A stretch of DNA of 64,000 nucleotides from assembly GCA_964633865.1 (NCBI GenBank), contig CAZWIJ010000006.1, positions 25,858 to 89,857 on the forward strand. The letters run 5' to 3'. Below, piece after piece: positions 1 through 64,000 of the stretch. Each line of letters starts with the position of its first letter. Position 1 is the first letter of the stretch. This stretch comes from an uncultured Candidatus Saccharibacteria bacterium (GTDB lineage: Bacteria > Patescibacteriota > Minisyncoccia > SW-4-49-11). Made by a program: the position numbers and the translations under genes. Below the pieces are notes generated by a model. The model saw only the letters and a list, made by a program, of their open reading frames with translations. It searched no databases and was not told the DNA's origin.

Positions 1-78
1 TTGAGTCAGATTATAGATTTATTAAAAAGAGAATCTATAAGAGAGCTCCTAGATTCTTTTGATGGTCATAATATATAA
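1..78 (+). CDS. 3' end of an upstream CDS (partial, product unknown)
   Basis: Open frame from window edge to TAA at 76-78; no homology recognisable from 25 aa. Confidence 0.2.
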   Translation: MSQIIDLLKRESIRELLDSFDGHNI

Positions 79-238
79 ATATCTTTATATAAATTAATTA
101 TAAATCTGGATGATATAATCTGGATTTTTTTATTTTTATTGGAATGGAGTTTTAAATTTTGTATTGTCTAAATTTAGATAAATATGATATACTAAAAGAG
201 TAGAAATATATAAATTACTGAATAAAAATACATTAAAT

Positions 239-1621
239 ATGATAAAAATACATTTTTGTGGAGGAGCTGAATTTGTTACAGGTGCTAATTATCTTGTAGA
301 TACAGGTACAATCAAATTTATAGTTGAATGTGGTATGATTCAAGGTAGTAGCGAAGCAGATGATTTGAATTATGAGTCTTTTCCATATGATCCATCCGAA
401 GTTTCTTTTATGATAGCAACTCATACTCATATTGATCATATCGGACGAATCCCTAAATTAGTAAAGGATGGATTTAATGGTGAAATTTATTCTACTCATC
501 CTACCAAAGATTTTGCTAATATTTCTATGCAAGATACTGTTTCTATTATGGAGCATGATTATGACAAAAAGCCACTTTATTCTAGAGAAGATGTTTCAAA
601 AGCAATATCTAAATGGAGAGGCAGAGAATATGGAGAAATATATGAAATTGGTAAGGAAGTTTCATTTAGATTTAGAGATGCAGGTCATATTTTGGGATCT
701 GCTATTGTAGAGATGTGGGTATTAGATAATGATACAGGTAAAAGAATAAAAATTGTTTTTTCAGGTGACTTAGGAAATCATCCATCAGTTTTATTAAAAA
801 AATATGAATTTATCAAAGAGGCAGATTATGTTTTGATAGAGTCTGCTTATGGGGATAGAACTCATGAGCAAGTTGATATTAGAAAAGATATTGTGAGACA
901 AGCTGTCAAGGATGTAATAGAAAGGAAATCGGTCTTGCTCGTGCCTACATTTTCAATTGAGAGAACTCAAGATATATTGTATGAGCTAAATGATATTATA
1001 GAGAATCATATTGATAAATATAATAAAATAGATAAATCAGAGCAATTTGATGTTTATTTAGATTCTCCTTTAGGTATCAAAGCAACTAAGATCTATAAAA
1101 AATATACTCAATATTATAATGCAGAAGCAAGAAATTTAGCTAAAGTTGATCAAATTTTTGATTTTCCATATCTAAACTTGTGTGAGAGTAGAGAGGATTC
1201 TATGGCTATAAATCATTCTCCAAATCCAAAAATGATTATGGCTGGATCGGGTATGTCTACTGGAGGAAGGATTCTTTATCATGAAAAACAATATTTGTCT
1301 AATCCAAAAAACATAATGCTATTCGTTGGATATCAAGGTCCAAATACTTTGGGGAGGCAGATTTTGGATGGTAAAGAAAAAGTGTATATCAGAGGAGATT
1401 ATGTTGAGAATAAAATAGAGGTCAGAAAAGTTGATGGATATTCTGGTCATGCTGATCAAACGATGCTTTTGGAGTGGATGTCTAGTATAAAGTCAGTTAA
1501 AAAAGTCTTTGTAGTACAGGGAGAATCAGAATCAGCTAATTATCTTGCTCATAAAATAAAAACATACCTTGATATAGAGGCAATAGTTCCTACTAATAAT
1601 CAAGTTATTGAACTAATATAA
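239..1621 (+). CDS. MBL-fold beta-CASP RNA-metabolising hydrolase (RNase J / CPSF-like)
   Basis: HTHIDHIGR (HxHxDH) metallo-beta-lactamase motif, Gly-rich N-terminus, 460 aa length and C-terminal His motifs typical of beta-CASP family. Confidence 0.6.
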   Translation: MIKIHFCGGAEFVTGANYLVDTGTIKFIVECGMIQGSSEADDLNYESFPYDPSEVSFMIATHTHIDHIGRIPKLVKDGFNGEIYSTHPTKDFANISMQDTVSIMEHDYDKKPLYSREDVSKAISKWRGREYGEIYEIGKEVSFRFRDAGHILGSAIVEMWVLDNDTGKRIKIVFSGDLGNHPSVLLKKYEFIKEADYVLIESAYGDRTHEQVDIRKDIVRQAVKDVIERKSVLLVPTFSIERTQDILYELNDIIENHIDKYNKIDKSEQFDVYLDSPLGIKATKIYKKYTQYYNAEARNLAKVDQIFDFPYLNLCESREDSMAINHSPNPKMIMAGSGMSTGGRILYHEKQYLSNPKNIMLFVGYQGPNTLGRQILDGKEKVYIRGDYVENKIEVRKVDGYSGHADQTMLLEWMSSIKSVKKVFVVQGESESANYLAHKIKTYLDIEAIVPTNNQVIELI

Positions 1622-1626
1622 AATAT

Positions 1627-3426
1627 ATGAAAGATCTTTTTTATCCAAATAGTTTAGCGATAATAGGTGCTTCTGATGATAGACAAAAAGTTAGTACTGT
1701 GATTTTGCATAATATTTTAAAATCTTATTATAAAGGAGATTTATTTCTAGTTAATCCAAACAAAAGAAGAATAGAAGGAATTCCTTGCTTTAATAAAATA
1801 CAAGATTTGCCTACAAGAATAGAAGTTGCTATTATTTGTTTAAGCAAAGATAAAGTTTTGGAATCATTGGAAGAATTAGGGAAAAAAGTTGTAAAATATG
1901 CTATCATAGTTTCGTCAGAATTTAGGGATATAAATGATTTTGATAATAAAGAGATAGATCAAATTAAAGAAATCTCAAAATTATATAATATTAGAGTGAT
2001 TGGTCCAAATTCATTTGGAATTATTAATACAGAATCTAATTCTTATGCTTATAATGGAGCCTATGTGATTGATAATATTATATCGGGTAAGGTCTCTATT
2101 ATCTCACAATCAAGTGGAATAATTTCTTCTTTTTTGAATCAAAGTTTTTACTCTATTAATAAAGCAATTAGTCTTGGAAATACAACAGATATTGAGGTTT
2201 CAGAAGTATTGGAATATTTGATTTTAGATAAGATGACAGAGATTATCTTTATATATATAGAAGATATAAAAGACAATAAAAAGGTAGCTAAACTAATTCA
2301 AAAATCAATTAAACCGATTATAGTTTTGCAAGGATATAATAATGATTCTAATTTTAGAAAAGTTATATTTAGGGAAGCTGGAGCAATTGAAGTAAGTACA
2401 ATTACTGAAGCTAAAAATATCATTAAGTTATTTTCTACAAAAAAAAATATTTCAAAATATGGTCTATCAGTAGTTAGTAATTCTGGAGCAATTACTAAAA
2501 TAATATCTAATAAATTACAAAATGAAAAATATTTTATCAAGACATCCTTACTACAATCCAAAACAAAAGAGCAATTAAAAAGAATTCTTCCTTATAGCGA
2601 TCAGACTCTAAATACAGTGGACTTATCAGATATAGTTAGTATAGATCAATCATATTTAGCTATAGAAACTATTTTATCAGATAAACAAGTTGGAAGTATA
2701 TTATTAGCAATAACTCCAAGTCCAGCAATAGAATTTAAAATTTTACTAAAAGAACTGGTTTTCTTAGTAGAAAAATATTCTCATAAAATTATATTGCCAG
2801 TGTTTTTGGGTAGAGTCGATATGAAATTAATATCCCAATATTTAGTTAAAAATAAGATAGCATATTATCTTGATATGGATTCAGCTTTAAGTTCAATTGA
2901 TTTTTTGTATAGATATAAATATGAAATTAATAATACTAAGTTATGGTCCACACCTACAGTATATATTAAAAAGAGTGTTATTGATGAGATAAAAGAAAAA
3001 ATGATTATTAATAAGGATGAAGAAAATTATTTGACAGCTAAAGTTTTAAATGATATATGTAATGAATTTAATTTAGTTTTGGGATTAAATAAAACAATTA
3101 AAGAAATAGATTTTTATTTGAATTTAAGTATAATTTCAAGAGATAATTTGGGTAAATTCTTGGTAATAAATAACCTAGCATTCAATTTAGAAAATAATAT
3201 TCTAGCAACTATACCTATTAATAAACCAAATATTCAAAAAATATTGAGAAATATACCAAATTATGATATAATTAAGGATAATTATGATATTCAATCCTTG
3301 ATTCATATTATATTTCAATTAAGTTTATTAGCTAACTCTATAAAAGAGATTGATGTGATTACAACTAGAATTATTTTAGAGAAAAAGAATGCTTACATAA
3401 ATTTTATAAAAATTTTAGTTAAATGA
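1627..3426 (+). CDS. CoA-binding acyl-CoA synthetase (ADP/NDP-forming)-like protein
   Basis: N-terminal CoA-binding Rossmann pattern (LAIIGASDD...VNPN...IEG.PC...DLP..IEVAIICL) similar to ADP-forming acetyl-CoA synthetase alpha domain; TGA stop overlaps next start. Confidence 0.4.
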   Translation: MKDLFYPNSLAIIGASDDRQKVSTVILHNILKSYYKGDLFLVNPNKRRIEGIPCFNKIQDLPTRIEVAIICLSKDKVLESLEELGKKVVKYAIIVSSEFRDINDFDNKEIDQIKEISKLYNIRVIGPNSFGIINTESNSYAYNGAYVIDNIISGKVSIISQSSGIISSFLNQSFYSINKAISLGNTTDIEVSEVLEYLILDKMTEIIFIYIEDIKDNKKVAKLIQKSIKPIIVLQGYNNDSNFRKVIFREAGAIEVSTITEAKNIIKLFSTKKNISKYGLSVVSNSGAITKIISNKLQNEKYFIKTSLLQSKTKEQLKRILPYSDQTLNTVDLSDIVSIDQSYLAIETILSDKQVGSILLAITPSPAIEFKILLKELVFLVEKYSHKIILPVFLGRVDMKLISQYLVKNKIAYYLDMDSALSSIDFLYRYKYEINNTKLWSTPTVYIKKSVIDEIKEKMIINKDEENYLTAKVLNDICNEFNLVLGLNKTIKEIDFYLNLSIISRDNLGKFLVINNLAFNLENNILATIPINKPNIQKILRNIPNYDIIKDNYDIQSLIHIIFQLSLLANSIKEIDVITTRIILEKKNAYINFIKILVK

Positions 3427-3788
3427 TAAAGTTGATTTTACAATTTATAATAGCTTTCATTTCGGTATATATTACAGCTTTAATATTACCAAATTTTGAT
3501 TTGAATTTAGCTATAGAATTTGGTAAATTAGAATTTTGGATTGTAGCCCTTAGTATTGGTGGAGGATTATTTTTAATAACAAAAATTATAAGACCAATAA
3601 TGAAAGTTTTGTTATTTCCTCTTATACTATTGAGTTTTGGTATATTTTCTATTATAATAAATATTGTTTTATTAAAATTATATGATATAGTATTTGATGA
3701 AGTAGTTATTCAAGGTATATGGCCTCTTTTATTAGGATCCATATTAATTGGGATAATAAATTCTTTATTCGAATTCTTAATAGACTAA
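3423..3788 (+). CDS. phage-holin-4_2 / YvlD-like small membrane protein
   Basis: 121 aa, four predicted TM segments, sequence pattern typical of Phage_holin_4_2 (DUF360) family. Confidence 0.45.
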   Translation: MIKLILQFIIAFISVYITALILPNFDLNLAIEFGKLEFWIVALSIGGGLFLITKIIRPIMKVLLFPLILLSFGIFSIIINIVLLKLYDIVFDEVVIQGIWPLLLGSILIGIINSLFEFLID

Positions 3789-3792
3789 ATTT

Positions 3793-4008
3793 ATGCAAAA
3801 TTATATATTAATTGCACTGATAGTGATTTCAATTTTATTAATAGTTTCAATTTTATTCCAGCAAATGGGTAGTAGTGCTGGTATTACTTTTGGTGGAGCT
3901 GGTGGAGGATATCATGTAAAAAGAGGTTTGGAAGGAGTTATATTTAGAATTTCAATCGGATTATCTGTTTTACTTGCAATCTTAAGTATAGTTTATATAG
4001 TCTTATAA
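3793..4008 (+). CDS. secG: preprotein translocase subunit SecG
   Basis: 71 aa, two TM helices separated by Gly-rich GGAGGG loop, typical SecG architecture. Confidence 0.55.
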   Translation: MQNYILIALIVISILLIVSILFQQMGSSAGITFGGAGGGYHVKRGLEGVIFRISIGLSVLLAILSIVYIVL

Positions 4009-4048
4009 ATGTATTTTTCAGGTTTAAATTATTATTTAAGGTATTTTT

Positions 4049-5971
4049 ATGAATAAGAAATCTAATAAAAGTATAGATTTAAGGAATTTAGTTCAACCTA
4101 AAAATTTGAGCTCAAATGTAAATATAAAAAAGAAACCTGTAAAACACTCTAAATCAATAGATTTAAGAAATGTTAAAGTAAATAGAGTGTCTCAAAAATC
4201 AGATAAAGTGTCTTCTAATATTATCGAGCCAATAAAAAATATTGTCAGTAATATTCCAGAAAATATACAGCAAAATCAAAAGAGATTGCAGAATTTATTG
4301 CCTATAAAGAAAATTAACTTAAATGTTAAAACTGTTAGGGTTAAAAAATTAATTAAAACATTGATAATTATTGGGTTATCTATTGTTTTTGGAGCAATAC
4401 TTTTAATCTTAATAAATTATTTTTATGCTAATAAGTCTAAAAATATAGATACTCTAATAGAGGGTGTGATTGGTCAGCCTCAATATATTAATCCTATATT
4501 ATCTTTTTCTAATGATATCAATAGTATTGATAAGAATATAGAAACTTTAGTTTATCCAAAATTATTTTCAATTGATAAAGATGGGAATTTAGAAAAAGAT
4601 ATAGTATCAGACTATTCTGTACTAGATAATGGAAAGATTTATAATATAAAGTTAAAAACGGATATCCTTTGGGATGATGGACAGGTTTTAAATGCAGATG
4701 ATATTATTTATACTGTAAATACAATAAAGAATCCTGAATATAAAAGTTCACTTGAATTGTTATTGAGTGGAGTTGTAGTTGAAAAAGTTAATGATTTTGA
4801 GTTAAATTTTAAATTAGAAAATAGCTATTCTCCATTTGTATATAATTTAGCATTTGGAATTTTACCTGAACATGTTTGGGGTAAATATAATCCTCAAGAA
4901 TTTATTTTGGCTCCTGAAAATATTAAAGTGGTTGGAGCTAGTAAATATAAATATTTTGATCATCAAGTAAATAAAGATAAAGATATAGTTTCTTATTCTT
5001 TAGTGGCTAATGAATCTTATAAAGGAAAAATTCCAAATATTAAAAAAATATCATTTGTATTTTATGGAGATGAAGAGCAGAAGATTAGTGATTTTAATGA
5101 AGGAAAAATCAATGCCTTTTCTGATGGCTCAACTGATCCTATACTTAATTTAGAAAATAACTCAGATATTAAAGTTTCAGAGTTAAAATTACCTCAGTAC
5201 TATGGTATATTCTTTAATTTAAAAGAGAAGTTGTTTGAAAGTCCTGAGATTAGAAAAGCAATAAATTTGTCAATTAATAGAGATATATTAGTAAAGAATA
5301 TCTTGAACAATAAGGCTGCAAAAATTGTTAATCCATTAACTCCATTTAATAAATTTTCCATAGAACAAGTTGATCCTTATAATTTGGATGAAGCAAAAAA
5401 AATACTTGATGACTCAAATTGGAAAGATATAGACGGAGATGGAATTAGAGAAAAAGATAATGTTAGAGCTGAATTTAAAATAATCATTGCTAATGGGAAT
5501 AAAATGGATCAAATAGCTTTGGAATTACAAAACCAGTTAAAAGAAGTTGGTATATCTATGCAATATGAAATATTTTCTTTTAATGAAATTTCAACCAATT
5601 ATATTAAAGATAGAAAATATCAAGCTATATTAATTGGGCATACTTTAAATATTTATCCTGATCCATATTTATACTGGCATTCATCACAATCACTTTTCCC
5701 AGGTGTTAATTTATCACAATATTCTAGTATTAATACCGATGGACATTTAGAATCAGCTCGTACTAATACAGATGAAAATGTTGTTAGATCAAGTATGATA
5801 CAATTTCAACAACAATTAATGGAAGATAATCCAGCAGTATTTTTATATGCTCCTTATTTTACATACTATACTAGATTACCAATAGATAATGTTGATATAA
5901 ATATAGGAAATACAACTTCAGATAGATTTAATAGTATATCTGACTGGAAAATTAATAATGCAAAAGAGTAA
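4049..5971 (+). CDS. membrane-anchored ABC transporter substrate-binding protein (family 5, Opp/Dpp-like)
   Basis: N-terminal basic repeat region (KSIDLRN x2) + TM helix, then SBP_bac_5-like region (IGQPQYINPI..., YPKLFSIDKDGNLE...). Confidence 0.5.
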   Translation: MNKKSNKSIDLRNLVQPKNLSSNVNIKKKPVKHSKSIDLRNVKVNRVSQKSDKVSSNIIEPIKNIVSNIPENIQQNQKRLQNLLPIKKINLNVKTVRVKKLIKTLIIIGLSIVFGAILLILINYFYANKSKNIDTLIEGVIGQPQYINPILSFSNDINSIDKNIETLVYPKLFSIDKDGNLEKDIVSDYSVLDNGKIYNIKLKTDILWDDGQVLNADDIIYTVNTIKNPEYKSSLELLLSGVVVEKVNDFELNFKLENSYSPFVYNLAFGILPEHVWGKYNPQEFILAPENIKVVGASKYKYFDHQVNKDKDIVSYSLVANESYKGKIPNIKKISFVFYGDEEQKISDFNEGKINAFSDGSTDPILNLENNSDIKVSELKLPQYYGIFFNLKEKLFESPEIRKAINLSINRDILVKNILNNKAAKIVNPLTPFNKFSIEQVDPYNLDEAKKILDDSNWKDIDGDGIREKDNVRAEFKIIIANGNKMDQIALELQNQLKEVGISMQYEIFSFNEISTNYIKDRKYQAILIGHTLNIYPDPYLYWHSSQSLFPGVNLSQYSSINTDGHLESARTNTDENVVRSSMIQFQQQLMEDNPAVFLYAPYFTYYTRLPIDNVDINIGNTTSDRFNSISDWKINNAKE

Positions 5972-6681
5972 TGTCAATCTCTCGATTTTTAAAAACTGGA
6001 GAAGGGAAGAATATTTTATCTAAAGAGGAGATTCATCATATTCAAAAAGTTTTGAGATTAAAATCCGCAGATAAAATAAAAATATTTGACGGTAAAGGTG
6101 AAGAAATCCTTGTAGAGATAATTAATTTTAAGCCATATTTTGATTATAATATTCTTAATACAAGTTCCCAAGAAAATAAATTACCTAGAATAAAATTAAC
6201 TTTAGCTAGTATTAAACCTAAAAATTTAGAATTAATCTTAGAGAAAGTAACAGAATTAGGTGTAGACAAGATTATCATTACTAAGACCAAATATTCTCAA
6301 ATTAGTCTTAATATATTGGAAGAAAAGAAATTAAGATTCCAAAAAATTTTGATAGAAGCTTGCAAACAATCAGGTAATAATTATATTCCAGAATTAGAAT
6401 TTATAGATATGATGAATATCCCAAATCATCTTTCAGATATAAATTATATAGCGACCACACAATATACTAATAATCCAATTTTACTTAAGTCTCCAGAGGG
6501 TAATCTAAAAGAAAAATCATATAATTTATTGATAGGTCCAGAAGGTGGTTTTGAACAGAAAGAATATCAAGATTTGATAAAATATTTTATTCCAGTAACA
6601 TTCTCTAACAATATTCTAAGAGTAGAAACAGCTAGCATCTTAGGAATAGGAATATTAAGTCAAGCAAAGATTCATATATAA
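5971..6681 (+). CDS. rsmE: 16S rRNA (uracil1498-N3)-methyltransferase RsmE
   Basis: 236 aa, C-terminal LLIGPEGGF motif and overall RsmE pattern. Confidence 0.6.
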   Translation: MSISRFLKTGEGKNILSKEEIHHIQKVLRLKSADKIKIFDGKGEEILVEIINFKPYFDYNILNTSSQENKLPRIKLTLASIKPKNLELILEKVTELGVDKIIITKTKYSQISLNILEEKKLRFQKILIEACKQSGNNYIPELEFIDMMNIPNHLSDINYIATTQYTNNPILLKSPEGNLKEKSYNLLIGPEGGFEQKEYQDLIKYFIPVTFSNNILRVETASILGIGILSQAKIHI

Positions 6682-6744
6682 ATTTGGTCTTTAATGCACT
6701 ATCTTGGGTTTGATAATATAAGATTTTTTACTTAGAAATTACTA

Positions 6745-8358
6745 ATGACATTAAATCAAATTTGTAGTATAATATATATTGATAAAAGTATAATAAATAT
6801 ATACATGAATAATAATATATACATGAATAATAAAAAGAGAGGATTTACATTATTAGAGATACTATTAGTAATAGCAGCAATAGGAATAATAGCAAGTATA
6901 GTAATAGTATCAATAAATCCATTAAGACAAATAGGAAAAGCAAGAAATGCATCAAGATATGCAAATATAAATACAATACAGAAAGCATTAGATCAATATA
7001 ATATAAATAATGGAAGATATCCATCAGGAATTACTGGATCATATCAAGAGATATGTGTAGATGGAAATACCACGAATTGTATAGATTTAGAATCAGATTT
7101 GGTCCCAACATATATAGCAGAAATACCAAAAGATCCAGAAGGAGGAGGCTATAAAGTAGCAATAAGTAGAGAAAATAATAAAGTAAGTTTATTAGCAGAT
7201 AAAGCAGATTTAGAACAAGATATATCAATTAACTTAATTTTGTATGCTGTTGGGGAAGTAGATGAAGAGTTTAATTCTAATGGAGGATTTAACTTATCTG
7301 TAGTAGCTATAGAGATACAGGAAGATAATAAAATGTTAGCGGTAGGAGACTTTACAGAATATCAAGGAGTAGGTGCAAATAGGATTATTAGGTTAAATAG
7401 TGACGGTAGTCGAGATGATTCTTTTGATATAGGAGTAGGATTTAATAATATTGTAAGATCAATAAAAATTCAAACTGATGGTAAATATATTGTAGCAGGG
7501 GACTTTACAGAATATCAAGGAGTAAGTGCAAACAGGATCATTAGACTTAATAGTGACGGTAGTCGAGATAACTCCTTTGATATAGGAGTAGGATTTGATA
7601 TTGATATAGGGGTTTCTTATAATAGTTATGTTGCTAAAATTCATATTCAAGATGATGGAAAAATTATTGTGGGGGGAGATTTTACAATATACCAAGGAGT
7701 AAGTGCAAATAGGATCATTAGGCTTAACAGTGATGGGAGTAGAGATAATACTTTTGATATAGGAGTAGGATTTGATAATTGGGTCAGAACAATAGAATCT
7801 CAGAGTGATGGTAAAGTATTGATTGGTGGTTGGTTTTCAGAATATCAAGGAGTAAGTGCAAATAGGATCGTTAGGCTTAACAGTGATGGAAGTCGAGATA
7901 ATACTTTTGATATAGGAGTAGGATTCAATGGTAATTCACTTAGATTTATAAAAATTCAAGCTGATGGTAAATATATTATAGCTGGTGACTTTAGTCAATA
8001 TCAAGGAATAAATGCAAATAGGATGATTAGACTAAATAGTGATGGAAGTCGAGATAATAGCTTTGATGTGGGCCAAGGATTTCCTAATACAGTTAATAAT
8101 GTTATTAGATATGGAAATATTCAAGGTGATGGGAAAATAATTGTTGTAGGAGACTTTACAGAATATCAAGGAGTAAGTACAAATGGAATAGTCAGATTAA
8201 ATAGTGATGGGAGTAGAGATAATAGTTTCGATATAGGTAATGGATTCAATGATAATGTATTAGATTTGAAAGTTAAAAATGATAATAAATTAGTTCTTTC
8301 TGGATCTTTTACAGAGTATAATGGTGTGGTATCAAATAGGATAGTAATATTAAAATAA
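6745..8358 (+). CDS. type IV pilin-like protein fused to 7x delta-60-type beta-propeller repeats
   Basis: KRGFTLLEILLVIAAIGI prepilin N-terminal cleavage/methylation motif; conserved pilin module; then seven ~58-aa repeats GDFTEYQGVSANRIIRLNSDGSRDNSFDIGVGF. Confidence 0.7.
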   Translation: MTLNQICSIIYIDKSIINIYMNNNIYMNNKKRGFTLLEILLVIAAIGIIASIVIVSINPLRQIGKARNASRYANINTIQKALDQYNINNGRYPSGITGSYQEICVDGNTTNCIDLESDLVPTYIAEIPKDPEGGGYKVAISRENNKVSLLADKADLEQDISINLILYAVGEVDEEFNSNGGFNLSVVAIEIQEDNKMLAVGDFTEYQGVGANRIIRLNSDGSRDDSFDIGVGFNNIVRSIKIQTDGKYIVAGDFTEYQGVSANRIIRLNSDGSRDNSFDIGVGFDIDIGVSYNSYVAKIHIQDDGKIIVGGDFTIYQGVSANRIIRLNSDGSRDNTFDIGVGFDNWVRTIESQSDGKVLIGGWFSEYQGVSANRIVRLNSDGSRDNTFDIGVGFNGNSLRFIKIQADGKYIIAGDFSQYQGINANRMIRLNSDGSRDNSFDVGQGFPNTVNNVIRYGNIQGDGKIIVVGDFTEYQGVSTNGIVRLNSDGSRDNSFDIGNGFNDNVLDLKVKNDNKLVLSGSFTEYNGVVSNRIVILK

Positions 8359-8362
8359 ACAA

Positions 8363-9631
8363 ATGGAAAAATTTATAATAGAAGGAGAACAATTTGGTAA
8401 ATCTGGAGAAATAGAAGTATATGGAGCTAAAAATTCAGCAATCAAATTATTACCAGCTAGTATACTGATTTGTGGAGAAGTAGTGCTTCAGAATATACCA
8501 GAAATTGAAGATACAATATATTTAATACAGATACTAGAAAGTCTTGGTGCAAAAGTTACAAAACTAAAAAAACATTCTTATAAGATAGATACCACTAGTA
8601 TCAATAATAATAAAATACCCACTCATCTAGCAATCAAAATGAGAGCCTCATTTCTGTTCATAGCTCCATTATTAGTGAGATTCGGAGAAGTGAGATTCCC
8701 GCATCCAGGAGGAGATTCTATAGGTAGAAGACCAATAGATATGACTTTAGAAATATTAACTTTGATGGGAGTAGAAGTTATAGAAAAAGGCGAAGAATAT
8801 ATCTTTAGAATGAAGCACAAACAACTATCAGCAATAGACTATATCTTTAAATGGATATCACACACCAGTACAGAATTACTAATCATATCAGCAGTACTCG
8901 CAAAAGGAAAAACCACAATCTATAATTCAGCAATGGAACCAGAAGTAACAGCCTTATGCGATATGTTAAGACAGGCTGGAGCTAAAATTACTGGAGATGG
9001 TACGACATATATAGAGATAGAAGGAGTAAAAAAATTAAATTCAGTAGAATATACCAATATTCCAGATAGATTAGAAGCAGGAACTTTCGCAGTATTGGGA
9101 GCTCTGACTAAAAGTGAAATAACAATTACAAATTGTAATCCAGATCATTTGAAAATTTTCTGGAAATTTTTACAAATGATGGGAGTGAAATTTAAGATTG
9201 AAAAAAACACAGTACATATTTTACCTACGAAATCAAGTTACAAAGCTATAGATATTAGAACTCACGAATATCCAGGATTCGTAACCGACTTACAAGCTCC
9301 CATAACTTTACTTTTGACACAAGCAAAAGGAACTGGAATAGTGCAAGAAACCATATTTGATGGTAGACTATATTATACGGATATATTAAATAAAATGGGA
9401 GCCAATATTATAATGTGTGATCCGTACAGAGTAGTAGTAAATGGCAAAACTCAATTATATGGACAAAAAATTGAAAGCCCAGATATTAGAGCAGCCATTA
9501 CATTTTTATTAGCTACATTAATAGCTAAAAATAATAGTGAAATTCATAATATCTATCATATAGATAGAGGTTATGAAAAAATTGAGACTAGATTCCAAAA
9601 ATTAGGTTTCAATATATCCAGAGCAAAATAA
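8363..9631 (+). CDS. murA: UDP-N-acetylglucosamine 1-carboxyvinyltransferase
   Basis: 422 aa, characteristic MurA N-terminus (IEGG..L.GEI.V.GAKNSA..LL.A.IL) and EPSP-synthase-fold length. Confidence 0.8.
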   Translation: MEKFIIEGEQFGKSGEIEVYGAKNSAIKLLPASILICGEVVLQNIPEIEDTIYLIQILESLGAKVTKLKKHSYKIDTTSINNNKIPTHLAIKMRASFLFIAPLLVRFGEVRFPHPGGDSIGRRPIDMTLEILTLMGVEVIEKGEEYIFRMKHKQLSAIDYIFKWISHTSTELLIISAVLAKGKTTIYNSAMEPEVTALCDMLRQAGAKITGDGTTYIEIEGVKKLNSVEYTNIPDRLEAGTFAVLGALTKSEITITNCNPDHLKIFWKFLQMMGVKFKIEKNTVHILPTKSSYKAIDIRTHEYPGFVTDLQAPITLLLTQAKGTGIVQETIFDGRLYYTDILNKMGANIIMCDPYRVVVNGKTQLYGQKIESPDIRAAITFLLATLIAKNNSEIHNIYHIDRGYEKIETRFQKLGFNISRAK

Positions 9632-9655
9632 TAATAATCAATTAAATTTAAAATT

Positions 9656-9895
9656 ATGTTAGAATTATACCAAATCATAGAATGTCCATTTTGTCAGAAA
9701 GTTAGAATGAAGTTAGATGAACTCGGCTTAGATTATATTTGCAGAACAGCTCCAAGAGGAAGTAATCAAAGAGAATTAATGGTGAAATTAGGAGGAAAAG
9801 AGCAAGTACCATTTTTAGTATATCAAGCTAAAAATATTGCTATGTATGAGTCAAGTGATATTATAAAATATTTGGAAGAGAATTATAAAAAATAA
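9656..9895 (+). CDS. glutaredoxin-family protein
   Basis: 79 aa with CPFCQKV active-site motif and thioredoxin-fold length. Confidence 0.5.
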   Translation: MLELYQIIECPFCQKVRMKLDELGLDYICRTAPRGSNQRELMVKLGGKEQVPFLVYQAKNIAMYESSDIIKYLEENYKK

Positions 9896-9923
9896 TTAAT
9901 CTAAAAAATAATATAATGAAGAA

Positions 9924-9948
9924 GAATAGGTAATCTATTCTTTTTTTG
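9924..9948 (+). terminator. rho-independent terminator (gaatag-N6-ctattc + T7)
   Basis: Hairpin followed by TTTTTTT directly after grx-like stop. Confidence 0.5.
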
Positions 9949-10081
9949 TTTATAAAATTATACTAATATTATTCATCTAAAATTTTTATTATAAAATTAA
10001 ACAAGTATGATATAATAAAGATATTAGATAAAAATCTAATAAAGAATAATAAGAAAGAACATAAGAATAAGTAAATATATT

Positions 10082-12172
10082 ATGAAAAAAGAACTTAAAA
10101 AAGATAATTTAAAAAAAAGAAGGAATAAAGGGTTTACATTATTAGAGATATTATTAGTAATAGCAGCAATAGGAATATTAGCAGGAATAGTAATAGTCGC
10201 AATAAATCCATTGAGACAAATAGCAAAAGTAAGACAAGCAGAGAGAGCAAGTGAGATAAATCAATTAAACAAAGCAATAGAGCAATATAATATAGCAGAA
10301 GGTAAATATCCAGATGCATTAACAATAGGAATAACAGAAGGAGAATATAGAGAGATATGTAATACAGGTAAATTAGATAGTGAAGCAGATTTAGTAGCAG
10401 AAGGAATAGATTGTAGTGATGATGGAGAAGGAAATGCATTATTAGACTTAAGAGTTTTAGTACCAACATATGTAGCAGAAATACCAAAAGATTCTGGATT
10501 ACAGTTTGGAATCGGAGAGAATATAATATATAAAATAGCAGAAGCAGCAGGAATAGATAGAACAGGATATTTGATAGGAGTACATCCAGAGAATAAAAAG
10601 GTAAGTATAAAAACAATAGAACCAGATATAAATGGAAATCCAATAGCACTAAATCCAATAGAAACACCAGATGGAGGAGGAGGTGGTGGAGACCCATTAT
10701 CTCCATCAGCCCCATGGGCTCCAATATTTGCGAAGTCACTTGGTAGTGAATTTAATGATGCAACAAACGACCTTGTAGTTGATAATCTTGGAAATAGCTA
10801 TATTATAGGTTCTTATAGTGGGAATCCATTCACATTTGGTAATGATATAAATTCCAATCCAATATCTATATCTCCTATAGGTAATATAAGTTCTTTTATA
10901 GCAAAATATGATAGTACGGGAGATCTAATTTGGGTAAAAAATATAGGAGGTACGAATGGAGAAGATAATGTAAGAAGTATAACTCTAGATAGTTCAAATA
11001 ATATTTATATTACAGGAGGATTTGGTTCATCCACACTTCCTTTAGGAAATGATATAAATAGTAATCCGATTACCCTAACAAATTCTGGGGCATCATTAGA
11101 CATTTTTATAATAAAATATAATTCGAATGGAGATTTAATATGGGGTAAAAGTTCTGGAAGTGCAGGTAGATCTGATATGGGAAATAGTATAGAATCTGAT
11201 TCTAGTGGTAATATTTATATAACTGGACAATATGCTTCTACAACACTAACCTTAGGAGAGGGAGGGAATCAAGTTAATTTGACTAATGCTGGTATATATA
11301 ATGATATATTTACTGCAAAATATGATACAGATGGAAATCTTTTATGGGCAAAGACTGCAGGTGGTACAGGATTCATTGATAATGGAGATAAATTAAGTGT
11401 AGATGATAGTGGAAATGTATATGTAGTAGGAACCTATAATTCTGCAACATTAAGTTTCGGTAATGATATAAATTCCAATCCAATATCTATATCTCCTATA
11501 GGTAATATAAGTTCTTTTATAGCAAAATATAATAGTACAGGAGATCTGCTATGGGCAAAAAAAATTGGAGGAAATGGTCCAGATGATATAAGAGGTATAA
11601 AAGTAGATTCTATAGGGAATTTATATATAGTAGGAATGTATAGATCTAATATATTAAGTTTTGGAAATGATATAAATGACAACCCAGTAAATCTAACTAA
11701 GACTGATGCTGACGATGCATTTATTGCAAGATATAATATTGATGGAGATTTAATTTGGTCAATCAATATTACTGGTTCAGGTGACCAACATGCAATATCA
11801 GTAGACATTGATAGTCAAAATAATATTTATATCACAGGATTTTTAGCAAATACTATAAATCTTGGAAATGATTTAGATAGTACCCCAGTTAATTTAACAA
11901 GTTTAGGTTATGCTAATGGATATATTGCAAAATACAATAATCTTGGTCAAGTGTTGAATTCTAAACTTATAAGTTCTGATTCTAGATCTGAAGGACAATT
12001 ATTATATGTCGGGTCGACTGGAGATGTTCATTTAGTAGGAATATTTAATTCATATCAATTAGATCTTGGAAATGATATAAATGAAAACCCATTATCAATA
12101 TTTAATCAAGGAGGAAATCCAGAAGGATATTCAGATGAAATATTCTTATTCAAATTAAATAAAGATTTTTAA
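10082..12172 (+). CDS. type IV pilin-like protein fused to SBBP-type beta-propeller repeats
   Basis: KGFTLLEILLVIAAIGI prepilin motif; conserved pilin module to ~aa 200; poly-Gly linker; repeated (S/D)SSGNIYITG...GDLIW.K units typical of SBBP beta-propeller repeat. Confidence 0.7.
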   Translation: MKKELKKDNLKKRRNKGFTLLEILLVIAAIGILAGIVIVAINPLRQIAKVRQAERASEINQLNKAIEQYNIAEGKYPDALTIGITEGEYREICNTGKLDSEADLVAEGIDCSDDGEGNALLDLRVLVPTYVAEIPKDSGLQFGIGENIIYKIAEAAGIDRTGYLIGVHPENKKVSIKTIEPDINGNPIALNPIETPDGGGGGGDPLSPSAPWAPIFAKSLGSEFNDATNDLVVDNLGNSYIIGSYSGNPFTFGNDINSNPISISPIGNISSFIAKYDSTGDLIWVKNIGGTNGEDNVRSITLDSSNNIYITGGFGSSTLPLGNDINSNPITLTNSGASLDIFIIKYNSNGDLIWGKSSGSAGRSDMGNSIESDSSGNIYITGQYASTTLTLGEGGNQVNLTNAGIYNDIFTAKYDTDGNLLWAKTAGGTGFIDNGDKLSVDDSGNVYVVGTYNSATLSFGNDINSNPISISPIGNISSFIAKYNSTGDLLWAKKIGGNGPDDIRGIKVDSIGNLYIVGMYRSNILSFGNDINDNPVNLTKTDADDAFIARYNIDGDLIWSINITGSGDQHAISVDIDSQNNIYITGFLANTINLGNDLDSTPVNLTSLGYANGYIAKYNNLGQVLNSKLISSDSRSEGQLLYVGSTGDVHLVGIFNSYQLDLGNDINENPLSIFNQGGNPEGYSDEIFLFKLNKDF

Positions 12173-12197
12173 TTAATTTTAATTTTTCATTAAAAAA

Positions 12198-12233
12198 ACA
12201 AGGGTAAACTTATAAATTTACCCTTGTTTTTTT
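12198..12233 (+). terminator. rho-independent terminator
   Basis: acaagggtaaa / tttacccttgt 11-bp stem followed by T-run, directly after pilin-fusion stop. Confidence 0.6.
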
Positions 12234-12293
12234 ATAAAATATGGTATGAATTTATTTGTATATCAATAAATTAAAAATTTCTCTAAAAAACCC

Positions 12294-12323
12294 TTGACAA
12301 TGTTTTTAATATAATGTAAACTA
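12294..12323 (+). promoter_or_regulatory. candidate sigma70 promoter of 23S-5S operon (TTGACA-18-TAAACT; alternative TATAAT at 12310 with short spacer)
   Basis: Consensus -35 hexamer ~230 nt upstream of 23S 5' end in an otherwise ORF-free leader. Confidence 0.4.
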
Positions 12324-12525
12324 TTACTTGTACCCACAAGAACATTCAGAAAAACAGCCTTTAAAAATTTGGAAATAGTGATGAGCCTCTTATATAATTA
12401 TATATGAGTTTTATCAGCTATAGCTATAATAAAGAGGGATCTTTAACAATTTAATTTAGGTAAAAATGCAATTTTACTTTAACTTTAACCAAAAAAAAGT
12501 GAATCAGAGTCTAAAAAGACGAGTT

Positions 12526-15512
<2,987 letters not shown>

Positions 15513-15640
15513 CTTTTTTGACATTGATTCACTAAATGTGAACTATAAAGTCAAAGTAAAAATTTACCTAAATTAAATTTAAAGTTCTAAGCTCAAAATT
15601 ACTAACCATATAGAGTAAAATCTGTATGGTTGGTGATAAA

Positions 15641-15757
15641 AATGTCTTTGTGATTTATTATAAAGGGGTACACCTGAAACATTCCGAACTCAGAAGTTAA
15701 GCCTTTATAAGTCGATGATACTCTTTATGGGGAAAGTAGATTATTGCAAAGACATTT
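15641..15757 (+). rRNA. rrf: 5S ribosomal RNA
   Basis: cctgaaacattccgaactcagaagttaagc matches the 5S helix III/loop C consensus (CCGAACTCAGAAGTGAAAC); terminal helix atgtctttg / caaagacat. Confidence 0.7.
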
Positions 15758-15858
15758 TTGTTTTTGAAACATATAAACTAAAATATATTCTCTTTGAGTT
15801 ATAATAATATTAAATATATGATATAATAGAAATATATTTTTAATATAAATTTTATTTT

Positions 15859-17589
15859 ATGAAAGTAGTACAAAAATTTATAAAGTATTTTGAATCAAAA
15901 GATCATATTATTGTTAAGTCATCATCATTATTACCTGAAGGTGATAACTCTGTTTTATTGACAACAGCAGGGATGCAACAATTTAAACCATATTATTTGG
16001 GTAAGCCTAGTCCTTATGGAAATAGAGTAGCTAGTATCCAAAAATGTATTAGAGTAGATGATATAGAAGAGATTGGAGATAATACCCATCTTACTTTTTT
16101 TGAGATGTTAGGCAATTTTTCTTTTAATTATAATAGTGGAAAAGGAAGTTATTTTAAAGCTGAAGCTATTCGATTTGGGTATGAATTCATAGCTGAGTAT
16201 CTTAATCTAAAAATAGACTATGTCACTATCTTCGCTGGAGATGATATTTCACCAAAGGATACTGAATCACAAGATATTTGGAAAGATTTATTTAAAGAAA
16301 AAAATGTAAAGATAGATATAAGAGAGTATGGAAGAGAAGATAATTTTTGGGGACCTACTGGTTCTGAAGGGCCTTGTGGACCTACAACTGAAATTTATGT
16401 TAATGATGTTGAAATATGGAACATTGTATTTAATCAATATTATTCTAATTTAGATAAAAGTTTGGTTAATCTAGAAAATCAAGGTATTGATACGGGAGGT
16501 GGTTTAGAAAGAATATTGACTTATTATGAAGGTGTAGACTCTATGTATGATACAACTTATTTTAAACCAATTTTAGTTCATGTTCAAGATTTTCTACCAG
16601 ATTTAATTTTAGAAAAACAAAGAATAATTTTAGATCATACGAGGGCTAGTTTGTTTTTGATTTCTGATGGTATTTTACCTTCTAATAAAGAACAAGGATA
16701 TATCTTAAGAAGGCTATTGAGAAAAATTTTAAGTTTATTTTCTAATAAAGAAAAAGGTCTTGAAGAAATATTTGTTATTTCATCAAAAATTAGAGATTTA
16801 TATAAAGATAGATATTCTGAACTAGAATTATCACAAAATATTTATAAAAATATTGTAGAAGAAGAATATATTCTTTTTCGTGATGCTCTAAAACAAGGAA
16901 TGAGATATGCTAATAAAATATTAAAGAAAAAAAGAATTCAAAGAATGTCAGGAGAAGAAGCTTTCTTATTGAGTGCTACATATGGTCTTTCTACTGAAGT
17001 AATGAAATTGCAAGGATTAGATTTTGATGAAAAAGAGTTAGAATTGAAGAAAAAAGAGCACCAGGAAATATCTAAAGCTGGAGCAAATAAGAAATTTGGT
17101 GGACATGGTTTATTGTTAGATAATGGAGAGTTGAAAGCCTCAAATGAAGAAGAGTTAAAAATTGTGACTAGACTTCATAGTGTAACACATTTATTACAAA
17201 AAGCTTTAAGAGAAGTATTGGGGGCTACTGTAATTCAAAAAGGTTCTGATATTACAGCTGAGAGAACAAGATTTGATTTTACATTTGATAGAAAAATGAC
17301 TGATGAAGAAAAAAAACAAGTAGAAGATTTGGTTAATTCTTATATTAAGCTTGGATTAGATGTGAAAATTGATACGATGTCCCTTGAAGAAGCCAAAAAA
17401 ACGGATGCTCTATATTTGCCAAATAGAAATTATCCGGATAAAGTCAATGTTTATAAATTTGGTGAGATTTCCAAAGAATTTTGTGGAGGCCCTCATGTTT
17501 TGAATACTAAAGAGATTGGTAAATTTTATATTAAGAAAGAAGAGGCTGTAGCAAGTGGAGTAAGAAGAATTAGAGGAGTTATAGAATAA
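15859..17589 (+). CDS. alaS: alanine--tRNA ligase (compact form)
   Basis: Class II AlaRS catalytic-core N-terminus (LLTTAGMQQFKPYYLG...QKCIRVDDIEEIG.NTHLTFFEMLGNFSF), editing-domain HxxxH (HSVTHLL) and CGGPH zinc motif; only 576 aa. Confidence 0.7.
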   Translation: MKVVQKFIKYFESKDHIIVKSSSLLPEGDNSVLLTTAGMQQFKPYYLGKPSPYGNRVASIQKCIRVDDIEEIGDNTHLTFFEMLGNFSFNYNSGKGSYFKAEAIRFGYEFIAEYLNLKIDYVTIFAGDDISPKDTESQDIWKDLFKEKNVKIDIREYGREDNFWGPTGSEGPCGPTTEIYVNDVEIWNIVFNQYYSNLDKSLVNLENQGIDTGGGLERILTYYEGVDSMYDTTYFKPILVHVQDFLPDLILEKQRIILDHTRASLFLISDGILPSNKEQGYILRRLLRKILSLFSNKEKGLEEIFVISSKIRDLYKDRYSELELSQNIYKNIVEEEYILFRDALKQGMRYANKILKKKRIQRMSGEEAFLLSATYGLSTEVMKLQGLDFDEKELELKKKEHQEISKAGANKKFGGHGLLLDNGELKASNEEELKIVTRLHSVTHLLQKALREVLGATVIQKGSDITAERTRFDFTFDRKMTDEEKKQVEDLVNSYIKLGLDVKIDTMSLEEAKKTDALYLPNRNYPDKVNVYKFGEISKEFCGGPHVLNTKEIGKFYIKKEEAVASGVRRIRGVIE

Positions 17590-17594
17590 TTCAT

Positions 17595-18182
17595 ATGTTA
17601 AATAAAAAATTAATAATATTAAGAAAGACATTACATTTAGCTCTACTGGGACCTTTTTCAATTTATTGGTATCTAAGATTTATACTGAGTAATGAAATAT
17701 ATGCTAATTATTTTATAGTAACTACTTTAATATTATTTTTTATATATGAATATATTCGGTTAGATTTAAATAAAAAAATAATTTTTTATACCCTAGTGAA
17801 AGAAAAAGAAAAAAATAATCCAGTCGATGGTTTAAATCTTTTAATTTCAGGAATTTTAGTAAGTTTACTTTTTGAACCGAGAATATCAATTTTAGTAATT
17901 CTTATCGCAATAATAGGAGATACAGTTGCTACACTAGGAGGTCTTTATGGTAAAAATAAAGTTTTTAAGGAGAGTAATAATAAAACAACATATGAAGGAC
18001 TAATCCTAACTTTTCTAGTAAATTTAATTTTATCAGTAATAATTTTGAAATTTATTTGGATTAGTGTTATAATATCATTAATGGCTGTTATTATAGAATC
18101 AATGGTTCAAAAAATAGATGATAATTTAGTAGTTCCAATTCTAACAGGTTATATAGCACATATTTTAATAAATATAAATTAA
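17595..18182 (+). CDS. hypothetical polytopic membrane protein
   Basis: 195 aa, 5-6 hydrophobic segments; family not recognisable. Confidence 0.3.
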   Translation: MLNKKLIILRKTLHLALLGPFSIYWYLRFILSNEIYANYFIVTTLILFFIYEYIRLDLNKKIIFYTLVKEKEKNNPVDGLNLLISGILVSLLFEPRISILVILIAIIGDTVATLGGLYGKNKVFKESNNKTTYEGLILTFLVNLILSVIILKFIWISVIISLMAVIIESMVQKIDDNLVVPILTGYIAHILININ

Positions 18183-18194
18183 CTAAATAATAGT

Positions 18195-19382
18195 ATGTTT
18201 TTCCAAAAAAAAATAAATAAAACTCCTATAGTTGTTGATATAGGTTCTAATGAAATCAAAGTAATAAAATATAATTATGATGAAAAAGTTAATAATATAG
18301 ATATCGTTGGATATGGTAATTTTAATACTCCTAAAAACTGTATTTTAAATGGTGTTATTAAAGAAAGTACACCTATATCAGAAGCAATTAGATCAGCTTA
18401 TATAGAAGCAAGAAATAAAGATGATGAAGAGGATCTAGTTATAGGCTTATCAGGAATTATGATAGATATTGAAAAAAAAGTTATTAATATAAAAAGACCT
18501 AAACCAGAATCTAAAATCTCTACTAAAGAATGGAATGCTATTTTAGAAGGAATAGAATCTGAGATGGATAAACAAGAATATAAATCGAATATCCTCCATA
18601 ATATTCAGATGGAGCTTTTCCAGAGTTCAATAGAAAATATTAATATAGATGATAGAAAGACATTTACTCCAATTGGAGAAATTGGTAGAGAGATTTCTAT
18701 AGATCTATTCAATGCTTATTATCCAGAGGAAAATGCAATTATGTTATCAAAAATATCAGAAGATTTAAATATGCCCATTGAAGCTATTTTTCACTCTTCT
18801 TATGGAGTAGGGCAGATTTTGATAGATAATCACCCTAAAAATAATCCTAGTATGATATTAGTAGATATAGGTTCTACTCATACAGATGTTACAATTTTAA
18901 ATGAAGGAAGTATTGATAAAGTAAGAAGCTTTAGTATAGGAGGAGATGTGTTTACTGCGAAATTATCTAAAGAATTAGAAGTTTCATTTGATGAAGCTGA
19001 GGTTTTAAAAAAGGAATATTCAGATGCTAAATTACCTAAAAAAATTACAGAAAAAATAACAGATATGTTAAAATCAGAAAGAGAATTATTGTTAGAAGGT
19101 ATAAATATTGTTCTTAATGATTTACCACCAACTTATATATTGCCAGACCATATAGTTTTGTTTGGAGGAGGGAGCCTTTTGTTAGGTATAAAAGAAATGG
19201 TGGAGTACAGTAATTGGTATAAAAAAATGAAGTTTACTCAAAGGCCTAAAGTTTCTATTTTTTATCCTAAAATATTGTCTCATATTATAGATAATACAAA
19301 CAGAGATATAAATACTCCAAGTATAACTCCTTTATTAGGATTAATTCACTTAGAAATATCGAAAAATAGGTTTAAATATTAA
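18195..19382 (+). CDS. actin-like ATPase of the FtsA/PilM family
   Basis: VVDIGSNEIKV... and VDIGSTHTDVTIL...FSIGGD phosphate-binding motifs in the order of the ASKHA fold. Confidence 0.5.
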   Translation: MFFQKKINKTPIVVDIGSNEIKVIKYNYDEKVNNIDIVGYGNFNTPKNCILNGVIKESTPISEAIRSAYIEARNKDDEEDLVIGLSGIMIDIEKKVINIKRPKPESKISTKEWNAILEGIESEMDKQEYKSNILHNIQMELFQSSIENINIDDRKTFTPIGEIGREISIDLFNAYYPEENAIMLSKISEDLNMPIEAIFHSSYGVGQILIDNHPKNNPSMILVDIGSTHTDVTILNEGSIDKVRSFSIGGDVFTAKLSKELEVSFDEAEVLKKEYSDAKLPKKITEKITDMLKSERELLLEGINIVLNDLPPTYILPDHIVLFGGGSLLLGIKEMVEYSNWYKKMKFTQRPKVSIFYPKILSHIIDNTNRDINTPSITPLLGLIHLEISKNRFKY

Positions 19383-19398
19383 TTTCAAAATAACTGTT

Positions 19399-20973
19399 AT
19401 GGATAATTTAAAAAACGAACACATAATATTAAGTAAAGGATTAAATTTATCTGAAATATTACTTACAATTAAAAAAGTAAGAAAAGATTCTTTTGTTGTT
19501 TATTTACCAGATTCTATGGAGATTTTATATAATCCAATAAATCTAAAAATATTTGTTAAAGAATTAAAATCAAACTTAAAAAATAAAAAAATAAATTTTT
19601 TTAGTACAGATTCACATTTAATTTCTTTGTTAAAAAGTGAGGGATTGGAAGCCCAAACTTCAGAATCAATTGATATTCCAAATGTTATTAATAAAGATAA
19701 AAGTGATTTAGGTGACTTTTTTAAGTTTGAAACACTTAACGAATTTGATGGAGAAAAAGATGCACTAATAAAAAAAGAAGATGATATAGATATTGTTAAA
19801 GAATTAGAAAGTTCATTTAAAGATGAAAATATAATTAAAACAAATAAAAAGAATAGATTAAGAGGGGTTTTTTATTTGATCGGCTTTATATTAATAATAG
19901 TGTTAGCTATATTTGGAACACTTTATTCTGCAAAAGCTAGTATAAAGTTATTTCCTAATACTACTTTTTTGACTAAAGAAATGGATTTAGTTTTTAATTT
20001 AAATAAAGATAATTTGACAGAAGATCAAATTTATGTAGAAGAAAAAAAAATAGAATCAGAAGTTGAGCTAGAAGTAAATTCTACAGGATCTCTTTCTAAT
20101 GATGGTACTAAAGCACAAGGAGAGGTTATTTTGAAAAATGAAACTAATAGTAATCAAACATTGGTAGACCAAACTAGATTATTATCAGAAGGCAATAAAA
20201 TATATAAAATATCAAAGAATATAACTATACCAGCAGATGGAGAAGTTAAAGTCACAATGATAGCTGAAAACTCTGGAAATGAATATAATATTCAATCAGG
20301 GAAACTTCTTATTCCTGGATTTGAAAAAGATAAAGAAAAATATGAAAAAATATATGCTATTTTAGATACTCCTATAAATAATGGATCATCTAATGGTCAA
20401 AAAGTTGTAACTGAAGATGATATAAATCAAGCTAAAATTCAACTAAAAGAAAACTTAGCTAAAGATTTAAATGAAAAAGCACTTGAAGTAGAAAAAGAAG
20501 GATTAAGTGTATTAGATATAGGTTCAACATTAAATGATATTGTATATACATTTGATGTTACTACTGGTCAACAAATTGATAAATTTACAATGAGAGCAAA
20601 ATCAAGCTTAACCTCTTTAGTTTATACAAATACAGAGGTGGAGGATTATATCAAAACTAATATAGAGAAAGAATTAGAGGAAAGACAGTCAATAATGCCT
20701 AGTATCAAAGTTGTATTTTCTTTACCGGATAGTATATCTGAAGATAAAATTATTAATTCTAAAGCAAACATAGATTATACAATAAGTGATAAAATTAATA
20801 CAGAAGAATTAAGTAAAAATTTTATATATAAAAATAAGTCATTTGTAGAAGATTTTCTAAATACTAATTATGACTTAAAAAACTATAATATAGAGTTAAC
20901 TCCATCATTCTTACCTATAATGCCTATATTAAGTGAAAATATAGTAGTTACTATTGAGGAAAATAATAATTAA
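19399..20973 (+). CDS. hypothetical bitopic membrane protein (cytoplasmic N-domain, single TM, large extracytoplasmic domain)
   Basis: 524 aa with one hydrophobic helix at ~aa 155-178; no recognisable family. Confidence 0.3.
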   Translation: MDNLKNEHIILSKGLNLSEILLTIKKVRKDSFVVYLPDSMEILYNPINLKIFVKELKSNLKNKKINFFSTDSHLISLLKSEGLEAQTSESIDIPNVINKDKSDLGDFFKFETLNEFDGEKDALIKKEDDIDIVKELESSFKDENIIKTNKKNRLRGVFYLIGFILIIVLAIFGTLYSAKASIKLFPNTTFLTKEMDLVFNLNKDNLTEDQIYVEEKKIESEVELEVNSTGSLSNDGTKAQGEVILKNETNSNQTLVDQTRLLSEGNKIYKISKNITIPADGEVKVTMIAENSGNEYNIQSGKLLIPGFEKDKEKYEKIYAILDTPINNGSSNGQKVVTEDDINQAKIQLKENLAKDLNEKALEVEKEGLSVLDIGSTLNDIVYTFDVTTGQQIDKFTMRAKSSLTSLVYTNTEVEDYIKTNIEKELEERQSIMPSIKVVFSLPDSISEDKIINSKANIDYTISDKINTEELSKNFIYKNKSFVEDFLNTNYDLKNYNIELTPSFLPIMPILSENIVVTIEENNN

Positions 20974-20978
20974 AATAT

Positions 20979-21398
20979 ATGGCAGATATAATTATTGGAT
21001 TAATATTTATAATAGTATTTATACTTATATTTATATTTCCAACAAAATTAGCTGAAATATTTGAAAATATGGGTATTTTAGATTTTGGATTAGAAAAAAG
21101 TGGTACTAGAAAGTTAACAACAATTAGATTAATAAGTTTAATTAGTATATTTATAACAATAGTTTTTGTTAGTGGGAAAACTGAACTCATAGTTGGTTTT
21201 ATAGGAGTTGTTATTGGATTTGTAACAATGAAATATTCTTTAGTAGTTCATAACATTATAGGTTCAGGTAAATGGTTTAAAGGTGATAATGGGATTAAGT
21301 TAGCTGGATTAATTATTTTATTAGTATCATTACTTTGGATGGTTGGTCTTTCTCAACAAATATTAGTAGACTTTACTGAAGATACATTTAGAAATTAA
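20979..21398 (+). CDS. hypothetical membrane protein
   Basis: 139 aa, 4 hydrophobic segments. Confidence 0.3.
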   Translation: MADIIIGLIFIIVFILIFIFPTKLAEIFENMGILDFGLEKSGTRKLTTIRLISLISIFITIVFVSGKTELIVGFIGVVIGFVTMKYSLVVHNIIGSGKWFKGDNGIKLAGLIILLVSLLWMVGLSQQILVDFTEDTFRN

Positions 21399-21458
21399 AT
21401 TTGATAAATTAATTCAAATAATATATAATTAATATATTACAATTAATAAAAAATAATT

Positions 21459-21836
21459 ATGGCAGATAATAAAAAAATATTGATAGTAGAAGATGATATT
21501 TTTTTGAGAGAAATTTGTAGTTACAAGTTAATCCAATCTAAATATAAAGTAGATATAGCATCAGATGGAGAAGAAGCTTTAGATATGATAACCAAAAACA
21601 AATATGACTTAGTTCTAATGGATATAATGATCCCAAAAAAAACAGGTTTAGAAGTTTTAGAAAAATATAATAAATTAAATAAAAATAATAACAAAACTCA
21701 ATTTATAATGCTAAGTAATTTGAGTGAGGATGATAATGTTAAAAAATCATATGATCTAGGAGTTATAGATTATATTATAAAAGTTAACACTTCTCCTTCA
21801 GATATATTACATAAAGTTAATTCAATATTAAACTAA
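21459..21836 (+). CDS. single-domain response regulator (CheY-like receiver)
   Basis: ILIVEDD...D(phospho-acceptor)LVLMDIMIPKKTGLEVL...receiver-domain pattern; paralogous to 45415-45792 (shared IMLSNLS...YDLGVIDYIIK motif). Confidence 0.7.
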   Translation: MADNKKILIVEDDIFLREICSYKLIQSKYKVDIASDGEEALDMITKNKYDLVLMDIMIPKKTGLEVLEKYNKLNKNNNKTQFIMLSNLSEDDNVKKSYDLGVIDYIIKVNTSPSDILHKVNSILN

Positions 21837-21848
21837 TTAAATAAAATT

Positions 21849-22994
21849 ATGAATGAATTAAAGAAAAGATGGTCAACATTAAGTAAAAAAGAAAAGAATA
21901 TTGTTATAGGTATTATTGTTGGAATATTAATATTAATTTCTTCAGGTATAGCTTTTGCATTAACCTATAAATCAGATCAGGTTGATAAAAAAGATTCAAA
22001 AGTTGAACCAGTTACAGATAAAATAGACCTAAATAGAGTTTTTCCAGTTGATGAAGAAGAAACAGAAATTAAAGAAGTAAGTCCATTCTCTGGAAATAAA
22101 TGCGAAAGATATAATGCAAGGCCAATAGCAGTTATGATGGCAGGAGATGAGATTGCAAGACCTTTATCAGGATTGTCTAAAGCAGAATTTGTTGTTGAAA
22201 TGCCAGTAATAACAGGTAGTGTCACTAGACTAATGGGAATATTTGTATGTGACACACCTGATGAGGTTGGTTCAATTAGAAGCTCTAGACATGATTATAT
22301 TTCATTGGTAAGAGGATGGGATACAATTTTTGTTCATTGGGGAGGGTCTCATTTTGCTCTTGATGAAATAAAAACAGGTATAAGATATACTGGAGAAAAT
22401 CTAGGTAAAGTAGATAGTATAGATGCCCTTACCACCAGTGGTCCTTTCTTTAGACAAAATTTTGTAGCAGCTCCTCATAATGGATTTGCTTCATTACCAA
22501 AAGTAATAGAATCAGCAAAACAAAAAGGTTATAATATGGAAGGTAAATTTGAAGGATATAAATTCCAATCTGATAGAATGACTGATCAAGAAAAAGAAAA
22601 TTCAGTAGATGGAGTCTTAGAAGTAGGTTTTGGAGGTGTGTTCAAAACAAAATGGGAATATAGTAGTGATAAAAATAAATATATAAGATATTGGAATAAC
22701 GAAAAAGATTCAGATAGAATTAATAATGAAGAAATTAAAGCATCTAATATTGTTGTTATGAGAGCTTTTTCAGAGCAAATTGAAGGCCAATATAACTCAG
22801 TTAATATTTATGGTGAAGGAGAAGCTAAAATTTTTCAGAATGGTAAAGAAATAAATGCAAAATGGAAGAAAGATGGATTTAAAGGAGCTCTAAAATTCTT
22901 TGATATGGAGAATAATGAAATTAGATTAGTAAAGGGACAAACTTTTATAGAAATTATCGAGCCATATCAAAGTTTAATTTGGAATACTAAATAA
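21849..22994 (+). CDS. membrane-anchored DUF3048-like protein
   Basis: N-terminal TM, then RPIAVMMAGDEIARPLSGLSKAEFVVEMPV..G.TRLMGIF resembling YerB/DUF3048. Confidence 0.3.
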   Translation: MNELKKRWSTLSKKEKNIVIGIIVGILILISSGIAFALTYKSDQVDKKDSKVEPVTDKIDLNRVFPVDEEETEIKEVSPFSGNKCERYNARPIAVMMAGDEIARPLSGLSKAEFVVEMPVITGSVTRLMGIFVCDTPDEVGSIRSSRHDYISLVRGWDTIFVHWGGSHFALDEIKTGIRYTGENLGKVDSIDALTTSGPFFRQNFVAAPHNGFASLPKVIESAKQKGYNMEGKFEGYKFQSDRMTDQEKENSVDGVLEVGFGGVFKTKWEYSSDKNKYIRYWNNEKDSDRINNEEIKASNIVVMRAFSEQIEGQYNSVNIYGEGEAKIFQNGKEINAKWKKDGFKGALKFFDMENNEIRLVKGQTFIEIIEPYQSLIWNTK

Positions 22995-22996
22995 AG

Positions 22997-23950
22997 ATGC
23001 TAATTTTGATTCATGGAAAAGATTTATATAGATCTTTAGATCAGATCAAAGCTATAAAAAAACAAGCTTTGTTGAAAAATGCAGAGATACACTCATATAA
23101 TCTAGATGAAGTTGATAAATTGAAACAACTTAAAGTTTTAGAAGAGATCAAACAAAGTTCTGAATTAGGAATATTTAATTCTAGTAAAAAACTTATAATA
23201 ATAAATAATTTTAGTAGTTATTATAAACAAAATTTATTTGATATAAAACCTTTCTTTGATATTATTCAAAGATCTAAAGAAGATATATTTGTTTTTTTTG
23301 AACCAGAAAAATTAATTTCTACAGATAAAATTTATAAATATTTAGTTAAATTAGAATCAAAAGTATATGAATTTGACTCTTTAACAGGACAAAAAAGAAT
23401 TGCTTATACAAATAAGTTAGCTATGAAGTATGATATAATTTTAGACACAAAATCAATTATAAAAATACAAGAAATTTCAAATAATGATAATTTTGTAATA
23501 AATAATTTATTAAATAAAATAGCAAATTTATACTTAGAAAAATTTGTTACAATTGATATGATTCAAAAATTTGAATCAAGATCAGAAGAATATAAAATAT
23601 TTGTCTTTACAGAATATATTCTCAAAAAAAATTTTAGAGATATTTTTAAAGTTATAGATAATTTTGAAAATAAAAGAGAAGAACCTTTAAAATTACTAGC
23701 ATTTCTTATATCTCAAATTAAAAAAGCATTAATGATTAAAGATCTTCAACATAATGGAATTAAAGATTATAATAATTATTTTGAAGGAAATACTTATTCT
23801 GTTAACATAATGGCTTCCCAAGTATCGAAATGGAGTTTATTGGATTTGAAACTTTTCTATTTTGATCTGATTGATTTAGACTATAAAATTAAATTTGATG
23901 GAAATAAACCTTATATTTTAATTAAGTCTTTTTTTAATAAATATATATAA
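22997..23950 (+). CDS. holA: possible DNA polymerase III delta subunit
   Basis: 317 aa; N-terminal (MLILIHGKDLY...) and length resemble HolA; weak. Confidence 0.3.
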   Translation: MLILIHGKDLYRSLDQIKAIKKQALLKNAEIHSYNLDEVDKLKQLKVLEEIKQSSELGIFNSSKKLIIINNFSSYYKQNLFDIKPFFDIIQRSKEDIFVFFEPEKLISTDKIYKYLVKLESKVYEFDSLTGQKRIAYTNKLAMKYDIILDTKSIIKIQEISNNDNFVINNLLNKIANLYLEKFVTIDMIQKFESRSEEYKIFVFTEYILKKNFRDIFKVIDNFENKREEPLKLLAFLISQIKKALMIKDLQHNGIKDYNNYFEGNTYSVNIMASQVSKWSLLDLKLFYFDLIDLDYKIKFDGNKPYILIKSFFNKYI

Positions 23951-24024
23951 ATTTATAATCAACAAAACAAAAAAAGTACACAGTTAATTTTATCAACCAT
24001 GTACTTTTAATTTTGAATATTGAT

Positions 24025-24288
24025 CTATTCTACAGTTTTATTAATAGATTTCATGACATTAGATTTCTTTCTACTAGCATTATTTTTTTTAATGATTCCT
24101 TTCTTTGCAGCTTTATCAATACTTTTATATACTTTAGGTAAAAGTTCTTTAGCTTTCTCTAAGTTTTGACTAGATAGCTCCTTAATCTCTTTTATATTAC
24201 TTTTCATAATTCTTTTTACAGAATTATTTTCAGATTGTCTTTTTAGGGATTGCTTCTCAGCTTTTTTCGCGGATGATGTAATAGGCAT
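24025..24288 (-). CDS. rpsT: 30S ribosomal protein S20
   Basis: 87 aa basic protein, SAKKAEKQSLKR...N...K.IK..I start typical of S20. Confidence 0.7.
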   Translation of the reverse strand: MPITSSAKKAEKQSLKRQSENNSVKRIMKSNIKEIKELSSQNLEKAKELLPKVYKSIDKAAKKGIIKKNNASRKKSNVMKSINKTVE

Positions 24289-24300
24289 ATATGATACTGA

Positions 24301-24528
24301 TTATCTTGTTATATAAGGTACAATTGCTAGAAATCTTGCTCTCTTAATTGCATTAGCTAAATCTCTTTGATGAGATGTTTTTGTTCCAGTTCTTTTTTTA
24401 GATACAATTTTAGCTTGTGGAGACATAAACATCTTTAGAGTAACAGCATCTTTATAGTCTATTTTATCAACATTATTAGTTGTGAAGTAGCATACTTTAG
24501 GTGCTTTTTTCTTATTCTTATTATTCAT
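24301..24528 (-). CDS. rpsR: 30S ribosomal protein S18
   Basis: CYFTT...IDYKD...LK.F.S...KI...R.TG....HQR.L..AIKRAR.LA..PY S18 signature. Confidence 0.8.
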   Translation of the reverse strand: MNNKNKKKAPKVCYFTTNNVDKIDYKDAVTLKMFMSPQAKIVSKKRTGTKTSHQRDLANAIKRARFLAIVPYITR

Positions 24529-24540
24529 ATAATTATTAAA

Positions 24541-25011
24541 TTAAAAAGGTATTTCTTCTAAATTGATTTCATCTTCATCAATATTTACAGTAGGTAATTC
24601 TTCTGATGGAATATTCTGAGCTGTTTGTTGTGGACGAGATGATGGTTTTGCTTGAGAATAATTGTTACTATTGGATCCAGAGGTGGTTTTTGGTCCTAAT
24701 TGAAATGTTTCAATTATAATTTCAGTCTTATAATTTTTTTTACCATCTTGAGATTCCCAAGATCTGGTTTGTAGTCTTCCTTCAATCATTATTGAAGACC
24801 CTTTTTTCATATATTGGTAGATAATCTCAGCTGGTTTTCCATATCCAACAATACTATGATATTCAACAGATTCTTGTTTCTGACCTTGCTGATCTTTCCA
24901 AGATCGGTTAGTAGCTATTCCAAAGTTTACTACTGAGTTTCCATTTGGTAAAGATTTTAGTTCAGGATCTTGTGTTAAGTTACCGAATAAAATGACTTTA
25001 TTTAGATACAT
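24541..25011 (-). CDS. ssb: single-stranded DNA-binding protein
   Basis: [18 protein letters not shown]...OB-fold motif and acidic C-terminal tail ...EEIPF. Confidence 0.85.
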
Positions 25012-25023
25012 AAGTTTATTGAG

Positions 25024-25419
25024 TTATAAATTACTATTTTCTTCTACAACTTCTTCTTCAGAATCTTGAGCAACAGGAGTGACTTTTTCTACAGGTTTTA
25101 ATTCTACAAAATCTTTTATCACTAGAAATCTTAAGATACTTTCTTCTCTTGATAGTATTGTGTCTAATTCTTTTAATTTAGATCCTTCAAGTTCAAATAT
25201 AGATGTATAGTAGTAACCTTGTCTATAATGTTTTATAGGAAAAGCAAACATTCTAAGATTGTTTTCATCTGTTCCTCCTCTCTCAACAGAAAAGGTTCTT
25301 TCGGTTGAAAATATTTTTCCTTTTAGAGATTCAATGTGAGATTTTACTAATAAGTTTTTGGAGTCTTGCTCTTCAGTTGTTAATTCTGGCTTTAAAATAT
25401 AAGTTATTTCGTACTTCAT
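25024..25419 (-). CDS. rpsF: 30S ribosomal protein S6 (start trimmed to MKYEITYIL)
   Basis: YEITYILKPEL.. S6 N-terminal signature; conserved rpsF-ssb-rpsR order; ORF track start (25473) likely too far upstream. Confidence 0.7.
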   Translation of the reverse strand: MKYEITYILKPELTTEEQDSKNLLVKSHIESLKGKIFSTERTFSVERGGTDENNLRMFAFPIKHYRQGYYYTSIFELEGSKLKELDTILSREESILRFLVIKDFVELKPVEKVTPVAQDSEEEVVEENSNL

Positions 25420-25547
25420 TAATATAATGATAAATTTTAATAAATATAAGGGCTTTATGTTTGTAGATAGCAAACAAATTTATAGTCGTAACTTTTGCGA
25501 AGTTATTAATATAATAGCTTATTTATAGAAAAAAAGCAATACTTTAT

Positions 25548-26003
25548 TTAAGGAATTATGAAGGATTGTTCAGATAATCCTTCTACAAAAGTTGTATTAT
25601 CAAAGTTATTTACCCCCCCAACACCAATATCTCCATTTGAATTTTTTATAATAAAGTAATATGTTCTATTATTTTGATTCGGATCTTTTGGAATTTCTTT
25701 TATATATGCTGGTTTTAATATTGATAAATCTACTAAATTAGTACATATGGAGTCACTGTCAAGGCAGATTTCATTTATAGAATTATCAGATAAGTTCTCA
25801 ATTGATGATGGGTATTGCTTGTTTTTTAAAGTGTATTGCTCTATGGCTGTGTAAATTTTTAACACATTGGATTTATTTACATTATCTTTGGATTGGATTA
25901 AAATAGAGTTTGGGTCAATAGATGTAAAAATAATACCCATTAATATACCTATAAGAGCTATACTTAATAATACTTCTAGTAAAGAAAAAGCTTTTTTTGT
26001 CAT
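25548..26003 (-). CDS. type IV pilin-like protein (short paralog of the pilin module)
   Basis: MTKKAFSLLEVLLSIALIGIL prepilin motif; body (IYTAIEQYTLKNKQYP...NEICLDSD...LKPAYIKEIPKDP) aligns with the N-terminal module of the three giant pilin fusions. Confidence 0.65.
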   Translation of the reverse strand: MTKKAFSLLEVLLSIALIGILMGIIFTSIDPNSILIQSKDNVNKSNVLKIYTAIEQYTLKNKQYPSSIENLSDNSINEICLDSDSICTNLVDLSILKPAYIKEIPKDPNQNNRTYYFIIKNSNGDIGVGGVNNFDNTTFVEGLSEQSFIIP

Positions 26004-26158
26004 GATTTTTAAATTATTCTTACATAATATAATTATATCATTATTCAATTGATATTGAAAATATTAATATATTATTTTTAAAATTGTATTAATCCTTATT
26101 CACATAAATTAGAAAATAAGGTATAATAGAAATGTATCTTATTTTAAATCACTAGCCA

Positions 26159-26839
26159 ATGGCAAATAAAAAAATACAACCAAGGAATAATCCTAAAAAT
26201 AGTACACAGAAATATCTTGATATAGAAAGTATTCAGGACAGTGTTGTCATATTAAAAACAGGGGGGCTTAGAGCTGTACTTATGTGTTCTTCAATTAACT
26301 TTGATTTGAAATCTAACGAAGAACAAGATTCTATTATCTATGCTTATCAGGGATTTCTAAATTCAATTGATTATCCTGTACAGATACAAATTACATCTAG
26401 AGTCTTAAATGTGTCAGGATACCTGAATTATTTAAAAGAATTTGAAGAGAATCAACCTAATGATCTTTTGAGAGCTCAAACAATTGAATATTCTAAATTT
26501 ATTAAGGAAATGGTAGATGGATCAAATATAGTAAATAAGATTTTTTATATAGTTATTCCTTTTGAACCAATAGAAAAACCTGAAGGATTACTTGATAAAA
26601 TAAGTTCTGGTTTCTCTCCAAAATCAGATAATTTAGTATATAGTAAAGAAGATTTTGAGAAATATAAGACACAGCTTTGGCAAAGAGTAAATAATATAAT
26701 GTATGGATTAAAGAGATCTGGAATATATATGACTCCTCTTAATACACAAGAATTAATAGAATTATTTTACTCAATTTATAATCCAGACAGTATTCCAGTA
26801 GAATCTCTTAGTAATGTAGAAACTTTAGATATAACTTAA
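26159..26839 (+). CDS. VirB4/TraE-like N-terminal domain protein (separate ORF)
   Basis: SVVILKTGGLRAVLMCSSINFDLKSNEEQDSIIYAYQGFLNSIDYPVQIQI resembles the N-terminal region of Gram-positive VirB4-like conjugation ATPases; stop 2 nt before next ORF in a different frame. Confidence 0.4.
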   Translation: MANKKIQPRNNPKNSTQKYLDIESIQDSVVILKTGGLRAVLMCSSINFDLKSNEEQDSIIYAYQGFLNSIDYPVQIQITSRVLNVSGYLNYLKEFEENQPNDLLRAQTIEYSKFIKEMVDGSNIVNKIFYIVIPFEPIEKPEGLLDKISSGFSPKSDNLVYSKEDFEKYKTQLWQRVNNIMYGLKRSGIYMTPLNTQELIELFYSIYNPDSIPVESLSNVETLDIT

Positions 26840-26841
26840 AC

Positions 26842-28692
26842 ATGTTTAAAAAAAATAAAATCAATCAAATAAGTGTTACTAGCAAAAATTTAGATTTAGA
26901 ATACCTTCGAGGTCAGAATAATCTAAAAGATTTTTTAGCACCTGCTTCAATTCTAGTTGATTCTAAATATCTTAAAATAGGTACAAAGTATGCAAGAACA
27001 ATTTTTGTTATGACATATCCTAGATTTTTGGTTACAGGTTGGTTTTCTCCTTTAATAAATTTGGATTATGTTATGGATGTTTCAATGTTTTTATACCCTA
27101 TGGATAGTGGAGTAATTCTTAAAACTTTAAGAACACAAGTAACTAGATTCCAAGCATCAATGTCATCAGCTTATGAGAAAGGTTTGGTTAGGGATCCTGT
27201 TGTAGAGACAGCATATAAAGATGCTGAGAACTTAAGAGATAGGTTGCAACAAGGAACAGAAAAGTTCTTTAGATTCGGATTGTATATGACAATATATGCA
27301 GATACAGAAAAACAAATAGACAAATATATTATTGATGTAAATAATATATTACAAACTAGAATGGTATATTCCAAACCTTGTTTATTTCAATCTGAACAAG
27401 GTTTCAAGTCAACAATGCCATTATTAATAGATGAATTGGATATTGGTAATAATTTAAACACGGCTCCATTATCAACTACATTTCCTTTTATATCTGCTAA
27501 TATTTCATCTAATAAAGGTATTTTATATGGAATTAATAGACATAATAATAGTTTGATTTTATTTGATAGATTTTCCATGGAGAATGCAAATGAAGTTATT
27601 TTCGCCAAATCAGGAGGTGGAAAAAGTTATTTGGCAAAGTTAGAAATATTGAGACATTTAATGTTGGGTGTGGAAGTTATTGTTATAGATCCAGAAAATG
27701 AATATTCATATTTAACAGAAGCTGTAGGAGGAACCTTTATCAAGATAGCTTTATCTTCTCGTCAGCATATTAATCCATTTGATTTGCCAGAGCCAAGATC
27801 AGATGAATCTTTATCAGATTTGATGAAGTCTAATATAGCAGATTTAACAGGTATGCTTAGGCTTATGTTGCAGGGAGCAAATTCCAAGGATAAATTCACT
27901 TCTGAGGAAGAGGCAATTATTGATCAAGCACTTTATGAGACATATGCTTCTAAAGATATTAATTTAGATACAGATACTCTTGAGGGAAAATCTACTCCAA
28001 CTTTTTCAGACCTAGAAAATATTTTGAGGAACATAGATGGAGGTGATATGTTAGCTTTAAGATTGTCAAAATATACAACAGGGAGCTTTGCTGGATTTAT
28101 TAATGAACCGACTAATATAGATTTTCAAAATCAGTTAATTGTATTCAATACAAGAGATATGGAAGATGAATTACAATCATTAGCTATGTTTTTGATTACT
28201 CAATTTATTTGGAAAGAGGTTAGAAGAACATTGAAAAAAAGAATATTAGTAGTTGATGAAGCTTGGATTATGATGAAACATGATGCTCCAGCTTCTTTCT
28301 TATTTTCTTTAGCAAAGAGAGCTAGAAAATATTATTTAGGATTAACTACAATTACCCAAGACATAGCTGATTTTCTAAATTCAGATTATGGAAAGGCAAT
28401 TCTAACAAATTCTTCTATGCAGATTCTTTTAAAACAATCACCAGCTTCTATAGATCTAATCAAACAAACATTTTACCTAACAGAAGAAGAGAAATATCTT
28501 TTATTAGAATCTGATGTGGGAGAAGGTATCTTCTTTGCAGGATTAAAGCATGCTGCAATCAAAGTAGTTGCATCTTATGGTGAAGATCAACTTATAACTT
28601 CAGATCCTGAACAAATACTAAAAATGAGACAAATTAAAAGTAGTCAAAATAATCAAAATTCTGAATCAGATCCATTCTCAATTAATTTATAA
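26842..28692 (+). CDS. VirB4/TraE/ConE-like type IV secretion ATPase (ATPase portion)
   Basis: Walker A FAKSGGGKSYLAK, Walker B VVDEAWIMM, and upstream TIFVMTYPRFLVTGWFSPL block characteristic of VirB4-family proteins. Confidence 0.6.
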   Translation: MFKKNKINQISVTSKNLDLEYLRGQNNLKDFLAPASILVDSKYLKIGTKYARTIFVMTYPRFLVTGWFSPLINLDYVMDVSMFLYPMDSGVILKTLRTQVTRFQASMSSAYEKGLVRDPVVETAYKDAENLRDRLQQGTEKFFRFGLYMTIYADTEKQIDKYIIDVNNILQTRMVYSKPCLFQSEQGFKSTMPLLIDELDIGNNLNTAPLSTTFPFISANISSNKGILYGINRHNNSLILFDRFSMENANEVIFAKSGGGKSYLAKLEILRHLMLGVEVIVIDPENEYSYLTEAVGGTFIKIALSSRQHINPFDLPEPRSDESLSDLMKSNIADLTGMLRLMLQGANSKDKFTSEEEAIIDQALYETYASKDINLDTDTLEGKSTPTFSDLENILRNIDGGDMLALRLSKYTTGSFAGFINEPTNIDFQNQLIVFNTRDMEDELQSLAMFLITQFIWKEVRRTLKKRILVVDEAWIMMKHDAPASFLFSLAKRARKYYLGLTTITQDIADFLNSDYGKAILTNSSMQILLKQSPASIDLIKQTFYLTEEEKYLLLESDVGEGIFFAGLKHAAIKVVASYGEDQLITSDPEQILKMRQIKSSQNNQNSESDPFSINL

Positions 28693-28697
28693 ATATT

Positions 28698-29813
28698 ATG
28701 ATTCCTTCTAAGTTAAAAAAAATTCTCATAATAGTTTCAATAATATTAACAATCATAGTAACAATTTTTATTATATATTTTTTATTTTTTAGATCTGGGG
28801 ATGATAACAATATTAACTCAACAATAAATTCACCCGTTGAAGATAATAATAATGATAAAAAAGCATCTATTTTAATTGAAGATGAAATTTTAGATTACAC
28901 AATAAGTCCTTCTAATGAAATAACTTATTATAAAAAATCAAATGGGCATACATATACAACAAATAATCAAGGATCTACTCCTAAACTGATAAGTGATTTT
29001 AATTTAAATAATTTATATAAAGTTGAATGGGCTCCTTCAAAACCATTTGTACTAATTAATTTAGATTCTAAATTTAGTGTATATAATTATATTGAAAAGA
29101 AGTCTTTTCCTTTTCCAAATGATATTTTTGAGGTAGGGTTTTTATCTAATAATAAAATATATTATGTTATCAAAAATGATATAGACTTATATGACATAGT
29201 TGTTTCTAATGAAGATGGATCCAATAAAACCCCAATTATGGTGATGATGACAGACAAAGTTTTATTGGATTCTGTACCACTAACAACAAATATAAGTCAA
29301 ATACTATCACCTCCAAGTGCATTTAGAGAATCTCCTTTAAGAATAATTGACACAATCCAAAAAACAGCAAGTTCTATCTTGGAACCAAAATATGGTTTGA
29401 ATGTATCTTGGTCTCCGACTGGAGAGAATGGCATAATAACATATAGTAGCGAAAAAGGAGGTAAAACTATGTATATGTCGCTTATAGACAACAAAGGAGT
29501 AGAACAAATTTCTTTTAAGCCAATAGGGACAATAGCAGAAAAGATAACTTGGTCTCGTGATGGCAATATTGTTTATTTTACACAACCATTAGTGCCTAAT
29601 AACAAGGTAATGCCTGATGACTATTATGATAATAAAGTGGGTAAATTTTATGAAGCTTTATATAAAATAGATTTAACTTCATTTAAAGTCGAAATATTAT
29701 CAAAAAATATAGGTTTAGTTGATTCAAGAGACTTAAAGTTGAGTGCATCTGGTAAGGAAATATTTTTTATAAATAAGAATGATAATAAACTCTATAAATA
29801 TTCTATTGAATAA
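28698..29813 (+). CDS. membrane-anchored PD40/TolB-like beta-propeller protein
   Basis: N-terminal TM; repeated WSP.G/WSRDG...Y motifs (VSWSPTGENGIITYSS, ITWSRDGNIVYF, VEWAPSKPFVLI). Confidence 0.4.
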   Translation: MIPSKLKKILIIVSIILTIIVTIFIIYFLFFRSGDDNNINSTINSPVEDNNNDKKASILIEDEILDYTISPSNEITYYKKSNGHTYTTNNQGSTPKLISDFNLNNLYKVEWAPSKPFVLINLDSKFSVYNYIEKKSFPFPNDIFEVGFLSNNKIYYVIKNDIDLYDIVVSNEDGSNKTPIMVMMTDKVLLDSVPLTTNISQILSPPSAFRESPLRIIDTIQKTASSILEPKYGLNVSWSPTGENGIITYSSEKGGKTMYMSLIDNKGVEQISFKPIGTIAEKITWSRDGNIVYFTQPLVPNNKVMPDDYYDNKVGKFYEALYKIDLTSFKVEILSKNIGLVDSRDLKLSASGKEIFFINKNDNKLYKYSIE

Positions 29814-29858
29814 TTGATTATTTCTTAAAGATAATATATATGCTTATAAATTAAAATA

Positions 29859-30221
29859 ATGAACAAAAAAATAATTGAAGAAATTAGATTGTTTTATAGT
29901 ATAATTATATTTGTTAATGTAATTATTATTGTGAGTAGTTATACACTAAGATTTATTGAAAAAGAAGATTTTAATATGTGGCTAATGTTTAGTTCAGGAG
30001 TAGTTGCTATTTATGGGATATTTTTGTTTATAACCTTATTATCATTTTGGAAAGATAAAAGTTTAAAAGTATTGATTGTATTCAGTTTTTATTTATTAGT
30101 TATTATAGGTACCTTAACAGTATTATTAAGTCCAGTAAAAGTTCCTATAATGTCATTTGTAGGAAGTATTTTAATGGCAATTAAATTTACTGAGATTGAT
30201 AGTTTAAAGAATGATAGTTGA
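29859..30221 (+). CDS. hypothetical small membrane protein
   Basis: 120 aa, 4 hydrophobic segments. Confidence 0.3.
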   Translation: MNKKIIEEIRLFYSIIIFVNVIIIVSSYTLRFIEKEDFNMWLMFSSGVVAIYGIFLFITLLSFWKDKSLKVLIVFSFYLLVIIGTLTVLLSPVKVPIMSFVGSILMAIKFTEIDSLKNDS

Positions 30222-30470
30222 AGATTTATTTTATATATGATACAATATATATATTAGGAATAAATACATTGTATATCTATGAAATCAAAATTAGAATCTG
30301 AAAATGAATTAAAAATCAATATTGTAGATACAAGTTCTCATATCACAGAAGAGGTGAAAGTTGTTTATGATAAAGATAAGAAAAGAGACATAAAATTAGA
30401 AGATAATTCTAAAATAAAAGTATCCTTAGATAATCTTCATAAAAAGAAGTAAATAATAATAATTACAACC

Positions 30471-30881
30471 ATGAAAATTAATATAGTAGATTTAACAATA
30501 GAAAATCAAGATTATAGAAAAGTAATTTATACAGGAGTAGATAGTCAGCTTGTTATTATGAATATCAAACCAGGTGAAGATATAGGAGAAGAAATGTATC
30601 AAGATGTTGACCAGATAACAGTTATAATAGAAGGGAAAGGAGAACTTACTATGCAAGGAGAAGAAAATAGCGCAGTCTCTGACAATGATTTAGTATTTGT
30701 TTCAGCTGGTAAATATCATAATATAGAAAATGTAGGAGATACTGACCTCAAATTATATACAATTTATGCTCCCCCAGAATTTCAGCCAAATACAATTGAA
30801 GAATTTAATGAAAATTCAGATAAAGGTTTTGGAGAGATTAATAAGTCAGTTTATGGAGATGATTGGGAAAATAATTATTAA
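30471..30881 (+). CDS. cupin domain protein
   Basis: G(X)5HxH-less bacterial cupin pattern: IKPGEDIGEEMY...ITVIIEGKGELT...VFVSAGKYHNIENVGDTDLKLYTIYAPPE. Confidence 0.55.
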   Translation: MKINIVDLTIENQDYRKVIYTGVDSQLVIMNIKPGEDIGEEMYQDVDQITVIIEGKGELTMQGEENSAVSDNDLVFVSAGKYHNIENVGDTDLKLYTIYAPPEFQPNTIEEFNENSDKGFGEINKSVYGDDWENNY

Positions 30882-30883
30882 AG

Positions 30884-31561
30884 ATGAAAATATTAGTTGT
30901 TGAAGATGATATAGATATTCTAGATAGTATAGCTAGTTTTTTAGAAAAAAATCTATATATAGTTGACAAATGCTCAAATGGTAATGATGCTTTAAGACTT
31001 TTATTAAATGGAGAATATGAAGTTTGTTTATTAGATATAAACTTGCCTAATATAAGTGGTGTTGAGATTCTTAAAATTGTTCGTCATAAAAATATAAAAA
31101 CACCAATTATAATAATTACAGCCAAATCACAGTTAAAATCTAAAATAGAAAATTTTGAATTAGGTGCTGATGATTATATTGTAAAGCCATTTCATTTAAA
31201 AGAAGTTTTATTAAGGGTAAACTCTGTCATTAGAAGATCTAGTTTAAATAAAGATGTTTTATTAAAAATTGGGAAGTGGTCAGTATATCCAGATAAATTA
31301 TTATGTATATCAGATTCAAAAATGGAAGTGGAAATCTCAAATAAAGAGATGCAACTATTGGTTTACCTTATAAGAAATAAGAATAAATATATTTCTTCAG
31401 AAGAAATATTAGAACATGTTTGGGATAGAGAATTTAATTTTTTTTCAGATACTATTAAAACTCATATTAAAAATTTAAGAAATAAAATTGATAAAGATAA
31501 AAATTTGATCAAAACAAGTAAAGGTAAAGGATATGGAGTTTTTGATAGTATTCACGATTAA
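30884..31561 (+). CDS. OmpR-family DNA-binding response regulator
   Basis: Receiver domain (KILVVEDD...LLDINLP) + winged-helix trans_reg_C (EMQLLVYLIRNKNKYISSEEILEHVW). Confidence 0.8.
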   Translation: MKILVVEDDIDILDSIASFLEKNLYIVDKCSNGNDALRLLLNGEYEVCLLDINLPNISGVEILKIVRHKNIKTPIIIITAKSQLKSKIENFELGADDYIVKPFHLKEVLLRVNSVIRRSSLNKDVLLKIGKWSVYPDKLLCISDSKMEVEISNKEMQLLVYLIRNKNKYISSEEILEHVWDREFNFFSDTIKTHIKNLRNKIDKDKNLIKTSKGKGYGVFDSIHD

Positions 31562-31699
31562 TTCACTTTGTATATGTTATTATATTCTTAAATATGAATT
31601 TAATTCATATTTAAGTACTATCTTCATAAAAATAAAATGTTATAATATTATCAGAAGAAGACATATTGAAGAAATGTCTTTTTTTGATATAATAAATAT

Positions 31700-32851
31700 A
31701 TGAATAAAAAATTATCACTAAAATTTAGATTAGTATTTTGGTACACAATGTTATTTGTTGTATTAACAGTGGTTCTGTTATCAGGAATGTTATTATTATC
31801 ATATAGATATTACAATAGAAGTCAGTTTGGGATTGATAATCTATCAACTTATGATATAGAAAATATTTTAGCTCAGAATTTATCAGAAGAAAAAAAGAAA
31901 GAAGAGATAGTAAATCTGGTCTCACAAGTTAGAAAAGAGGATTTTTATAGAATACAACAATCTTCTATATTAATATTTGTAGTATTGTTTGCACTATCAT
32001 GGGGGGGAGGAAACTTGATAGTATCTGAAGTGTTGAATCCTATTCGTACTCTTAATAATAAAATTAAAAAAATAAATGTTGATAATTTGGTTAAAATTAA
32101 ATATGATTATCAAGATGAAGATTTACAAGAGTTAGTTTGGTCAATAAACCAAATGATATTAAGGTTAAAAGATAGTTTAGATGATCAAGCAGAATTCGTA
32201 GATAATGCATCTCATGAATTAAAAACTCCTTTAACTAGTCTTTTGTTACAGTTAGAAACTTTATTGGAAGAGAAAGATAAAAATGATAAGGATAATTTTA
32301 TCTTAGAAAAATCAATTAAAAATATTGAAAAAATAAATGATTTAATCAATGATCTCACATTATTATCTATTCAAAAAGATCAATTACAATTTAAAAACTA
32401 TAATTTGAGTAATATTATAAATGAAAGTATTAGTTCAGTTTCATTATTACTAAAGGTAAAAAATATAAATATACAAAAGGAAGGTGAATTTGATTTTAAA
32501 ATAAAAGCAGTCAAAAGTTTATTAGTAAGAAGTATTAATAATTTATTAGAAAATGCTATAAAATATTCACCTAATAATAGTCTCATCAAAATAAAAGGTT
32601 TTTCTAAAGATAAGAAATTATATATAGATATTATAGATTCAGGAGAAGGAATAAAAGAAGAATATTTAAGTAAAATATTTGATCGGTTTTATAGGATAGA
32701 TAATTCAAGATCAAAATTAACTGGTGGAAGAGGGTTAGGTCTTACGATAGCGAAATCAATTATAACCTTACATGAAGGTAATATAAGTGTTTCTAATAAC
32801 AAAAATGGAGGAGCTAAGTTTACTGTACAATTAATATTAGAAAAAATATGA
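31700..32851 (+). CDS. sensor histidine kinase
   Basis: Two TM segments, HisKA H-box SHELKTPLTSL, HATPase N/G boxes (LENAIKYSP, DSGEGI, GGRGLGLTIAKSI). Confidence 0.8.
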   Translation: MNKKLSLKFRLVFWYTMLFVVLTVVLLSGMLLLSYRYYNRSQFGIDNLSTYDIENILAQNLSEEKKKEEIVNLVSQVRKEDFYRIQQSSILIFVVLFALSWGGGNLIVSEVLNPIRTLNNKIKKINVDNLVKIKYDYQDEDLQELVWSINQMILRLKDSLDDQAEFVDNASHELKTPLTSLLLQLETLLEEKDKNDKDNFILEKSIKNIEKINDLINDLTLLSIQKDQLQFKNYNLSNIINESISSVSLLLKVKNINIQKEGEFDFKIKAVKSLLVRSINNLLENAIKYSPNNSLIKIKGFSKDKKLYIDIIDSGEGIKEEYLSKIFDRFYRIDNSRSKLTGGRGLGLTIAKSIITLHEGNISVSNNKNGGAKFTVQLILEKI

Positions 32852-32895
32852 TATAATGTATTAGTAATATTATAAATAAATGTCATATATAAATT

Positions 32896-33849
32896 ATGAA
32901 TGAAGAGAAATTACTTATAATAGGAGGATCTGGATTTATAGGATCTCATTTTATAAGGTATATTATGAAAAAATATCCTTATATTAATATCATAAACTAC
33001 GATTCCTTATTAATAGGAGATGTTCAAAATTTATCGGAAATATTTAAGGAAGATGAAAGATACAAGTTTGTAAAAGGAGACATTAAAGATATTAGTAATT
33101 TAGAAAATATAATTAAAACATGCCAAATTGATATTGTTATTAATTTTGCTGTTGAATATAATTATGAAGATGCAAAAGAATCTTTATTAGGATTTGAAAC
33201 TAACACTATAGGTGTAGTGAATTTATTATTTTTGATAAAGAAATATAATATTAAGTTATTACAAATTAGCACAGCTCAGATATTTGGTTCACAAACATAT
33301 GATGATTCGACAGAACTATCAAAGTTTGAACCAAATAATCTTTATGCAGCTAGTAAAGCTAGTGCAAATTTAGTTTGTCAAGCATATATTGAATCTTATA
33401 AAGTAAAAGTTATTACAACAAATATCTGTCATATTATGGGAACTTATCAGTCTATAGATCATACAATTCCAAATTTTATAATAAAAGCTCTAGAAGAACA
33501 AAGATTACAAGTAATAAATGATGGATTAAATGTAAGAGAATGGATGTATATAGATGATTGTAGTAGAGGTATAGAAACAATTTTAAATAGAGGGGTATGG
33601 GGTGAATATTATAATATGGGTAGTGCTATCAGAAAAACTGATTTAGATCTTGCAAATATAATTTTGAAAAAACTTAATAAATCTGAATATTTAATTGAGT
33701 ATGTTAGTGATATAAAGACAACTAATAATAAATACTCTATAAACTCTGATAAACTTAGAAGTTTAGGATGGGAGCCAGTATTTGATTTTGATGAATCTAT
33801 TAATAGATTGATTGAATGGTATAGTGATAAATCGAATTTAATAAAATAA
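32896..33849 (+). CDS. NAD-dependent nucleotide-sugar epimerase/dehydratase (SDR family)
   Basis: GGSGFIGSH Rossmann motif, YxxxK (YAASKAS) catalytic motif. Confidence 0.7.
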   Translation: MNEEKLLIIGGSGFIGSHFIRYIMKKYPYINIINYDSLLIGDVQNLSEIFKEDERYKFVKGDIKDISNLENIIKTCQIDIVINFAVEYNYEDAKESLLGFETNTIGVVNLLFLIKKYNIKLLQISTAQIFGSQTYDDSTELSKFEPNNLYAASKASANLVCQAYIESYKVKVITTNICHIMGTYQSIDHTIPNFIIKALEEQRLQVINDGLNVREWMYIDDCSRGIETILNRGVWGEYYNMGSAIRKTDLDLANIILKKLNKSEYLIEYVSDIKTTNNKYSINSDKLRSLGWEPVFDFDESINRLIEWYSDKSNLIK

Positions 33850-33861
33850 TAATTTAACTTT

Positions 33862-34728
33862 ATGTCAAAGATTAGAAAAGCAATTTTACCAGTTGGAGGT
33901 TTTGGAACTAGATTCCTTCCAGCTACTAAAGCTCAACCAAAAGAAATGTTGCCTGTTGTTGATAAGCCAATTGTACAATATTTAGTGGAGGAAGCTGTTA
34001 AAGCAGGAATTGAACAAATAATATTTGTTACAGGTAAAGGAAAAAGAGCTATAGAAGATCACTTTGATTCACATTTTGAATTGGAATATCTTTTAGCAGA
34101 AAAAGGTAAAGAAGAAGAATTAGAAAAAGTTAGAGAAATATCCCAAATGGCAGAATTTTTCTTTGTTCGTCAAAAGCAAGCGAAAGGAAATGGGGATGCT
34201 ATCCTAACTGCTAAAAGTTTTATTGGAGATGAACCATGTGCTGTTTTATTTGGGGATGATCTTGTTGACTCAGAAGTTCCAGCTATAAAGCAATTAATGG
34301 ATGTTTATGATAAATATCAAGATAGTGTTATTGCTTTAACTGAAGTTCCTCATAATGATATTAATAAATATGGTATTATTGAAGGTGTAAATATAGCTAA
34401 TAATCTATATGAAATTAATAAATTTATAGAAAAACCACAAACCAGTGATACTAAATCTAATTTAGCTGTAATTGGTAAATATATCATAACTCCAGATGTA
34501 TTCTCTAAATTAGATTTTTACAAAGATAAAGTGAAAGGAGAGTTAGGTATAGATCATGCATTTAATGGGCTTTTAGGTACTAAACCAGTGTATGGAATGA
34601 TTGTTGATGGTGATAGATATGATTGTGGAGATAAATTAGGATATGTTAAGGCAACTATAGAGTATGGATTGAAGCATGATACTATATCAGATGATTTGAG
34701 AAATTATTTAAAAGCATTAAAATTATAG
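33862..34728 (+). CDS. galU: UTP--glucose-1-phosphate uridylyltransferase
   Basis: KAILPVGGFGTRFLPATKAQPKEMLPVVDKPIVQYLVEEA signature of GalU. Confidence 0.8.
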   Translation: MSKIRKAILPVGGFGTRFLPATKAQPKEMLPVVDKPIVQYLVEEAVKAGIEQIIFVTGKGKRAIEDHFDSHFELEYLLAEKGKEEELEKVREISQMAEFFFVRQKQAKGNGDAILTAKSFIGDEPCAVLFGDDLVDSEVPAIKQLMDVYDKYQDSVIALTEVPHNDINKYGIIEGVNIANNLYEINKFIEKPQTSDTKSNLAVIGKYIITPDVFSKLDFYKDKVKGELGIDHAFNGLLGTKPVYGMIVDGDRYDCGDKLGYVKATIEYGLKHDTISDDLRNYLKALKL

Positions 34729-34839
34729 AACTTATCTTTAATAGTTGTAAAAACTATGAAGGTATGATATAATCTAATTGATATTTATTTTTGTTTTACA
34801 ATTAATTCTTAAAATATCAATGAAAGGAGGTATGTATAA

Positions 34840-35109
34840 ATGATTGAAGTTAGAAAAAAAGAGAAAGAAAGTGTTGAATCTATGATTAGAAGATTCACTA
34901 GAAGAGTACAGAAAAGTCAAGTGTTATCTGATGTTAGATCAAGAAGATTTTTAGTTAAAGGAAAATCTAAGCTCAAACAAAGAGTAGCTGCTATTAAAAA
35001 AGTAGAGTTTTTGTCTGAAAAAGATAAGTTGGTTAAGTTAGGTAAAGTTAAGTCAAATGAAAGATTACCTAATAAATATAAACTAAAGATTAAAGCTAAG
35101 ATTAAATAG
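34840..35109 (+). CDS. rpsU: 30S ribosomal protein S21
   Basis: Basic 89-aa protein with (E)V.....E....RRF.R......L...R.R.F..K...-like S21 start; strong SD aaaggagg 8 nt upstream. Confidence 0.65.
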   Translation: MIEVRKKEKESVESMIRRFTRRVQKSQVLSDVRSRRFLVKGKSKLKQRVAAIKKVEFLSEKDKLVKLGKVKSNERLPNKYKLKIKAKIK

Positions 35110-35164
35110 GTTAGCCATAAGCTATCCTATTTAATCTTTATTTATAAAATTATTTAATAAATAT

Positions 35165-35605
35165 ATGTCATTATTGCAAGAAACTGTAAAAAAAGATATG
35201 GTTCAAGCTATGAAAGACAAAAACGAATTGTCTAAGAAGGTATTGAGAATGATGATGTCTGAAATTAGAAATGCTGAAATAGATAAACCAGATCATAATC
35301 TTACAGATGAAGATGTCCTAAAAGTAATAGCTAAATTAGAAAAGCAGAGAAAAGATTCAATAAAACAATATATTGCAGGAGGTAGACAAGATTTAGCTGA
35401 TTCAGAAAGTGAAGAATTAACAGTTATCTCTAAATATTTACCAGCTAAAATGTCTGAGTTAGAATTAAGAGATGTTGTTAAAAATATTGTATCAAAATCT
35501 GAATCTAAGGAGTTTGGAATTGTAATGAGAGCTGTGATTCAAGAAGTTAAAGGGAAAGCAGATGGAAGTTTGGTAAAAGACTTAGTAGAAGAATATCTTT
35601 CATAG
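35165..35605 (+). CDS. GatB/YqeY domain protein
   Basis: L.E.V..DM..AMKDKNEL...LRMMMSEIRNAEIDK typical of YqeY family. Confidence 0.7.
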   Translation: MSLLQETVKKDMVQAMKDKNELSKKVLRMMMSEIRNAEIDKPDHNLTDEDVLKVIAKLEKQRKDSIKQYIAGGRQDLADSESEELTVISKYLPAKMSELELRDVVKNIVSKSESKEFGIVMRAVIQEVKGKADGSLVKDLVEEYLS

Positions 35606-35610
35606 TAAGT

Positions 35611-36057
35611 ATGTTTTTAGATATAACTAATAAGCATAATGTTATAATTAACCCTAAACATTTTTACAAGGCTTTGTCTATCATTACTAGTATGGTAGAC
35701 AAAAGACTTGTTGATAAAAAAGTTTCTTTAGTTATAGTCTCACCAAATGAAATCCAAAAACTTAATCAGACATATAGAGGAAAAAATTCTGTTACTGATG
35801 TTTTATCATTTCCTCTAATTGATGTAAGTGACGATATATTAGATGAAGATTTGGGAGAAATATTTATATGTTATACGAAAGTATATGAACAAGCTAAAGT
35901 ATTAAGTCATTCTATAGATTTAGAATGGCAGATTTTATTTGTTCATGGAATGTGGCATCTATTAGGATATGATCATATTACAGATAAGGATTATATAATT
36001 ATGAACACAAAAGAAACACAAGTTCTTGATTTATTAAAAAAAGATATTTCACTTTAA
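35611..36057 (+). CDS. ybeY: rRNA maturation endoribonuclease YbeY
   Basis: HGMWHLLGYDH zinc-binding motif near C-terminus, 148 aa. Confidence 0.75.
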   Translation: MFLDITNKHNVIINPKHFYKALSIITSMVDKRLVDKKVSLVIVSPNEIQKLNQTYRGKNSVTDVLSFPLIDVSDDILDEDLGEIFICYTKVYEQAKVLSHSIDLEWQILFVHGMWHLLGYDHITDKDYIIMNTKETQVLDLLKKDISL

Positions 36058-36112
36058 TAAAAAAATGTGATATAATTTAAATATAATAAAATTTAAAATA
36101 GAATAAATTATT

Positions 36113-37360
36113 ATGACAAAAAACCCAATAGTAGTTGGTCTAGATGTAGGAACTTACTTTACAAAAATTGCAGTTGCAAAAAAATTAAGAGAAGAAAAAG
36201 AACCTTCTATTATAGCTCTAGGAGTATCTCCAACTGAAGGAATGAGAAAAGGAGTCGTAGTAGATATAAAAGATGTTACCAGAAGTATCGTTATAGCATT
36301 AGAGTCAGCTTCAAAAATGATACAAGAAGACATTACATCTGTTCATATTTCTTTGAATGGTGATCAGATAATCTGTAAAAATACTAGTGGTAAAGTTGCA
36401 GTATCTAGGGCTGATGGGGAAGTTACAGAAGATGATTTAAATAGAGTTTATCAAACTGCTAATCCTGGGCCAAGTGGACAAAATAAAATGATATTAGATA
36501 TAATTCCAAAAAGCTTTACCCTAGATGAAGAGACCGAAATCAAACACCCTGTAGGTATGAATGGTATCAGATTAGAGCTAGATGCTGTTTTGGTTGAAAG
36601 TACTATACCTCCAATAAAAAATTTAGAAAAATGTATAAATGATGCTGGACTTCATATACTATCAAGTGAGACAGCGATAATTACTAGCTCAAGTGCTATT
36701 CTTACAAAAAAACAAAAAGAATTAGGGGTGATTGTCATAGATATGGGTGCTGGAACAACATCCTTTGCTGTATATGAAGAGGGTAGATTAATTCATTTTA
36801 AAATATTACCAATAGGATCAGCTCACATAACTAGTGATATTGCAATTGGTATGAGAATTCCTGTTGACTTAGCAGAAAAAGTTAAAATAATGTTTGGTTA
36901 TGCTATGGAAAGTCATATTCCAAATGATAAAAGAGTAAAAATAGATTTGTCAAAAATTAATGAAGAAGAAGTTGGAACTTATTCTGTAAATTTTTTATCG
37001 GGGATTATAGAAGCTAGATTGAAAGAAATCTTTTCTTTGATATCTAAAGATCTAAGAGAGATAGGGAGAGAAGGTTTATTACCAGCTGGTGTTATATTAG
37101 TTGGAGGTGGAGCTAATCTAAGATCGATTATAGATTTAGCTAAAAGAGAGTTAAAATTACCTGTAAAGATAGCTATCCCAAGAGGGGTAGAAGGGAGTGT
37201 TGCTGATGTGGATAATCCTATGTTTGCTACATTAGTAGGACTTTTGTTGACTGGATTCTCAGAGCAGAATACTATGGAATCAAATCAATCATTTGAAGAA
37301 AAATCTAATTTTATTAATAATATTTGGAATAAAATAGTTAAAATATTTATCCCAGAATAA
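36113..37360 (+). CDS. ftsA: cell division protein FtsA
   Basis: PIVVGLDVGTYFTKIAV...GVVVDIKDVTRSI... FtsA ASKHA-fold pattern, 415 aa. Confidence 0.65.
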   Translation: MTKNPIVVGLDVGTYFTKIAVAKKLREEKEPSIIALGVSPTEGMRKGVVVDIKDVTRSIVIALESASKMIQEDITSVHISLNGDQIICKNTSGKVAVSRADGEVTEDDLNRVYQTANPGPSGQNKMILDIIPKSFTLDEETEIKHPVGMNGIRLELDAVLVESTIPPIKNLEKCINDAGLHILSSETAIITSSSAILTKKQKELGVIVIDMGAGTTSFAVYEEGRLIHFKILPIGSAHITSDIAIGMRIPVDLAEKVKIMFGYAMESHIPNDKRVKIDLSKINEEEVGTYSVNFLSGIIEARLKEIFSLISKDLREIGREGLLPAGVILVGGGANLRSIIDLAKRELKLPVKIAIPRGVEGSVADVDNPMFATLVGLLLTGFSEQNTMESNQSFEEKSNFINNIWNKIVKIFIPE

Positions 37361-37391
37361 TTTGTTTACAAAAGTAATGGAGCTTTTTATA

Positions 37392-38741
37392 TTAGGATTT
37401 TTTTAAATTCTTCTCAATATAACTTTTAGAGTCAAATTTTTTACCTGTAGAAGCTAAACTCATATATCTGATTTTACCAAAAATTGGTCTTTCAAACCAA
37501 GCTCTGTCGTGTAACCCTCCAATCGACCAAGCTATATTAGTATAACCAATAGGATCTCTGCCATCAAGTTCATATTTATCATTTAAATATATTGTATATT
37601 CTTGAGCTTGTTCTGGTGACTCTGTCCACTCTAAAATTTTTTTTGCCCAATACATTCTTATATACCCATGCATTTTCCCAGTCCTTAGCATTTCTCTTTG
37701 TGAAGCATTCCAAAGAGGATCATGAGTTAGTCCAAATTCTAATTCTTCCTTTGTATACAAATATTCTCTTTGGTCTTTTCTGTGTTCATTTAGAGTTTTT
37801 CGAGCCCAATCTGGGAATCCATTAAAATTATCATAATTAGAATTATAAAAACAATAATTATCTGATAATTCTTTTCTAACAATCAATTCTTCTAAAAAAG
37901 AATTATAAATATCTGGATTTTTAATTTCATTTTTTATATCTATAGCTACTCTTTGAGATGATATTTGTCCGAAATGTAGAAAAGGGGATAAATTAGATAA
38001 GGCTGGTTTTTCAGGAAAATTTCTATTATTAGTATAATGTATAATTTTTGAATCAATGAAATTTTTGAGATAATTCTTTGCAGAATTTTCACCTGAAATA
38101 ATCCAATTTACTAGAGCTATAGAGTTATCTACTTGAATAAACTTATCTATATTATTCCAATTGTTTTTAGGATAATCAAATTTATTTTTTTGTACTAATT
38201 TTTCTAACTTTGGTATATCTGTCAGCCATTCATCTAATAATTTATGAATTTTAGGTCTTATGGTATAAGCACCATATTCTTGTTTTTGTGAAGTGATCCA
38301 AACAGGGATTATATTATGTGTATCAATCTCATAAAAAGATATATTAATCAAATTATTTACTTCACTTTTCCATTTACGAGATATTTTTAATGGTGAAAAA
38401 TCTGTTATTAAAGTTTTGACATTATATTTAGTAATTAAATTAGGAATAGTTTCTTTGGGATCTCCTAAAGTTATAATAAATGGGATATTATATTTTTGTA
38501 AACTTTTTTCTATTTCTTTTAATCCAGTTATCATAAAATCCAATTGTCTTTTTCCAGCTAATCCAAATTTGGGAACCAAATTGAATACTACAATCAAATT
38601 TTTATTATATTCAAGGCTTAATTTTTGAGCATGTAATAAGGCCCAGTTATCATCTACTCTCATATCACGAGACATCCAATAGACAATATTCCCATTTTGG
38701 GACGAAATCTTATTTAGATAATTGATTCTATTTAAATTCAT
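37392..38741 (-). CDS. phr: class II CPD deoxyribodipyrimidine photolyase (start trimmed to MNLNRINYL)
   Basis: IVYWMSRDMRVDDNWALL motif diagnostic of class II photolyases; FAD-binding C-terminal region (WNASQREMLRTGKMHGYIRMYW). Confidence 0.7.
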   Translation of the reverse strand: MNLNRINYLNKISSQNGNIVYWMSRDMRVDDNWALLHAQKLSLEYNKNLIVVFNLVPKFGLAGKRQLDFMITGLKEIEKSLQKYNIPFIITLGDPKETIPNLITKYNVKTLITDFSPLKISRKWKSEVNNLINISFYEIDTHNIIPVWITSQKQEYGAYTIRPKIHKLLDEWLTDIPKLEKLVQKNKFDYPKNNWNNIDKFIQVDNSIALVNWIISGENSAKNYLKNFIDSKIIHYTNNRNFPEKPALSNLSPFLHFGQISSQRVAIDIKNEIKNPDIYNSFLEELIVRKELSDNYCFYNSNYDNFNGFPDWARKTLNEHRKDQREYLYTKEELEFGLTHDPLWNASQREMLRTGKMHGYIRMYWAKKILEWTESPEQAQEYTIYLNDKYELDGRDPIGYTNIAWSIGGLHDRAWFERPIFGKIRYMSLASTGKKFDSKSYIEKNLKKS

Positions 38742-38772
38742 AATAAAATTAATATTTTTTAGTAAATATATA

Positions 38773-38801
38773 TTGACAAAATTTTGATTATTAGGTATAA
38801 T
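38773..38801 (+). promoter_or_regulatory. consensus sigma70 promoter TTGACA-17-TATAAT
   Basis: Exact hexamers with 17-nt spacer, 30 nt upstream of small ORF 38832. Confidence 0.55.
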
Positions 38802-38831
38802 AGTTAGGTTGTTTATTTTTAAAAACAATTT

Positions 38832-38972
38832 ATGAAAAAACAATTGAAAGACATCTCTGCATCTAGTCCTAACTCTTTACTTTTAGTTAAAGAGAAAGAT
38901 GATAAAGGAAACAAAGACAAAGTTGTGTTTAAAAGTTGGAGCCAAATGATTGAGGAATCAATTGTTTGGTAA
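38832..38972 (+). CDS. small hypothetical protein (46 aa)
   Basis: ATG-to-TAA ORF framed by perfect promoter and hairpin terminator; below ORF-track size cut-off. Confidence 0.3.
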   Translation: MKKQLKDISASSPNSLLLVKEKDDKGNKDKVVFKSWSQMIEESIVW

Positions 38973-39006
38973 CCAAGTATATTATTCAAGGTAAATTTTG
39001 TATAAG

Positions 39007-39036
39007 GACACTAATCATTTAGTGTCTTATTTTTTT
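39007..39036 (+). terminator. rho-independent terminator
   Basis: gacacta-loop-tagtgtc followed by ttattttttt. Confidence 0.55.
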
Positions 39037-39229
39037 ATCAAAAATAAAGCCCTCAATGCAGAGGCAAAATCTAATTAAAGATTTTATTACGGCTGAATCC
39101 CTATATAAAATTTAACAGAAATAATATATATATATTTCTCTTTTTTACAAAAGTGGGTTTCAATTTTTCGTAACCTCATTCTGAAGGCTTATATCCATTA
39201 TATCATTTTTTGCACATTTTTTTAATAGT

Positions 39230-39925
39230 TTAATTTTTATTACTATTATTTTTTTTCCAATTTTCAATTTCTTTGTGATTTCCAGAGTATAAAATTTCTG
39301 GAACAACCCATTCTTTTGGAGAATTTTTAACTAAGTTAGGATTTGCTGGGACAAATTTTGTAGGTTTAGAATATTGTGGATACTCTAAAAAATTATCTAT
39401 AGAATGAGATTCCTCGCTCAAAGATTCTGTATTTCCCAATACATCCGGAATATATCTTGAAATAGCATCCAATACAATCATGGCTGGTAATTCTCCTCCT
39501 GTTAGAACAAATTCACCAATTGATAAACTCTCATTACTTAAAAATTCTTCTACTCTATAATCAATACCTTCATATCTTCCACAAATCATAATAATATGAT
39601 CAAATTTTTCTAAATATTCAGAGACTTTTTTTTGACTAAATATTTTTCCTCCAGCTTTAAAAAAAATAATATGTTTCTTTGTTTTTGGATTTAGTTTAAT
39701 TATTTCTTCTAGTGTATTATATATTGGCTCAATTTGTAATATCATGCCAGCTCCACCACTGTAAGGAGTATCGTCAACTTTCAGATGTTTATTCTTGGTA
39801 AAATCTCTTGGATTCCAAATATCAACAGACAATACATTTTTTAAGTGAATTGCTCTTCCTAAAACACCTACTGATAGGTAGGATTGAATAATTTCTGGAA
39901 AAATTGTAATAATATCAAATTTCAT
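39230..39925 (-). CDS. trmD: tRNA (guanine37-N1)-methyltransferase
   Basis: MKFDIITIFPE...YSGGAGMIL...SPOUT knot motifs of TrmD. Confidence 0.85.
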   Translation of the reverse strand: MKFDIITIFPEIIQSYLSVGVLGRAIHLKNVLSVDIWNPRDFTKNKHLKVDDTPYSGGAGMILQIEPIYNTLEEIIKLNPKTKKHIIFFKAGGKIFSQKKVSEYLEKFDHIIMICGRYEGIDYRVEEFLSNESLSIGEFVLTGGELPAMIVLDAISRYIPDVLGNTESLSEESHSIDNFLEYPQYSKPTKFVPANPNLVKNSPKEWVVPEILYSGNHKEIENWKKNNSNKN

Positions 39926-39994
39926 ATATTTAAAAAATAAAAAAACACTTTCTTATATTAATAATATTAACAAAAAAAGTGTTTTTAGTATATA

Positions 39995-40330
39995 TTAAAT
40001 ATCAAGATCATTTACAGCTTTCTCTATATCAGAATAATTTTTGGATTCTCTTTCACTATCTCTTTTAAATCCAGTTCCTCCTTCTGGTTCTAAAATCTTT
40101 AAGTTTACTCTAGCATTATTTCTAGCTCCAACTATTCTTAATAAAGTTCTGATAGCTTTTGCAGTAGACCCTGATTTTCCAATAATATATCCCATATCTT
40201 TAGGATTTACTTTTAGAGTAATCAAGACACCCATTTCATCAACTATTCTTTCTATTAAGACATCATTAGGATTGTCTACTATAGATTTTACTAAATAAGA
40301 GACAAACTCTTTATCAGATATTTTTTCCAT
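39995..40330 (-). CDS. KH-domain RNA-binding protein (YlqC/UPF0109-like)
   Basis: GYIIGKSGSTAKAIRTLL KH GXXG motif; position upstream of trmD as in rpsP-KH-rimM-trmD clusters. Confidence 0.65.
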   Translation of the reverse strand: MEKISDKEFVSYLVKSIVDNPNDVLIERIVDEMGVLITLKVNPKDMGYIIGKSGSTAKAIRTLLRIVGARNNARVNLKILEPEGGTGFKRDSERESKNYSDIEKAVNDLDI

Positions 40331-40434
40331 CTCAGCATTATTTATCTTATAATATTAAGCTATTTATATTTTATTATAGCTACATATATATTATATCATA
40401 ATTTATATATATGCAATAATTTTTTATAAAATAG

Positions 40435-41157
40435 TTATTTTGCTATCACTAAAGCAAAAACATTACGAAATCCAGATCTTTGTAATGCTTTTGCAGCTTC
40501 ATCAAGTGTGGATAATGTGGTGGTTACATCATCAATTAGAATAATATCTTTATCAATATAATCATTATTTGGCTCGCATTTAAATATATCTATTACATTT
40601 TTAACTCTTTCTTGTTTACTACTAAGACTCATTTGGGGTGAATTATTTTTTATTCTTTGTAAATTTAGAAATAACTCTGAATTAGGAATATTTTTTTGTA
40701 AAAATTCTGCTAATAGGTTGGATTGATTATATCCTCTAAATTTCAACTTATTTATATGTAAGGGGATTGGTGCAAAAATCAAGTTTGACTTATAATCTTT
40801 GCTTAAATGAGATTTTAAGGTTTCCAAAAGTATTTGTCCTAAAATTCTATCTAATGAAATTAAATTTTTGTATTTAAAATAATGGACAGCTTTTTTTAAA
40901 GCAGAATTTTTGAAACTATTAGTACAAAGAACAGTGTTTAAATATTTTTTTGTATGAAATTTAGTAAGAGTTGTGTTGTTATTATTTGTAAATAAGCTGG
41001 TAATATTATTATCAGAGTTTTCTCTTTGAATTATAATTGGTTTTGATTTTAATTTTGGTAGGCAATCATTACAAACTCCATGAAAACTTAATTTATCACA
41101 AAGTATGCATTGAGTAGGAATAAAAGTATCAATCGGTAATTGTAAAAACTTTAACAT
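40435..41157 (-). CDS. comFC: ComF-family competence protein (phosphoribosyltransferase domain)
   Basis: N-terminal Cys-rich zinc finger (CILCDKLSFHGVCNDC) + C-terminal PRTase motif IILIDDVTTTLSTL. Confidence 0.65.
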   Translation of the reverse strand: MLKFLQLPIDTFIPTQCILCDKLSFHGVCNDCLPKLKSKPIIIQRENSDNNITSLFTNNNNTTLTKFHTKKYLNTVLCTNSFKNSALKKAVHYFKYKNLISLDRILGQILLETLKSHLSKDYKSNLIFAPIPLHINKLKFRGYNQSNLLAEFLQKNIPNSELFLNLQRIKNNSPQMSLSSKQERVKNVIDIFKCEPNNDYIDKDIILIDDVTTTLSTLDEAAKALQRSGFRNVFALVIAK

Positions 41158-41231
41158 TAATCTATTTGCAAATTTAAATTTATTATGATAATATTATAGC
41201 ATAATAACATAATAAAAATAATAGTAAAATA

Positions 41232-42308
41232 ATGTTTAATTTCAATGCCAATTTTAATAAATCTTCTGTTGGAATAGATATTGGTACTCAATCTGTTAAG
41301 ATAGTAGAAATACAAAATAAAGATAAAGTCTATAATATATCAAATTATGCTATATGGGATGATGATCTAGATCATACTATACAGGAAAGAAATTCTAATT
41401 ATGAAAGTACAGCAGAATATATATCAGAAATAATTCTAAATTTATTAAAAACAAGTGACATTCATACTAAAGATTGTTATATAAGCATACCATCTTACTT
41501 AGCATTTTCAGCTTTGATAGATGTTCCTATTATGTCAATTGAAGAATTGACTAAAGCTATTCCACTTGAAGCTAGTCAATATATACCTACATCTATTGAT
41601 GAGGTTCAGATTGACTGGATTGTTCTTGGGAATTCATTACAACCTAATTCTCTAGAAATATTATTGATAGCTATACCTAATGAAGTAATTAATAAGTATT
41701 TAACAATTGCTAATTTGTTAAACTTAAATATTAAAGGTTTTGAATTAGATATATTTTCTCAAATAAGATCAACTAATTTGAATAATGTTCCAACTCTAAT
41801 TATAGATATAGGTGCAAGAAGCTCTATGGTAAGTATTGTTAATGAAAAACAACAACTTTTGATAACTAAATCATTTGATTTTGGTGGAAATCAAATAACT
41901 AATCAAATTATGTTATTTAATGAAGGTATTAGTATCAAAGAAGCAGAAACTCTTAAAAAGCAAAATGGATTAATCGGTGAGAATCAATCAGTTGTTGATA
42001 TAATAAAGCAAACTTATAATAACTTTATATTACAAAATGTTGATGTAGTAATAAATGATTATTATAAAAAACATACTAAAAATATAGAGGAAGTATTAGT
42101 AGTAGGAGGAACTTCTCGTATGAAAGGAATATCAGATTATACTGGAAGTACTTTGAAGCAAATTGATAATAGACTCTCCAATATAAAGACATCTGTTGGT
42201 TCACCTAATAATTCTATTAAAATCACTACAGATATACAAAATATGTTTGTAGAAAAAATATGGCAAGATCTTTCCCTTGCAATTGGTATAGCTCTAAAAA
42301 AGAATTAA
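41232..42308 (+). CDS. pilM: type IV pilus assembly protein PilM
   Basis: VGIDIGTQSVKIVEI... actin-like ATPase, first gene of pilMNO-pilB operon. Confidence 0.65.
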   Translation: MFNFNANFNKSSVGIDIGTQSVKIVEIQNKDKVYNISNYAIWDDDLDHTIQERNSNYESTAEYISEIILNLLKTSDIHTKDCYISIPSYLAFSALIDVPIMSIEELTKAIPLEASQYIPTSIDEVQIDWIVLGNSLQPNSLEILLIAIPNEVINKYLTIANLLNLNIKGFELDIFSQIRSTNLNNVPTLIIDIGARSSMVSIVNEKQQLLITKSFDFGGNQITNQIMLFNEGISIKEAETLKKQNGLIGENQSVVDIIKQTYNNFILQNVDVVINDYYKKHTKNIEEVLVVGGTSRMKGISDYTGSTLKQIDNRLSNIKTSVGSPNNSIKITTDIQNMFVEKIWQDLSLAIGIALKKN

Positions 42309-42311
42309 TAT

Positions 42312-42866
42312 ATGAAATCTAAAAAAACAGAAAATATATTAACATTTATACCAAAAGATCAAAAAACAATCTTTGTTCCTAAAATTAAAAGAACAGAATT
42401 TAATTATATAGAATTAAGTATTATTTCTATAATTATATTAATTTTAAATTTTGGTATTCTTTATGCTGTAAAAGAATTTACATTGAGTAAAGATATTAGT
42501 GTTATAAAATCTCAGATATCAGAAATAGATTCCAAAAATCAAAATATTTATCCAGCAGAAGGGATTGTAGAAACAATAAAAGGCTATTCTGGTCTTTTAG
42601 AGTCTCAATATAAGTTGAATATAGCTATGACTGATATTCAGAAAAGAATTAATTCTGGATCAAAAATTAGTTCTTTATCTTATATTAAAGATACTAAGAC
42701 TTTAGAATTATCATTAGAATTACCTAATATAGGAGTAATAGCATCACAATTAGAAGAGTTTAGAAAGTCAGAATATATTTCTACTGTTAATTATCAAGAA
42801 ATAGGTATAGGAGATAAAAATACTGCTGGTAATGTGTCTACAAAATTCACTATAATTTTACAATAA
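42312..42866 (+). CDS. pilN: PilN-like bitopic membrane protein
   Basis: Short cytoplasmic N-terminus, single TM, coiled/periplasmic domain; operon position after pilM. Confidence 0.45.
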   Translation: MKSKKTENILTFIPKDQKTIFVPKIKRTEFNYIELSIISIIILILNFGILYAVKEFTLSKDISVIKSQISEIDSKNQNIYPAEGIVETIKGYSGLLESQYKLNIAMTDIQKRINSGSKISSLSYIKDTKTLELSLELPNIGVIASQLEEFRKSEYISTVNYQEIGIGDKNTAGNVSTKFTIILQ

Positions 42867-42867
42867 T

Positions 42868-43455
42868 ATGAATGAAAGACAAAAATTATATGATATATTG
42901 TTAGTAGTTTTGAGTTTGGTATTAGTCTACTTAGGATATTCTTTTTGGAGTGATCAATACAAAGTATCTTTAGAGGAGAAAACAAAGTTAAGTAATGAAT
43001 TATCTATAAAAAAAGAATACACAGAAATTCAAGATATAGCTGAGTTTAATAAAAAAATATCTGAATTTACTCCTCCAGGTGATCCTAAAGAAAATATATT
43101 AGCTCCATTATCTGAAATAGAAAAAAAATCTGGGGCTAAAATAACAAAATTAGAGGTAAAAGAAGGTGTGGTGAAAACTGATGCTAAAACTGAATCGGAA
43201 GAGATGTTAACAGAAGATATCCCAGCTTCTGATACATCAGTAGAATCAAATTCAGTTGAAACAGTAAAAGAATTAAAATTTTTAGAGTCTCAAGTTGAAA
43301 TCCAAATTACTGGAAGATTTGGCAGTATCAATTCTTTCGTGCAGTATTTAGAAGAAAATTCTAGAATTATGGATATCATTCAGTTTAATTATACAGTTCA
43401 AGATAAAAGTGACGAAATAGAAGCTACAATAATTATGAAAGTATATGCAAAATAA
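42868..43455 (+). CDS. pilO: PilO-like bitopic membrane protein
   Basis: Single N-terminal TM + coiled-coil region; operon position. Confidence 0.4.
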   Translation: MNERQKLYDILLVVLSLVLVYLGYSFWSDQYKVSLEEKTKLSNELSIKKEYTEIQDIAEFNKKISEFTPPGDPKENILAPLSEIEKKSGAKITKLEVKEGVVKTDAKTESEEMLTEDIPASDTSVESNSVETVKELKFLESQVEIQITGRFGSINSFVQYLEENSRIMDIIQFNYTVQDKSDEIEATIIMKVYAK

Positions 43456-43615
43456 GTTAAACAAAAATAAGGATAAAATTATAATAATTATTTTAGTATT
43501 AGCAAATATAATAGCAATACTTTATATAATGTACACTACATTTTTTATACAAATATTGCAAGAAGAGGTTAATCTAAATTCAGAAATAGAGATAATTAAC
43601 AAGAATTTTAAATAA
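43445..43615 (+). CDS. unannotated small membrane protein (56 aa)
   Basis: ORF overlapping pilO stop, single TM helix (IIIIILVLANIIAILYIMYTTFFI), fills the pilO-pilB gap. Confidence 0.25.
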   Translation: MQNKLNKNKDKIIIIILVLANIIAILYIMYTTFFIQILQEEVNLNSEIEIINKNFK

Positions 43616-43622
43616 TATATAT

Positions 43623-45344
43623 ATGATAATAGATTATATAAAAATATTAGGTTTATTAAAAGATAGATATTCTGATAGATTTATTAGTTATGAGAATATT
43701 GATGAATCTCAGAATGAGCAGGTAAAAAAATACATAACAGAAAATTTTTCTGAAAAAGAAATTCTAGAAGTATATGGAGAAACAATTAATATTCCTTTTA
43801 TAGAATTAATTCCTAATGAAATACCTCAAAATCTATATAGTGTTTTTGAAGAAAAAATTTTGCAAGGATATCAGTTCGTTCCCTTTGACATACAAAATGA
43901 TAAAATATGCATAGCAATAGTAGATCCATATAATTATAATGCTATTCAGGCTATCAAATTTGTTCTTCGTGATAAAGGGGTAGATTTTAAATTATTTTTA
44001 ACTACAAGAAATGACTTAAATTCAGTTTTTAATGCTTTTCAGAATATAAGTGAAGAAGTAAAAAAGAGTCTTTCAGAATTAGATGAAGAGAAACTAAAGA
44101 AAAAAGGAGATGATCTAATAGAAGAAGTAAAACCAGATAAAGAAGATGTAGAAGTTGCTCCAATTATAAAAATAGTATCAGTTATACTAAAAAATGCAGT
44201 TGAAGGAGGAGCTTCAGATATTCATATAGAAGGTATAAGTAAAGGAGTAAGAGTAAGATTTAGAGTAGATGGAATTTTACATAATACTTTGACAATTCCA
44301 AAAGATGTTTATCCAGCAGTGGTTGCTAGAATAAAGATATTATCAAACCTTAAAATAGATGAGACAAGAAGACCTCAAGATGGAAGATTCTCTATTCTAG
44401 AAAATCAAAAAAAGATTGATTTTCGTGTATCGACATTTCCAACTGAATTTGGAGAAAAAGTAGTACTTAGAATTCTGGATACTTCTAAAGGAATAGCTAC
44501 AATCGATAAACTAGGATTTATAGGCCCAAAAGCAAGTATAATCAAAAAATCTGTAGATAAACCATTTGGTATGGTATTAGTAACAGGACCAACAGGATCA
44601 GGAAAGTCTACGACTTTGTATACCTTACTTAATATGGTTAATGACGAAGAAATAAATATAGTTACACTGGAAGATCCGGTAGAGTATTTTATGGATGGAA
44701 TCAATCAGTCACAAGTAAGAACAGAAATAGGATATTCATTTGCATCAGGATTAAGATCAATATTGAGACAAGATCCGGATATAATAATGGTAGGGGAGAT
44801 TCGAGATGGAGAGACAGCTAGCCTAGCAGTTCAGTCTGCTTTGACAGGTCATTTAGTTTTTTCAACTCTACATACTAATGATGCTCCAGGTTCAATCCCA
44901 AGATTAATAGATATGGGAGTGGAGTCATTTTTATTAGGCTCATCTTTAGAGCTTATTATAGCACAAAGACTAGTAAGAACACTTTGTGATAAATGTAAAA
45001 AACAGGTAAAAATAGATTCTGGAGTAAAAGAATATATCACAAAAGCTTTATCTAACTTAGATCCAAGTTATATTAGTAAGTATTACAAGGGAGATTTTGA
45101 TAGTCTATATGAACCAGTTGGTTGCTCCTCTTGTAAAAATGGATTTAAAGGTAGAACTGTAATCTTTGAAATAGTTCAAATATCAGAAGAACTACAATAT
45201 ATAATAGAAAAAAATCAGGGAGAAGATAAGATTAGAGAAAATTTAGCACAAAACAATTTTGTAAGTCTAAAGCAAGATGGTATCTTTAAAGTTCTAAATG
45301 GTAGAACATCTTTGCAAGAATTATTAAATACAGTTGATATTTAA
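43623..45344 (+). CDS. pilB: type IV pilus assembly ATPase PilB (GspE family)
   Basis: Walker A VLVTGPTGSGKSTTLY, Asp box, His box, tetra-Cys motif (CDKC...CSSC), N-terminal GSPII_E_N domain. Confidence 0.85.
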   Translation: MIIDYIKILGLLKDRYSDRFISYENIDESQNEQVKKYITENFSEKEILEVYGETINIPFIELIPNEIPQNLYSVFEEKILQGYQFVPFDIQNDKICIAIVDPYNYNAIQAIKFVLRDKGVDFKLFLTTRNDLNSVFNAFQNISEEVKKSLSELDEEKLKKKGDDLIEEVKPDKEDVEVAPIIKIVSVILKNAVEGGASDIHIEGISKGVRVRFRVDGILHNTLTIPKDVYPAVVARIKILSNLKIDETRRPQDGRFSILENQKKIDFRVSTFPTEFGEKVVLRILDTSKGIATIDKLGFIGPKASIIKKSVDKPFGMVLVTGPTGSGKSTTLYTLLNMVNDEEINIVTLEDPVEYFMDGINQSQVRTEIGYSFASGLRSILRQDPDIIMVGEIRDGETASLAVQSALTGHLVFSTLHTNDAPGSIPRLIDMGVESFLLGSSLELIIAQRLVRTLCDKCKKQVKIDSGVKEYITKALSNLDPSYISKYYKGDFDSLYEPVGCSSCKNGFKGRTVIFEIVQISEELQYIIEKNQGEDKIRENLAQNNFVSLKQDGIFKVLNGRTSLQELLNTVDI

Positions 45345-45414
45345 TCTAAAAATAACATTGCATAAATATAATCATATAGTATAATATAGATATATGAATT
45401 AATCAGAAAAATAT

Positions 45415-45792
45415 ATGAAAAAAAGAATACTATTGGTGGAAGATGATGAGTTTATTACTCAGATGTACTCTCGGAAATTAGAAGAAGAAGGATATGAAGT
45501 TCTTAGTTTTCCTGATGCAACAGAAGCAAAGAAGTCTTTACAAGAAGGAGTTATGGAAATAAATTTAATTTTATTAGATATACTTTTACCTACAATTTCA
45601 GGTTATGATTTTTTGAAATGGATAAAAAGTTATGATCAATATATAGATATTCCAGTTATTATGTTGAGTAATTTATCAGGACAAGTAGACATAGATAAAG
45701 GTTATAATTTGGGAGCAGTAGACTTTATTGTGAAGTCTAACTATACTCCAAATGAAGTAGTAAGAAAAGTAAAAAATTATATAGATAAATAA
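45415..45792 (+). CDS. single-domain response regulator (CheY/PilH-like) embedded in pil operon
   Basis: ILLVEDDEFI...LLDILLP receiver motifs; paralog of 21459-21836. Confidence 0.7.
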   Translation: MKKRILLVEDDEFITQMYSRKLEEEGYEVLSFPDATEAKKSLQEGVMEINLILLDILLPTISGYDFLKWIKSYDQYIDIPVIMLSNLSGQVDIDKGYNLGAVDFIVKSNYTPNEVVRKVKNYIDK

Positions 45793-45802
45793 AGTTAAAA
45801 AT

Positions 45803-46873
45803 ATGCAGTTAGATTTACCTAAATTAGTAGAATCAATAGTTAGTCTACATGGAGCAGATATTCATCTTAGCACAGGCTCAAAGCCTTACTTTAGATTGAA
45901 AAGTAGATTATTACCACAAGAAGACTTCCCAGTTCTCACAAAAGAAATGTTAGATGAGGTTCTTAATCATTTAATTTCAGATGAAAGAATAAAATTATTA
46001 TATGAAGGAGAAGAGCAAGATTTTGCATATTCATATCAAGATAATAAATATAGATTTAGGGTAAATGCTTATATATCACAAGGAAATCCTAACTTAGTAA
46101 TGAGATATTTGTCATCGGACTTTCTTTCTTTAGAGAAATTAGGGTTACCACCAATAATAGGTCAATTTTCCCAGTTAATGCAAGGATTTGTATTGGTTAC
46201 AGGACCGACAGGATCAGGAAAATCTACAACTCTGGCAGCAGTAATCAATGATATTAATCACAATAGAGAAGAAAAAATAATCACAATTGAAGATCCTATT
46301 GAGTTTATTTATAAACAAGACAGAAGTATGATATCCCAAAGAGAAGTAGGATCAGACACAAAAGACTTTGACAAAGCACTGACAGCTGCCCTAAGAGAGG
46401 ATATTAATGTTGTACTAGTAGGAGAGATGAGAGATTTAGAGACTATGAGAACAGCACTGACAGCTGCAGAGACAGGACATTTGGTATTCTCAACTTTGCA
46501 TACAAACAGTGCCTCACAATCTATAAACCGTATTATAGATGCATTCCCATCACATAGTCAAGCTCAGATAAGAACTCAATTATCTAACTCATTGCAAGGT
46601 ATAGTATCCCAAAGGCTAGTCCCAACTATAGATGGAAATCTAACCCCAGCAGTAGAAATATTGATAGTAAATAATGCAGTAAAAAGCTTAATTAGAGAAA
46701 ATAGAGTCTATCAGATAGATACAGTAATGGAAACTCACTTAAAAGAAGGTATGGTTACAATGAATCACTCATTATTTAATTTGATTAGATTAGGAGTAGT
46801 TAGTTTTGAGACAGCTCTATTATATTCACCAGATCCAATTACTCTAAAAAATATGTTAAAAAGAGTAGACTAA
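45803..46873 (+). CDS. pilT: twitching motility / pilus retraction ATPase PilT
   Basis: VLVTGPTGSGKSTTLAAVIN Walker A, ALREDINVVLVGEMRDLET, GHLVFSTLHT His box. Confidence 0.85.
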   Translation: MQLDLPKLVESIVSLHGADIHLSTGSKPYFRLKSRLLPQEDFPVLTKEMLDEVLNHLISDERIKLLYEGEEQDFAYSYQDNKYRFRVNAYISQGNPNLVMRYLSSDFLSLEKLGLPPIIGQFSQLMQGFVLVTGPTGSGKSTTLAAVINDINHNREEKIITIEDPIEFIYKQDRSMISQREVGSDTKDFDKALTAALREDINVVLVGEMRDLETMRTALTAAETGHLVFSTLHTNSASQSINRIIDAFPSHSQAQIRTQLSNSLQGIVSQRLVPTIDGNLTPAVEILIVNNAVKSLIRENRVYQIDTVMETHLKEGMVTMNHSLFNLIRLGVVSFETALLYSPDPITLKNMLKRVD

Positions 46874-46885
46874 TAATAAAAATAT

Positions 46886-48109
46886 ATGCCAAAATTTGCC
46901 TATTATGCAAAGACCAGACAAGGAGAGCCAAAAAAAGGAATAATTAATACAGTTAATAAAGATATAGCCTTAAAAATTCTTCAAGATAATGGATTCACTG
47001 TAATTAATATAGAAAATATTGATGAAAAGAAAGGAATAAACTTAAATTTTAATTTAGACATATTTGATGGAGTTCCTCAAAGAGAAATGGTAGTATTTTC
47101 AAGACTTTTATCCGTACTATTGGATGTTCAGATGTCACTTAATCAATCCCTTACTATTCTTCGTGATCAAACTAAAAATAAATTCTTTAATGGAGTTTTA
47201 ACTCAAGTTATCAATGATATACAAGATGGAAATTCATTCTCAGAATCACTGGCAAAACATCCAAAAGCCTTCACTCCCTTCTTTGTCGCTATCATAAAAT
47301 CAGGAGAAAAAACAGGAGGATTACAAGAAGCACTTAATTTCTTAGCAGATTATCTTGAAGATAGTTATGGAATAGATTCCAAAATTAGAGGAGCATTAAT
47401 GTATCCTGCATTTGTTACTTTAGTATTCTTTGGAATAGGATTATATATAGCATACTCAGTATTGCCAGGATTAGTAGATACCCTGCAAGATTTATCTTCA
47501 GCGGAATTACCAATCACAACTAGATTTATTATTTGGGGAAGTGATTTCTTACAGGCATATATCTGGTGGGTAATAGGTGGATTATTAGCTACAGTAGGAG
47601 GGCTTTGGTATTATAGTAAAACAACTTCAGGTAAAAAAGTTTGGGATAGATTTCAGCTAAAATTACCAGTATTTGGAGATTTGTTTACCAAGATATATGT
47701 AAGTAGATTCGTAATTAATATGCAGACCTTATTAAAAGCAAGTATACCAATTATAGAGTCACTAAAAATAACAGCCTCTGTGGTAGGGAATACAGTATTT
47801 GAAGATATTATAAATGAATCAATCAAGGGAGTAAAAGAAGGAGGACAAATGACAGACTCTATTCTAAAAAGAAAAGAATTCCCTAGTATCTCAGCTCAAA
47901 TTATACAAGTTGGAGAGAAAACAGGTAAATTAGATGAAGTTTTGGGTACAATAGGAAGATTCTATAAAGCAGAGATAGAGAATATAGTAAAAAACCTAAC
48001 AGCATTATTAGAACCAATTATAATGGTAATCATAGGTCTTGGTGTCGCAATCTTCATAATGGCTATATTATTACCTATTTATAATGCAACAGGGTCAATA
48101 ACTGCATAA
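46886..48109 (+). CDS. pilC: type IV pilus platform protein PilC (GspF family)
   Basis: 407 aa, duplicated T2SSF-domain architecture with 3 TM regions. Confidence 0.8.
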   Translation: MPKFAYYAKTRQGEPKKGIINTVNKDIALKILQDNGFTVINIENIDEKKGINLNFNLDIFDGVPQREMVVFSRLLSVLLDVQMSLNQSLTILRDQTKNKFFNGVLTQVINDIQDGNSFSESLAKHPKAFTPFFVAIIKSGEKTGGLQEALNFLADYLEDSYGIDSKIRGALMYPAFVTLVFFGIGLYIAYSVLPGLVDTLQDLSSAELPITTRFIIWGSDFLQAYIWWVIGGLLATVGGLWYYSKTTSGKKVWDRFQLKLPVFGDLFTKIYVSRFVINMQTLLKASIPIIESLKITASVVGNTVFEDIINESIKGVKEGGQMTDSILKRKEFPSISAQIIQVGEKTGKLDEVLGTIGRFYKAEIENIVKNLTALLEPIIMVIIGLGVAIFIMAILLPIYNATGSITA

Positions 48110-48113
48110 ACAT

Positions 48114-48365
48114 ATGGAAAGTTTTATACAAAGTAGAAAATATTTATTTTGGTATGTAAAAGATTTAAGTGGATTAAGTAGTAATGCTGTTGTTGAGGGT
48201 ATATTAAATTTAGGTGATTGGCAAGATTTTCAAGATTTAATAAAAATTTTAGGACTAAAAAAAATTTCACAGATTTTTTTAGAAGATATCAAGAAAGATA
48301 GAAATAACTATAGGCCAGAAATAAAACATTATTTTGAATTATATTTTAAAAAATATGTTAAATAA
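48114..48365 (+). CDS. small hypothetical protein overlapping downstream NTase gene (candidate cognate partner)
   Basis: 83 aa ORF overlapping 48334 ORF by 32 nt. Confidence 0.3.
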   Translation: MESFIQSRKYLFWYVKDLSGLSSNAVVEGILNLGDWQDFQDLIKILGLKKISQIFLEDIKKDRNNYRPEIKHYFELYFKKYVK

Positions 48366-48975
48366 ACTACATTTTGAAATTTTATCTAAAGAGCAATTAG
48401 AGATTATAAATCGTATTTCAGAAATAAATAAAAATTTTTTATTAGTTGGAGGTACAGCAATATCTTTACAGATAGGTCATAGACAATCTATAGATTTTGA
48501 CTTCTTTTCAGATAAAGAATTTGATATGGATTCTTTAAAAAATGATCTCAGGAAATATATAAGTTTCGATAAAGTTTTAATAGATAAAATAAATGAATTT
48601 ACATTTATTTCTAATAATGTTAAGTTAACTTATTTATATTATCCTTTTAAAATTACAGAAAATATAATACAAACAGAATATAATATAAATATACCAGATA
48701 TAAGAACTCTATTAGCTATGAAATTATATGCTCTTAGCAGAAGATCAAAATGGAAAGATTATGTTGATATATATTTTGGTTTAAAATATTTGAGTTTAGA
48801 TGAACTAATATTGAAAGCAAAATATATATTTGGGAATGAATTAAATGAAAAAATTATCAGAGTTCAGTTAACTTATTTTAAAGATATTGATTATACAGAA
48901 GAAGTAATTTATATGCCAACATATGATATATCTAATCAAGAAATAAAAAAATACTTAACAGAGATTAGTTTATAA
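48334..48975 (+). CDS. nucleotidyltransferase, AbiEii/AbiGii toxin family-like
   Basis: LVGGTAISLQIGHRQSIDFDFF matches the GGTAL...HR.S.DiDff core of DUF1814/AbiEii NTases. Confidence 0.5.
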   Translation: MNYILKNMLNKLHFEILSKEQLEIINRISEINKNFLLVGGTAISLQIGHRQSIDFDFFSDKEFDMDSLKNDLRKYISFDKVLIDKINEFTFISNNVKLTYLYYPFKITENIIQTEYNINIPDIRTLLAMKLYALSRRSKWKDYVDIYFGLKYLSLDELILKAKYIFGNELNEKIIRVQLTYFKDIDYTEEVIYMPTYDISNQEIKKYLTEISL

Positions 48976-49006
48976 AAAAACGATCAACCTGTGGATAACT
49001 CAAAGA

Positions 49007-49035
49007 TTGACAAAAATAAACTAATATGATACAAT
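49007..49035 (+). promoter_or_regulatory. strong candidate promoter TTGACA-17-TACAAT upstream of pilin genes
   Basis: Exact -35, 17-nt spacer, near-consensus -10. Confidence 0.5.
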
Positions 49036-49200
49036 AAGCATGTATTAGAAATTAAATAATAAAATTAAACTTATGACAAAGAAGGGAGGTGAAACTCACA
49101 ATTGAATAATATAAACAATTTTAAAAAACAAACTAAATCATCAGAATTAGTTTGTAAAGACAATAATATAATTAATAATAATTTAAGTAAAGTAAATTTT

Positions 49201-49614
49201 ATGAAAAAATCATTAAATATGAAAAAAGGTTTCACATTAATCGAGCTATTAGTAGTAGTAGCAATTATTGGAACATTGACAGCTATAGTATTAATTGGAG
49301 TTAATAATGGAAGAAGAGCTGGAAGAGAGTCTGCTATACAGCAAAGTATGAATCAAGTATTAACAGAAGCTGAGTTGCATAGAGCTCAAAATCAAGATAA
49401 ATATACAGGTTTTGCTATACCAACTAATATTATAGAGAAGATAGAACAGCAAGGTGCTACAGACCCTACAGTTCGTTCTTCTGATACCACATTTATAGCA
49501 TATACTGATATGGATGGAGCTGGAGCTGGAACAAAGTATTATTGTGTAGATAGTAACCAAAACTCTAAAACTCTTACTACTAACCCGCGTACTTCTGTAA
49601 CAACCTGTCCATAA
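49201..49614 (+). CDS. type IV pilin (major-pilin candidate 1; start at MKKSLNMKKGFTLIEL, alternative start 49219)
   Basis: KKGFTLIELLVVVAIIGTL prepilin leader/cleavage motif with Glu5; ORF-track start (49102) likely too far upstream. Confidence 0.7.
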   Translation: MKKSLNMKKGFTLIELLVVVAIIGTLTAIVLIGVNNGRRAGRESAIQQSMNQVLTEAELHRAQNQDKYTGFAIPTNIIEKIEQQGATDPTVRSSDTTFIAYTDMDGAGAGTKYYCVDSNQNSKTLTTNPRTSVTTCP

Positions 49615-49628
49615 GATAATAATTAATT

Positions 49629-49660
49629 TATAGAATTAAGGTTTAAACCTTAATTCTATA
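49629..49660. repeat. perfect 32-bp palindrome tatagaattaaggttt|aaaccttaattctata between the two pilin genes
   Basis: 16-nt perfect inverted arms with no spacer; could form a 16-bp hairpin (attenuator/terminator) or a dimeric protein-binding site. Confidence 0.6.
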
Positions 49661-49680
49661 AACTTTTATATAAAACAATT

Positions 49681-50403
49681 ATGAATAAAAAATTGAAAAA
49701 AGGTTTCACATTAATTGAACTATTAGTAGTGGTCGCTATAATAGGAACATTGACAGCCATTGTATTAATTGGAGTTAATAATGGAAGAAGAGCTGGAAGA
49801 GAAGCTGCAGTTCAGCAAAGTATGAATCAATTAATTACTCAGATGGAATTGTTGTTACAACAATCAGGAGGAACTAGTTATCCAGATCCACTAAGTTCAG
49901 ATACAACTAATATTGCTAGAGAAACAAGACAATATCCTACAAATAATGCTGTAGGAAGAAATATAGGAGACTTAGTACCAACATTGACATCTCTTATTGA
50001 AAAAATTGAATCTCAAGGTTCTCAAAAAATAGTTTACCATTATAATAATACTGGGAAACCATCCTATAGAATAGTAGCTCTTATGCCTGGACAAGTTTTG
50101 AATGCAACATCTCAAAAAGCATATTGTATAGATAGTTTTGGTTATAGCGGAACAATAACATTAGCAAGTGCTCAAAGTACAGGTAATGCTGGTTCTGTTA
50201 CGGCTAATTCATTGAGTGTTATGAATATAGTGAATACTGGCAACTCATTAAAGGAAAATAATACATTTGTTTCTAGAAATAGAACAGCATTTGGAAGGAC
50301 AACAGATAATACGAATAATATTAAACTAACAGGTACACCAGAAGGAAATTCTTATGCTGGAGAATCAAATAATACAGGAGGAAACGGTAATAAGTGTAAT
50401 TAA
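49681..50403 (+). CDS. type IV pilin (paralog 2, longer C-terminal domain)
   Basis: MNKKLKKGFTLIELLVVVAIIGTL; first ~50 aa nearly identical to 49201 gene, C-terminus divergent. Confidence 0.7.
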   Translation: MNKKLKKGFTLIELLVVVAIIGTLTAIVLIGVNNGRRAGREAAVQQSMNQLITQMELLLQQSGGTSYPDPLSSDTTNIARETRQYPTNNAVGRNIGDLVPTLTSLIEKIESQGSQKIVYHYNNTGKPSYRIVALMPGQVLNATSQKAYCIDSFGYSGTITLASAQSTGNAGSVTANSLSVMNIVNTGNSLKENNTFVSRNRTAFGRTTDNTNNIKLTGTPEGNSYAGESNNTGGNGNKCN

Positions 50404-50413
50404 TCTTAGTAAA

Positions 50414-50443
50414 AACACTCTCTAAAAAGAGTGTTTTTTATTT
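50414..50443 (+). terminator. rho-independent terminator after pilin pair
   Basis: aacactct-ctaaaa-agagtgtt followed by ttttattttgg. Confidence 0.6.
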
Positions 50444-50640
50444 TGGAAAAGAAGAAAGTTAGTTTTTAATTCTTAATTTTTATTTTTTTTTTACAATCCT
50501 AAAAATCCACCTCGTTACTTTTGCTGACACTATTCAAGAGAGGAATTTAAAGCAGTTTTCTTTTTACCCCTCTTTTTTGAAGGGGGTGTCTCGTAAGAGA
50601 CGGGGGTTGTAAAGATTATTCACAATGTATTAATTTAGAT

Positions 50641-50669
50641 TTGACAGAAGAGAGGGAGTGTGGTATAAT
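50641..50669 (+). promoter_or_regulatory. consensus sigma70 promoter TTGACA-17-TATAAT in GC-rich intergenic region
   Basis: Exact hexamers, 17-nt spacer; followed ~25 nt later by hairpin + T-run (50696-50729). Confidence 0.45.
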
Positions 50670-50724
50670 TATTTTGTATTCGGGATTACCCGCGACCCTC
50701 TTGAAATATAGAGGGGTTATTTTT

Positions 50725-51123
50725 TTATTGGTACAAATTCAGAAAATTGTTTTTAATTTGAGAGAATTCATTATCAGTTATTTCTCCTACTTTATATTTT
50801 AATCTTCGATAATCTAAATGTCTTGGTTGATGTAAATATATAGTTTGTAACTTTTCTTTAAAATAAATTTTAAAATATCTATTACCCACTTTGTCTTTTG
50901 TGCTTAGAGGTAATCCTATAAAACTGTATCTATCTAATTTTTTTAAAATTAAAAAAGGTCTTAGAAATTCTTTTCCTTTACCACTAATTTCTATACCTAT
51001 ATTCTCTCCACAATAACAGAACCAAACTTGTTTTTGAGAAAACTTTGGAGGATAATAGTTTAGTTTATCTAACTTAGGTTTCAGAGAAAACCAATCTTGG
51101 AAATTTTTAATAAAGTTTTGCAT
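50725..51123 (-). CDS. PemK/MazF-family endoribonuclease toxin-like protein (solo)
   Basis: GENIGIEISGKGKEFLRPFLILKKLD...FIGLPLSTK...HLDYRRL resembles the MazF/PemK core (G.E.gG..RP.lvl...n......PlTs). Confidence 0.45.
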   Translation of the reverse strand: MQNFIKNFQDWFSLKPKLDKLNYYPPKFSQKQVWFCYCGENIGIEISGKGKEFLRPFLILKKLDRYSFIGLPLSTKDKVGNRYFKIYFKEKLQTIYLHQPRHLDYRRLKYKVGEITDNEFSQIKNNFLNLYQ

Positions 51124-51229
51124 AAGAAATAAATTAATCTTTGGTCAAAGAAAGTGATTATTTTGTAATTGTATGTAATATTAATACATGGTATAATTAA
51201 TTTGTTAATATAAATAAATTACTAAATAT

Positions 51230-52288
51230 ATGAAAACAATTAAAGATATAGAATTTCAAGATGGTCTAAAGATATTAGTTAGAATAGATGTTAATGAACC
51301 AATGGATGAAATTGGAGTTCCTAAAGATACATTTAGACTAACAAAAATGATTCCTACAATTAAATATTTAAGAAGTAGAGGAGCTAAGGTTATTCTTATT
51401 TCTCATTTAGGAGATCCTAAAGGTAAAGTTGTAGAAAATTTGAAATTAGATTATATTGCAACTGAAATAGATCATTTGACAGAATTTAAAGTAGAAAAGA
51501 TAGATTATACAGTAGGGAATGAAGTGAAAGATAAAATAGATAAGATGAAGTCAGGTGATGTAATTTTATTAGAAAATTTAAGATTTGATCCAAGAGAAGA
51601 ATTGAATGATGATGATTTTTCAAAAGAATTAGCACAACTAGCGGATATTTATGTAAATGAAGCTTTTTCAGCTTGTCATAGATCTCATGCTTCAATTGTG
51701 GGTATACCCAAATATTTACCAAGTTATGGAGGATTTCTATTAGAAAAAGAAATAAGTGTCCTTACTCAAACTATTTATAATCCATCTAAACCAGCTGTTG
51801 CTGTGATTGGAGGTGCTAAAATAGAAACTAAATTACCAGTTATACATAAATTAAAAGAAAAATTTGATAAGATTTTGGTTGGGGGTAGAATAGCAAATGA
51901 ATATATAGATTTGTATGGAAAATCAAATAGTGATCAAATAATTTTGCCAATAGACTTTGCTAATTCTAAGAGATATGATATCGGACCTCGTACGATTCAA
52001 ATTTTTAGTCATCATATCTCATCAGCTTCAACCGTTATGTGGAATGGACCTTTGGGTTGGTTTGAACAAAATCCATATCATTTAGGAACTGAATATATTG
52101 CTAATACAATTGCAAAATACCCTAAATCATTCTCAGTTATTGGTGGTGGAGAGACAGTTGAGTTTATAACTAAATTAGGTTTGAGAGATAAGATAGACTT
52201 TATTTCTACAGGTGGTGGAGCAATGCTTGACTTTATTTCTAATAATGGTAAGCTGGTTGGGATTGAAGCCCTAGAAAACAATAATTAA
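51230..52288 (+). CDS. pgk: phosphoglycerate kinase (compact)
   Basis: VRIDVNEP...ILISHLGDPKG N-domain motifs, C-terminal GGGAMLDF; 352 aa. Confidence 0.8.
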   Translation: MKTIKDIEFQDGLKILVRIDVNEPMDEIGVPKDTFRLTKMIPTIKYLRSRGAKVILISHLGDPKGKVVENLKLDYIATEIDHLTEFKVEKIDYTVGNEVKDKIDKMKSGDVILLENLRFDPREELNDDDFSKELAQLADIYVNEAFSACHRSHASIVGIPKYLPSYGGFLLEKEISVLTQTIYNPSKPAVAVIGGAKIETKLPVIHKLKEKFDKILVGGRIANEYIDLYGKSNSDQIILPIDFANSKRYDIGPRTIQIFSHHISSASTVMWNGPLGWFEQNPYHLGTEYIANTIAKYPKSFSVIGGGETVEFITKLGLRDKIDFISTGGGAMLDFISNNGKLVGIEALENNN

Positions 52289-52415
52289 CCTAAAAATTTA
52301 ATTTAGGTATTGCAAAATTTAAAAATTTTATATATAATAGAATAGTTCTTTAAAAGTATTTAAATATGTAGAAATGTTATTTTAAGAGTAATCTTTACAT
52401 ATATTTTTACATATT

Positions 52416-52488
52416 GGGTGCATAGCTCAGTCGGTAGAGCAGAGGCCTTTTAAGCCTTGTGTCGGTGGTTCGAACCCACCTGTGCCCA
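52416..52488 (+). tRNA. tRNA-Lys (anticodon UUU)
   Basis: Cloverleaf: acceptor gggtgca/tgtgccc, D-arm gctcagtcggtagagc, anticodon stem gaggc/gcctt with loop cTTTTaa, T-arm ggtggttcgaacccacc; CCA not encoded. Confidence 0.85.
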
Positions 52489-52517
52489 CATTTTTAGTAA
52501 TATAGAAAATCAAAAAA

Positions 52518-52544
52518 GCTTCTATATATAATTTATATAGAAGC
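52518..52544. terminator. bidirectional hairpin terminator (gcttctatata / tatatagaagc)
   Basis: 11-bp perfect stem between tRNA-Lys (+) and convergent gene 52572-52949 (-). Confidence 0.45.
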
Positions 52545-52571
52545 ATTGTACTTTTATTTGAGTAATAATTT

Positions 52572-52949
52572 TTATTTAATAGCATACTCCTCCGATGTCA
52601 TGCCATTAAATAGAGCTTTCTCTGTTATGTATTGTTGAAATACATCTTTGATAAGATCCTTTAAAATCTCTTTATCAGAAGTATTTTCTATAAGAGATGT
52701 ATAGTCAATAATACAAAATTCTTGTTCTAGAGAAAGACTTTCTTGAAAGATATTTCTTTCTGATTTGGTTTCTACTCCTAAATAGATTTTAGATAGAAAT
52801 TTAATCCTATTTTTTTGTAAAAAATATTTTTTACATGTCTCTATAAGAAATTCTCTTAAATCATTTAGTTTCATATCTTCTATGACAGAAGATAATTTAA
52901 CTATTTCAAATTCTTGTGAAAAAGTTAAAGTTTCCATAAGATTCTCCAT
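52572..52949 (-). CDS. hypothetical protein
   Basis: 125 aa ORF, no recognisable motif. Confidence 0.3.
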   Translation of the reverse strand: MENLMETLTFSQEFEIVKLSSVIEDMKLNDLREFLIETCKKYFLQKNRIKFLSKIYLGVETKSERNIFQESLSLEQEFCIIDYTSLIENTSDKEILKDLIKDVFQQYITEKALFNGMTSEEYAIK

Positions 52950-53070
52950 ATTTATGAAAGGTACTTGTTTTTATGATACATTTTTTTTATTAATATGTCA
53001 AATTAATATTTTCATTTTACTTAAATGGCTTTTTAGATTATAATATATTTAATTAGTTAAATTTTATAGT

Positions 53071-53916
53071 ATGACTTTAACAAAAATAAAATCCATTCTT
53101 TCTGAATATCATTTGTCTCCTTTGGAATCTTTATCACAAAATTTTTTTATAGATAAAAGTTTACTTCAAAAGATGGTTAGACAGTTAAATATTCCAAAAA
53201 AATCCCTTGTAATAGAAATTGGTTGTGGGTTAGGTTCTCTTACAGAAATATTGGTAGAAAATAATTTTAATGTTGTAGGATTTGAAATAGATAGAACTTT
53301 AGCTAATATATTACCAGATATTTTAGGTAATCCTAATAATCTCACTCTATATCACCAAGATATATTGGAATCAGAAGAATATTTTCAAAATATAAAATCT
53401 GATTATTATGTGATTGCTAATATTCCATATAATATTACAGGTAAAATTATAAGATTTTTACTTTCTTTTGATAAAAAAGCAAAAAATATAGTATTACTTG
53501 TGCAAAAAGAAGTAGCTTTTAATCTTACTAATAATGATGATAAATATAGCTTTCAAAAATTAAGTATTTCTCTTTATGCAGATGTTTCTAAAATTTTAAA
53601 TGTACCAAAAGAATGTTTTTATCCAAAGCCAAAGGTTGATTCTGCGGTTATCCAAATAACACCCAATAATAAATATGATTTTATAGAGGATAAGGAAGCT
53701 CTTTTGTCTTTTATTAAACCTTTATTCCAAAGAAAAAGAAAACAGTTAAGATCAAGTATAAAATCTATTTACAAAATTGAAACATCTATAATAGAAAATA
53801 TGTTCAGAGATTTAAATGTAGATTCAGATATTAGGCCAGAGGATATGAGTATTGAAAATTGGTATGAGGTTTATAATAAAAGTAAAGAATTTATAATCTT
53901 AGCTTCAGAAATCTAA
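53071..53916 (+). CDS. rsmA: 16S rRNA (adenine1518/1519-N6)-dimethyltransferase
   Basis: FFIDKSLLQKMV......VIEIGCGLGSLTE SAM-binding motif, NIPYNIT motif. Confidence 0.75.
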   Translation: MTLTKIKSILSEYHLSPLESLSQNFFIDKSLLQKMVRQLNIPKKSLVIEIGCGLGSLTEILVENNFNVVGFEIDRTLANILPDILGNPNNLTLYHQDILESEEYFQNIKSDYYVIANIPYNITGKIIRFLLSFDKKAKNIVLLVQKEVAFNLTNNDDKYSFQKLSISLYADVSKILNVPKECFYPKPKVDSAVIQITPNNKYDFIEDKEALLSFIKPLFQRKRKQLRSSIKSIYKIETSIIENMFRDLNVDSDIRPEDMSIENWYEVYNKSKEFIILASEI

Positions 53917-54026
53917 AAATAATATTCTCAAAAACAAAAAAAATATAATATAATAAAAAGATAAAGAAAAAGAAAAGGTATTTACATTTTCTAAGAAGAA
54001 ATATAATCAATAACAATTAAAAAAAC

Positions 54027-56009
54027 ATGGGTAATAGAATAAAAAGAATAATGAGAAGAAACAAGAAAGGATTTACATTATTAGAAATACTATTAGTAAT
54101 AGGAGCAATAGGAATACTAGCATCAATAGTAATAGTCGCCATAAATCCACTAAGACAAATACAAAAAGCAAGAGATGCAGAAAGAGCAAGTGAAATCAAT
54201 CAGGTATATAAAGCAATAGAACAATATAATATAGCAGAAGGAAGATATCCAGATGATATAACAATAGAAACAGAAGATATATATAAAGAGATATGTAATA
54301 CAGGAAAATTAACAAAAGAAGACACATTAGATGTCAATTTTTGTGCTGGGAAAATAGACTTAAGAGTATTAATACCAGAATACATATCAGAAGTACCAAG
54401 AGATTCAAGTATAGGAGCAATAGTAAGAGAAAATATACTGTACAAAATAGCAGAAGCAAATGAAGAAAGTAGAACAGGCTATGAAGTATCAGTAAGTTCA
54501 GATAATAACAAAGTAAGTCTAAAAGCAACAAATCCAAATATAAATGGAGAAGAAATAGCAATAAACTTAATAGAAAAACCATTAGCACCGAGTATTATAG
54601 GAGACTTAGGACTAGAAGTAGAGGGAGAGAATATTAAATTAACATGGAGTACACCAATAGAAAACAAAAGTCCAATCACAGGATACCAAATAATAAGTAC
54701 AATAAATAGTGTAACACAAACTCCTATAACAATAGGAATAGTAAATGAATATTTAATCCAAAAATCAGATATAACAGACTATATAGATGAGAACAATAAA
54801 ATAATAAACTATGATGTAGAAGTATCAGCAATAAATGGGATAGGAATAGCAGATCCAAGCAATCAAGTAAGTATCAGTATAGGAGTACCAGGAGAAGTAT
54901 CCACCCCAATAATAGTAGTAAATGAAAATAATATAGATTTAAATTGGGGAACAAAACCAAATATGAATTATGGGAACTTTGTAGGATATAAAATAAGATA
55001 TAGTGAAGATAATTTTGTAAGTTATACAGAAATAAATAAAAATACAATAACAAGTTTAGGAGATGAGAATACAATAAGTCATAATTTTAATCTAAGCAAT
55101 AATGGAGAGTATAAATTTGTAGTAATAGCAGAGAACCAATATGGTGAAAGTAATTGGCAAAACAATCAAGCAATAGCAAATATTTGTGATCCAAGTAGTT
55201 GTACAGATTTAGGAGGTGTACCATTAGGAATAACATCAGGTAATTTGAGTAGCTATAATAATAAATATCTAGTCAATATAGGTAATTTGAGTATAGCTAG
55301 TGGGGTAACATTCACAGCTAAAGAAACCATCCAAGCAGAAGATATAACAATAGGAGGAACATTGACAGTAGTACAAGGAAATAAACTCAATATCCAAGGA
55401 GAAAACTTAACAATAAACAATGGAGGGTCAATCAATGTAAATGGTAGAGGGTATCAGGGAGGATGGGATGGGAATGTCCAGAATAATGGATATGGACCAG
55501 GAGGAGGACAAGGACCAAGATATGGAGCCGGAGGAGGTCATGGAGGGGCTGGAGGAAACAGTCATAATGGGAGAGTTGGTGGGATAGTATATGGGAGTAT
55601 AGAGAACCCAATAGATATGGGAAGTGGAGGAGGTGGATATAGTGGAGGAGCCGGAGGGAATGGAGGAGGAATAATAAGATTAGTAATAGAGGGTAATGCA
55701 AGTATATTAGGAAATATAAGTGCTAGTGGATCAACTGGTGTAGGAGGTGATGCATCTGGAGGAGGAGGAGGAAGTATAAATATGGAGATAGGAGGAGTAT
55801 GGAGTGGAACAGGAAGTATAATAGCAAATGGAGGCAATGGAGCAGGAGGAGGGTGGTATACATATGGATCCGGAGGAGGAGGAGGAAGAGTAGCAATAAG
55901 GTATGGAAGTAATAGTCATAGTGGAAATATTTCAGCAAATGGAGGAGGAAGTGGTTCGTGGGGAGGACAAGTAGGTGGTGCTGGTACGATTTGGCAGATA
56001 CAGCAATAA
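54027..56009 (+). CDS. type IV pilin-like protein fused to two FN3-like domains and a Gly-rich solenoid-like C-terminal region
   Basis: KKGFTLLEILLVIGAIGIL prepilin motif + conserved pilin module; FN3 patterns (IKLTWSTPIENKSPITGYQI; IDLNWGTKP...GYKIRYSEDN...YKFVVIAENQYGES); three ~36-aa Gly-cluster/hydrophobic-strand repeats. Confidence 0.7.
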   Translation: MGNRIKRIMRRNKKGFTLLEILLVIGAIGILASIVIVAINPLRQIQKARDAERASEINQVYKAIEQYNIAEGRYPDDITIETEDIYKEICNTGKLTKEDTLDVNFCAGKIDLRVLIPEYISEVPRDSSIGAIVRENILYKIAEANEESRTGYEVSVSSDNNKVSLKATNPNINGEEIAINLIEKPLAPSIIGDLGLEVEGENIKLTWSTPIENKSPITGYQIISTINSVTQTPITIGIVNEYLIQKSDITDYIDENNKIINYDVEVSAINGIGIADPSNQVSISIGVPGEVSTPIIVVNENNIDLNWGTKPNMNYGNFVGYKIRYSEDNFVSYTEINKNTITSLGDENTISHNFNLSNNGEYKFVVIAENQYGESNWQNNQAIANICDPSSCTDLGGVPLGITSGNLSSYNNKYLVNIGNLSIASGVTFTAKETIQAEDITIGGTLTVVQGNKLNIQGENLTINNGGSINVNGRGYQGGWDGNVQNNGYGPGGGQGPRYGAGGGHGGAGGNSHNGRVGGIVYGSIENPIDMGSGGGGYSGGAGGNGGGIIRLVIEGNASILGNISASGSTGVGGDASGGGGGSINMEIGGVWSGTGSIIANGGNGAGGGWYTYGSGGGGGRVAIRYGSNSHSGNISANGGGSGSWGGQVGGAGTIWQIQQ

Positions 56010-56202
56010 TATAACTTAAAATTATAATAATTATATGAATAATAAGAATATAATCATAATAAGTAGAATAAAAATAAATTTACTATTTTATGTTTATTCT
56101 TATAGAAATATTAATATTTAATTAAATTTAATATGAGTAAATTTATACATATTCAATCCTCAAGATTTCCAATTATGGAGGGGGAAAAAGAAGAAATAGT
56201 AA

Positions 56203-56568
56203 ATGAAGGTATGTATGGTAAATCGCTTGCAATTTTTTTTACAAGATGAGTTTATAAAAAGAGGTTATAAATCTAGTTTTTATTGTTGTGAAGATTGGGG
56301 ATGGTGGATTGATCTTAAGATTGAACAATTTAATTTTGGAGTGTGTATTAATTTTATTGAGGATGGTGATACAGATATATTAAAATATATTCCAGAACAT
56401 TATGTTTGTTCTTTAAGTCTAGATTCGGGAAGAGAATGGTCATGGAAAAAGTTTAGATTTGTTGATACGACTAATATTTTTGAGAAATATTTTAGTGATA
56501 TGGAAGATATTTTGAACTCTGATACAGGTATAAAAATTATAGAAATAACCAAAAATTTCCCAGAATAA
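56203..56568 (+). CDS. hypothetical Trp/Cys-rich protein (start uncertain; T8 tract at 56233-56240)
   Basis: ORF-track ORF; an upstream ATG at 56175 reads into this frame if the T8 homopolymer were one nt shorter. Confidence 0.3.
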   Translation: MKVCMVNRLQFFLQDEFIKRGYKSSFYCCEDWGWWIDLKIEQFNFGVCINFIEDGDTDILKYIPEHYVCSLSLDSGREWSWKKFRFVDTTNIFEKYFSDMEDILNSDTGIKIIEITKNFPE

Positions 56569-56636
56569 TACACTTAATTTGCAAAAAATCAATATTTTAG
56601 GTAAGATAAATATTATTGTATTTATCTTTTTAAATA

Positions 56637-58661
56637 ATGAAATTTAAACTTAAGTCAGATTATAGTCCTAAAGGAGATCAACCAAAAGCGATTGAATCTC
56701 TTTCTTCTGGTATACAAAACAAACAAAAACACCAAACCTTACTAGGAGTAACTGGTTCCGGTAAAACTTTTACAATGGCATCAGTAATAGAAAAAGTACA
56801 AAAACCAACTTTAATTATTTCTCATAACAAGACTCTAGCAGCTCAACTATATCAGGAGTTTAGAGATTTCTTCCCAGATAATGCAGTTCACTATTTTGTT
56901 TCATATTATGACTATTATCAGCCAGAAAGTTATTTGCCATCATCTGATACTTATATAGAGAAAGAATCAATGATAAATTCTCAAGTAGAGAGGCTTAGGC
57001 ATGCATCTACTCAATCTTTATTATCCAGGGATGATGTTATTATTGTGTCTTCGGTATCATGTATTTATGGTATCGGTTCACCTGAAGATTATGGAAATAT
57101 GGCTATCCAAATTGAGCAAGGGCAAACTATTACTAGAGATGAGTTGCTTAGGCAGATTATTATTTTGCAATACTCTAGAAATGATATAGAATTCAAACCA
57201 GGAAGTTTTCGAGTAAAAGGTGATGTGATAGAAATTCACGAGACTGGAGAACAGAGAATTCTCAAAATTAGTTTTTGGGGAAATACGATTGAGACTATAT
57301 CTTATAATCAATATAAAGATAATCTTTTCAATCAATTACCAGCTCAATATGTAGATTTTTACAGAATTTTCCCAGCTACTCATTGGATCTCTACTCAAGA
57401 GAAAATAGAGGGTATGATGCCAAGCATAGAACAAGAATTAGAAAAAAGAGTAGCTTATTTCAAAAAAAATAATAAATTAATTGAAGCTCAAAGAATAGAA
57501 GAAAGAGTTAGATACGATTTGGAGATGTTAAAAGAGGTTGGGTTTACAAAAGGTATAGAAAATTATTCTAGATATCTAGCTGGAAGAAAAAGTGGAGAGC
57601 CACCATATACCCTGATAGATTATTTTATTGAGAAGAATACAGATTATCTTATGTTGATAGATGAGTCTCATATCACTTTACCTCAAATTCGGGGTATGTA
57701 TAATGGAGATGCAGCTCGTAAAAGAAATCTTATTGAGTTTGGTTTTAGGTTACCCTCAGCTGCAGATAATAGACCTCTTCGCTTTCATGAATTTGAAGAA
57801 AAAATTTCTAGTGCTGTATATGTATCAGCTACACCTAGTCAATATGAGTTGATGCAATCTTCTGAAGGTACAATTGATGCAATTGCTGATCTTAGAGATA
57901 ATAGTAAATCTCACCCTAATATAGTTGAGCAGATTATCCGCCCAACTGGTCTTTTGGAGCCTAAAGTTACTATCAGGCCAACTGATGATCAGATAGAAGA
58001 TATCCTAAAAGAAATTGAAGTAAGAATATCAAAAAATCAGAGAATTTTAGTTTTGACATTAACAAAGAAAATGGCAGAAAGTTTAGCAGATTTTATGCAA
58101 GATAGAAATATCAAATCAGCTTATATTCATTCAGAAATAGATACTCTAGAAAGACCTGAAATTTTACAAAAATTAAGGGAAGGAATTTATGATGTATTGA
58201 TTGGGATTAATCTTTTGAGAGAAGGTTTGGATCTTCCAGAGGTTGCTTTGGTTGCGATTCTAGATGCTGATAAAGAAGGTTTTCTTCGAAATGAAACTTC
58301 TTTGATTCAGACTATTGGTAGAGCTGCTCGTAATGTTAATGGAGAAGTAATTTTGTATGCAAATAAAATGACTAATTCCATCCAAAGTGCCATTAAAGAG
58401 ACTGATCGTAGAAGAAATATTCAACTAGAATTTAATAAAAATAATAATATCTCTCCAGAAGGAATAAAGAAAGATATCAGAACAGGGATTGTAGTAGATA
58501 AAAAACAAGAATTACAAAAGAAAAAATTAGAAGCAATTATGCCTGAAGAAAAAGAATTTGTTATTGAAGAATTAAGAAAACAAATGAACGAAGCGGTTAA
58601 GAATTTACATTTTGAGCAGGCAGCAGAGCTAAGAGATCAAATTAAAATTTTGGAAAAATAA
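56637..58661 (+). CDS. uvrB: excinuclease ABC subunit B
   Basis: GVTGSGKTF Walker A, DYYQPE motif, helicase motifs, C-terminal UVR domain (FEQAAELRDQIKILEK). Confidence 0.9.
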   Translation: MKFKLKSDYSPKGDQPKAIESLSSGIQNKQKHQTLLGVTGSGKTFTMASVIEKVQKPTLIISHNKTLAAQLYQEFRDFFPDNAVHYFVSYYDYYQPESYLPSSDTYIEKESMINSQVERLRHASTQSLLSRDDVIIVSSVSCIYGIGSPEDYGNMAIQIEQGQTITRDELLRQIIILQYSRNDIEFKPGSFRVKGDVIEIHETGEQRILKISFWGNTIETISYNQYKDNLFNQLPAQYVDFYRIFPATHWISTQEKIEGMMPSIEQELEKRVAYFKKNNKLIEAQRIEERVRYDLEMLKEVGFTKGIENYSRYLAGRKSGEPPYTLIDYFIEKNTDYLMLIDESHITLPQIRGMYNGDAARKRNLIEFGFRLPSAADNRPLRFHEFEEKISSAVYVSATPSQYELMQSSEGTIDAIADLRDNSKSHPNIVEQIIRPTGLLEPKVTIRPTDDQIEDILKEIEVRISKNQRILVLTLTKKMAESLADFMQDRNIKSAYIHSEIDTLERPEILQKLREGIYDVLIGINLLREGLDLPEVALVAILDADKEGFLRNETSLIQTIGRAARNVNGEVILYANKMTNSIQSAIKETDRRRNIQLEFNKNNNISPEGIKKDIRTGIVVDKKQELQKKKLEAIMPEEKEFVIEELRKQMNEAVKNLHFEQAAELRDQIKILEK

Positions 58662-58663
58662 AA

Positions 58664-58691
58664 ATCTTTATATAAAATATTATATAAAGAT
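58664..58691. terminator. palindromic hairpin (atctttatata...tatataaagat) between convergent genes
   Basis: 11-bp perfect inverted repeat right after uvrB stop. Confidence 0.4.
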
Positions 58692-58714
58692 GATTTAGTA
58701 TAAGAATTCAAATA

Positions 58715-59044
58715 TTAATACTGAAATAAATTTTTTTTGGAAGTATTTTTAGTATTTAATATACATCTTTGCTTGTGAATTTCAATCATACTTAAGATAA
58801 ATGTTCTGAAATTTATCATTATCATAATTGTATTACCGAACATTGAAATGTAGCTATTTATATTTAGGTTAAATCTAAACCAAATACAACTTGCTAGAAT
58901 TAATAGTATAGATCCTACAATTTTGTTATTAGGTAAGAAATACACACCTGATAACATAAAGGTTAACCCAATGAGGTCTAATCCTTTATAAACAATTAAA
59001 TCTTTATATAAGGATTGAAACACTATGTCAATCACATCAATCAT
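58715..59044 (-). CDS. hypothetical membrane protein
   Basis: 109 aa, 3 hydrophobic segments. Confidence 0.3.
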   Translation of the reverse strand: MIDVIDIVFQSLYKDLIVYKGLDLIGLTFMLSGVYFLPNNKIVGSILLILASCIWFRFNLNINSYISMFGNTIMIMINFRTFILSMIEIHKQRCILNTKNTSKKNLFQY

Positions 59045-59158
59045 ATAATAATCTCTCTTTTAGAATGTTGGGTATAGATAACATTATATCATTTTTTGTA
59101 TTTTTTTCAATTAATATGATAAAATGATAGTAACATATTAAGTTATAAATTAATTAAA

Positions 59159-59581
59159 ATGAATTTTTATATAGTAAAAACTGAAGCTAAATCTTATTCA
59201 ATTGATGATTTAGAGAGAGATAAAACCACAAAATGGGATGGAGTTCATAGTTATCAAGCTATAAATAATATTAAACAATGGAGTATAGGTGATTTGGTTT
59301 TAATTTATCATTCAACAGGTGAATCTCAAATAGTTGGTCTTGGTGAAGTGATCTCAATCCCTGAGAAAGATATGGATGATCCGAGAGGAATAAGCTATTA
59401 TAGTTATATTAAATTTATAAGAAAATTTAATGAAGATAATAGAATCACTTTAAAACAAATTAAAGAGACGAATTTGTTTAATGATTTTACTTTAGTAAGA
59501 CAAAGTAGATTATCTGTTATTTTATGTAGTGAATTATTTATTAATTGGTTAATTTCAAAAGGTGTTAATTTAGATAAATAA
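59159..59581 (+). CDS. EVE (PUA-like) domain protein
   Basis: W.GV.SYQAINNIKQ...GDLVLIYHS...IVGLGEV pattern of EVE/DUF55 domain. Confidence 0.55.
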   Translation: MNFYIVKTEAKSYSIDDLERDKTTKWDGVHSYQAINNIKQWSIGDLVLIYHSTGESQIVGLGEVISIPEKDMDDPRGISYYSYIKFIRKFNEDNRITLKQIKETNLFNDFTLVRQSRLSVILCSELFINWLISKGVNLDK

Positions 59582-59642
59582 TATTTGTAAAAATATTATT
59601 GTATGTGTTATAATAGTTATATATAATTAATTAATAAAACTT

Positions 59643-60287
59643 ATGGATCAAGATAGTTGGTTTGGAAATGTTATACTAGGTATAATAGTGGTATCAGTTA
59701 TAGGAGCTATTGTTTGGGGATTACAGACTTCTGATAGTCAAGATAAAAATGTAAATATAGAAGTAACTTCAGAAGACAGTTTTAAAGGTATAGAAGATGC
59801 AAAAGTAACTATAGTAAATTATAGTGATTTACAATGCCCAGCTTGTAAAAGTTATGAACCTATAATTAGTGAAGTTATAGACGAATATAAGGATAAAATA
59901 ACATTTGTATATAGACATTTTCCTTTAAAAAGTATTCATCCTAATGCAGAATCAGCTGCCATTGCAACAGAATCAGCAAAAATTCAGGATAAGTTTTGGG
60001 AAATGAAAGAAATTTTATTTGATAAACAATCTGAGTGGTCCGAGGAATCTGATCCTAAAGAATTGTTTATTAAATATGCAGAAGAGATAGGGTTAGATAA
60101 AGAAAAATTCGAACAAGATTTAGAAAATGAATCTGTTATTAGTAAAGTAGATTCTGATTATAATTCAGGAATTGCTATAGGTATTAATTCAACTCCTACT
60201 TTTATAGTAAATGGTAGAATTATAGATAATCCTCAATCAGTTGATGCATTTAAATCTTTAATTGATGACGAGCTAGCAAAAGAGTAG
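59643..60287 (+). CDS. membrane-anchored DsbA-family thiol:disulfide oxidoreductase
   Basis: N-terminal TM, CPACKSYEP CxxC thioredoxin-fold motif, FVYRHFPL. Confidence 0.6.
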   Translation: MDQDSWFGNVILGIIVVSVIGAIVWGLQTSDSQDKNVNIEVTSEDSFKGIEDAKVTIVNYSDLQCPACKSYEPIISEVIDEYKDKITFVYRHFPLKSIHPNAESAAIATESAKIQDKFWEMKEILFDKQSEWSEESDPKELFIKYAEEIGLDKEKFEQDLENESVISKVDSDYNSGIAIGINSTPTFIVNGRIIDNPQSVDAFKSLIDDELAKE

Positions 60288-60310
60288 TTCTACTTGTACA
60301 AAAATTATTT

Positions 60311-60580
60311 TTGGAGTATACTTTAGATGTACATTTAAGTATACTCTTTTTTATGATTTATAAAAAATTAGGAATTTTTATTTCAGTTATTATGAGTTCT
60401 TTGTTTTTAATTTTAATTGTTATAGGTTTTTATCTTTATTCTTATTTGTTAAATATAAAGTTTATTCAAGATAGACTGATAGCATTTGTAATAGTAATTA
60501 TTTTACAGATAGTTATGCTATTATTTATTCCAGCAAGTATTGTTTCTACATATAAAGAATATCAAATGTTGAAGAAATAA
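60311..60580 (+). CDS. hypothetical small membrane protein
   Basis: 89 aa, 3 hydrophobic segments. Confidence 0.25.
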   Translation: MEYTLDVHLSILFFMIYKKLGIFISVIMSSLFLILIVIGFYLYSYLLNIKFIQDRLIAFVIVIILQIVMLLFIPASIVSTYKEYQMLKK

Positions 60581-60587
60581 CATAATA

Positions 60588-60616
60588 AAAGCTACAATTA
60601 TTTATTGTAGCTTTTT
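60588..60616. terminator. bidirectional hairpin terminator (aaagctacaat / attgtagcttt)
   Basis: 11-bp stem between convergent genes. Confidence 0.4.
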
Positions 60617-60645
60617 AAAATTTAACGAGATATTATATTATAATA

Positions 60646-61062
60646 CTAATTCTGAATTGTCCCTATTTTATAATCAACTAACAAATCCCAAGCTCTATTT
60701 GAGTGAATCTGGGCAAATAAACCAGAAACTTCTTGTCCGCATTGCTCAGATATTCTTTGCACTCCACCAGGATGAGAATCTATGAAGTTTGAAACATCAT
60801 AGACATTATTTCTAATCACAAGATAACAATCATCTCTAGTGTTATGGGTTGCTACTTCTTCTAATGTAAATTGAGTAAGTTCATCTGAATTGGATTGGGT
60901 TTTATTATTGTCATTAGGTTGTAAGGTAGAAGGTTCATTATTTATAGAATTTGTTTGAATATTATTGTCTATACTTTTATCCTCTGGTAGATTTATAAAT
61001 ACAATTATGGAAACTCCTATCACTAATATTAAAGAGATTATAATTAAAGGTAATTTTTTCAT
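60646..61062 (-). CDS. membrane-anchored cytochrome b5-like heme/steroid-binding domain protein
   Basis: N-terminal TM; C-terminal FTLEEVATHNT...CYLVIRNNVYDVSNFIDSHPGG with the diagnostic HPGG motif. Confidence 0.55.
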   Translation of the reverse strand: MKKLPLIIISLILVIGVSIIVFINLPEDKSIDNNIQTNSINNEPSTLQPNDNNKTQSNSDELTQFTLEEVATHNTRDDCYLVIRNNVYDVSNFIDSHPGGVQRISEQCGQEVSGLFAQIHSNRAWDLLVDYKIGTIQN

Positions 61063-61163
61063 GTAAATTAATCATTTTAATTTTATAATATAAATTATAT
61101 CATAATTTGTAAATATATGTAAATATGATATGATATTTATGTGTAGTTTATTTTAAATTATAC

Positions 61164-62720
61164 ATGTCAAATATTAATAGAACTTTTACATATATGAATC
61201 CAATCACATTGATATGGTTTTTTTTAGCAGGCTTGGGAGGCGGAAGTTTAGGATATATTTTAAGAATATATATTTCTAAAAAAAATTTTGACTCATATGA
61301 ATCTAAAATTAAATCACTTGAAGAAAAACATCAAACAGATGTTAAAAAGAAATTAAATAGTGCAGAAAAGAAAGTCGATAATATGATTGATGATGCTAGA
61401 AAAGAAGCATCTAATATTAGACAAAATGCTATTTTGGTTGAAAAAAATTCTCTAAAAAAAGAGCAAGAGTTAGAACAAAAAATAAAAAATTTAGAAAAAG
61501 ATAAAAATGAACTGAGACAAAAAGCTGATAAAGTTAAATCTTTGTATAAAGAAGCAGAAACTTTCAAATCAAAGCAAGAAGAATCATTACAAAAAATTGC
61601 TGGATTGACAAAAGACGAAGCTAAGAATATTCTTATTTCTCAGGAAGAAAAATTATCTCAAAAAGATTTAATGATTCAGATTGAAAGATTAGAATCCGTT
61701 AGAAAAGAACATCTAGAGCAAAAAGCTAAAAATATAATGGTTTTAGCTATGCAAAAGTATGCTCAAGAACAAGTATCTGAATATACAACAACTACAATAC
61801 CATTAGAGAATGAAGAAATTAAAGGTAAAATAATTGGTAAGGAAGGTAGAAATATCCGTACATTGGAAAATAGTACAGGAGTTCAGATCATTGTGGATGA
61901 TACTCCTGAAACGATTGTTCTATCATCATTTGATCCTATAAGAAGAACAATAGCTAAATTAGCAGTTGAGAACTTATTAAAAGATGGAAGAATTCAGCCA
62001 GCTAGAATTGAGGAGTTTGTTATAAAAGCTAAGGAAGAGATTCACCAAAAAATTAAAAAAGCAGGTGACTCTGCTTTATATGAATTAGGAATAACAGGAG
62101 TTGATTCAAAACTTGCTTATATTTTAGGTAGACTTATGTTTAGAACTAGTTATGGACAAAATGTTTTGATGCATAGTATAGAAGTTGCATATTTAGCAGG
62201 TATTATAGCTTCTGAATTAGGAGCAAATGTTATGATTGCTAAAATGGGAGGATTATTTCATGATATTGGTAAAGCATTAGATCATGAAGTAGAGGGGACA
62301 CATGTTAATATTGGTATGATGTTACTTTCCAAATATAATATTGATCCAGAAGTGATCAAAGCTATGCAATCTCATCATGAAGAATATCCTTATGAAACGA
62401 TAGAATCAAGAATTGTACAGGTAGCAGATGCTATATCAGCATCAAGACCAGGTGCAAGAAGAGATACAGCAGATAATTATATTAAAAGATTGGGAGCTTT
62501 GGAGAAGATTAGTAATTCTTTTAATGGAGTTGAAAGAAGTTATGCTATTAATGCAGGAAGAGAAATAAGAATTTTTGTCACTCCATATAAAGTTTCTGAT
62601 ATTAATGCTAAAAAACTGGCAAGAAATATAGCTAATCGAATAGAAGAAGAGCTTAATTTTCCAGGAGAGATTAAGGTTACTGTTATAAGAGAAACAAGAA
62701 TTATTGATTATGCTAGATAA
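61164..62720 (+). CDS. rny: ribonuclease Y
   Basis: N-terminal TM, coiled-coil, KH domain (IIGKEGRNIRTLE), HD domain (LFHDIGKA...H..EG). Confidence 0.85.
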   Translation: MSNINRTFTYMNPITLIWFFLAGLGGGSLGYILRIYISKKNFDSYESKIKSLEEKHQTDVKKKLNSAEKKVDNMIDDARKEASNIRQNAILVEKNSLKKEQELEQKIKNLEKDKNELRQKADKVKSLYKEAETFKSKQEESLQKIAGLTKDEAKNILISQEEKLSQKDLMIQIERLESVRKEHLEQKAKNIMVLAMQKYAQEQVSEYTTTTIPLENEEIKGKIIGKEGRNIRTLENSTGVQIIVDDTPETIVLSSFDPIRRTIAKLAVENLLKDGRIQPARIEEFVIKAKEEIHQKIKKAGDSALYELGITGVDSKLAYILGRLMFRTSYGQNVLMHSIEVAYLAGIIASELGANVMIAKMGGLFHDIGKALDHEVEGTHVNIGMMLLSKYNIDPEVIKAMQSHHEEYPYETIESRIVQVADAISASRPGARRDTADNYIKRLGALEKISNSFNGVERSYAINAGREIRIFVTPYKVSDINAKKLARNIANRIEEELNFPGEIKVTVIRETRIIDYAR

Positions 62721-62845
62721 AACCCTTTACAATAATTGAAAATAGATTTATTATAATACTAGTAGATGAATTTATTTAAATTCTATCTAAATATAAAGAA
62801 GTCGAAATATATGATAAAAAAATTGAGAGAGGAGGTGTTAAGAAA

Positions 62846-63118
62846 ATGAATAAATCAGAAATTATAGATGTAATCTCTTCTAAAACAGGTTTAACTAAAA
62901 AAGATACAGATTTAGTAATACAATCATTTGTTGAGGTAGTTACTAATACTCTAGTAAAAGGAGAAGAAGTTGTTTTAACAGGTTTTGGAACTTTCTCAAT
63001 AACAGAAAGACAAGCAAGAACAGGAGTTAATCCTAGAACTTTAGAAAAAATTCAAATAGCAGCTACAAAAACTCCTAAATTTAAAGCAGGAGCTAAGCTT
63101 AAAGAAGCAGTTAAATAG
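62846..63118 (+). CDS. hup: DNA-binding protein HU
   Basis: MNKSEII..I......TKKD....I.SF.E.VT..L.KGE.V.L.GFGTF....R.AR.G.NP.T......A...P.FKAG..LK; strong SD gagaggagg. Confidence 0.85.
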   Translation: MNKSEIIDVISSKTGLTKKDTDLVIQSFVEVVTNTLVKGEEVVLTGFGTFSITERQARTGVNPRTLEKIQIAATKTPKFKAGAKLKEAVK

Positions 63119-63244
63119 TTATTTGTTTTTATAAAAATCCATTTGAAAAATATATTTAATATATAATAAAATGGATTTTTTTATTTATGAAAAAATAAAG
63201 AGATATGATATAATAAATATATAGTTAATAAATAATTTTAAAGT

Positions 63245-64000
63245 ATGAACATATTAATTACAGGGGGAGCTGGATTTATAGGATCAAATTTTTTGTATTA
63301 TATGATAAAAAAATATCCTGAATATCAATTTATAAATTATGATAAAATTACTTATTCAGGTAACTTAGATAATTTAAAAGAATTAGAAAATAAATCAAAT
63401 TATAATTTTGTGAAAGGAGATATACAAGACTATGATTTATTACATGAGACAGTAAATAAATATAATATAGATTATATAATCAATTTTGCAGCTGAGACTC
63501 ATGTTGATAGATCAATTTATGGTTTTGCAAAAGATTTTATACTTACAAATGTTTTAGGAACACAAGTAATTTTAGAAATAGTAAAAAATAATAGAGATAA
63601 AATTAAAAGATATATTCATATTTCTACTGATGAAGTTTATGGATCTTTGGAATTGGGTGGGGAAGATAAGTTTAGCGAAGAAGATAAGTTCTCCCCAAAC
63701 TCACCTTATTCAGCATCCAAAGCAAGTTCAGATCTGTTTTGTAGAGCTTATTTACATACCTATAATTTACCTATTATAATTACACATTGTTCTAATAATT
63801 ACGGGCCTTATCAATTCCCAGAAAAAATGATACCATTTTTCATATTGAAGTTACTAAAAAATGAAAAAGTCCCAGTTTATGGAGACGGGCTTAATATTAG
63901 AGATTGGATTCATACGATAGATCATGCAAGTGCAGTAGATTTACTTTTACATAAAGGACAAGATGGCGAAACTTATAATATAGGCTCAGATAATGAGATT
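63245..64000 (+). CDS. rfbB: dTDP-glucose 4,6-dehydratase (5' partial, runs off window)
   Basis: MNILITGGAGFIGSNF...YDKITYSGNL..., YSASKASSD (YxxxK), HVDRS motif; no stop before window end. Confidence 0.75.
   Translation, partial: MNILITGGAGFIGSNFLYYMIKKYPEYQFINYDKITYSGNLDNLKELENKSNYNFVKGDIQDYDLLHETVNKYNIDYIINFAAETHVDRSIYGFAKDFILTNVLGTQVILEIVKNNRDKIKRYIHISTDEVYGSLELGGEDKFSEEDKFSPNSPYSASKASSDLFCRAYLHTYNLPIIITHCSNNYGPYQFPEKMIPFFILKLLKNEKVPVYGDGLNIRDWIHTIDHASAVDLLLHKGQDGETYNIGSDNEI

Follow-up and report, generated by a model that had tools for sequence, protein, structure and literature searches.

It appears rather probable that three large genes of the window, i.e. the whole 64,000-nucleotide stretch of DNA analysed here, encode modular type IV pilins of a CPR/Patescibacteria bacterium which would present their extra domains (hereafter payloads) on filaments for binding to a host or partner cell. 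We infer the display on pili and the role in attachment with Streptococcus sanguinis PilB (PMC8179133) and TM7x PilX2 (PMC11623550) as precedents; the payloads are predicted binding domains, a view drawn from their fold classes and from the same two proteins. The three pilins (P1, P2 and P3), their domains and a short paralog are as follows:

6805-8358, + strand: P1, modular pilin, in an ORF that opens at 6745 (N_methyl, T2SSG, DUF5122 and TIGR02608 matches)
6805-7254, + strand: P1 pilin module, to about residue 150 (numbering from 6805)
about 7282-8355, + strand: P1 seven-bladed delta-60/DUF5122 propeller, about residues 160-517 (numbering from 6805)
10082-12172, + strand: P2, modular pilin (N_methyl and SBBP matches)
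10082-10666, + strand: P2 pilin module, residues 1-195
about 10739-12169, + strand: P2 SBBP-type beta-propeller, 7 repeats of about 68 aa each
54027-56009, + strand: P3, modular pilin (prepilin signal, N_methyl and fn3 matches)
54027-54581, + strand: P3 pilin module, residues 1-185
54594-55184, + strand: two P3 FN3 domains, about residues 190-386
55209-56006, + strand: P3 right-handed beta-helix-like domain, 31% Gly, about residues 395-660
25548-26003, - strand: short pilin-module paralog, 151 aa, no payload (N_methyl, T2SSG and GspG over residues 20-139)

The ORFs of 537 (P1), 696 (P2) and 660 aa (P3) announced by the original prediction are present. The first length is that of P1 when read from 6745; its true start is probably the ATG at 6805 or at 6823, which leaves a leader of 7-13 aa (MNNNIYMNNKKRG|F, numbered from 6805), and the public gene call is of 517 aa. 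The short paralog lies in an ORF spanning 25548-26048 (- strand); the ATG at 26003 is its likely start and makes it 151 aa long. Two genes unrelated to the pilins are also found inside the 6745-12172 interval:

8363-9631: MurA-like gene of the EPSP_synthase family
9656-9895: glutaredoxin-like gene

The predicted prepilin cleavage motif, and with it the pilin identity, were borne out. A class III signal peptide, defined as a short basic leader with Gly (rarely Ala) at -1, Phe at +1, Glu at +5 and about 20 hydrophobic residues, was found in P1, P2, P3 and the short paralog. In P1-P3 it is canonical (KG|FTLLE with Glu+5) and reads KKRG|FTLLEILLVIAAIGIIASIVIV in P1, RNKG|FTLLE in P2 and NKKG|FTLLE in P3; the short paralog (MTKKA|FSLLE) has Ala, not Gly, at -1. 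All four proteins scored above the curated cut-offs of PF07963 (N_methyl, 22.5-27.5 bits versus 21.2) and TIGR02532; their matches with the GspG, ComGC and PilA models stayed below threshold. Two profiles reach over the globular head of P1 and of the short paralog: PF08334 (T2SSG), which exceeds its cut-off, and TIGR01710, which does not. The module profile matches the alpha1 region of the solved GspG, PilA and PilE pilins. In the AF2 models of P1 and P3, an N-terminal helix of about 54 residues (helices 16-37 and 39-69 in P1, 18-39 and 41-71 in P3) precedes a small beta head of 3-4 short strands: this is the 'lollipop' fold of pilins, to which the T2SSG/GspG profiles over the head of P1 and of the short paralog also point. 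In fold searches with the whole chains, the matches mostly reflected the payloads rather than the pilin head. Judged from sequence, P1-P3 share a GspG-like pilin module. Of the Cys pair that it contains, the first is invariant and the second at least 90% conserved. Neither a C-terminal sorting motif nor a second transmembrane segment was visible in the P1-P3 sequences.

The module was expected to be near-identical over about 200 aa in the three ORFs. It is indeed common to them, but its similarity had been overstated. The P2 and P3 modules are about 60% identical across about 185-195 aa; that of P1 is 42-47% identical to them and only about 145 aa long, because it is without the insert of about 20 aa and the variable loop of 18-25 aa present in P2. 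Identity of 85-95% is confined to the first 35 or so mature residues. Homology with the short paralog, also anticipated, was found at 35-43% identity to P1-P3. A tblastn search of the 64-kb window returned exactly four module copies and, in addition, two pilins of lower similarity (49219-49614 and 49681-50403). Among the copies, no exact DNA match is longer than 26 nt, and the DNA comparison gave no sign of recent recombination between them.

The three payloads are of the types originally proposed, i.e. a delta-60-like seven-bladed propeller, an SBBP-like propeller, and FN3 domains followed by a Gly-rich solenoid. In P1, DUF5122 (PF17164) matches seven stretches (E 3.6e-93, 305.9 bits for a cut-off of 27) and the delta-60 model TIGR02608 is also above its cut-off (E 5.5e-48, 160.6 bits versus 76.5); the DNA displays 141-nt repeats at a spacing of 153-177 nt. 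The AF2 model of P1 (pLDDT 85.4) consists of helix 16-69, the small beta head and a closed propeller of seven blades predicted with a pLDDT above 90. Most of its top Foldseek matches are beta-propeller proteins, among them, besides many non-enzymatic ones, the propeller enzymes CylK and virginiamycin B lyase. In P2, a Gly/Pro linker (PDGGGGGGDPLSPSAP) is followed by what is, by its repeat sequence, an SBBP-type beta-propeller: SBBP (PF06739) matches five stretches (E 1.3e-20, 73.5 bits for a cut-off of 20.5), and seven repeats of about 68 aa emerge from sequence and DNA periodicity (204-210 nt), the sixth by sequence inspection. Assignment of P2 to the LipL53 family of lipoproteins was rejected (E 2e-37, but 129 bits for a cut-off of 400). 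In P3, fn3 (PF00041) matches two stretches (E 5e-10, 39.9 bits for a cut-off of 25) and Foldseek ranks tandem FN3 structures first. The Gly-rich C-terminal domain gave no Pfam match and no PDB sequence match; when its predicted structure was compared, it came closest to the secreted adhesins EtpA, HMW1, FHA, Awp and tapirin.

The module is not limited to these genes. A profile search with a limit of E<=1e-10 retrieved 5,776 clusters (50% identity); where the organism is named, it is nearly always a member of the Patescibacteria. Profile searches, models and distribution all contradict the converse picture of a module with no pilin fold, no propellers and no wider distribution. Among the 150 best matches the module was always N-terminal, and 129 of these proteins exceed 300 aa. 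In an alignment of 110 long representatives, Phe+1 and Glu+5 are invariant, the x-F-[TS]-x-x-E motif is found in 109 members, and position -1 is Gly in 101 and Ala, as in the short paralog, in 8. These 110 proteins match 53 Pfam families, two of which are the pilin module itself. Payload families include lectins, propellers and RCC1, with lectin-like and propeller domains dominating; identified payloads are most often lectin-like (Laminin_G_3 in 32/110), and RCC1 is carried by 4/110. FGE-sulfatase-like, PA14, fibrinogen-C, RHS and ArabFuran-catal domains also occur on members of the family. The sub-type of the short paralog exists as a 627-aa fusion too (L072). Many Patescibacteria MAGs hold several module copies per genome, and at many patescibacterial loci other pilin-like genes are followed immediately, and in the same orientation, by the short form.

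A Paceibacteria MAG carries the same three payload types as P1-P3; identity reaches 52% (452 aa aligned) for its counterpart of P1 and 33% (668 aa aligned) for that of P2, and domain content identified the protein of the P3 type. Given this conservation and with no sign of recent recombination, the payloads, described at the outset as interchangeable, can be called so for the family as a whole, but not over short time scales. The reading that we favour accordingly includes, with the same fair degree of probability, that the P1-P3 genes are old paralogs offering several binding specificities on one scaffold in one cell, and not a fast-switching cassette system.

A set of type IV pilus assembly genes (41232-48109, + strand) lies in the same window and could polymerise P1-P3 subunits. 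The genes of interest are:

40435-41157: ComF-like gene (by eye; no Pfam match), just upstream of pilM
41232-42308, + strand: PilM (PilM_2, 1.3e-33)
42312-42866, + strand: gene in PilN position (assigned by position; no Pfam match)
42868-43455, + strand: PilO-like (PilO, 4e-4, 21.0 bits, just below the 22-bit cut-off)
43623-45344, + strand: PilB (T2SSE, 3.6e-127, with MshEN)
45415-45792, + strand: response-regulator receiver (Response_reg, 1.8e-20)
45803-46873, + strand: PilT (T2SSE, 8.7e-47)
46886-48109, + strand: PilC (T2SSF, 6.7e-54)
49219-49614, + strand: pilin of a different sequence class, 131 aa, 3' of pilC (N_methyl, 2.4e-7)
49681-50403, + strand: pilin of a different sequence class, 240 aa, 3' of pilC (N_methyl, 4.3e-8)
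59643-60287, + strand: membrane-anchored DsbA/MdbA-like thioredoxin with a CPAC motif (Thioredoxin_4, 5.1e-31; DSBA, 1.2e-18)

The two pilins downstream of pilC, with the signal KKG|FTLIELLVVVAIIG, are only 27-31% identical to the P1 module and are candidate major pilins. The thioredoxin could form the conserved disulfide of the pilin head; CPR-enriched MdbA-like oxidoreductases have been tied to pilin folding, and PilD is reported to be widespread in CPR (PMC6744442). No prepilin peptidase (Peptidase_A24-like) was found among the scanned ORFs of the window, nor any GspH/I/J/K-like minor-pilin cluster within its 64 kb. The P1-P3 genes are scattered among housekeeping genes, outside the pilus operon, and no synteny links them to their homologs elsewhere.

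The following sequence of events can be proposed. Each of P1-P3 is made as a prepilin, as its class III signal indicates, and would enter the membrane by means of the N-terminal, hydrophobic half of its alpha1 helix; cleavage after Gly-1 and methylation of Phe+1 would be the work of a prepilin peptidase, presumably encoded outside the window, and the membrane DsbA-like enzyme would probably introduce a disulfide into the small GspG-like head. PilM/N/O/B/C would then build the subunits into a type IV filament through the alpha1 helix and Glu+5, in low copy and most probably at or near the tip, since a payload of 350-480 aa seems too bulky for regular packing in the shaft. Against this scheme count the different class of the pilins next to pilC, the scattered position of the P1-P3 genes and the fact that neither a prepilin peptidase nor a minor-pilin cluster was found in the window. 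By analogy, the projecting payload may bind a glycan or a protein, the most likely ligands, on the surface of the host or partner cell (in P3, an FN3-FN3 stalk would bear the beta-helix at its end), and PilT-driven retraction may draw the small cell onto its host.

It is rather unlikely that the class III signal peptide and the pilin module serve only to export the payloads and to hold them at the cytoplasmic membrane, or on a short stub, the binding domains then being exposed on the cell body and not built into long pili. P1-P3 would then resemble the archaeal 'bindosome' of Sulfolobus, where sugar-binding proteins have class III signal peptides, and the dispersal of their genes away from the pilus operon, the bulk of the payloads beside a module of about 140 aa and the other sequence class of the adjacent candidate major pilins would fit. 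However, a complete head, a Cys pair and an invariant Glu+5, the residue associated with subunit packing in filaments, are kept across thousands of clusters, which exceeds the needs of an anchor, and the short form sits downstream of pilin-like genes in many Patescibacteria, like a structural pilin. The TM7x PilX2 mutant, moreover, has the same phenotype as mutants lacking the major pilin of the pilus or the ATPase (PMC11623550).

That the payloads are enzymes or effectors (glycoside hydrolases, lyases, host-envelope modifiers), placed at the end of a pilus or pseudopilus and breaching or feeding on the host wall, seems quite improbable: P1-P3 gave no catalytic family match at E<=0.1, the best matches of the P3 beta-helix are adhesins and not lyases, and lectin-like payloads prevail in the family. 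Still, propellers and beta-helices can be enzymes too, right-handed beta-helices including pectate-lyase-type enzymes, the P1 model has CylK and virginiamycin B lyase among its matches, and catalytic-type domains (ArabFuran-catal, FGE-sulfatase-like, RHS) occur on the module; peptidase-bearing pilins also appear in the list of Raynaud et al. (PMC8179133). We regard as highly improbable the notion that P1-P3 belong to a competence (Com-type) pilus or a T2SS-like pseudopilus, with payloads capturing DNA or cargo and not host cells. The matches to ComGC, ComGD, ComGE and GspG/H models, which would argue for it together with the ComF-like gene, are weak (ComG/GspG scores of 21-37 bits for P2 and P3 versus cut-offs of 49-89, GspG score of 56 versus 88.85 bits for P1), the presence of PilT and PilM/O is typical of retractile T4aP-like systems, and propeller, FN3 and beta-helix payloads are not known to bind DNA in pilins. 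CPR bacteria have been described as naturally competent (PMC10187176), but the T4P-2 system of TM7x, PilX2 included, does not contribute to competence (PMC11623550).

The module resembles GspG and ComGC in its alpha1 helix and small head, the heads of P1 and of the short paralog matching PF08334 and TIGR01710. Orthology with GspG was rejected: the TIGR01710 scores (56.4, 37.2, 35.5 and 36.6 bits) are below the equivalog cut-off of 88.85, so that P1-P3 and the short paralog are related to GspG in fold and superfamily only. Unlike in GspG systems, T2SS secretin and outer-membrane components are absent here, and, unlike GspG/ComGC, P1-P3 bear large C-terminal payloads. The modelled beta-helix of P3 resembles those of EtpA, HMW1, FHA and UpaB (two-partner secretion or autotransporter proteins) and of Caldicellulosiruptor tapirins; P3 would be exported by means of a class III signal peptide, whereas those adhesins use TpsB or an autotransporter barrel, and with neither a Pfam nor a PDB sequence match it was not placed in these families, the haemagglutination-activity/TPS domain family included. 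In the PilY1/PilC tip adhesins of Pseudomonas and Neisseria type IVa pili, variable modules are mounted on a constant carrier (PMC8179133). Like P1 and P2, PilY1/PilC have a beta-propeller, which in their case serves adhesion at the pilus tip, but PilY1 is a non-pilin that docks via a minor-pilin complex whereas P1-P3 are pilins themselves; PF05567 (Neisseria_PilC) gave no Pfam match in P1-P3.

A close architectural parallel to P1 is PilX2 of the saccharibacterium Nanosynbacter lyticus TM7x, a minor pilin that ends in a heptabladed RCC1 beta-propeller. Deletion of PilX2 halves host binding, a drop as large as that seen without the major pilin or the ATPase (PMC11623550), and a part in host binding is also what is proposed here for P1-P3. 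P1 and PilX2 both come from CPR bacteria and combine a pilin N-terminus with a seven-bladed propeller, of the RCC1 family in PilX2 but of the DUF5122 or SBBP family in P1 and P2. PilX2 is encoded in the pilus locus and has no predicted canonical PilD signal (PMC11623550), whereas the P1-P3 genes are dispersed and their signal is a canonical G|FTLLE.

P1-P3 have the architecture of the modular pilins defined by Raynaud et al. 2021 (PNAS; PMC8179133), i.e. an N-terminal pilin module (IPR012902 motif) and at least one linker-joined domain not specific to pili, with S. sanguinis PilB (pilin and vWA), a demonstrated adhesin, and PilC (pilin and lectin) as prototypes. Their InterPro survey gathered more than 1,200 proteins in 264 architectures, many from CPR phyla; pilin-delta-60 (IPR013431) and pilin-FN3 (IPR003961) were already in that dataset, and SBBP (IPR010620) does not occur in the searched text of the supplementary files (PMC8179133). 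Experiments there dealt with vWA and ConA modules, whereas P1-P3 carry delta-60, SBBP, and two FN3 domains with a Gly-rich beta-helix, on a scaffold that constitutes one specific, mainly patescibacterial family with its own head and Cys pair, which the survey did not delineate. To conclude, P1-P3 are a good example of an already known kind of pilin, a design that ultrasmall bacteria of the CPR/Patescibacteria type probably use for host attachment.

The window, with a GC content of 27.6%, contains three long pilin-fusion ORFs (P1, P2 and P3), all found at the lengths given by the original prediction, and a short, payload-free paralog (lengths from ORF translation):

6745-8358, plus strand: P1 ORF, 537 aa
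10082-12172, plus strand: P2, 696 aa
54027-56009, plus strand: P3, 660 aa
25548-26048, minus strand: short pilin ORF, with a probable ATG at 26003 giving 151 aa

For P1 the most likely start codon is the ATG at 6805 or that at 6823, not 6745. From these codons its leader is 7-13 residues long and matches those of P2 and P3; a near-identical protein has a public gene call of 517 aa, and the longer ORF includes a TATAAT-like sequence. At 6797-6832, immediately ahead of the prepilin motif of P1, atatatacatgaataataa is directly duplicated, which provides the two in-frame ATGs and hence two possible leader lengths.

The prepilin cleavage motif claimed for the N-terminal module common to these proteins was borne out: PF07963 and TIGR02532 (prepilin cleavage/methylation motif) scored above their curated cut-offs in P1-P3 and in the short paralog (4/4). 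The residue at -1 is Gly in P1-P3 and Ala in the short paralog, and all four have Phe at +1 and Glu at +5. Homology to pilins and a pilin-like predicted fold are established as well. GspG-type models (PF08334, TIGR01710) align over the globular head in P1 and the short paralog, and a profile built from the four modules matches the alpha1 region of the solved GspG, PilA and PilE structures. In the AlphaFold2 models of P1 and P3 (mean pLDDT of 85.4 and 80.6) a ~54-residue N-terminal helix is followed by a small beta head, i.e. the pilin 'lollipop'; fold searches were run with the whole chain and their matches were dominated by the payloads, the domains lying C-terminal of the module. The head bears a pair of Cys, the first invariant and the second at least 90% conserved among 150 family members. 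In a 110-sequence alignment, F+1 and E+5 were invariant and the x-F-[TS]-x-x-E motif was kept in 109, which argues that polymerisation competence of the family is under selection.

To describe the module as near-identical over ~200 aa claimed too much. Identity between P2 and P3 is about 60% across about 185-195 aa, the module of P1 is 42-47% identical to both, and that of the short paralog is 35-43% identical to P1-P3; values of 85-95% are limited to the first ~35 mature residues. At ~145 aa the P1 module is shorter, since two elements are missing from it: an insert of ~20 aa and a variable loop of 18-25 aa. A tblastn search found exactly four module copies in the window. Two more pilins, at 49219-49614 and 49681-50403, belong to a different sequence class (GFTLIELLVVVAIIG).

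The three payloads conform to their initial description, i.e. a delta-60 propeller, an SBBP propeller and FN3 with a Gly-rich solenoid, respectively. In P1, seven DUF5122/delta-60 repeats (PF17164, E 3.6e-93; TIGR02608, E 5.5e-48) fold as seven blades in the AlphaFold2 model (pLDDT >90), and beta-propeller proteins make up most of its nearest PDB structures. The SBBP repeats of P2 (E 1.3e-20) form seven units of ~68 aa, six of them motif-anchored and the sixth in order read directly from the sequence; its DNA shows a periodicity of 204-210 nt, in step with these units. Two P2 blades, 1 and 4 (10827-10967 versus 11448-11588), are 86% identical over a segment of 141 nt and encode an identical 26-residue stretch (FGNDINSNPISISPIGNISSFIAKY); they are far closer than other blade pairs, which suggests a recent intragenic duplication or conversion. 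For P3, the predicted structure points to a C-terminal beta-helix. No sequence family could be assigned to this domain, as there was no Pfam match, Gly_rich_2 included, and no PDB sequence match; Gly_rich_2 is nonetheless a common payload on the module family. Homologs of the P3 domain alone have uninformative annotation, and their number may be inflated by Gly-rich composition.

The module extends far beyond these genes, and named homologs are almost all from Patescibacteria/CPR (Minisyncoccia, Paceibacteria, Parcubacteria). A word-indexed search with the P2 module returned 950 proteins at E<=1e-5. When 1.84 billion cluster representatives were searched exhaustively with a profile, 59,012 matched at E<=1e-3, of which 5,776 reached E<=1e-10 and 277 reached E<=1e-30. 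The module was N-terminal in all of the top 150, with 129 proteins above 300 aa and 31 above 500 aa. Modularity is family-wide, as predicted: a Pfam scan of 110 long representatives identified 53 families, two of which (N_methyl and T2SSG) are the pilin module itself. The payloads included Laminin_G_3 (32), Gly_rich_2 (13), DUF5122 (11), SBBP (6), ArabFuran-catal (5), RCC1 and sialidase N-terminal lectin (4 each), fibrinogen-C, Lcl_C and neurotoxin receptor-binding (3 each), and fn3, PA14 and Flg_new (2 each); FGE-sulfatase-like, DUF285 and GLEYA payloads came from precomputed Pfam annotations in the other searches. There are hints of toxin-type, rather than adhesin-type, payloads in some members. 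One protein of 1,077 aa (P0199) carries RHS repeats (PF05593); its N-terminal region matched the P3 query, with 17% of the query covered.

Among GTDB species representatives, 236 loci were confirmed, with several copies per genome. The 80 that were kept are mostly Patescibacteria by record title; some are titled Gammaproteobacteria, Acidimicrobiales or Desulfobacula (titles only), and the weakest matches (L077, L079 and L080) are ordinary pilins from other phyla. No close relative was found among these representatives, the best module identity across most of the length being 44-58%, with higher values just in short N-terminal fragments. At many loci, one or two short (~145-160 aa) module copies lie directly downstream of up to three co-oriented pilin-like genes. 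A structural pilin would be expected to lie in this position, and we therefore infer that the scaffold is major-pilin-like and not derived from tip-complex minor pilins. Locus L038 (CAYHBZ010000001.1) is a tandem array of one short pilin (148 aa) and four long ones (558, 544, 547 and at least 310 aa), with ORF starts near 2309, 4025, 4471, 6109 and 7758. In its 544-aa member a Laminin_G_3 payload appears to be inserted within the pilin head, since the conserved head segment 'C-LDL..L.PTY...P.DP' follows the payload, at the C-terminus; this topology is closer to that of GspK than to a C-terminal graft.

Recent gene conversion or cassette switching, of the inverted pilE/pilS type, was rejected for the window copies: their longest common exact DNA stretches are just 18-26 nt, and nucleotide identity decays together with amino-acid identity, to ~55-60% past codon 90. 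The high fraction of identical codons is that expected at the GC content of the window. Payload swapping at syntenic loci was likewise unsupported, because homologs of P3 (P0122) and P2 (P0127) in other metagenomes lie in unrelated housekeeping contexts and because a Paceibacteria MAG from Lake Mendota (JBIKVS) keeps the same three payload types. Its delta-60 fusion shares 52% identity with P1 across 452 aa, and the one of SBBP type shares 33% with P2 across 668 aa; the FN3 plus Gly-rich fusion was identified by a Pfam match and sequence reading, and an FGE-sulfatase-like fusion is also encoded. The three types in JBIKVS and the lack of recent recombination in the window indicate that P1-P3 are an old, maintained set of paralogs and not rapidly shuffled cassettes.

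The genomic surroundings include pilus machinery in cis, together with two other features of interest:

41232-48109: type IV pilus assembly set (Pfam), with PilM, PilN-position, PilO-like, PilB, receiver, PilT and PilC genes
59643-60287, plus strand: membrane-anchored DsbA/Thioredoxin_4 protein with a CPAC motif
12517-15752, plus strand: 23S-5S rRNA pair, directly downstream of P2

The PilN-position gene is without Pfam match, the PilO-like one is just under the Pfam cut-off, and PilB carries an MshEN domain. No secretin was found in the assembly set or the window, which agrees with the published picture of CPR (PMC6744442). ORF and Pfam scanning of the window turned up neither a prepilin peptidase nor a GspH/I/J/K-like minor-pilin cluster. 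P1-P3 lie outside the assembly operon, each with an AT-rich upstream region of its own, among housekeeping neighbours (rsmE-like, murA-like, glutaredoxin-like, rRNA genes, rsmA-like and uvrB, from translations read and Pfam). The DsbA-like protein fits with extracytoplasmic disulfide formation in the pilin head, and CPR-enriched pilins have been linked to MdbA-like oxidoreductases (PMC6744442). Near its gene, a secreted cytochrome b5-like haem-binding protein is encoded at 60646-61062 (minus strand).

Other features of the window were recorded. Since no 16S rRNA gene was detected anywhere in the 64 kb, the rRNA operon appears unlinked; the only tRNA is tRNA-Lys(TTT), at 52416-52489. The pilus locus is interrupted at 48114-48975 (plus strand), after pilC and ahead of the two pilins that follow it, by two inserted genes, one a small DUF6922-like ORF and the other coding for a nucleotidyltransferase toxin of AbiEii type (E 3e-15); the pair has the appearance of a type IV toxin-antitoxin or abortive-infection module. 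Within 26159-29813 (plus strand), a P-loop ATPase of VirB4/TraG type (26842-28692; TraG P-loop E 5e-24), with unannotated ORFs on its flanks, is transcribed divergently from the short pilin (25548-26003) and may be part of a monoderm-type T4SS, such as has reportedly been described for Patescibacteria. At 18195-20973 (plus strand), a second actin-like FtsA/PilM-family protein (395 aa), distinct from ftsA (36113-37360) and pilM (41232-42308), precedes a protein of 524 aa that shows weak Baseplate_J-like similarity (E 1.4e-4).

How P1-P3 might operate can be proposed as follows. PilD would process the prepilins, a disulfide would form in the head, and the proteins would enter the PilB/PilC-assembled filament at low copy, probably at or near its tip on steric grounds; the payload would then bind its ligand and PilT-driven retraction would draw the cell onto the host. 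Two precedents support this scheme. One is the structure-function work on the modular pilin PilB of S. sanguinis, with a survey of more than 1,200 modular pilins in 264 architectures where CPR phyla are prominent and pilin-delta-60 and pilin-FN3 already figure (PMC8179133). The other comes from TM7x, whose pilin PilX2 carries an RCC1 propeller of seven blades: host binding falls by half when PilX2 is deleted, as it also does when the major pilin or the ATPase is lost (PMC11623550). Three rival explanations are less consistent with the data, in decreasing order of plausibility: a membrane-anchored 'bindosome-like' display outside the filament, payloads that are enzymatic and not adhesive, and a role in a competence or secretion pseudopilus. 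Each of them agrees less well with the conservation of the whole pilin head and of Glu+5, the predominance of lectin-like domains among identified payloads, the adhesin-like matches of the P3 beta-helix and the presence of PilT.

Most CPR/Patescibacteria are uncultured and their hosts are not known. To our knowledge, type IV pili are the sole attachment apparatus with experimentally shown importance in the cultivated ones. By itself the window locus adds examples of a published concept and no new principle. The scaffold is possibly, though we lean against it, a major-pilin-derived, Patescibacteria-centred display platform grafted with many binding and occasionally toxin-type modules; lectins, beta-helices, RHS and propellers of several families would be among them, and a few would sit inside the head. 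If so, the subunit set of each episymbiont would decide which hosts it can seize, in the manner of the receptor-binding proteins that set phage host range, and the payload repertoire would predict the hosts of uncultured CPR bacteria. Should the payloads be host-recognition elements, they would be tractable targets, since as soluble domains they lend themselves individually to expression and to screening on glycan or protein arrays, and cross-genome comparison of repertoires could predict host range.

As to known systems, P1-P3 score below every cut-off for GspG, ComGC and PilA and so are not equivalogs of these; nor are they PilY1-like, and the P3 beta-helix is without sequence membership in the TPS/autotransporter adhesin families. 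On Patescibacteria pilins with propellers only the TM7x work was found in the literature, so this particular scaffold, which occurs mainly in Patescibacteria, and its roughly 50 payload families have apparently not been delineated as such in print. With a signal motif, a predicted pilin fold, an extra non-pilus domain and the associated machinery, P1-P3 are by definition modular type IV pilins, and they extend that known concept rather than form a new kind.

Follow-up and report, generated by a model that had tools for sequence, protein, structure and literature searches.

In T4SS of the pIP501/pGO1 type, the VirB4 protein (TraE or TrsE) is itself a short form and is preceded by a separate TraD or TrsD, and we know of no propeller gene in the pGO1/pSK41 or pIP501 operons. 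The TrsD-TrsE pair of pGO1/pSK41 and the TraD-TraE pair of pIP501 (MPF-FATA, pGO1 subclass) both place a protein of ~200-230 aa that remotely resembles the VirB4 N terminus just upstream of a short VirB4, as does the locus described here. Unlike this locus, the pGO1/pSK41 and pIP501 systems are plasmid-borne and conjugative, with a relaxase and a coupling protein.

Chromosomal T4SS with VirB4 are widespread in the Patescibacteria (CPR). VirB4 occurs in 2417 of 3035 Patescibacteria genomes, in a clade nested in MPF-FATA, and TrsD is the most abundant accessory component, with 2272 homologues, of which 1664 lie next to virB4 (Quinonero-Coronel et al. 2025, PMC12102498). The same study describes TrsD as remotely homologous to the N terminus of VirB4, in agreement with our own tests, and reports that relaxases are mostly absent from Patescibacteria T4SS and that intra-class inheritance dominates. 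TrsD is given there as essential in Ca. Southlakia epibionticum, for whose T4SS Wang et al. 2023 is cited (PMC12102498). Guglielmini et al. 2014 do not use the name TrsD in their main text.

The window analysed here (the whole stretch of DNA under study, 64 kb in length) shares with the Patescibacteria-clade T4SS a chromosomal virB4, a trsD immediately upstream and the lack of a relaxase or coupling protein (T4CP) nearby (Table 1). The ksgA/dnaA setting of the published systems is also like that of the window's relatives, in which the cassette adjoins ksgA and lies near dnaA/dnaN, as in PMC12102498. ORF1 and ORF2 are very probably the TrsD-VirB4 pair of the chromosomal T4SS typical of Patescibacteria. 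The split VirB4 is the standard published TrsD-VirB4 architecture, to which the window adds one more member. A preliminary description of this DNA had suggested a non-canonical device; this device is the Patescibacteria T4SS already described in PMC12102498.

Table 1. Features of the cassette and its immediate surroundings (positions within the window).
Feature	Position	Strand	Remarks
Divergent prepilin gene	25548-26048	-	gene callers start at ATG 26003, giving 151 aa
Candidate sigma-70-like promoter, TTCACA-17-TATAAT	26099..26127	+	~32 nt upstream of ORF1
ORF1, TrsD / "TraC-like"	26159-26839	+	226 aa; TAA stop at 26837-26839
Junction of ORF1 and ORF2, TAA-AC-ATG	26837..26844	+	read directly from sequence
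ORF2, short-form VirB4-family T4SS ATPase	26842-28692	+	616 aa; rest of N-domain and RecA-like C-terminal ATPase domain
ORF3, membrane-anchored extracytoplasmic 7-bladed beta-propeller (predicted)	28698-29813	+	371 aa
ORF4, small membrane protein	29859-30221		120 aa, ~4 hydrophobic helices

A VirB4 ATPase encoded by two genes

ORF2 had been assigned to the VirB4 family from its Walker A motif (AKSGGGKS, residues 255-262), its Walker B motif (ILVVDE, residues 468-473) and the TIFVMTYPRFLVTGWFSPL block at residues 53-71, and this assignment is borne out by a curated family model. The match to NF045971 (VirB4-like conjugal transfer ATPase, CD1110 family) spans positions 184-728 of 752 and reaches 348.2 bits, above the curated cut-off of 325. 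Further matches were obtained to VirB4_plasma, TraC-F-type and TIGR00929 VirB4_CagE (5e-78 to 2e-34) and to Pfam P-loop_TraG (5e-24), and 36 homologues share the Walker A and B residues without exception. Residues 219-586 align with the VirB4 C-terminal domain of PDB 4AG5 (E 1.8e-41), and the C-domain also matches TrwK weakly. The HerA central domain (DUF87) scored 38.9 bits on ORF2 against 348 for the VirB4 model, and no FtsK family was found among its profile matches, which supports the placement of the predicted protein with VirB4, and with neither HerA nor FtsK, as had been proposed. The search returned at least 8000 homologues of ORF2, the best 120 of which are all 586-657 aa long, and the taxon labels of the closest are almost all Patescibacteria or Parcubacteria-group MAGs.

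The likeness of the 226-aa ORF1 to the VirB4 N-terminal domain, also pointed out earlier, is confirmed by profile matches, fold and fused relatives, which identify the predicted product of ORF1 as the detached first ~200 residues of that domain. Among the NCBIfam models, ORF1 matches VirB4_plasma at positions 91-240 of 894 (1.7e-8) and TrsD/TraD (NF041427) at positions 9-143 of 201 (E 3.2e-7), the latter with 30.4 bits, far under the family cut-off of 200. The name of the TrsD/TraD family fits a separate TraD/TrsD ahead of a short TraE/TrsE. TraE, which the preliminary description had used as a full-length VirB4 for comparison, is unsuited to that purpose, since TraE/TrsE is a short form with a separate TraD/TrsD. 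The PF26593 "TraC-like" label of ORF1 comes from precomputed annotations only, where it is attached to an identical sequence (P0001) and to 119 of the 120 listed homologues; a local Pfam scan of ORF1 and three homologues gave nothing useful. The fold of the TrwK N-domain was recovered for ORF1 by fold comparison, not by sequence searches of the PDB, which returned no VirB4 either with ORF1 alone or with its 41-sequence profile. Homologues of ORF1 form 1258 clusters, the best 120 being all stand-alone proteins of 145-252 aa, and a profile search with the ORF1 family gave 4071 matches, nearly all short.

Taken as a pair, ORF1 and ORF2 possess a VirB4-type N-terminal domain and, as expected from the preliminary description, tile a full-length VirB4: on the CD1110 model of 752 positions, ORF1 covers 12-120 (conju_CD1110, 8.9e-7) and ORF2 184-728. 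By these profile coordinates, the break between the two falls within the classical VirB4 N-terminal domain, at about position 120-184. The profile of full-length VirB4 proteins such as R388 TrwK (PDB 7O41/7O42), CD1110 of CTn2 and ICEBs1 ConE is thus covered by the two ORFs together; unlike those proteins, the window's VirB4 consists of two polypeptides, not one, with no VirB3 partner encoded nearby.

A natural, ancient and conserved split

As the preliminary description had noted, and as can be read in the sequence, the stop codon of ORF1 lies 2 nt ahead of the ATG of ORF2, in a different frame. Three origins had been put forward for this arrangement, of which the natural domain split stands, whereas a frameshifted gene and programmed recoding are contradicted by 82 related loci and by dN/dS values of 0.015-0.03. 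A gene of ~200-250 aa immediately 5' of virB4 and on the same strand is found in the window and in these 82 loci, and a stop codon separates trsD from the virB4 directly downstream in all 82. Programmed frameshifting or read-through at 26837-26844, which would yield a single full-length VirB4, might be read from two ORFs only 2 nt apart that jointly correspond to such a protein, and fused homologues do exist, though rarely: in P0436 (797 aa), residues 3-215 are TrsD and residues 226-793 resemble ORF2 (53% identity), and P0457 (898 aa) is fused likewise, with the TrsD domain N-terminal to the ORF2-like ATPase. We nevertheless consider recoding very improbable. The frame offset from trsD to virB4 is 0 in 22, 1 in 33 and 2 in 27 of the 82 loci, the stop-to-start gap has a median of 5 nt and ranges from -23 to +445 nt, and the trsD stop codons are mixed (62 TAA, 12 TAG, 8 TGA), so that no single conserved recoding mechanism is possible; the junction GATATAACTTAAACATG is also without a visible slippery heptamer. 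Extremely improbable, too, is a frameshifted pseudogene, or a sequencing or assembly indel in a once-intact virB4, for which nothing speaks except the two adjoining ORFs in different frames. The split is universal among the relatives, and many independent contigs, drawn from several archives, record the same or near-identical products: in a public collection, up to 24 contigs carry the 226-aa product of ORF1 or a near-identical version (same 90% cluster), and at least 13 to 24, from several sources, carry the 616-aa product of ORF2. The 98%-identical relative L089 keeps the TAA + 2 nt + ATG junction at a dS of ~0.6-0.85, with a dN/dS of 0.027 for TrsD and 0.015 for VirB4 on the two sides of it; both fall below the values for ribosomal protein S6 (0.09) and SSB (0.065) from this genome pair, and purifying selection on the two genes is very strong. 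The TrsD/VirB4 split is natural, ancient and conserved.

Because stop and start are only 2 nt apart, translation of trsD and virB4 is probably coupled. The candidate promoter upstream of ORF1 was the top site of the scan (11 of 12 matches), in an AT-rich region where the count of sigma-70-like sites was not above that of shuffled sequence, and it is at best a weak candidate. A terminator scan gave nothing relevant.

A propeller gene at the end of the operon

The AF2 model of ORF3 (pLDDT 89.6) consists of a transmembrane (TM) helix (residues 4-30), a disordered linker (32-50) and a propeller (57-369). The earlier characterization of this propeller as PD40/TolB-like is sound at the level of the fold, where ORF3 resembles beta-propellers of the TolB/PD40 and S9-peptidase types, and fails for the TolB N-terminal domain and for a Pfam match of its own. 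ORF3 itself matched no propeller family in Pfam, the PD40 cut-off being narrowly passed by 2 of the 4 database homologues scanned, and by the combination of Pfam PD40 repeats and a TolB N-terminal domain it is not a TolB/PD40 member. Nor does it have a peptidase domain, and it differs from the TolB/PD40 types in carrying an N-terminal TM anchor in place of a signal peptide. Its dN/dS against L089 is 0.117.

The inclusion of the membrane-anchored propeller in the module, already suggested in the preliminary description, is upheld by its conserved linkage to virB4. In 44 of the 57 non-reduced loci with sufficient flanking sequence, a propeller homologue is encoded 3' of virB4 in the same orientation, and the gene directly follows virB4 in 8/8 loci of the window's own clade. 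In related Parcubacteria-group genomes, the propeller gene closes the T4SS operon as a conserved member; neither the text of PMC12102498 nor the available part of its supplements mentions a membrane-anchored propeller gene. On the sole basis of this conserved operon linkage, ORF3 can be regarded as a part of the apparatus, and it may act outside the membrane as a scaffold, or as a binder of the cell wall or host surface, within that same apparatus.

A locus reduced to three genes

Genes for PrgI/VirB3, a VirB6-like protein and a VirB2-like pilin flank virB4 in related Parcubacteria-group genomes, with PrgI/c2 present in 71/71 of the non-reduced loci, a VirB6-like gene in 45/53 and a T4SS pilin in 45/57. 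The window's clade, unlike these other loci, has none of the three near virB4. This clade comprises 8 loci whose VirB4 is 67-98% identical to that of the window and is monophyletic in 100/100 neighbor-joining (NJ) bootstraps, and all 8 show only TrsD-VirB4-propeller (pattern 00110000), usually with ksgA directly upstream; in L092, the sister locus, the operon is complete. The locus in the window's sub-clade is reduced to TrsD-VirB4-propeller. Searched with profiles that drew on 21 to 71 related loci, the 64-kb window showed no PrgI/VirB3, VirB6-like or VirB2-like gene, no PrgI motif was found in its six frames, and no T4SS genes were found in a further ~10 kb upstream and ~1.4 kb downstream of the window on its own contig. 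The assemblies of the reduced clade were not found in the available part of the supplementary tables of PMC12102498.

In the reading of the cassette as a Patescibacteria T4SS, the two chains would come together, without a covalent link, as a hexameric motor of the VirB4 kind on the cytoplasmic side of the membrane. If R388 TrwK is a guide, the N-domain of this motor may contact membrane partners and the C-domain may hydrolyse ATP to drive pilus or channel assembly or substrate passage. Such a system would most likely serve a host-dependent (epibiotic) lifestyle, as in cultivated Saccharibacteria, and not conjugation, because no relaxase or coupling protein lies nearby, the neighbours are housekeeping genes and the GC content is the same as that of the surroundings.

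That the cassette instead belongs to an integrated conjugative element (ICE) transferring DNA is highly unlikely, even though the best curated family of ORF2 (CD1110/CTn2-type) and TrsD both stem from Firmicutes conjugative elements. In keeping with the preliminary description, the annotated ORFs of the window include no recognisable VirD4/T4CP, VirB6 or relaxase, nor does the ~10 kb upstream flank, and the same ORFs and flank held no recognisable TcpA, integrase or other integration functions. The GC content of the cassette (0.28) equals that of the window (0.276), its neighbours there are genes for a ribosomal protein, SSB and two-component proteins, its position near dnaA is syntenic in the relatives, and the published rarity of relaxases and predominance of intra-class inheritance likewise argue against an element of this kind. 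The absence of the usual membrane partners from the locus, the window and the ~10 kb flank counts, in turn, against an ordinary T4SS, and the cassette may be a repurposed remnant, in which the PrgI/VirB3, VirB6-like and VirB2-like genes were lost genome-wide and TrsD-VirB4 and the propeller do a different job without a canonical channel. We regard this alternative as possible but doubtful. It is favoured by the three-gene clade beside a sister with the full operon, by the frequency of the partner genes in other loci together with the lack of a PrgI motif in the window, and by the strong constraint on all three retained genes. A metagenome scan points the same way: in its 80 PrgI loci, PrgI was linked to TrsD-VirB4 wherever the flank was long enough to show it, and with 0/80 separated from that pair, relocated copies look unusual; none of the 80 lay on contigs of the reduced clade. 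Against it, the missing genes may lie elsewhere, the inspected DNA amounting to ~75 kb of the window's genome and to 16-22 kb surrounding the other loci, T4SS genes are dispersed in some classes (PMC12102498), and VirB6-like proteins are so divergent (18-26% identity) that they could be missed. That this monophyletic Parcubacteria-group lineage has lost its channel and pilin genes genome-wide and keeps only the very strongly constrained two-chain VirB4 motor and the propeller, as a three-gene machine without a recognisable T4SS channel, we hold to be unlikely.

Two observations on the Patescibacteria T4SS go slightly beyond the known literature, namely the propeller as a conserved terminal gene of the T4SS operon in related Parcubacteria-group genomes, and a clade with only TrsD, VirB4 and the propeller at the locus. 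Should the remaining components prove absent from the genomes as a whole, the minimum of partners that a VirB4 motor needs could be read from this clade, and the propeller would stand out as the key partner of the motor outside the cell.

Genes adjoining the cassette

Two further neighbours that the preliminary description had counted as parts of the module fall outside it. For the 120-aa membrane protein ORF4, phmmer and profile searches of ~90 loci found no homologue except in the 98%-identical L089; by this distribution ORF4 is lineage-specific and lies outside the conserved module, and the lack of homologues beyond L089 also speaks against it as a VirB3/PrgI-like or c14-like partner. The divergent prepilin matches GspG/ComGC/N_methyl models, not T4SS_pilin, and adjoins the cassette only in L089, being absent upstream of it in L001-L004, L090, L091 and L093. 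By these matches it is a prepilin of the type IV pilus/T2SS type, and together with the unconserved linkage they speak against a T4SS pilin; elsewhere in the window, the genes of a type IV pilus (T4P) form a complete cluster.

Organization of the locus

The window is a segment of bacterial chromosome with low G+C content (~27%) and many housekeeping genes, in which the ORF arrangement of the preliminary description is present. The trsD-virB4-propeller cassette (ORF1 to ORF3) is co-oriented and tightly spaced, with gaps of 2 and 5 nt, and a terminator scan found no terminator within it; the best promoter-like site upstream is a tentative candidate. In the 25 nt 5' of each of the four plus-strand ORFs (26134-26158, 26817-26841, 28673-28697, 29834-29858), no purine-rich stretch resembling a Shine-Dalgarno sequence can be seen. 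The window also holds an unlinked rRNA operon, whose 23S gene is a full-length match without a large insertion.

Coordinates of features in the window
Feature	Position	Strand	Description
Phage_holin_4_2-family gene	3423-3788		small membrane protein
secG	3793-4008
Large N_methyl-leader proteins	6745-8358; 10082-12172; 54027-56009		extracellular domains fused
23S and 5S rRNA genes	12517-15752		no adjacent 16S
PilM_2/FtsA-like region	17595-21398
PilM_2/FtsA-like gene	18195-19382		second in window
Prepilin gene	25548-26048	-	gene callers' start ATG 26003
Promoter-like site	26099-26127
ORF1 (TrsD)	26159-26839	+	226 aa, stop TAA
ORF1-ORF2 junction			2 bases (AC) between TAA and ORF2 start, read from sequence
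ORF2 (VirB4)	26842-28692	+	616 aa, frame differs from ORF1
ORF3 (propeller)	28698-29813	+	371 aa
ORF4	29859-30221	+	120 aa, ~4 TM helices
Small ORF	30279-30452		57 aa
Type IV pilus cluster	41232-50403		complete
AbiEii-family toxin gene	48334-48975		inside pilus cluster
ksgA (RrnaAD)	53071-53916		27 kb from cassette

A VirB4 ATPase encoded by two genes

ORF2 carries the TIFVMTYPRFLVTGWFSPL block and the Walker A and Walker B motifs, all invariant among homologues, and scores 348 bits against the NCBI CD1110-type VirB4 model (cut-off 325 bits; positions 184-728 of 752), whereas HerA-type similarity is marginal (DUF87, 39 bits). Other VirB4/TraC models also match strongly, as does the solved VirB4 C-domain 4AG5 over the C-terminal 370 residues (E 1.8e-41). 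Judged by its sequence, ORF2 is a VirB4-family ATPase rather than a HerA, as originally read. ORF1 matched positions 12-120 of the CD1110 model, 91-240 of a mycoplasma VirB4 model and 9-143 of a TrsD/TraD model (E 1e-6 to 1e-8), and its family has the precomputed Pfam label PF26593 'TraC-like'; on the CD1110 model, ORF1 and ORF2 occupy successive parts. When 1.8 billion representative proteins were searched with a profile, two strong matches were fusions with an ORF1-like domain N-terminal to an ORF2-like ATPase (P0436, 797 aa; P0457, 898 aa; 52-53% identical to ORF2). The profile matches, the Pfam label and these fused relatives are independent lines that bear out the suggested resemblance to the VirB4 N-terminal domain, and ORF1 is the N-terminal part that ORF2 lacks. 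Many TrsD-family proteins (P0320-P0452) are 300-440 aa long and carry extensions, and some Moranbacteria VirB4 ORFs are longer at the N terminus by ~170-230 aa, which lie between TrsD and the core of VirB4 (related loci L053, 7257-9764, and L034, 1526-3808).

The split had been ascribed to a natural domain division, a frameshifted gene or programmed recoding. It is no assembly accident, because the ORF2 product and the ORF1 product or near-identical versions are recorded on many contigs from several archives in a public collection. The best 120 of 1258 ORF1 homologue clusters are all stand-alone (145-252 aa), and the best 120 of at least 8000 ORF2 homologues are all 586-657 aa. Across 82 related loci, taken from public assemblies and from species-representative genomes, most of the latter being MAGs of the Parcubacteria group and other Patescibacteria, a TrsD-like ORF lies directly 5' of virB4 on the same strand. 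Since this ORF always ends in a stop codon, the stop-to-start gap varies (median 5 nt) and all three possible frame offsets occur (22, 33 and 27 times), a conserved frameshift or read-through mechanism is excluded. The TAA + 2 nt + ATG junction is kept in L089, a 98%-identical relative, against which (dS ~0.6-0.85) dN/dS is 0.027 for ORF1 and 0.015 for ORF2, both below neighboring ribosomal protein S6 and SSB. The two-gene VirB4 is thus shown to be under strong constraint, and from sequence comparison we conclude that the split is natural and ancient, leaving neither frameshift nor recoding.

The 'split VirB4' is a known architecture to which the window adds one member, as TrsD next to virB4 has been published: VirB4 occurs in 2417 of 3035 Patescibacteria genomes, as a clade nested in MPF-FATA, and 1664 of 2272 TrsD homologues adjoin virB4 (Quinonero-Coronel et al. 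2025, PMC12102498). The same study reports that Ca. Southlakia epibionticum cannot do without TrsD, that most of the systems lack a relaxase, that T4CP genes are usually encoded elsewhere, and that the T4SS cluster is often near dnaA/ksgA. A 2025 review terms the Patescibacteria T4SS essential for epibiotic growth, and a 2026 preprint proposes that T4SS pili and VirB4 take part in acquiring macromolecules from the host.

A reduced T4SS locus

Clustering the ORFs of 84 loci gave, for the related Parcubacteria-group loci, a usual gene order of a VirB6-like polytopic protein (~700-790 aa), a small protein, PrgI/VirB3 (PF12666), TrsD, VirB4, a 3-TM protein, a 335-aa secreted protein, T4SS_pilin (PF18895) and the propeller, consistent with rows of Table S3 in PMC12102498. 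At loci with enough flank outside the window's clade, PrgI/c2 was present in 71/71, VirB6-like in 45/53, the T4SS pilin in 45/57 and the propeller in 44/57. Eight loci (the window, L089, L001, L002, L004, L090, L091 and L093) hold only TrsD-VirB4-propeller; their VirB4 proteins are 67-98% identical to the window's, and they form a clade in 100/100 NJ bootstraps. The operon is complete at the sister locus, L092. The T4SS component set is therefore reduced at locus level in this clade. ksgA usually lies directly upstream of trsD (L002, L004, L090, L091, L093), and at L090 and L091 this locus is close to dnaA/dnaN. In the window, 27 kb separate ksgA from the cassette, which adjoins rpsF-ssb-rpsR-rpsT, so the cassette was rearranged in the window's lineage. 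In L093 (GCA_018609785.1), a V/A-type ATPase operon (L093 1-7728) lies just upstream of ksgA-trsD-virB4.

The ORF3 model (pLDDT 89.6) shows a 7-bladed beta-propeller joined by a disordered linker to a TM helix at the N terminus, with database matches to generic propellers only. Its homologues follow virB4 in every reduced-clade member and in most other loci are found 1-5 kb 3' of it, which upholds the membrane-anchored propeller as part of the module. We propose that translation of ORF1 and ORF2 is coupled, that TrsD and VirB4 associate without covalent linkage as a hexameric, VirB4-like motor with the propeller as its extracytoplasmic partner, and that the system most probably serves host interaction, not conjugation. 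The main alternative is that the reduced clade's VirB4 motor operates without a canonical channel. Profiles found no PrgI/VirB3, VirB6-like protein or T4SS pilin in the 64-kb window, no PrgI motif occurs in its six frames, ~11 kb of extra flank on the contig holds no T4SS genes, and in a metagenome scan no PrgI gene turned up away from TrsD-VirB4. Both the locus-level reduction and the propeller, as a conserved partner, merit a genome-wide check.

Neighboring pilin and membrane protein genes

The split survives from the initial T4SS-like module, but its pilin and ORF4 do not belong. From ATG 26003 the pilin has a short MTKKA leader, then FSLLE; it matches N_methyl, GspG and ComGC models and is a type IV pilus/T2SS-type prepilin. 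Only the window and L089 have it beside the cassette; it is absent from that position in L001-L004, L090, L091 and L093. ORF4 and the 57-aa ORF have homologues among these loci only in L089; with a dN/dS of 0.089, ORF4 is a real but lineage-specific gene. Elsewhere, a Phage_holin_4_2-family gene precedes secG.

The type IV pilus cluster encodes PilM (PF11104), two small proteins, PilB (MshEN + T2SSE), a response regulator, PilT, PilC (T2SSF) and two N_methyl pilins. Additional pilin-domain proteins occur elsewhere in the window. The three large N_methyl-leader proteins, one with T2SSG and six DUF5122 beta-propeller repeats, one with faint SBBP repeats and one with an fn3 domain, resemble giant pilins or adhesins of the pilus tip. 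Two proteins of 524 and 139 aa, both lacking Pfam matches, are encoded after the second PilM_2/FtsA-like gene, and this region may represent a second platform module for pilus assembly.

Follow-up and report, generated by a model that had tools for sequence, protein, structure and literature searches.

A conserved two-hairpin RNA gene convergent with solo MazF/PemK-fold toxin genes: a probable RNA antitoxin in candidate-phyla-radiation bacteria

Among described toxin-antitoxin systems, the 3'-overlapping convergent type I systems of Bacillus subtilis (txpA/RatA, bsrG/SR4, bsrE/SR5 and yonT/SR6) are among those closest to the locus considered here; in these systems contact begins at the terminator loop and RNase III cuts near the stop codon (PMC6562991). 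As in our locus, toxin and RNA genes are convergent, each with its own promoter, that of the antitoxin being strong, and the RNA matches, in our locus by prediction, the antisense of the 3' end of the toxin mRNA. The products differ: type I toxins of this group are small hydrophobic peptides and their RNAs are 100-220 nt long with overlaps of 75-120 nt, whereas here the presumed toxin is a soluble 132-aa MazF-fold RNase and the predicted RNA, ~50 nt, ends exactly on the stop codon and has unpaired bases conserved across phyla. SymE and RalR are type I exceptions to the small hydrophobic peptide rule.

The type III systems (ToxIN, CptIN, TenpIN) are alike in another way: an endoribonuclease protein serves as toxin, its partner is a small structured RNA instead of a protein antitoxin, this RNA is in excess (as we propose for the present system also), and the genes lie in defence islands. 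Type III antitoxins, however, are tandem repeats placed upstream on the same strand as the toxin and processed by it, whereas the RNA described here, placed downstream and convergent, consists of one unit that has a promoter and a terminator to itself; its toxin matches MazF/PemK (PF02452, Foldseek), not ToxN/AbiQ, CptN or TenpN. With type II MazEF/PemIK it shares the toxin fold and the Arg-Pro motif of the catalytic loop, which aligns with the invariant R55-P56, but no MazE/PemI gene or other ORF adjoins the toxin, here or in arrays of such modules, and the protein has an extra conserved N-terminal helix (residues 2-18). The pemK RNA motif RF02913, also a conserved RNA, owes its name to an association with pemK genes and is already on record (Weinberg et al. 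2017); it is listed as cis-regulatory, whereas our RNA would be transcribed separately, downstream of the gene and towards it, and RF02913 has no match in the region at E up to 10 or in five related loci at E up to 1, on either strand. We found no paper in which a PemK/MazF toxin is paired with such an RNA antitoxin, and as far as we found the 48-nt two-hairpin RNA and its spread in candidate-phyla-radiation bacteria are apparently undescribed.

Anatomy of the locus

The locus lies in a stretch of 64 kb from an uncultured Saccharibacteria bacterium, the whole of which is called the window below. The features are:

49681-50403, pilin-like gene, upstream of the intergenic region
50411-50438, + strand, terminator hairpin of the pilin-like gene (terminator scan), the left edge of the intergenic region
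50504-50547, - strand, degenerate copy of the repeated element R2 (9.0 bits, E = 0.004, 601-bp search)
50567-50607, + strand, two GC hairpins, CCCCUC..GAAGGGG and GUCUC-GUAA-GAGAC (50567-50605), then GGGGG
50641-50669, + strand, sigma-70 promoter of the sRNA: -35 TTGACA at 50641-50646, 17-nt spacer, -10 TATAAT at 50664-50669
50676-50726, + strand, predicted sRNA of ~50 nt (48-51), from fold, covariance model R1 and covariation
50725-51123, - strand, gene for a MazF/PemK-fold protein of 132 aa (Pfam PF02452, E = 1.6e-5)
51189-51205, + strand, 17-nt direct repeat of the sRNA -10 region (TGGTATAATTAATTTGT versus TGGTATAATTATTTTGT at 50661-50677; repeat search)

The perfect consensus promoter to which a sequence-only reading had drawn attention at 50641-50669 (+) scores 12/12 in a promoter scan and has in addition an extended -10 TG at 50661-50662, the spacer ending in TGG. 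That reading thought it unlikely to have arisen by chance, and rightly so: perfect TTGACA-N17-TATAAT sites number two on both strands of the 64-kb window, where shuffles lead one to expect 0.09, and none of 100 shuffles gave two. Its view that the promoter probably works is strengthened by conservation, since 52 of the 58 unique homologous copies have a promoter of at least 9/12 at a constant distance; 46 copies have a 17-nt spacer, and in 45 of the 58 the -10 ends 5 nt ahead of the RNA-model start; promoter bases outside the hexamers differ among the copies, and, the RNA covariance model having been built without the promoter, its offset is a separate observation. Judged by this conservation, the promoter is very probably functional. 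Together with the GC hairpin and U-run that follow on the same strand, it has the make-up of an independent transcription unit. All the hairpins noted upstream and downstream of the promoter are in place; the "GC-rich island" in which they were said to lie is GC-rich in relative terms only (36-38% GC against 27.6% for the window).

The predicted start, G50676, is the seventh nucleotide after the -10 and opens a leader, GUAUU, which is followed by hairpin 1 (CGGG-AUUA-CCCG, 4 bp, 50681-50692), a linker CGA, a terminator hairpin (CCCUCU-8 nt-AGAGGG, 50696-50715) and seven U residues at 50720-50726, called as a terminator by the scan. The 51-nt transcript folds into these two hairpins (-15.2 kcal/mol, z = -2.1). 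Among homologous copies neither folding energy nor G-U asymmetry tells the sRNA strand from its complement, so strand assignment rests on the promoter and the U-run. Rfam was searched, as the sequence-only reading had suggested, and its impression of no known RNA class held: a search of the whole window at gathering thresholds, and of 50250-50950 at E up to 10, gave chance-level matches only, the weak ones around the region all being to the terminator hairpin of the pilin-like gene; five related loci gave no relevant match, no Rfam antitoxin family matches the sRNA, and ARAGORN found no tmRNA. The sRNA is thus an RNA family absent from Rfam.

The stop codon of the facing gene (50725-50727) overlaps the U-run of the sRNA terminator. 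In the PDB the protein has profile matches to the MazF of Staphylococcus aureus and B. subtilis (E ~6e-5); an AlphaFold model run from a 12-row alignment (pLDDT 82) has MazF as its best Foldseek matches, the 50 best matches listed all being MazF/PemK-family chains, YdcE and MoxT included. The 132-aa protein is presumed to be an endoribonuclease toxin. Its family comprises ~1,500 clusters at 50% identity, for which NCBIfam and PADLOC have no family; public annotation calls these proteins "type II PemK/MazF family toxin". That the toxin is a solo one, as first surmised, agrees with the lack of a MazE-like partner: there is no suitable ORF of at least 20 aa in the flanks of the module here, and no ORF between the modules of the array at locus L038. 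The toxin strand has no terminator-like site from 50724 to 49956 (~770 nt), and in four related loci (L025, L046, L047, L060) the toxin ORF itself continues through the sRNA gene. An AbiEii gene lies next to the module in the window.

The sequence-only reading had allowed for a longer sRNA that would include the upstream hairpins. Comparison with the nearest divergent relative, L010, speaks against it: the upstream stretch can be aligned over 92 nt only, at ~80% identity, whereas promoter and sRNA are 100%, the toxin gene 99.7% and PGK 97.8% identical. By this comparison, the GC hairpins at 50567-50607 are not part of the sRNA. They may be what remains of a copy of the double-hairpin element that is repeated in PemK islands. 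The model of that element, R2 (core GAGGGGTGG-hairpin-GACGGGGTGGA), scores 6.1 bits at 50567-50605 (+; E = 0.05, 601-bp search), and this place and the degenerate copy on the other strand, the two best in the 601 bp, are far under the 48-72 bits of true copies; the position in L010 that is homologous to the degenerate copy (50504-50547) holds an intact R2 copy (48 bits), at 2831-2874.

Further readings of the region were set aside. A long-range fold of the whole 240-nt island (z = -1.8 on the + strand, -3.7 on the - strand) has a closing helix and inner hairpins that are not conserved in L010. A repeat or mobile element within the window does not account for the region, which is unique in the 64 kb. 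Nor was there a protein-coding explanation, the finding that the sequence-only reading had said would count against it: the only ORF of at least 20 aa, at 50641-50802 with a TTG start and 53 aa long, opens within the -35 hexamer and continues, as antisense, into the toxin gene.

Conservation of the RNA and its linkage to toxin genes

In the window, model R1 has one match, at 50675-50723 (55.2 bits, E = 4e-18), and the covariance model finds the element in 69 places. The covariation analysis that the sequence-only reading called for was run in two forms, the first count using instances chosen by a rule that demanded pairing and the later one an alignment fitted to the model. Two-sided changes occur in four of four pairs of hairpin 1 and in five of five modelled terminator pairs; 94.9% of cells are paired, as against 33-64% with partners slid by 1-3 columns, and the observed covariation score was reached in none of 500 shuffles. 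Both helices therefore covary among homologous copies, and the predicted ~50-nt structured transcript, which had been one of two options, is the one supported. Conservation extends beyond the helices: the U that precedes hairpin 1 never varies, nor does the G in the CG that follows it, while the C in this CG and the loop A and U are at least 90% conserved.

A convergent element (model E < 0.01) is found at 64 of 71 assessable 3' ends of toxin homologues, in unrelated neighbourhoods of Saccharibacteria, Paceibacteria, Peribacteria and many metagenomes, so that the adjacency of RNA and toxin remarked on in the window proves to be near-universal, convergent, and set at the stop codon. In six homologues, 47-82% identical, promoter, hairpin and terminator all converge on the stop codon, beside neighbours that differ (PGK, glycosyltransferase, GmrSD/EcoRI methylase or DprA genes), and the same arrangement recurs in 46 further metagenome loci found by protein pattern. 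When 185,579 species genomes were scanned with a DNA pattern, six real matches emerged (Saccharibacteria, Paceibacteria, Peribacteria and one unclassified), four of them directly convergent to a toxin homologue and two in multi-paralogue toxin islands; five other matches, devoid of hairpins, terminator and toxin, fit the number expected by chance, which was estimated by hand from the information content of the pattern. In a viral collection two places matched the pattern, but the model confirmed neither; toxin homologues were absent from this collection and from phage records. The modules are clearly mobile, occurring in many neighbourhoods and in arrays, with up to five per 8 kb at L030. On the evidence of this conservation, sRNA and toxin form a conserved gene pair, not a chance site, and we hold it very likely that the sRNA gene is genuine and functionally tied to the toxin.

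Candidate modes of action

Since the RNA-plus-toxin pair recurs in candidate-phyla-radiation bacteria without a protein antitoxin, the missing antitoxin is most likely the RNA; that the sRNA acts as antitoxin of the solo toxin is, in our estimation, probable. The sRNA and toxin genes would then make up a mobile two-gene toxin-antitoxin module that dispenses with a protein antitoxin. The explanation we prefer, with a confidence that stands about level, is that the promoter drives a two-hairpin sRNA that is the dedicated partner of the convergent toxin, antisense to the 3' end of its mRNA and thus type I-like; the chances that antisense pairing is the main mode of action we regard as evenly balanced. 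The strong, constitutive promoter would supply sRNA in excess. The toxin mRNA, having no terminator of its own, would read through the sRNA gene, so that its last codons, stop codon and 3' UTR would be perfectly complementary to the whole sRNA; pairing would probably nucleate at a hairpin loop and produce a ~50-bp duplex beginning at the stop codon. Cleavage of the duplex, or a block to productive translation, would mean that little toxin is made, as happens in txpA/RatA, bsrG/SR4 and yonT/SR6; were the module lost or sRNA synthesis stopped, toxin would be made and cellular RNA cleaved. Another cis target on the same mRNA appears unlikely, as there is no cognate-specific pairing at the toxin translation start: pairing in trans with the region from -60 to +30 gave -17.75 kcal/mol for cognate and -17.43 for non-cognate combinations (p = 0.22).

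Several features sit awkwardly with antisense action. An RNA that is simply the complement of a non-coding 3' UTR needs no conservation of its unpaired bases, and that these are conserved hints at recognition by a protein; its bases, moreover, are nearly all held in stable hairpins with small loops, a design ill suited to rapid RNA-RNA pairing. As an enzyme of 132 aa, the toxin differs from the small membrane peptides typical of type I systems, and orphan sRNA genes, which have no toxin, occur at L030, L033 and L034.

The same module could be explained by an RNA that neutralises the toxin protein directly, in a type III-like manner, with the hairpin and its conserved flanking bases binding a MazF dimer, the leader RYAUU filling the groove for RNA and imitating a substrate or product that cannot be cleaved, and the complementarity to the 3' UTR being a by-product of linkage; we consider this possible, if rather unlikely. 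It fits with MazF-fold and ToxN-type RNases being RNA binders by nature, and with single-stranded sRNA positions being conserved across phyla and across toxins only 30-50% identical. The toxin, too, is closest in sequence and fold to the MazF of B. subtilis and S. aureus, which cut U^ACAU, and the DNA at the predicted start reads Y-R-Y-A-U-U (UACAUU, CAUAUU, UGUAUU), with the start at the purine after the first Y. The orphan sRNA genes are intact and have good promoters, and co-resident modules of one island differ in their hairpin-1 sequences; yet modules 3 and 5 of L030 have an identical hairpin 1 with quite different toxins, so hairpin 1 is no simple specificity code. Direct neutralisation also leaves the strict convergent placement on the stop codon without obvious reason, the start site on which the leader argument turns is a predicted one, and cognate toxin genes show no depletion of the leader 5-mer (41 occurrences against 46.7 expected). 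There is, besides, no sign of a need for RNA processing and there are no tandem repeats, those at the locus being limited to an AT-rich 7-mer run at 50459-50488. A motif shared by leader and tail gave a weak signal (p = 0.024) that is confounded by relatedness and base composition. Slightly more doubtful is the particular form of this explanation in which the 48-nt RNA is a novel type of antitoxin, non-repetitive, separately transcribed and unprocessed, bound to the MazF-fold RNase, its 5' end just past the cleavage point and held there by the hairpin as an uncleavable mimic in the active site. If true, the MazF family would have arrived on its own at a type III-like mechanism, one that would cover more than 1,000 "solo" MazF clusters, widespread in candidate-phyla-radiation bacteria.

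The linkage and conservation would be the same for an sRNA that is tied to the toxin without being an antitoxin (a regulator of mRNA stability or 3'-end device, an abortive-infection sensor or decoy, or a trans-acting RNA), neutralising activity being our deduction, and some islands do hold other defence or toxin-antitoxin genes: AbiEii in the window, a GmrSD-like HNH protein and an EcoRI-type methylase beside the module at L022. We think this improbable, because an uninhibited active MazF-fold RNase would be hard to keep at up to five copies per 8 kb, the modules contain no other candidate antitoxin, and complementarity to the toxin translation start region is not cognate-specific. Far less probable again is that there is no functional RNA, the element serving at the DNA level, for instance as a site where a mobile toxin cassette recombines or inserts, or being the toxin's terminator with a fortuitous promoter. 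The mobility of the modules would suit this reading, as would the folding energy without strand preference and the 17-nt direct repeat, of which the copy at 51189-51205 lies within the PGK promoter region and the two together bracket the 528-bp sRNA-plus-toxin module. Against it, most copies keep both a promoter at a fixed distance (7 nt) and a U-run on the same strand, and compensatory changes keep pairing in two helices; on the toxin strand the hairpin has no U-run, so the element is not the toxin's terminator.

Under the antitoxin reading, a conserved RNA partner would explain how genomes can keep "solo" RNase toxins, in places five within 8 kb, which database pipelines label as type II although a protein antitoxin is absent. 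The sRNA adds a conserved regulatory sRNA to candidate-phyla-radiation bacteria, and its covariance model can be used to re-annotate the toxin-antitoxin content of metagenome-assembled genomes. The system is small (a 48-nt RNA and a 132-aa protein), and simple experiments could decide between control of the toxin at the RNA level and at the protein level.

Distant relatives on Campylobacterota plasmids

Distant toxin homologues are present on plasmids of Campylobacterota, including pVir of Campylobacter jejuni, in the same geometry and with different RNAs. The PemK/MazF homologue of pVir, 36% identical to the window toxin over 81% of the protein, is the only annotated toxin gene on the plasmid and has no protein antitoxin beside it; a convergent TTGATT-17-TGnTATAAT promoter faces it, with a GC hairpin ending on the toxin stop codon. 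At the pVir locus model R1 scores no higher than noise, which gives no ground for homology of its RNA to the sRNA of the window, and the convergent transcript there would be ~90 nt with another fold, as against ~50 nt here. An RNA-toxin pair of the 81-176 plasmid pVir, CjrA/CjpT, was reportedly described by Shen et al. in 2016. Two articles call CjrA an antisense sRNA and a type I antitoxin (PMC10470494, PMC7826846). If CjpT is the pVir PemK/MazF gene, a candidate identity for a gene whose database name is only "type II PemK/MazF family toxin", then the role of RNA antitoxin would have been shown experimentally for the same toxin family in the same geometry.

The predicted RNA and its neighbouring toxin gene

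The region is richer in GC than the window as a whole (36-38% vs 27.6%), and a promoter scan returned there, at 12 of 12 positions, the perfect TTGACA-17-TATAAT promoter described in the sequence-only reading; only two such sites occur in the 64-kb window, both strands counted, against 0.09 expected from shuffled sequences. The hairpins and T-run placed by that reading beyond the promoter are also present, and end on the stop codon of a convergent toxin gene:

50641-50669, + strand: sigma-70 promoter; TTGACA, 17-nt spacer ending TGG (extended -10), TATAAT; 12/12 match
50681-50692, + strand: hairpin 1 of the predicted RNA; 4 bp, CGGG-AUUA-CCCG
50696-50715, + strand: GC hairpin, called as a terminator by the terminator scan; followed by GUUA and seven U
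50720-50726, + strand: U-run of seven U
50725-51123, - strand: PemK/MazF-like toxin ORF, convergent; TAA stop (50725-50727) within the U-run of the RNA

UAUU is reached seven bases past the -10, the bases CGA link hairpin 1 to the GC hairpin, and the predicted fold of the 51-nt RNA consists of exactly these two hairpins. That reading had seen no hallmarks of tmRNA, SRP, RNase P or 6S RNA, and this held: in the window Rfam matched rRNA and a single tRNA only, with nothing in the RNA region, permissive settings gave chance-level matches only, all to the pilin-gene terminator at 50411-50438, and neither a tmRNA nor a second copy of the RNA region was found in the window. A protein-coding explanation was rejected, the region holding no credible ORF. 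The other perfect promoter, at 38773-38801, is followed after 30 nt by a 46-aa ORF (MKKQLKDISASSPNSLLLVKEKDDKGNKDKVVFKSWSQMIEESIVW, 38832-38972) with no assigned function.

The toxin family profile matched solved structures of S. aureus MazF and B. subtilis MazF/EndoA (E ~6e-5 to 4e-4). These two were also closest to the AlphaFold model (pLDDT 82), for which the best 50 structure matches listed were all MazF/PemK-family chains, with ToxN absent among them. An extra N-terminal helix (residues 2-18) precedes the MazF core, with F4, K6, F8, W11, K15 and D19 invariant; R55-P56, also invariant, aligns to the catalytic-loop Arg-Pro of MazF, and we infer a catalytic role for it; T75 is nearly invariant. 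The full-length profile gathers ~1,486 clusters at 50% identity (E up to 1e-10), a family for which NCBIfam and PADLOC hold no model. No candidate ORF for a MazE-like partner was found beside the toxin gene in the window, nor between modules where these occur in arrays.

Distribution and conservation of the RNA-toxin module

Toxin homologues at 47-82% identity have varied neighbourhoods (glycosyltransferase genes; GmrSD-like and EcoRI-type methylase genes; DprA), and at each of them a convergent element ends at the toxin stop codon, in the order sigma-70 promoter, 7 nt, AUU, 4-bp hairpin, CG-N-CC, terminator hairpin, tail. A protein-pattern scan of a metagenome collection added 46 loci (29-84% identity) with the same arrangement, GC-richer organisms included. 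Starting from the RNA instead, a DNA pattern combining the -10 with hairpin 1 was run over 185,579 species, one genome each, and gave 11 matches, where a few are expected by chance for a pattern of such information content in so large a collection (a hand estimate, the scan itself giving no expectation). The full two-hairpin element is present in six of these, from Candidatus Saccharibacteria, Paceibacteria/Paceibacterota, Peribacteria and an unclassified genome: four are directly convergent to a toxin homologue, and two lie in islands with two and five paralogues of the toxin. In the remaining five (Sulfobacillus, Acinetobacter, others) hairpins, terminator and toxin are all absent.

A covariance model of the RNA, R1, made from 46 instances without their promoters, gave 69 matches at E < 0.01 in 303 kb of sequence, a single one in the window (50675-50723, 55 bits) and none in the five chance loci. 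In a census that includes near-duplicate loci (58 unique promoter-plus-RNA sequences), a convergent R1 match was present at 64 of the 71 toxin 3' ends with sufficient flank, which ties the RNA to the solo MazF-like toxin beside which it had been noticed. The seven misses comprise one R1 match inside an extended ORF (locus L025), variant forms seen by eye at the second toxin gene of two near-identical loci (L040, L041), two further variants seen by eye in L079, and two ends without an R1 match (L063, L082).

Both helices covary, as that reading's proposed covariation analysis was to examine: double changes occur in all nine modelled pairs, the base of hairpin 1 alternating between C-G and U-A (27/25) and its top between G-C and C-G (26/25), and 94.9% of cells pair vs 33-64% with partners slid by 1-3 columns, in a first set chosen by a rule requiring pairing and a second alignment fitted to R1. 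Independently of R1, a promoter matching at least 9/12 positions is kept in 52 of the 58 unique copies, 11 of them perfect, in line with the earlier judgement that the promoter is probably functional. The spacer is 17 nt in 46/58, and because the -10 ends 5 nt before the R1 start in 45/58, we place the probable start of the RNA at the purine one base ahead of UAUU.

Identical sequence was found in nineteen metagenome contigs. In the nearest divergent relative, L010, whose PGK gene (flanking the module in the window) is 97.8% identical, promoter and RNA are 100% and the toxin gene 99.7% identical to those of the window, whereas the stretch upstream of the promoter, with its two GC hairpins, shows ~80% identity over 92 nt and is otherwise unalignable. 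These hairpins thus lie outside the conserved unit, contrary to the suggestion of a longer RNA that would include them. A second toxin gene in L010 has diverged (52% protein identity) and likewise faces a convergent promoter and two hairpins of its own, with the hexamers kept and both stems altered compensatorily.

Related toxin islands in AT-rich genomes carry a repeated GC-rich element, in more than 20 copies and both orientations. Its core consists of GAGGGGTGG, followed by a CAGGCTTCGCCTG hairpin and GACGGGGTGGA, so that two GGGGTGG direct repeats flank a hairpin. It lies mostly 40-220 nt upstream of the toxin start on the opposite strand, just upstream of the toxin promoter, has no Rfam match, and might serve as operator, insulating terminator or recombination site. 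Copies are at:

L028:3892-3937
L030:5991-6036 and 3362-3407
L038:16-61 and 807-852
L010:2831-2874
L026:609-655
also in loci L033, L034, L042, L053, L055, L056, L068 and L073

The two best places in the region for its covariance model, R2, are the upstream hairpins (50567-50605, +, 6 bits) and a degenerate inverted neighbour (50504-50547, -, 9 bits), vs 48-72 bits for true copies; both may be decayed copies.

Several loci depart from the simple arrangement. In L025 (2501-2983), L046, L047 and L060 the toxin ORF lacks its usual stop and reads on through the RNA gene, giving a C-terminal extension of ~20 aa encoded antisense to the RNA. A Paceibacterota genome (L030:1-8000) has five toxin-plus-RNA modules in 8 kb, in both orientations and each with a different RNA variant, two neighbours having back-to-back RNA promoters. 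RNA genes without an adjoining toxin gene, at L030:5454-5565 (a tandem pair, one intact with a 10/12 promoter, one decayed), L033:5673-5721 and L034:5272-5318, may be left over from lost toxins or act as free-standing 'anti-addiction' antitoxins; at L021:3013-3071 a second, different RNA gene stands in tandem behind the cognate one. Two independent assemblies, L016 and L017, break off ~370-390 nt past the pilin gene, at about window 50770-50790, within the RNA/toxin 3' region or directly beyond it; variation between strains at the module, for instance an extra copy as in L010, may be behind this.

Antisense pairing or recognition by a protein

Because the RNA ends on the toxin stop codon, a toxin transcript extending past its stop would be fully complementary to it. 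The terminator scan called no terminator-like site on the toxin strand for ~770 nt past the toxin gene, the RNA's terminator hairpin has no U after it when read on that strand, and in several homologues the RNA gene lies within the toxin ORF. As an antisense antitoxin, the RNA would pair with the 3' end of the toxin mRNA; this is the leading model, since near-universal convergent placement fits a cis-antisense pair, and it is from sequence that we infer expression of the RNA and function of the module. The convergent 3'-end placement is also that of txpA/RatA, bsrG/SR4 and yonT/SR6, in which 3'-end pairing begins at a terminator loop, with the result that RNase III cuts close to the stop codon (PMC6562991). 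The rival is a type III-like system with the RNA directly recognised by a protein, which would suit the conservation of unpaired RNA bases across phyla, an RNA almost wholly locked in hairpins and a toxin that is an enzyme, three points that speak against antisense pairing as the full account. Four comparisons left the choice undecided: pairing of the RNA with the toxin's start region showed no cognate preference, the RNA element no strand asymmetry, the toxin genes no depletion of the leader motif, and the RNA only weak leader-tail similarity.

A plasmid collection yielded distant toxin homologues in Campylobacterota only. On a Nitratiruptor plasmid a convergent TTGCAT-17-TGnTATAAT is followed, after 7 nt, by a predicted ~45-nt two-hairpin RNA ending on the toxin stop codon; the corresponding predicted RNA of a Helicobacter plasmid has three hairpins, and pVir of C. 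jejuni 81-176 has a TTGATT-17-TGnTATAAT promoter and a ~90-nt predicted RNA whose closing GC hairpin lies at the toxin stop codon. R1 detected none of these plasmid RNAs: the geometry is common to them and the window module, the RNA sequence is not. Downstream of the Nitratiruptor toxin, a CDS annotated 'hypothetical protein' (L085:1255-1443) overlaps the predicted RNA promoter region and may be a mis-call.

A pair classed as type I, with cjrA as RNA antitoxin and cjpT as protein toxin, has reportedly been demonstrated by experiment on pVir of 81-176. Two papers call CjrA of the 81-176 plasmid an antisense antitoxin of type I (PMC10470494, PMC7826846). The PemK/MazF gene, the sole annotated toxin on pVir, is likely CjpT, a name that we did not find attached to its protein. 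RNA-controlled toxins are known already, and the toxin of one Campylobacter case is probably a member of this family. Neither Rfam nor the literature searched contained the conserved 48-nt RNA with its covarying structure, its link to a large MazF subfamily with an N-terminal extension, or its spread in candidate-phyla-radiation bacteria.

Other observations in the window

A 17-nt direct repeat (16/17 identical; 50661-50677 and 51189-51205, 528 nt apart) spans the RNA's -10/start region and the presumed PGK promoter, bracketing the module, and may be a trace of module insertion or promoter copying. About 1.7 kb from the module, between type IV pilus and pilin genes, a DUF6922 gene (a weak match, under the Pfam cut-off) overlaps an AbiEii-type nucleotidyltransferase toxin gene (48114-48975). 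At 52572-52949, a 125-aa ORF matches Pfam NblA, a phycobilisome degradation protein (E = 5e-7), unexpectedly for a non-photosynthetic candidate-phyla-radiation-like genome.
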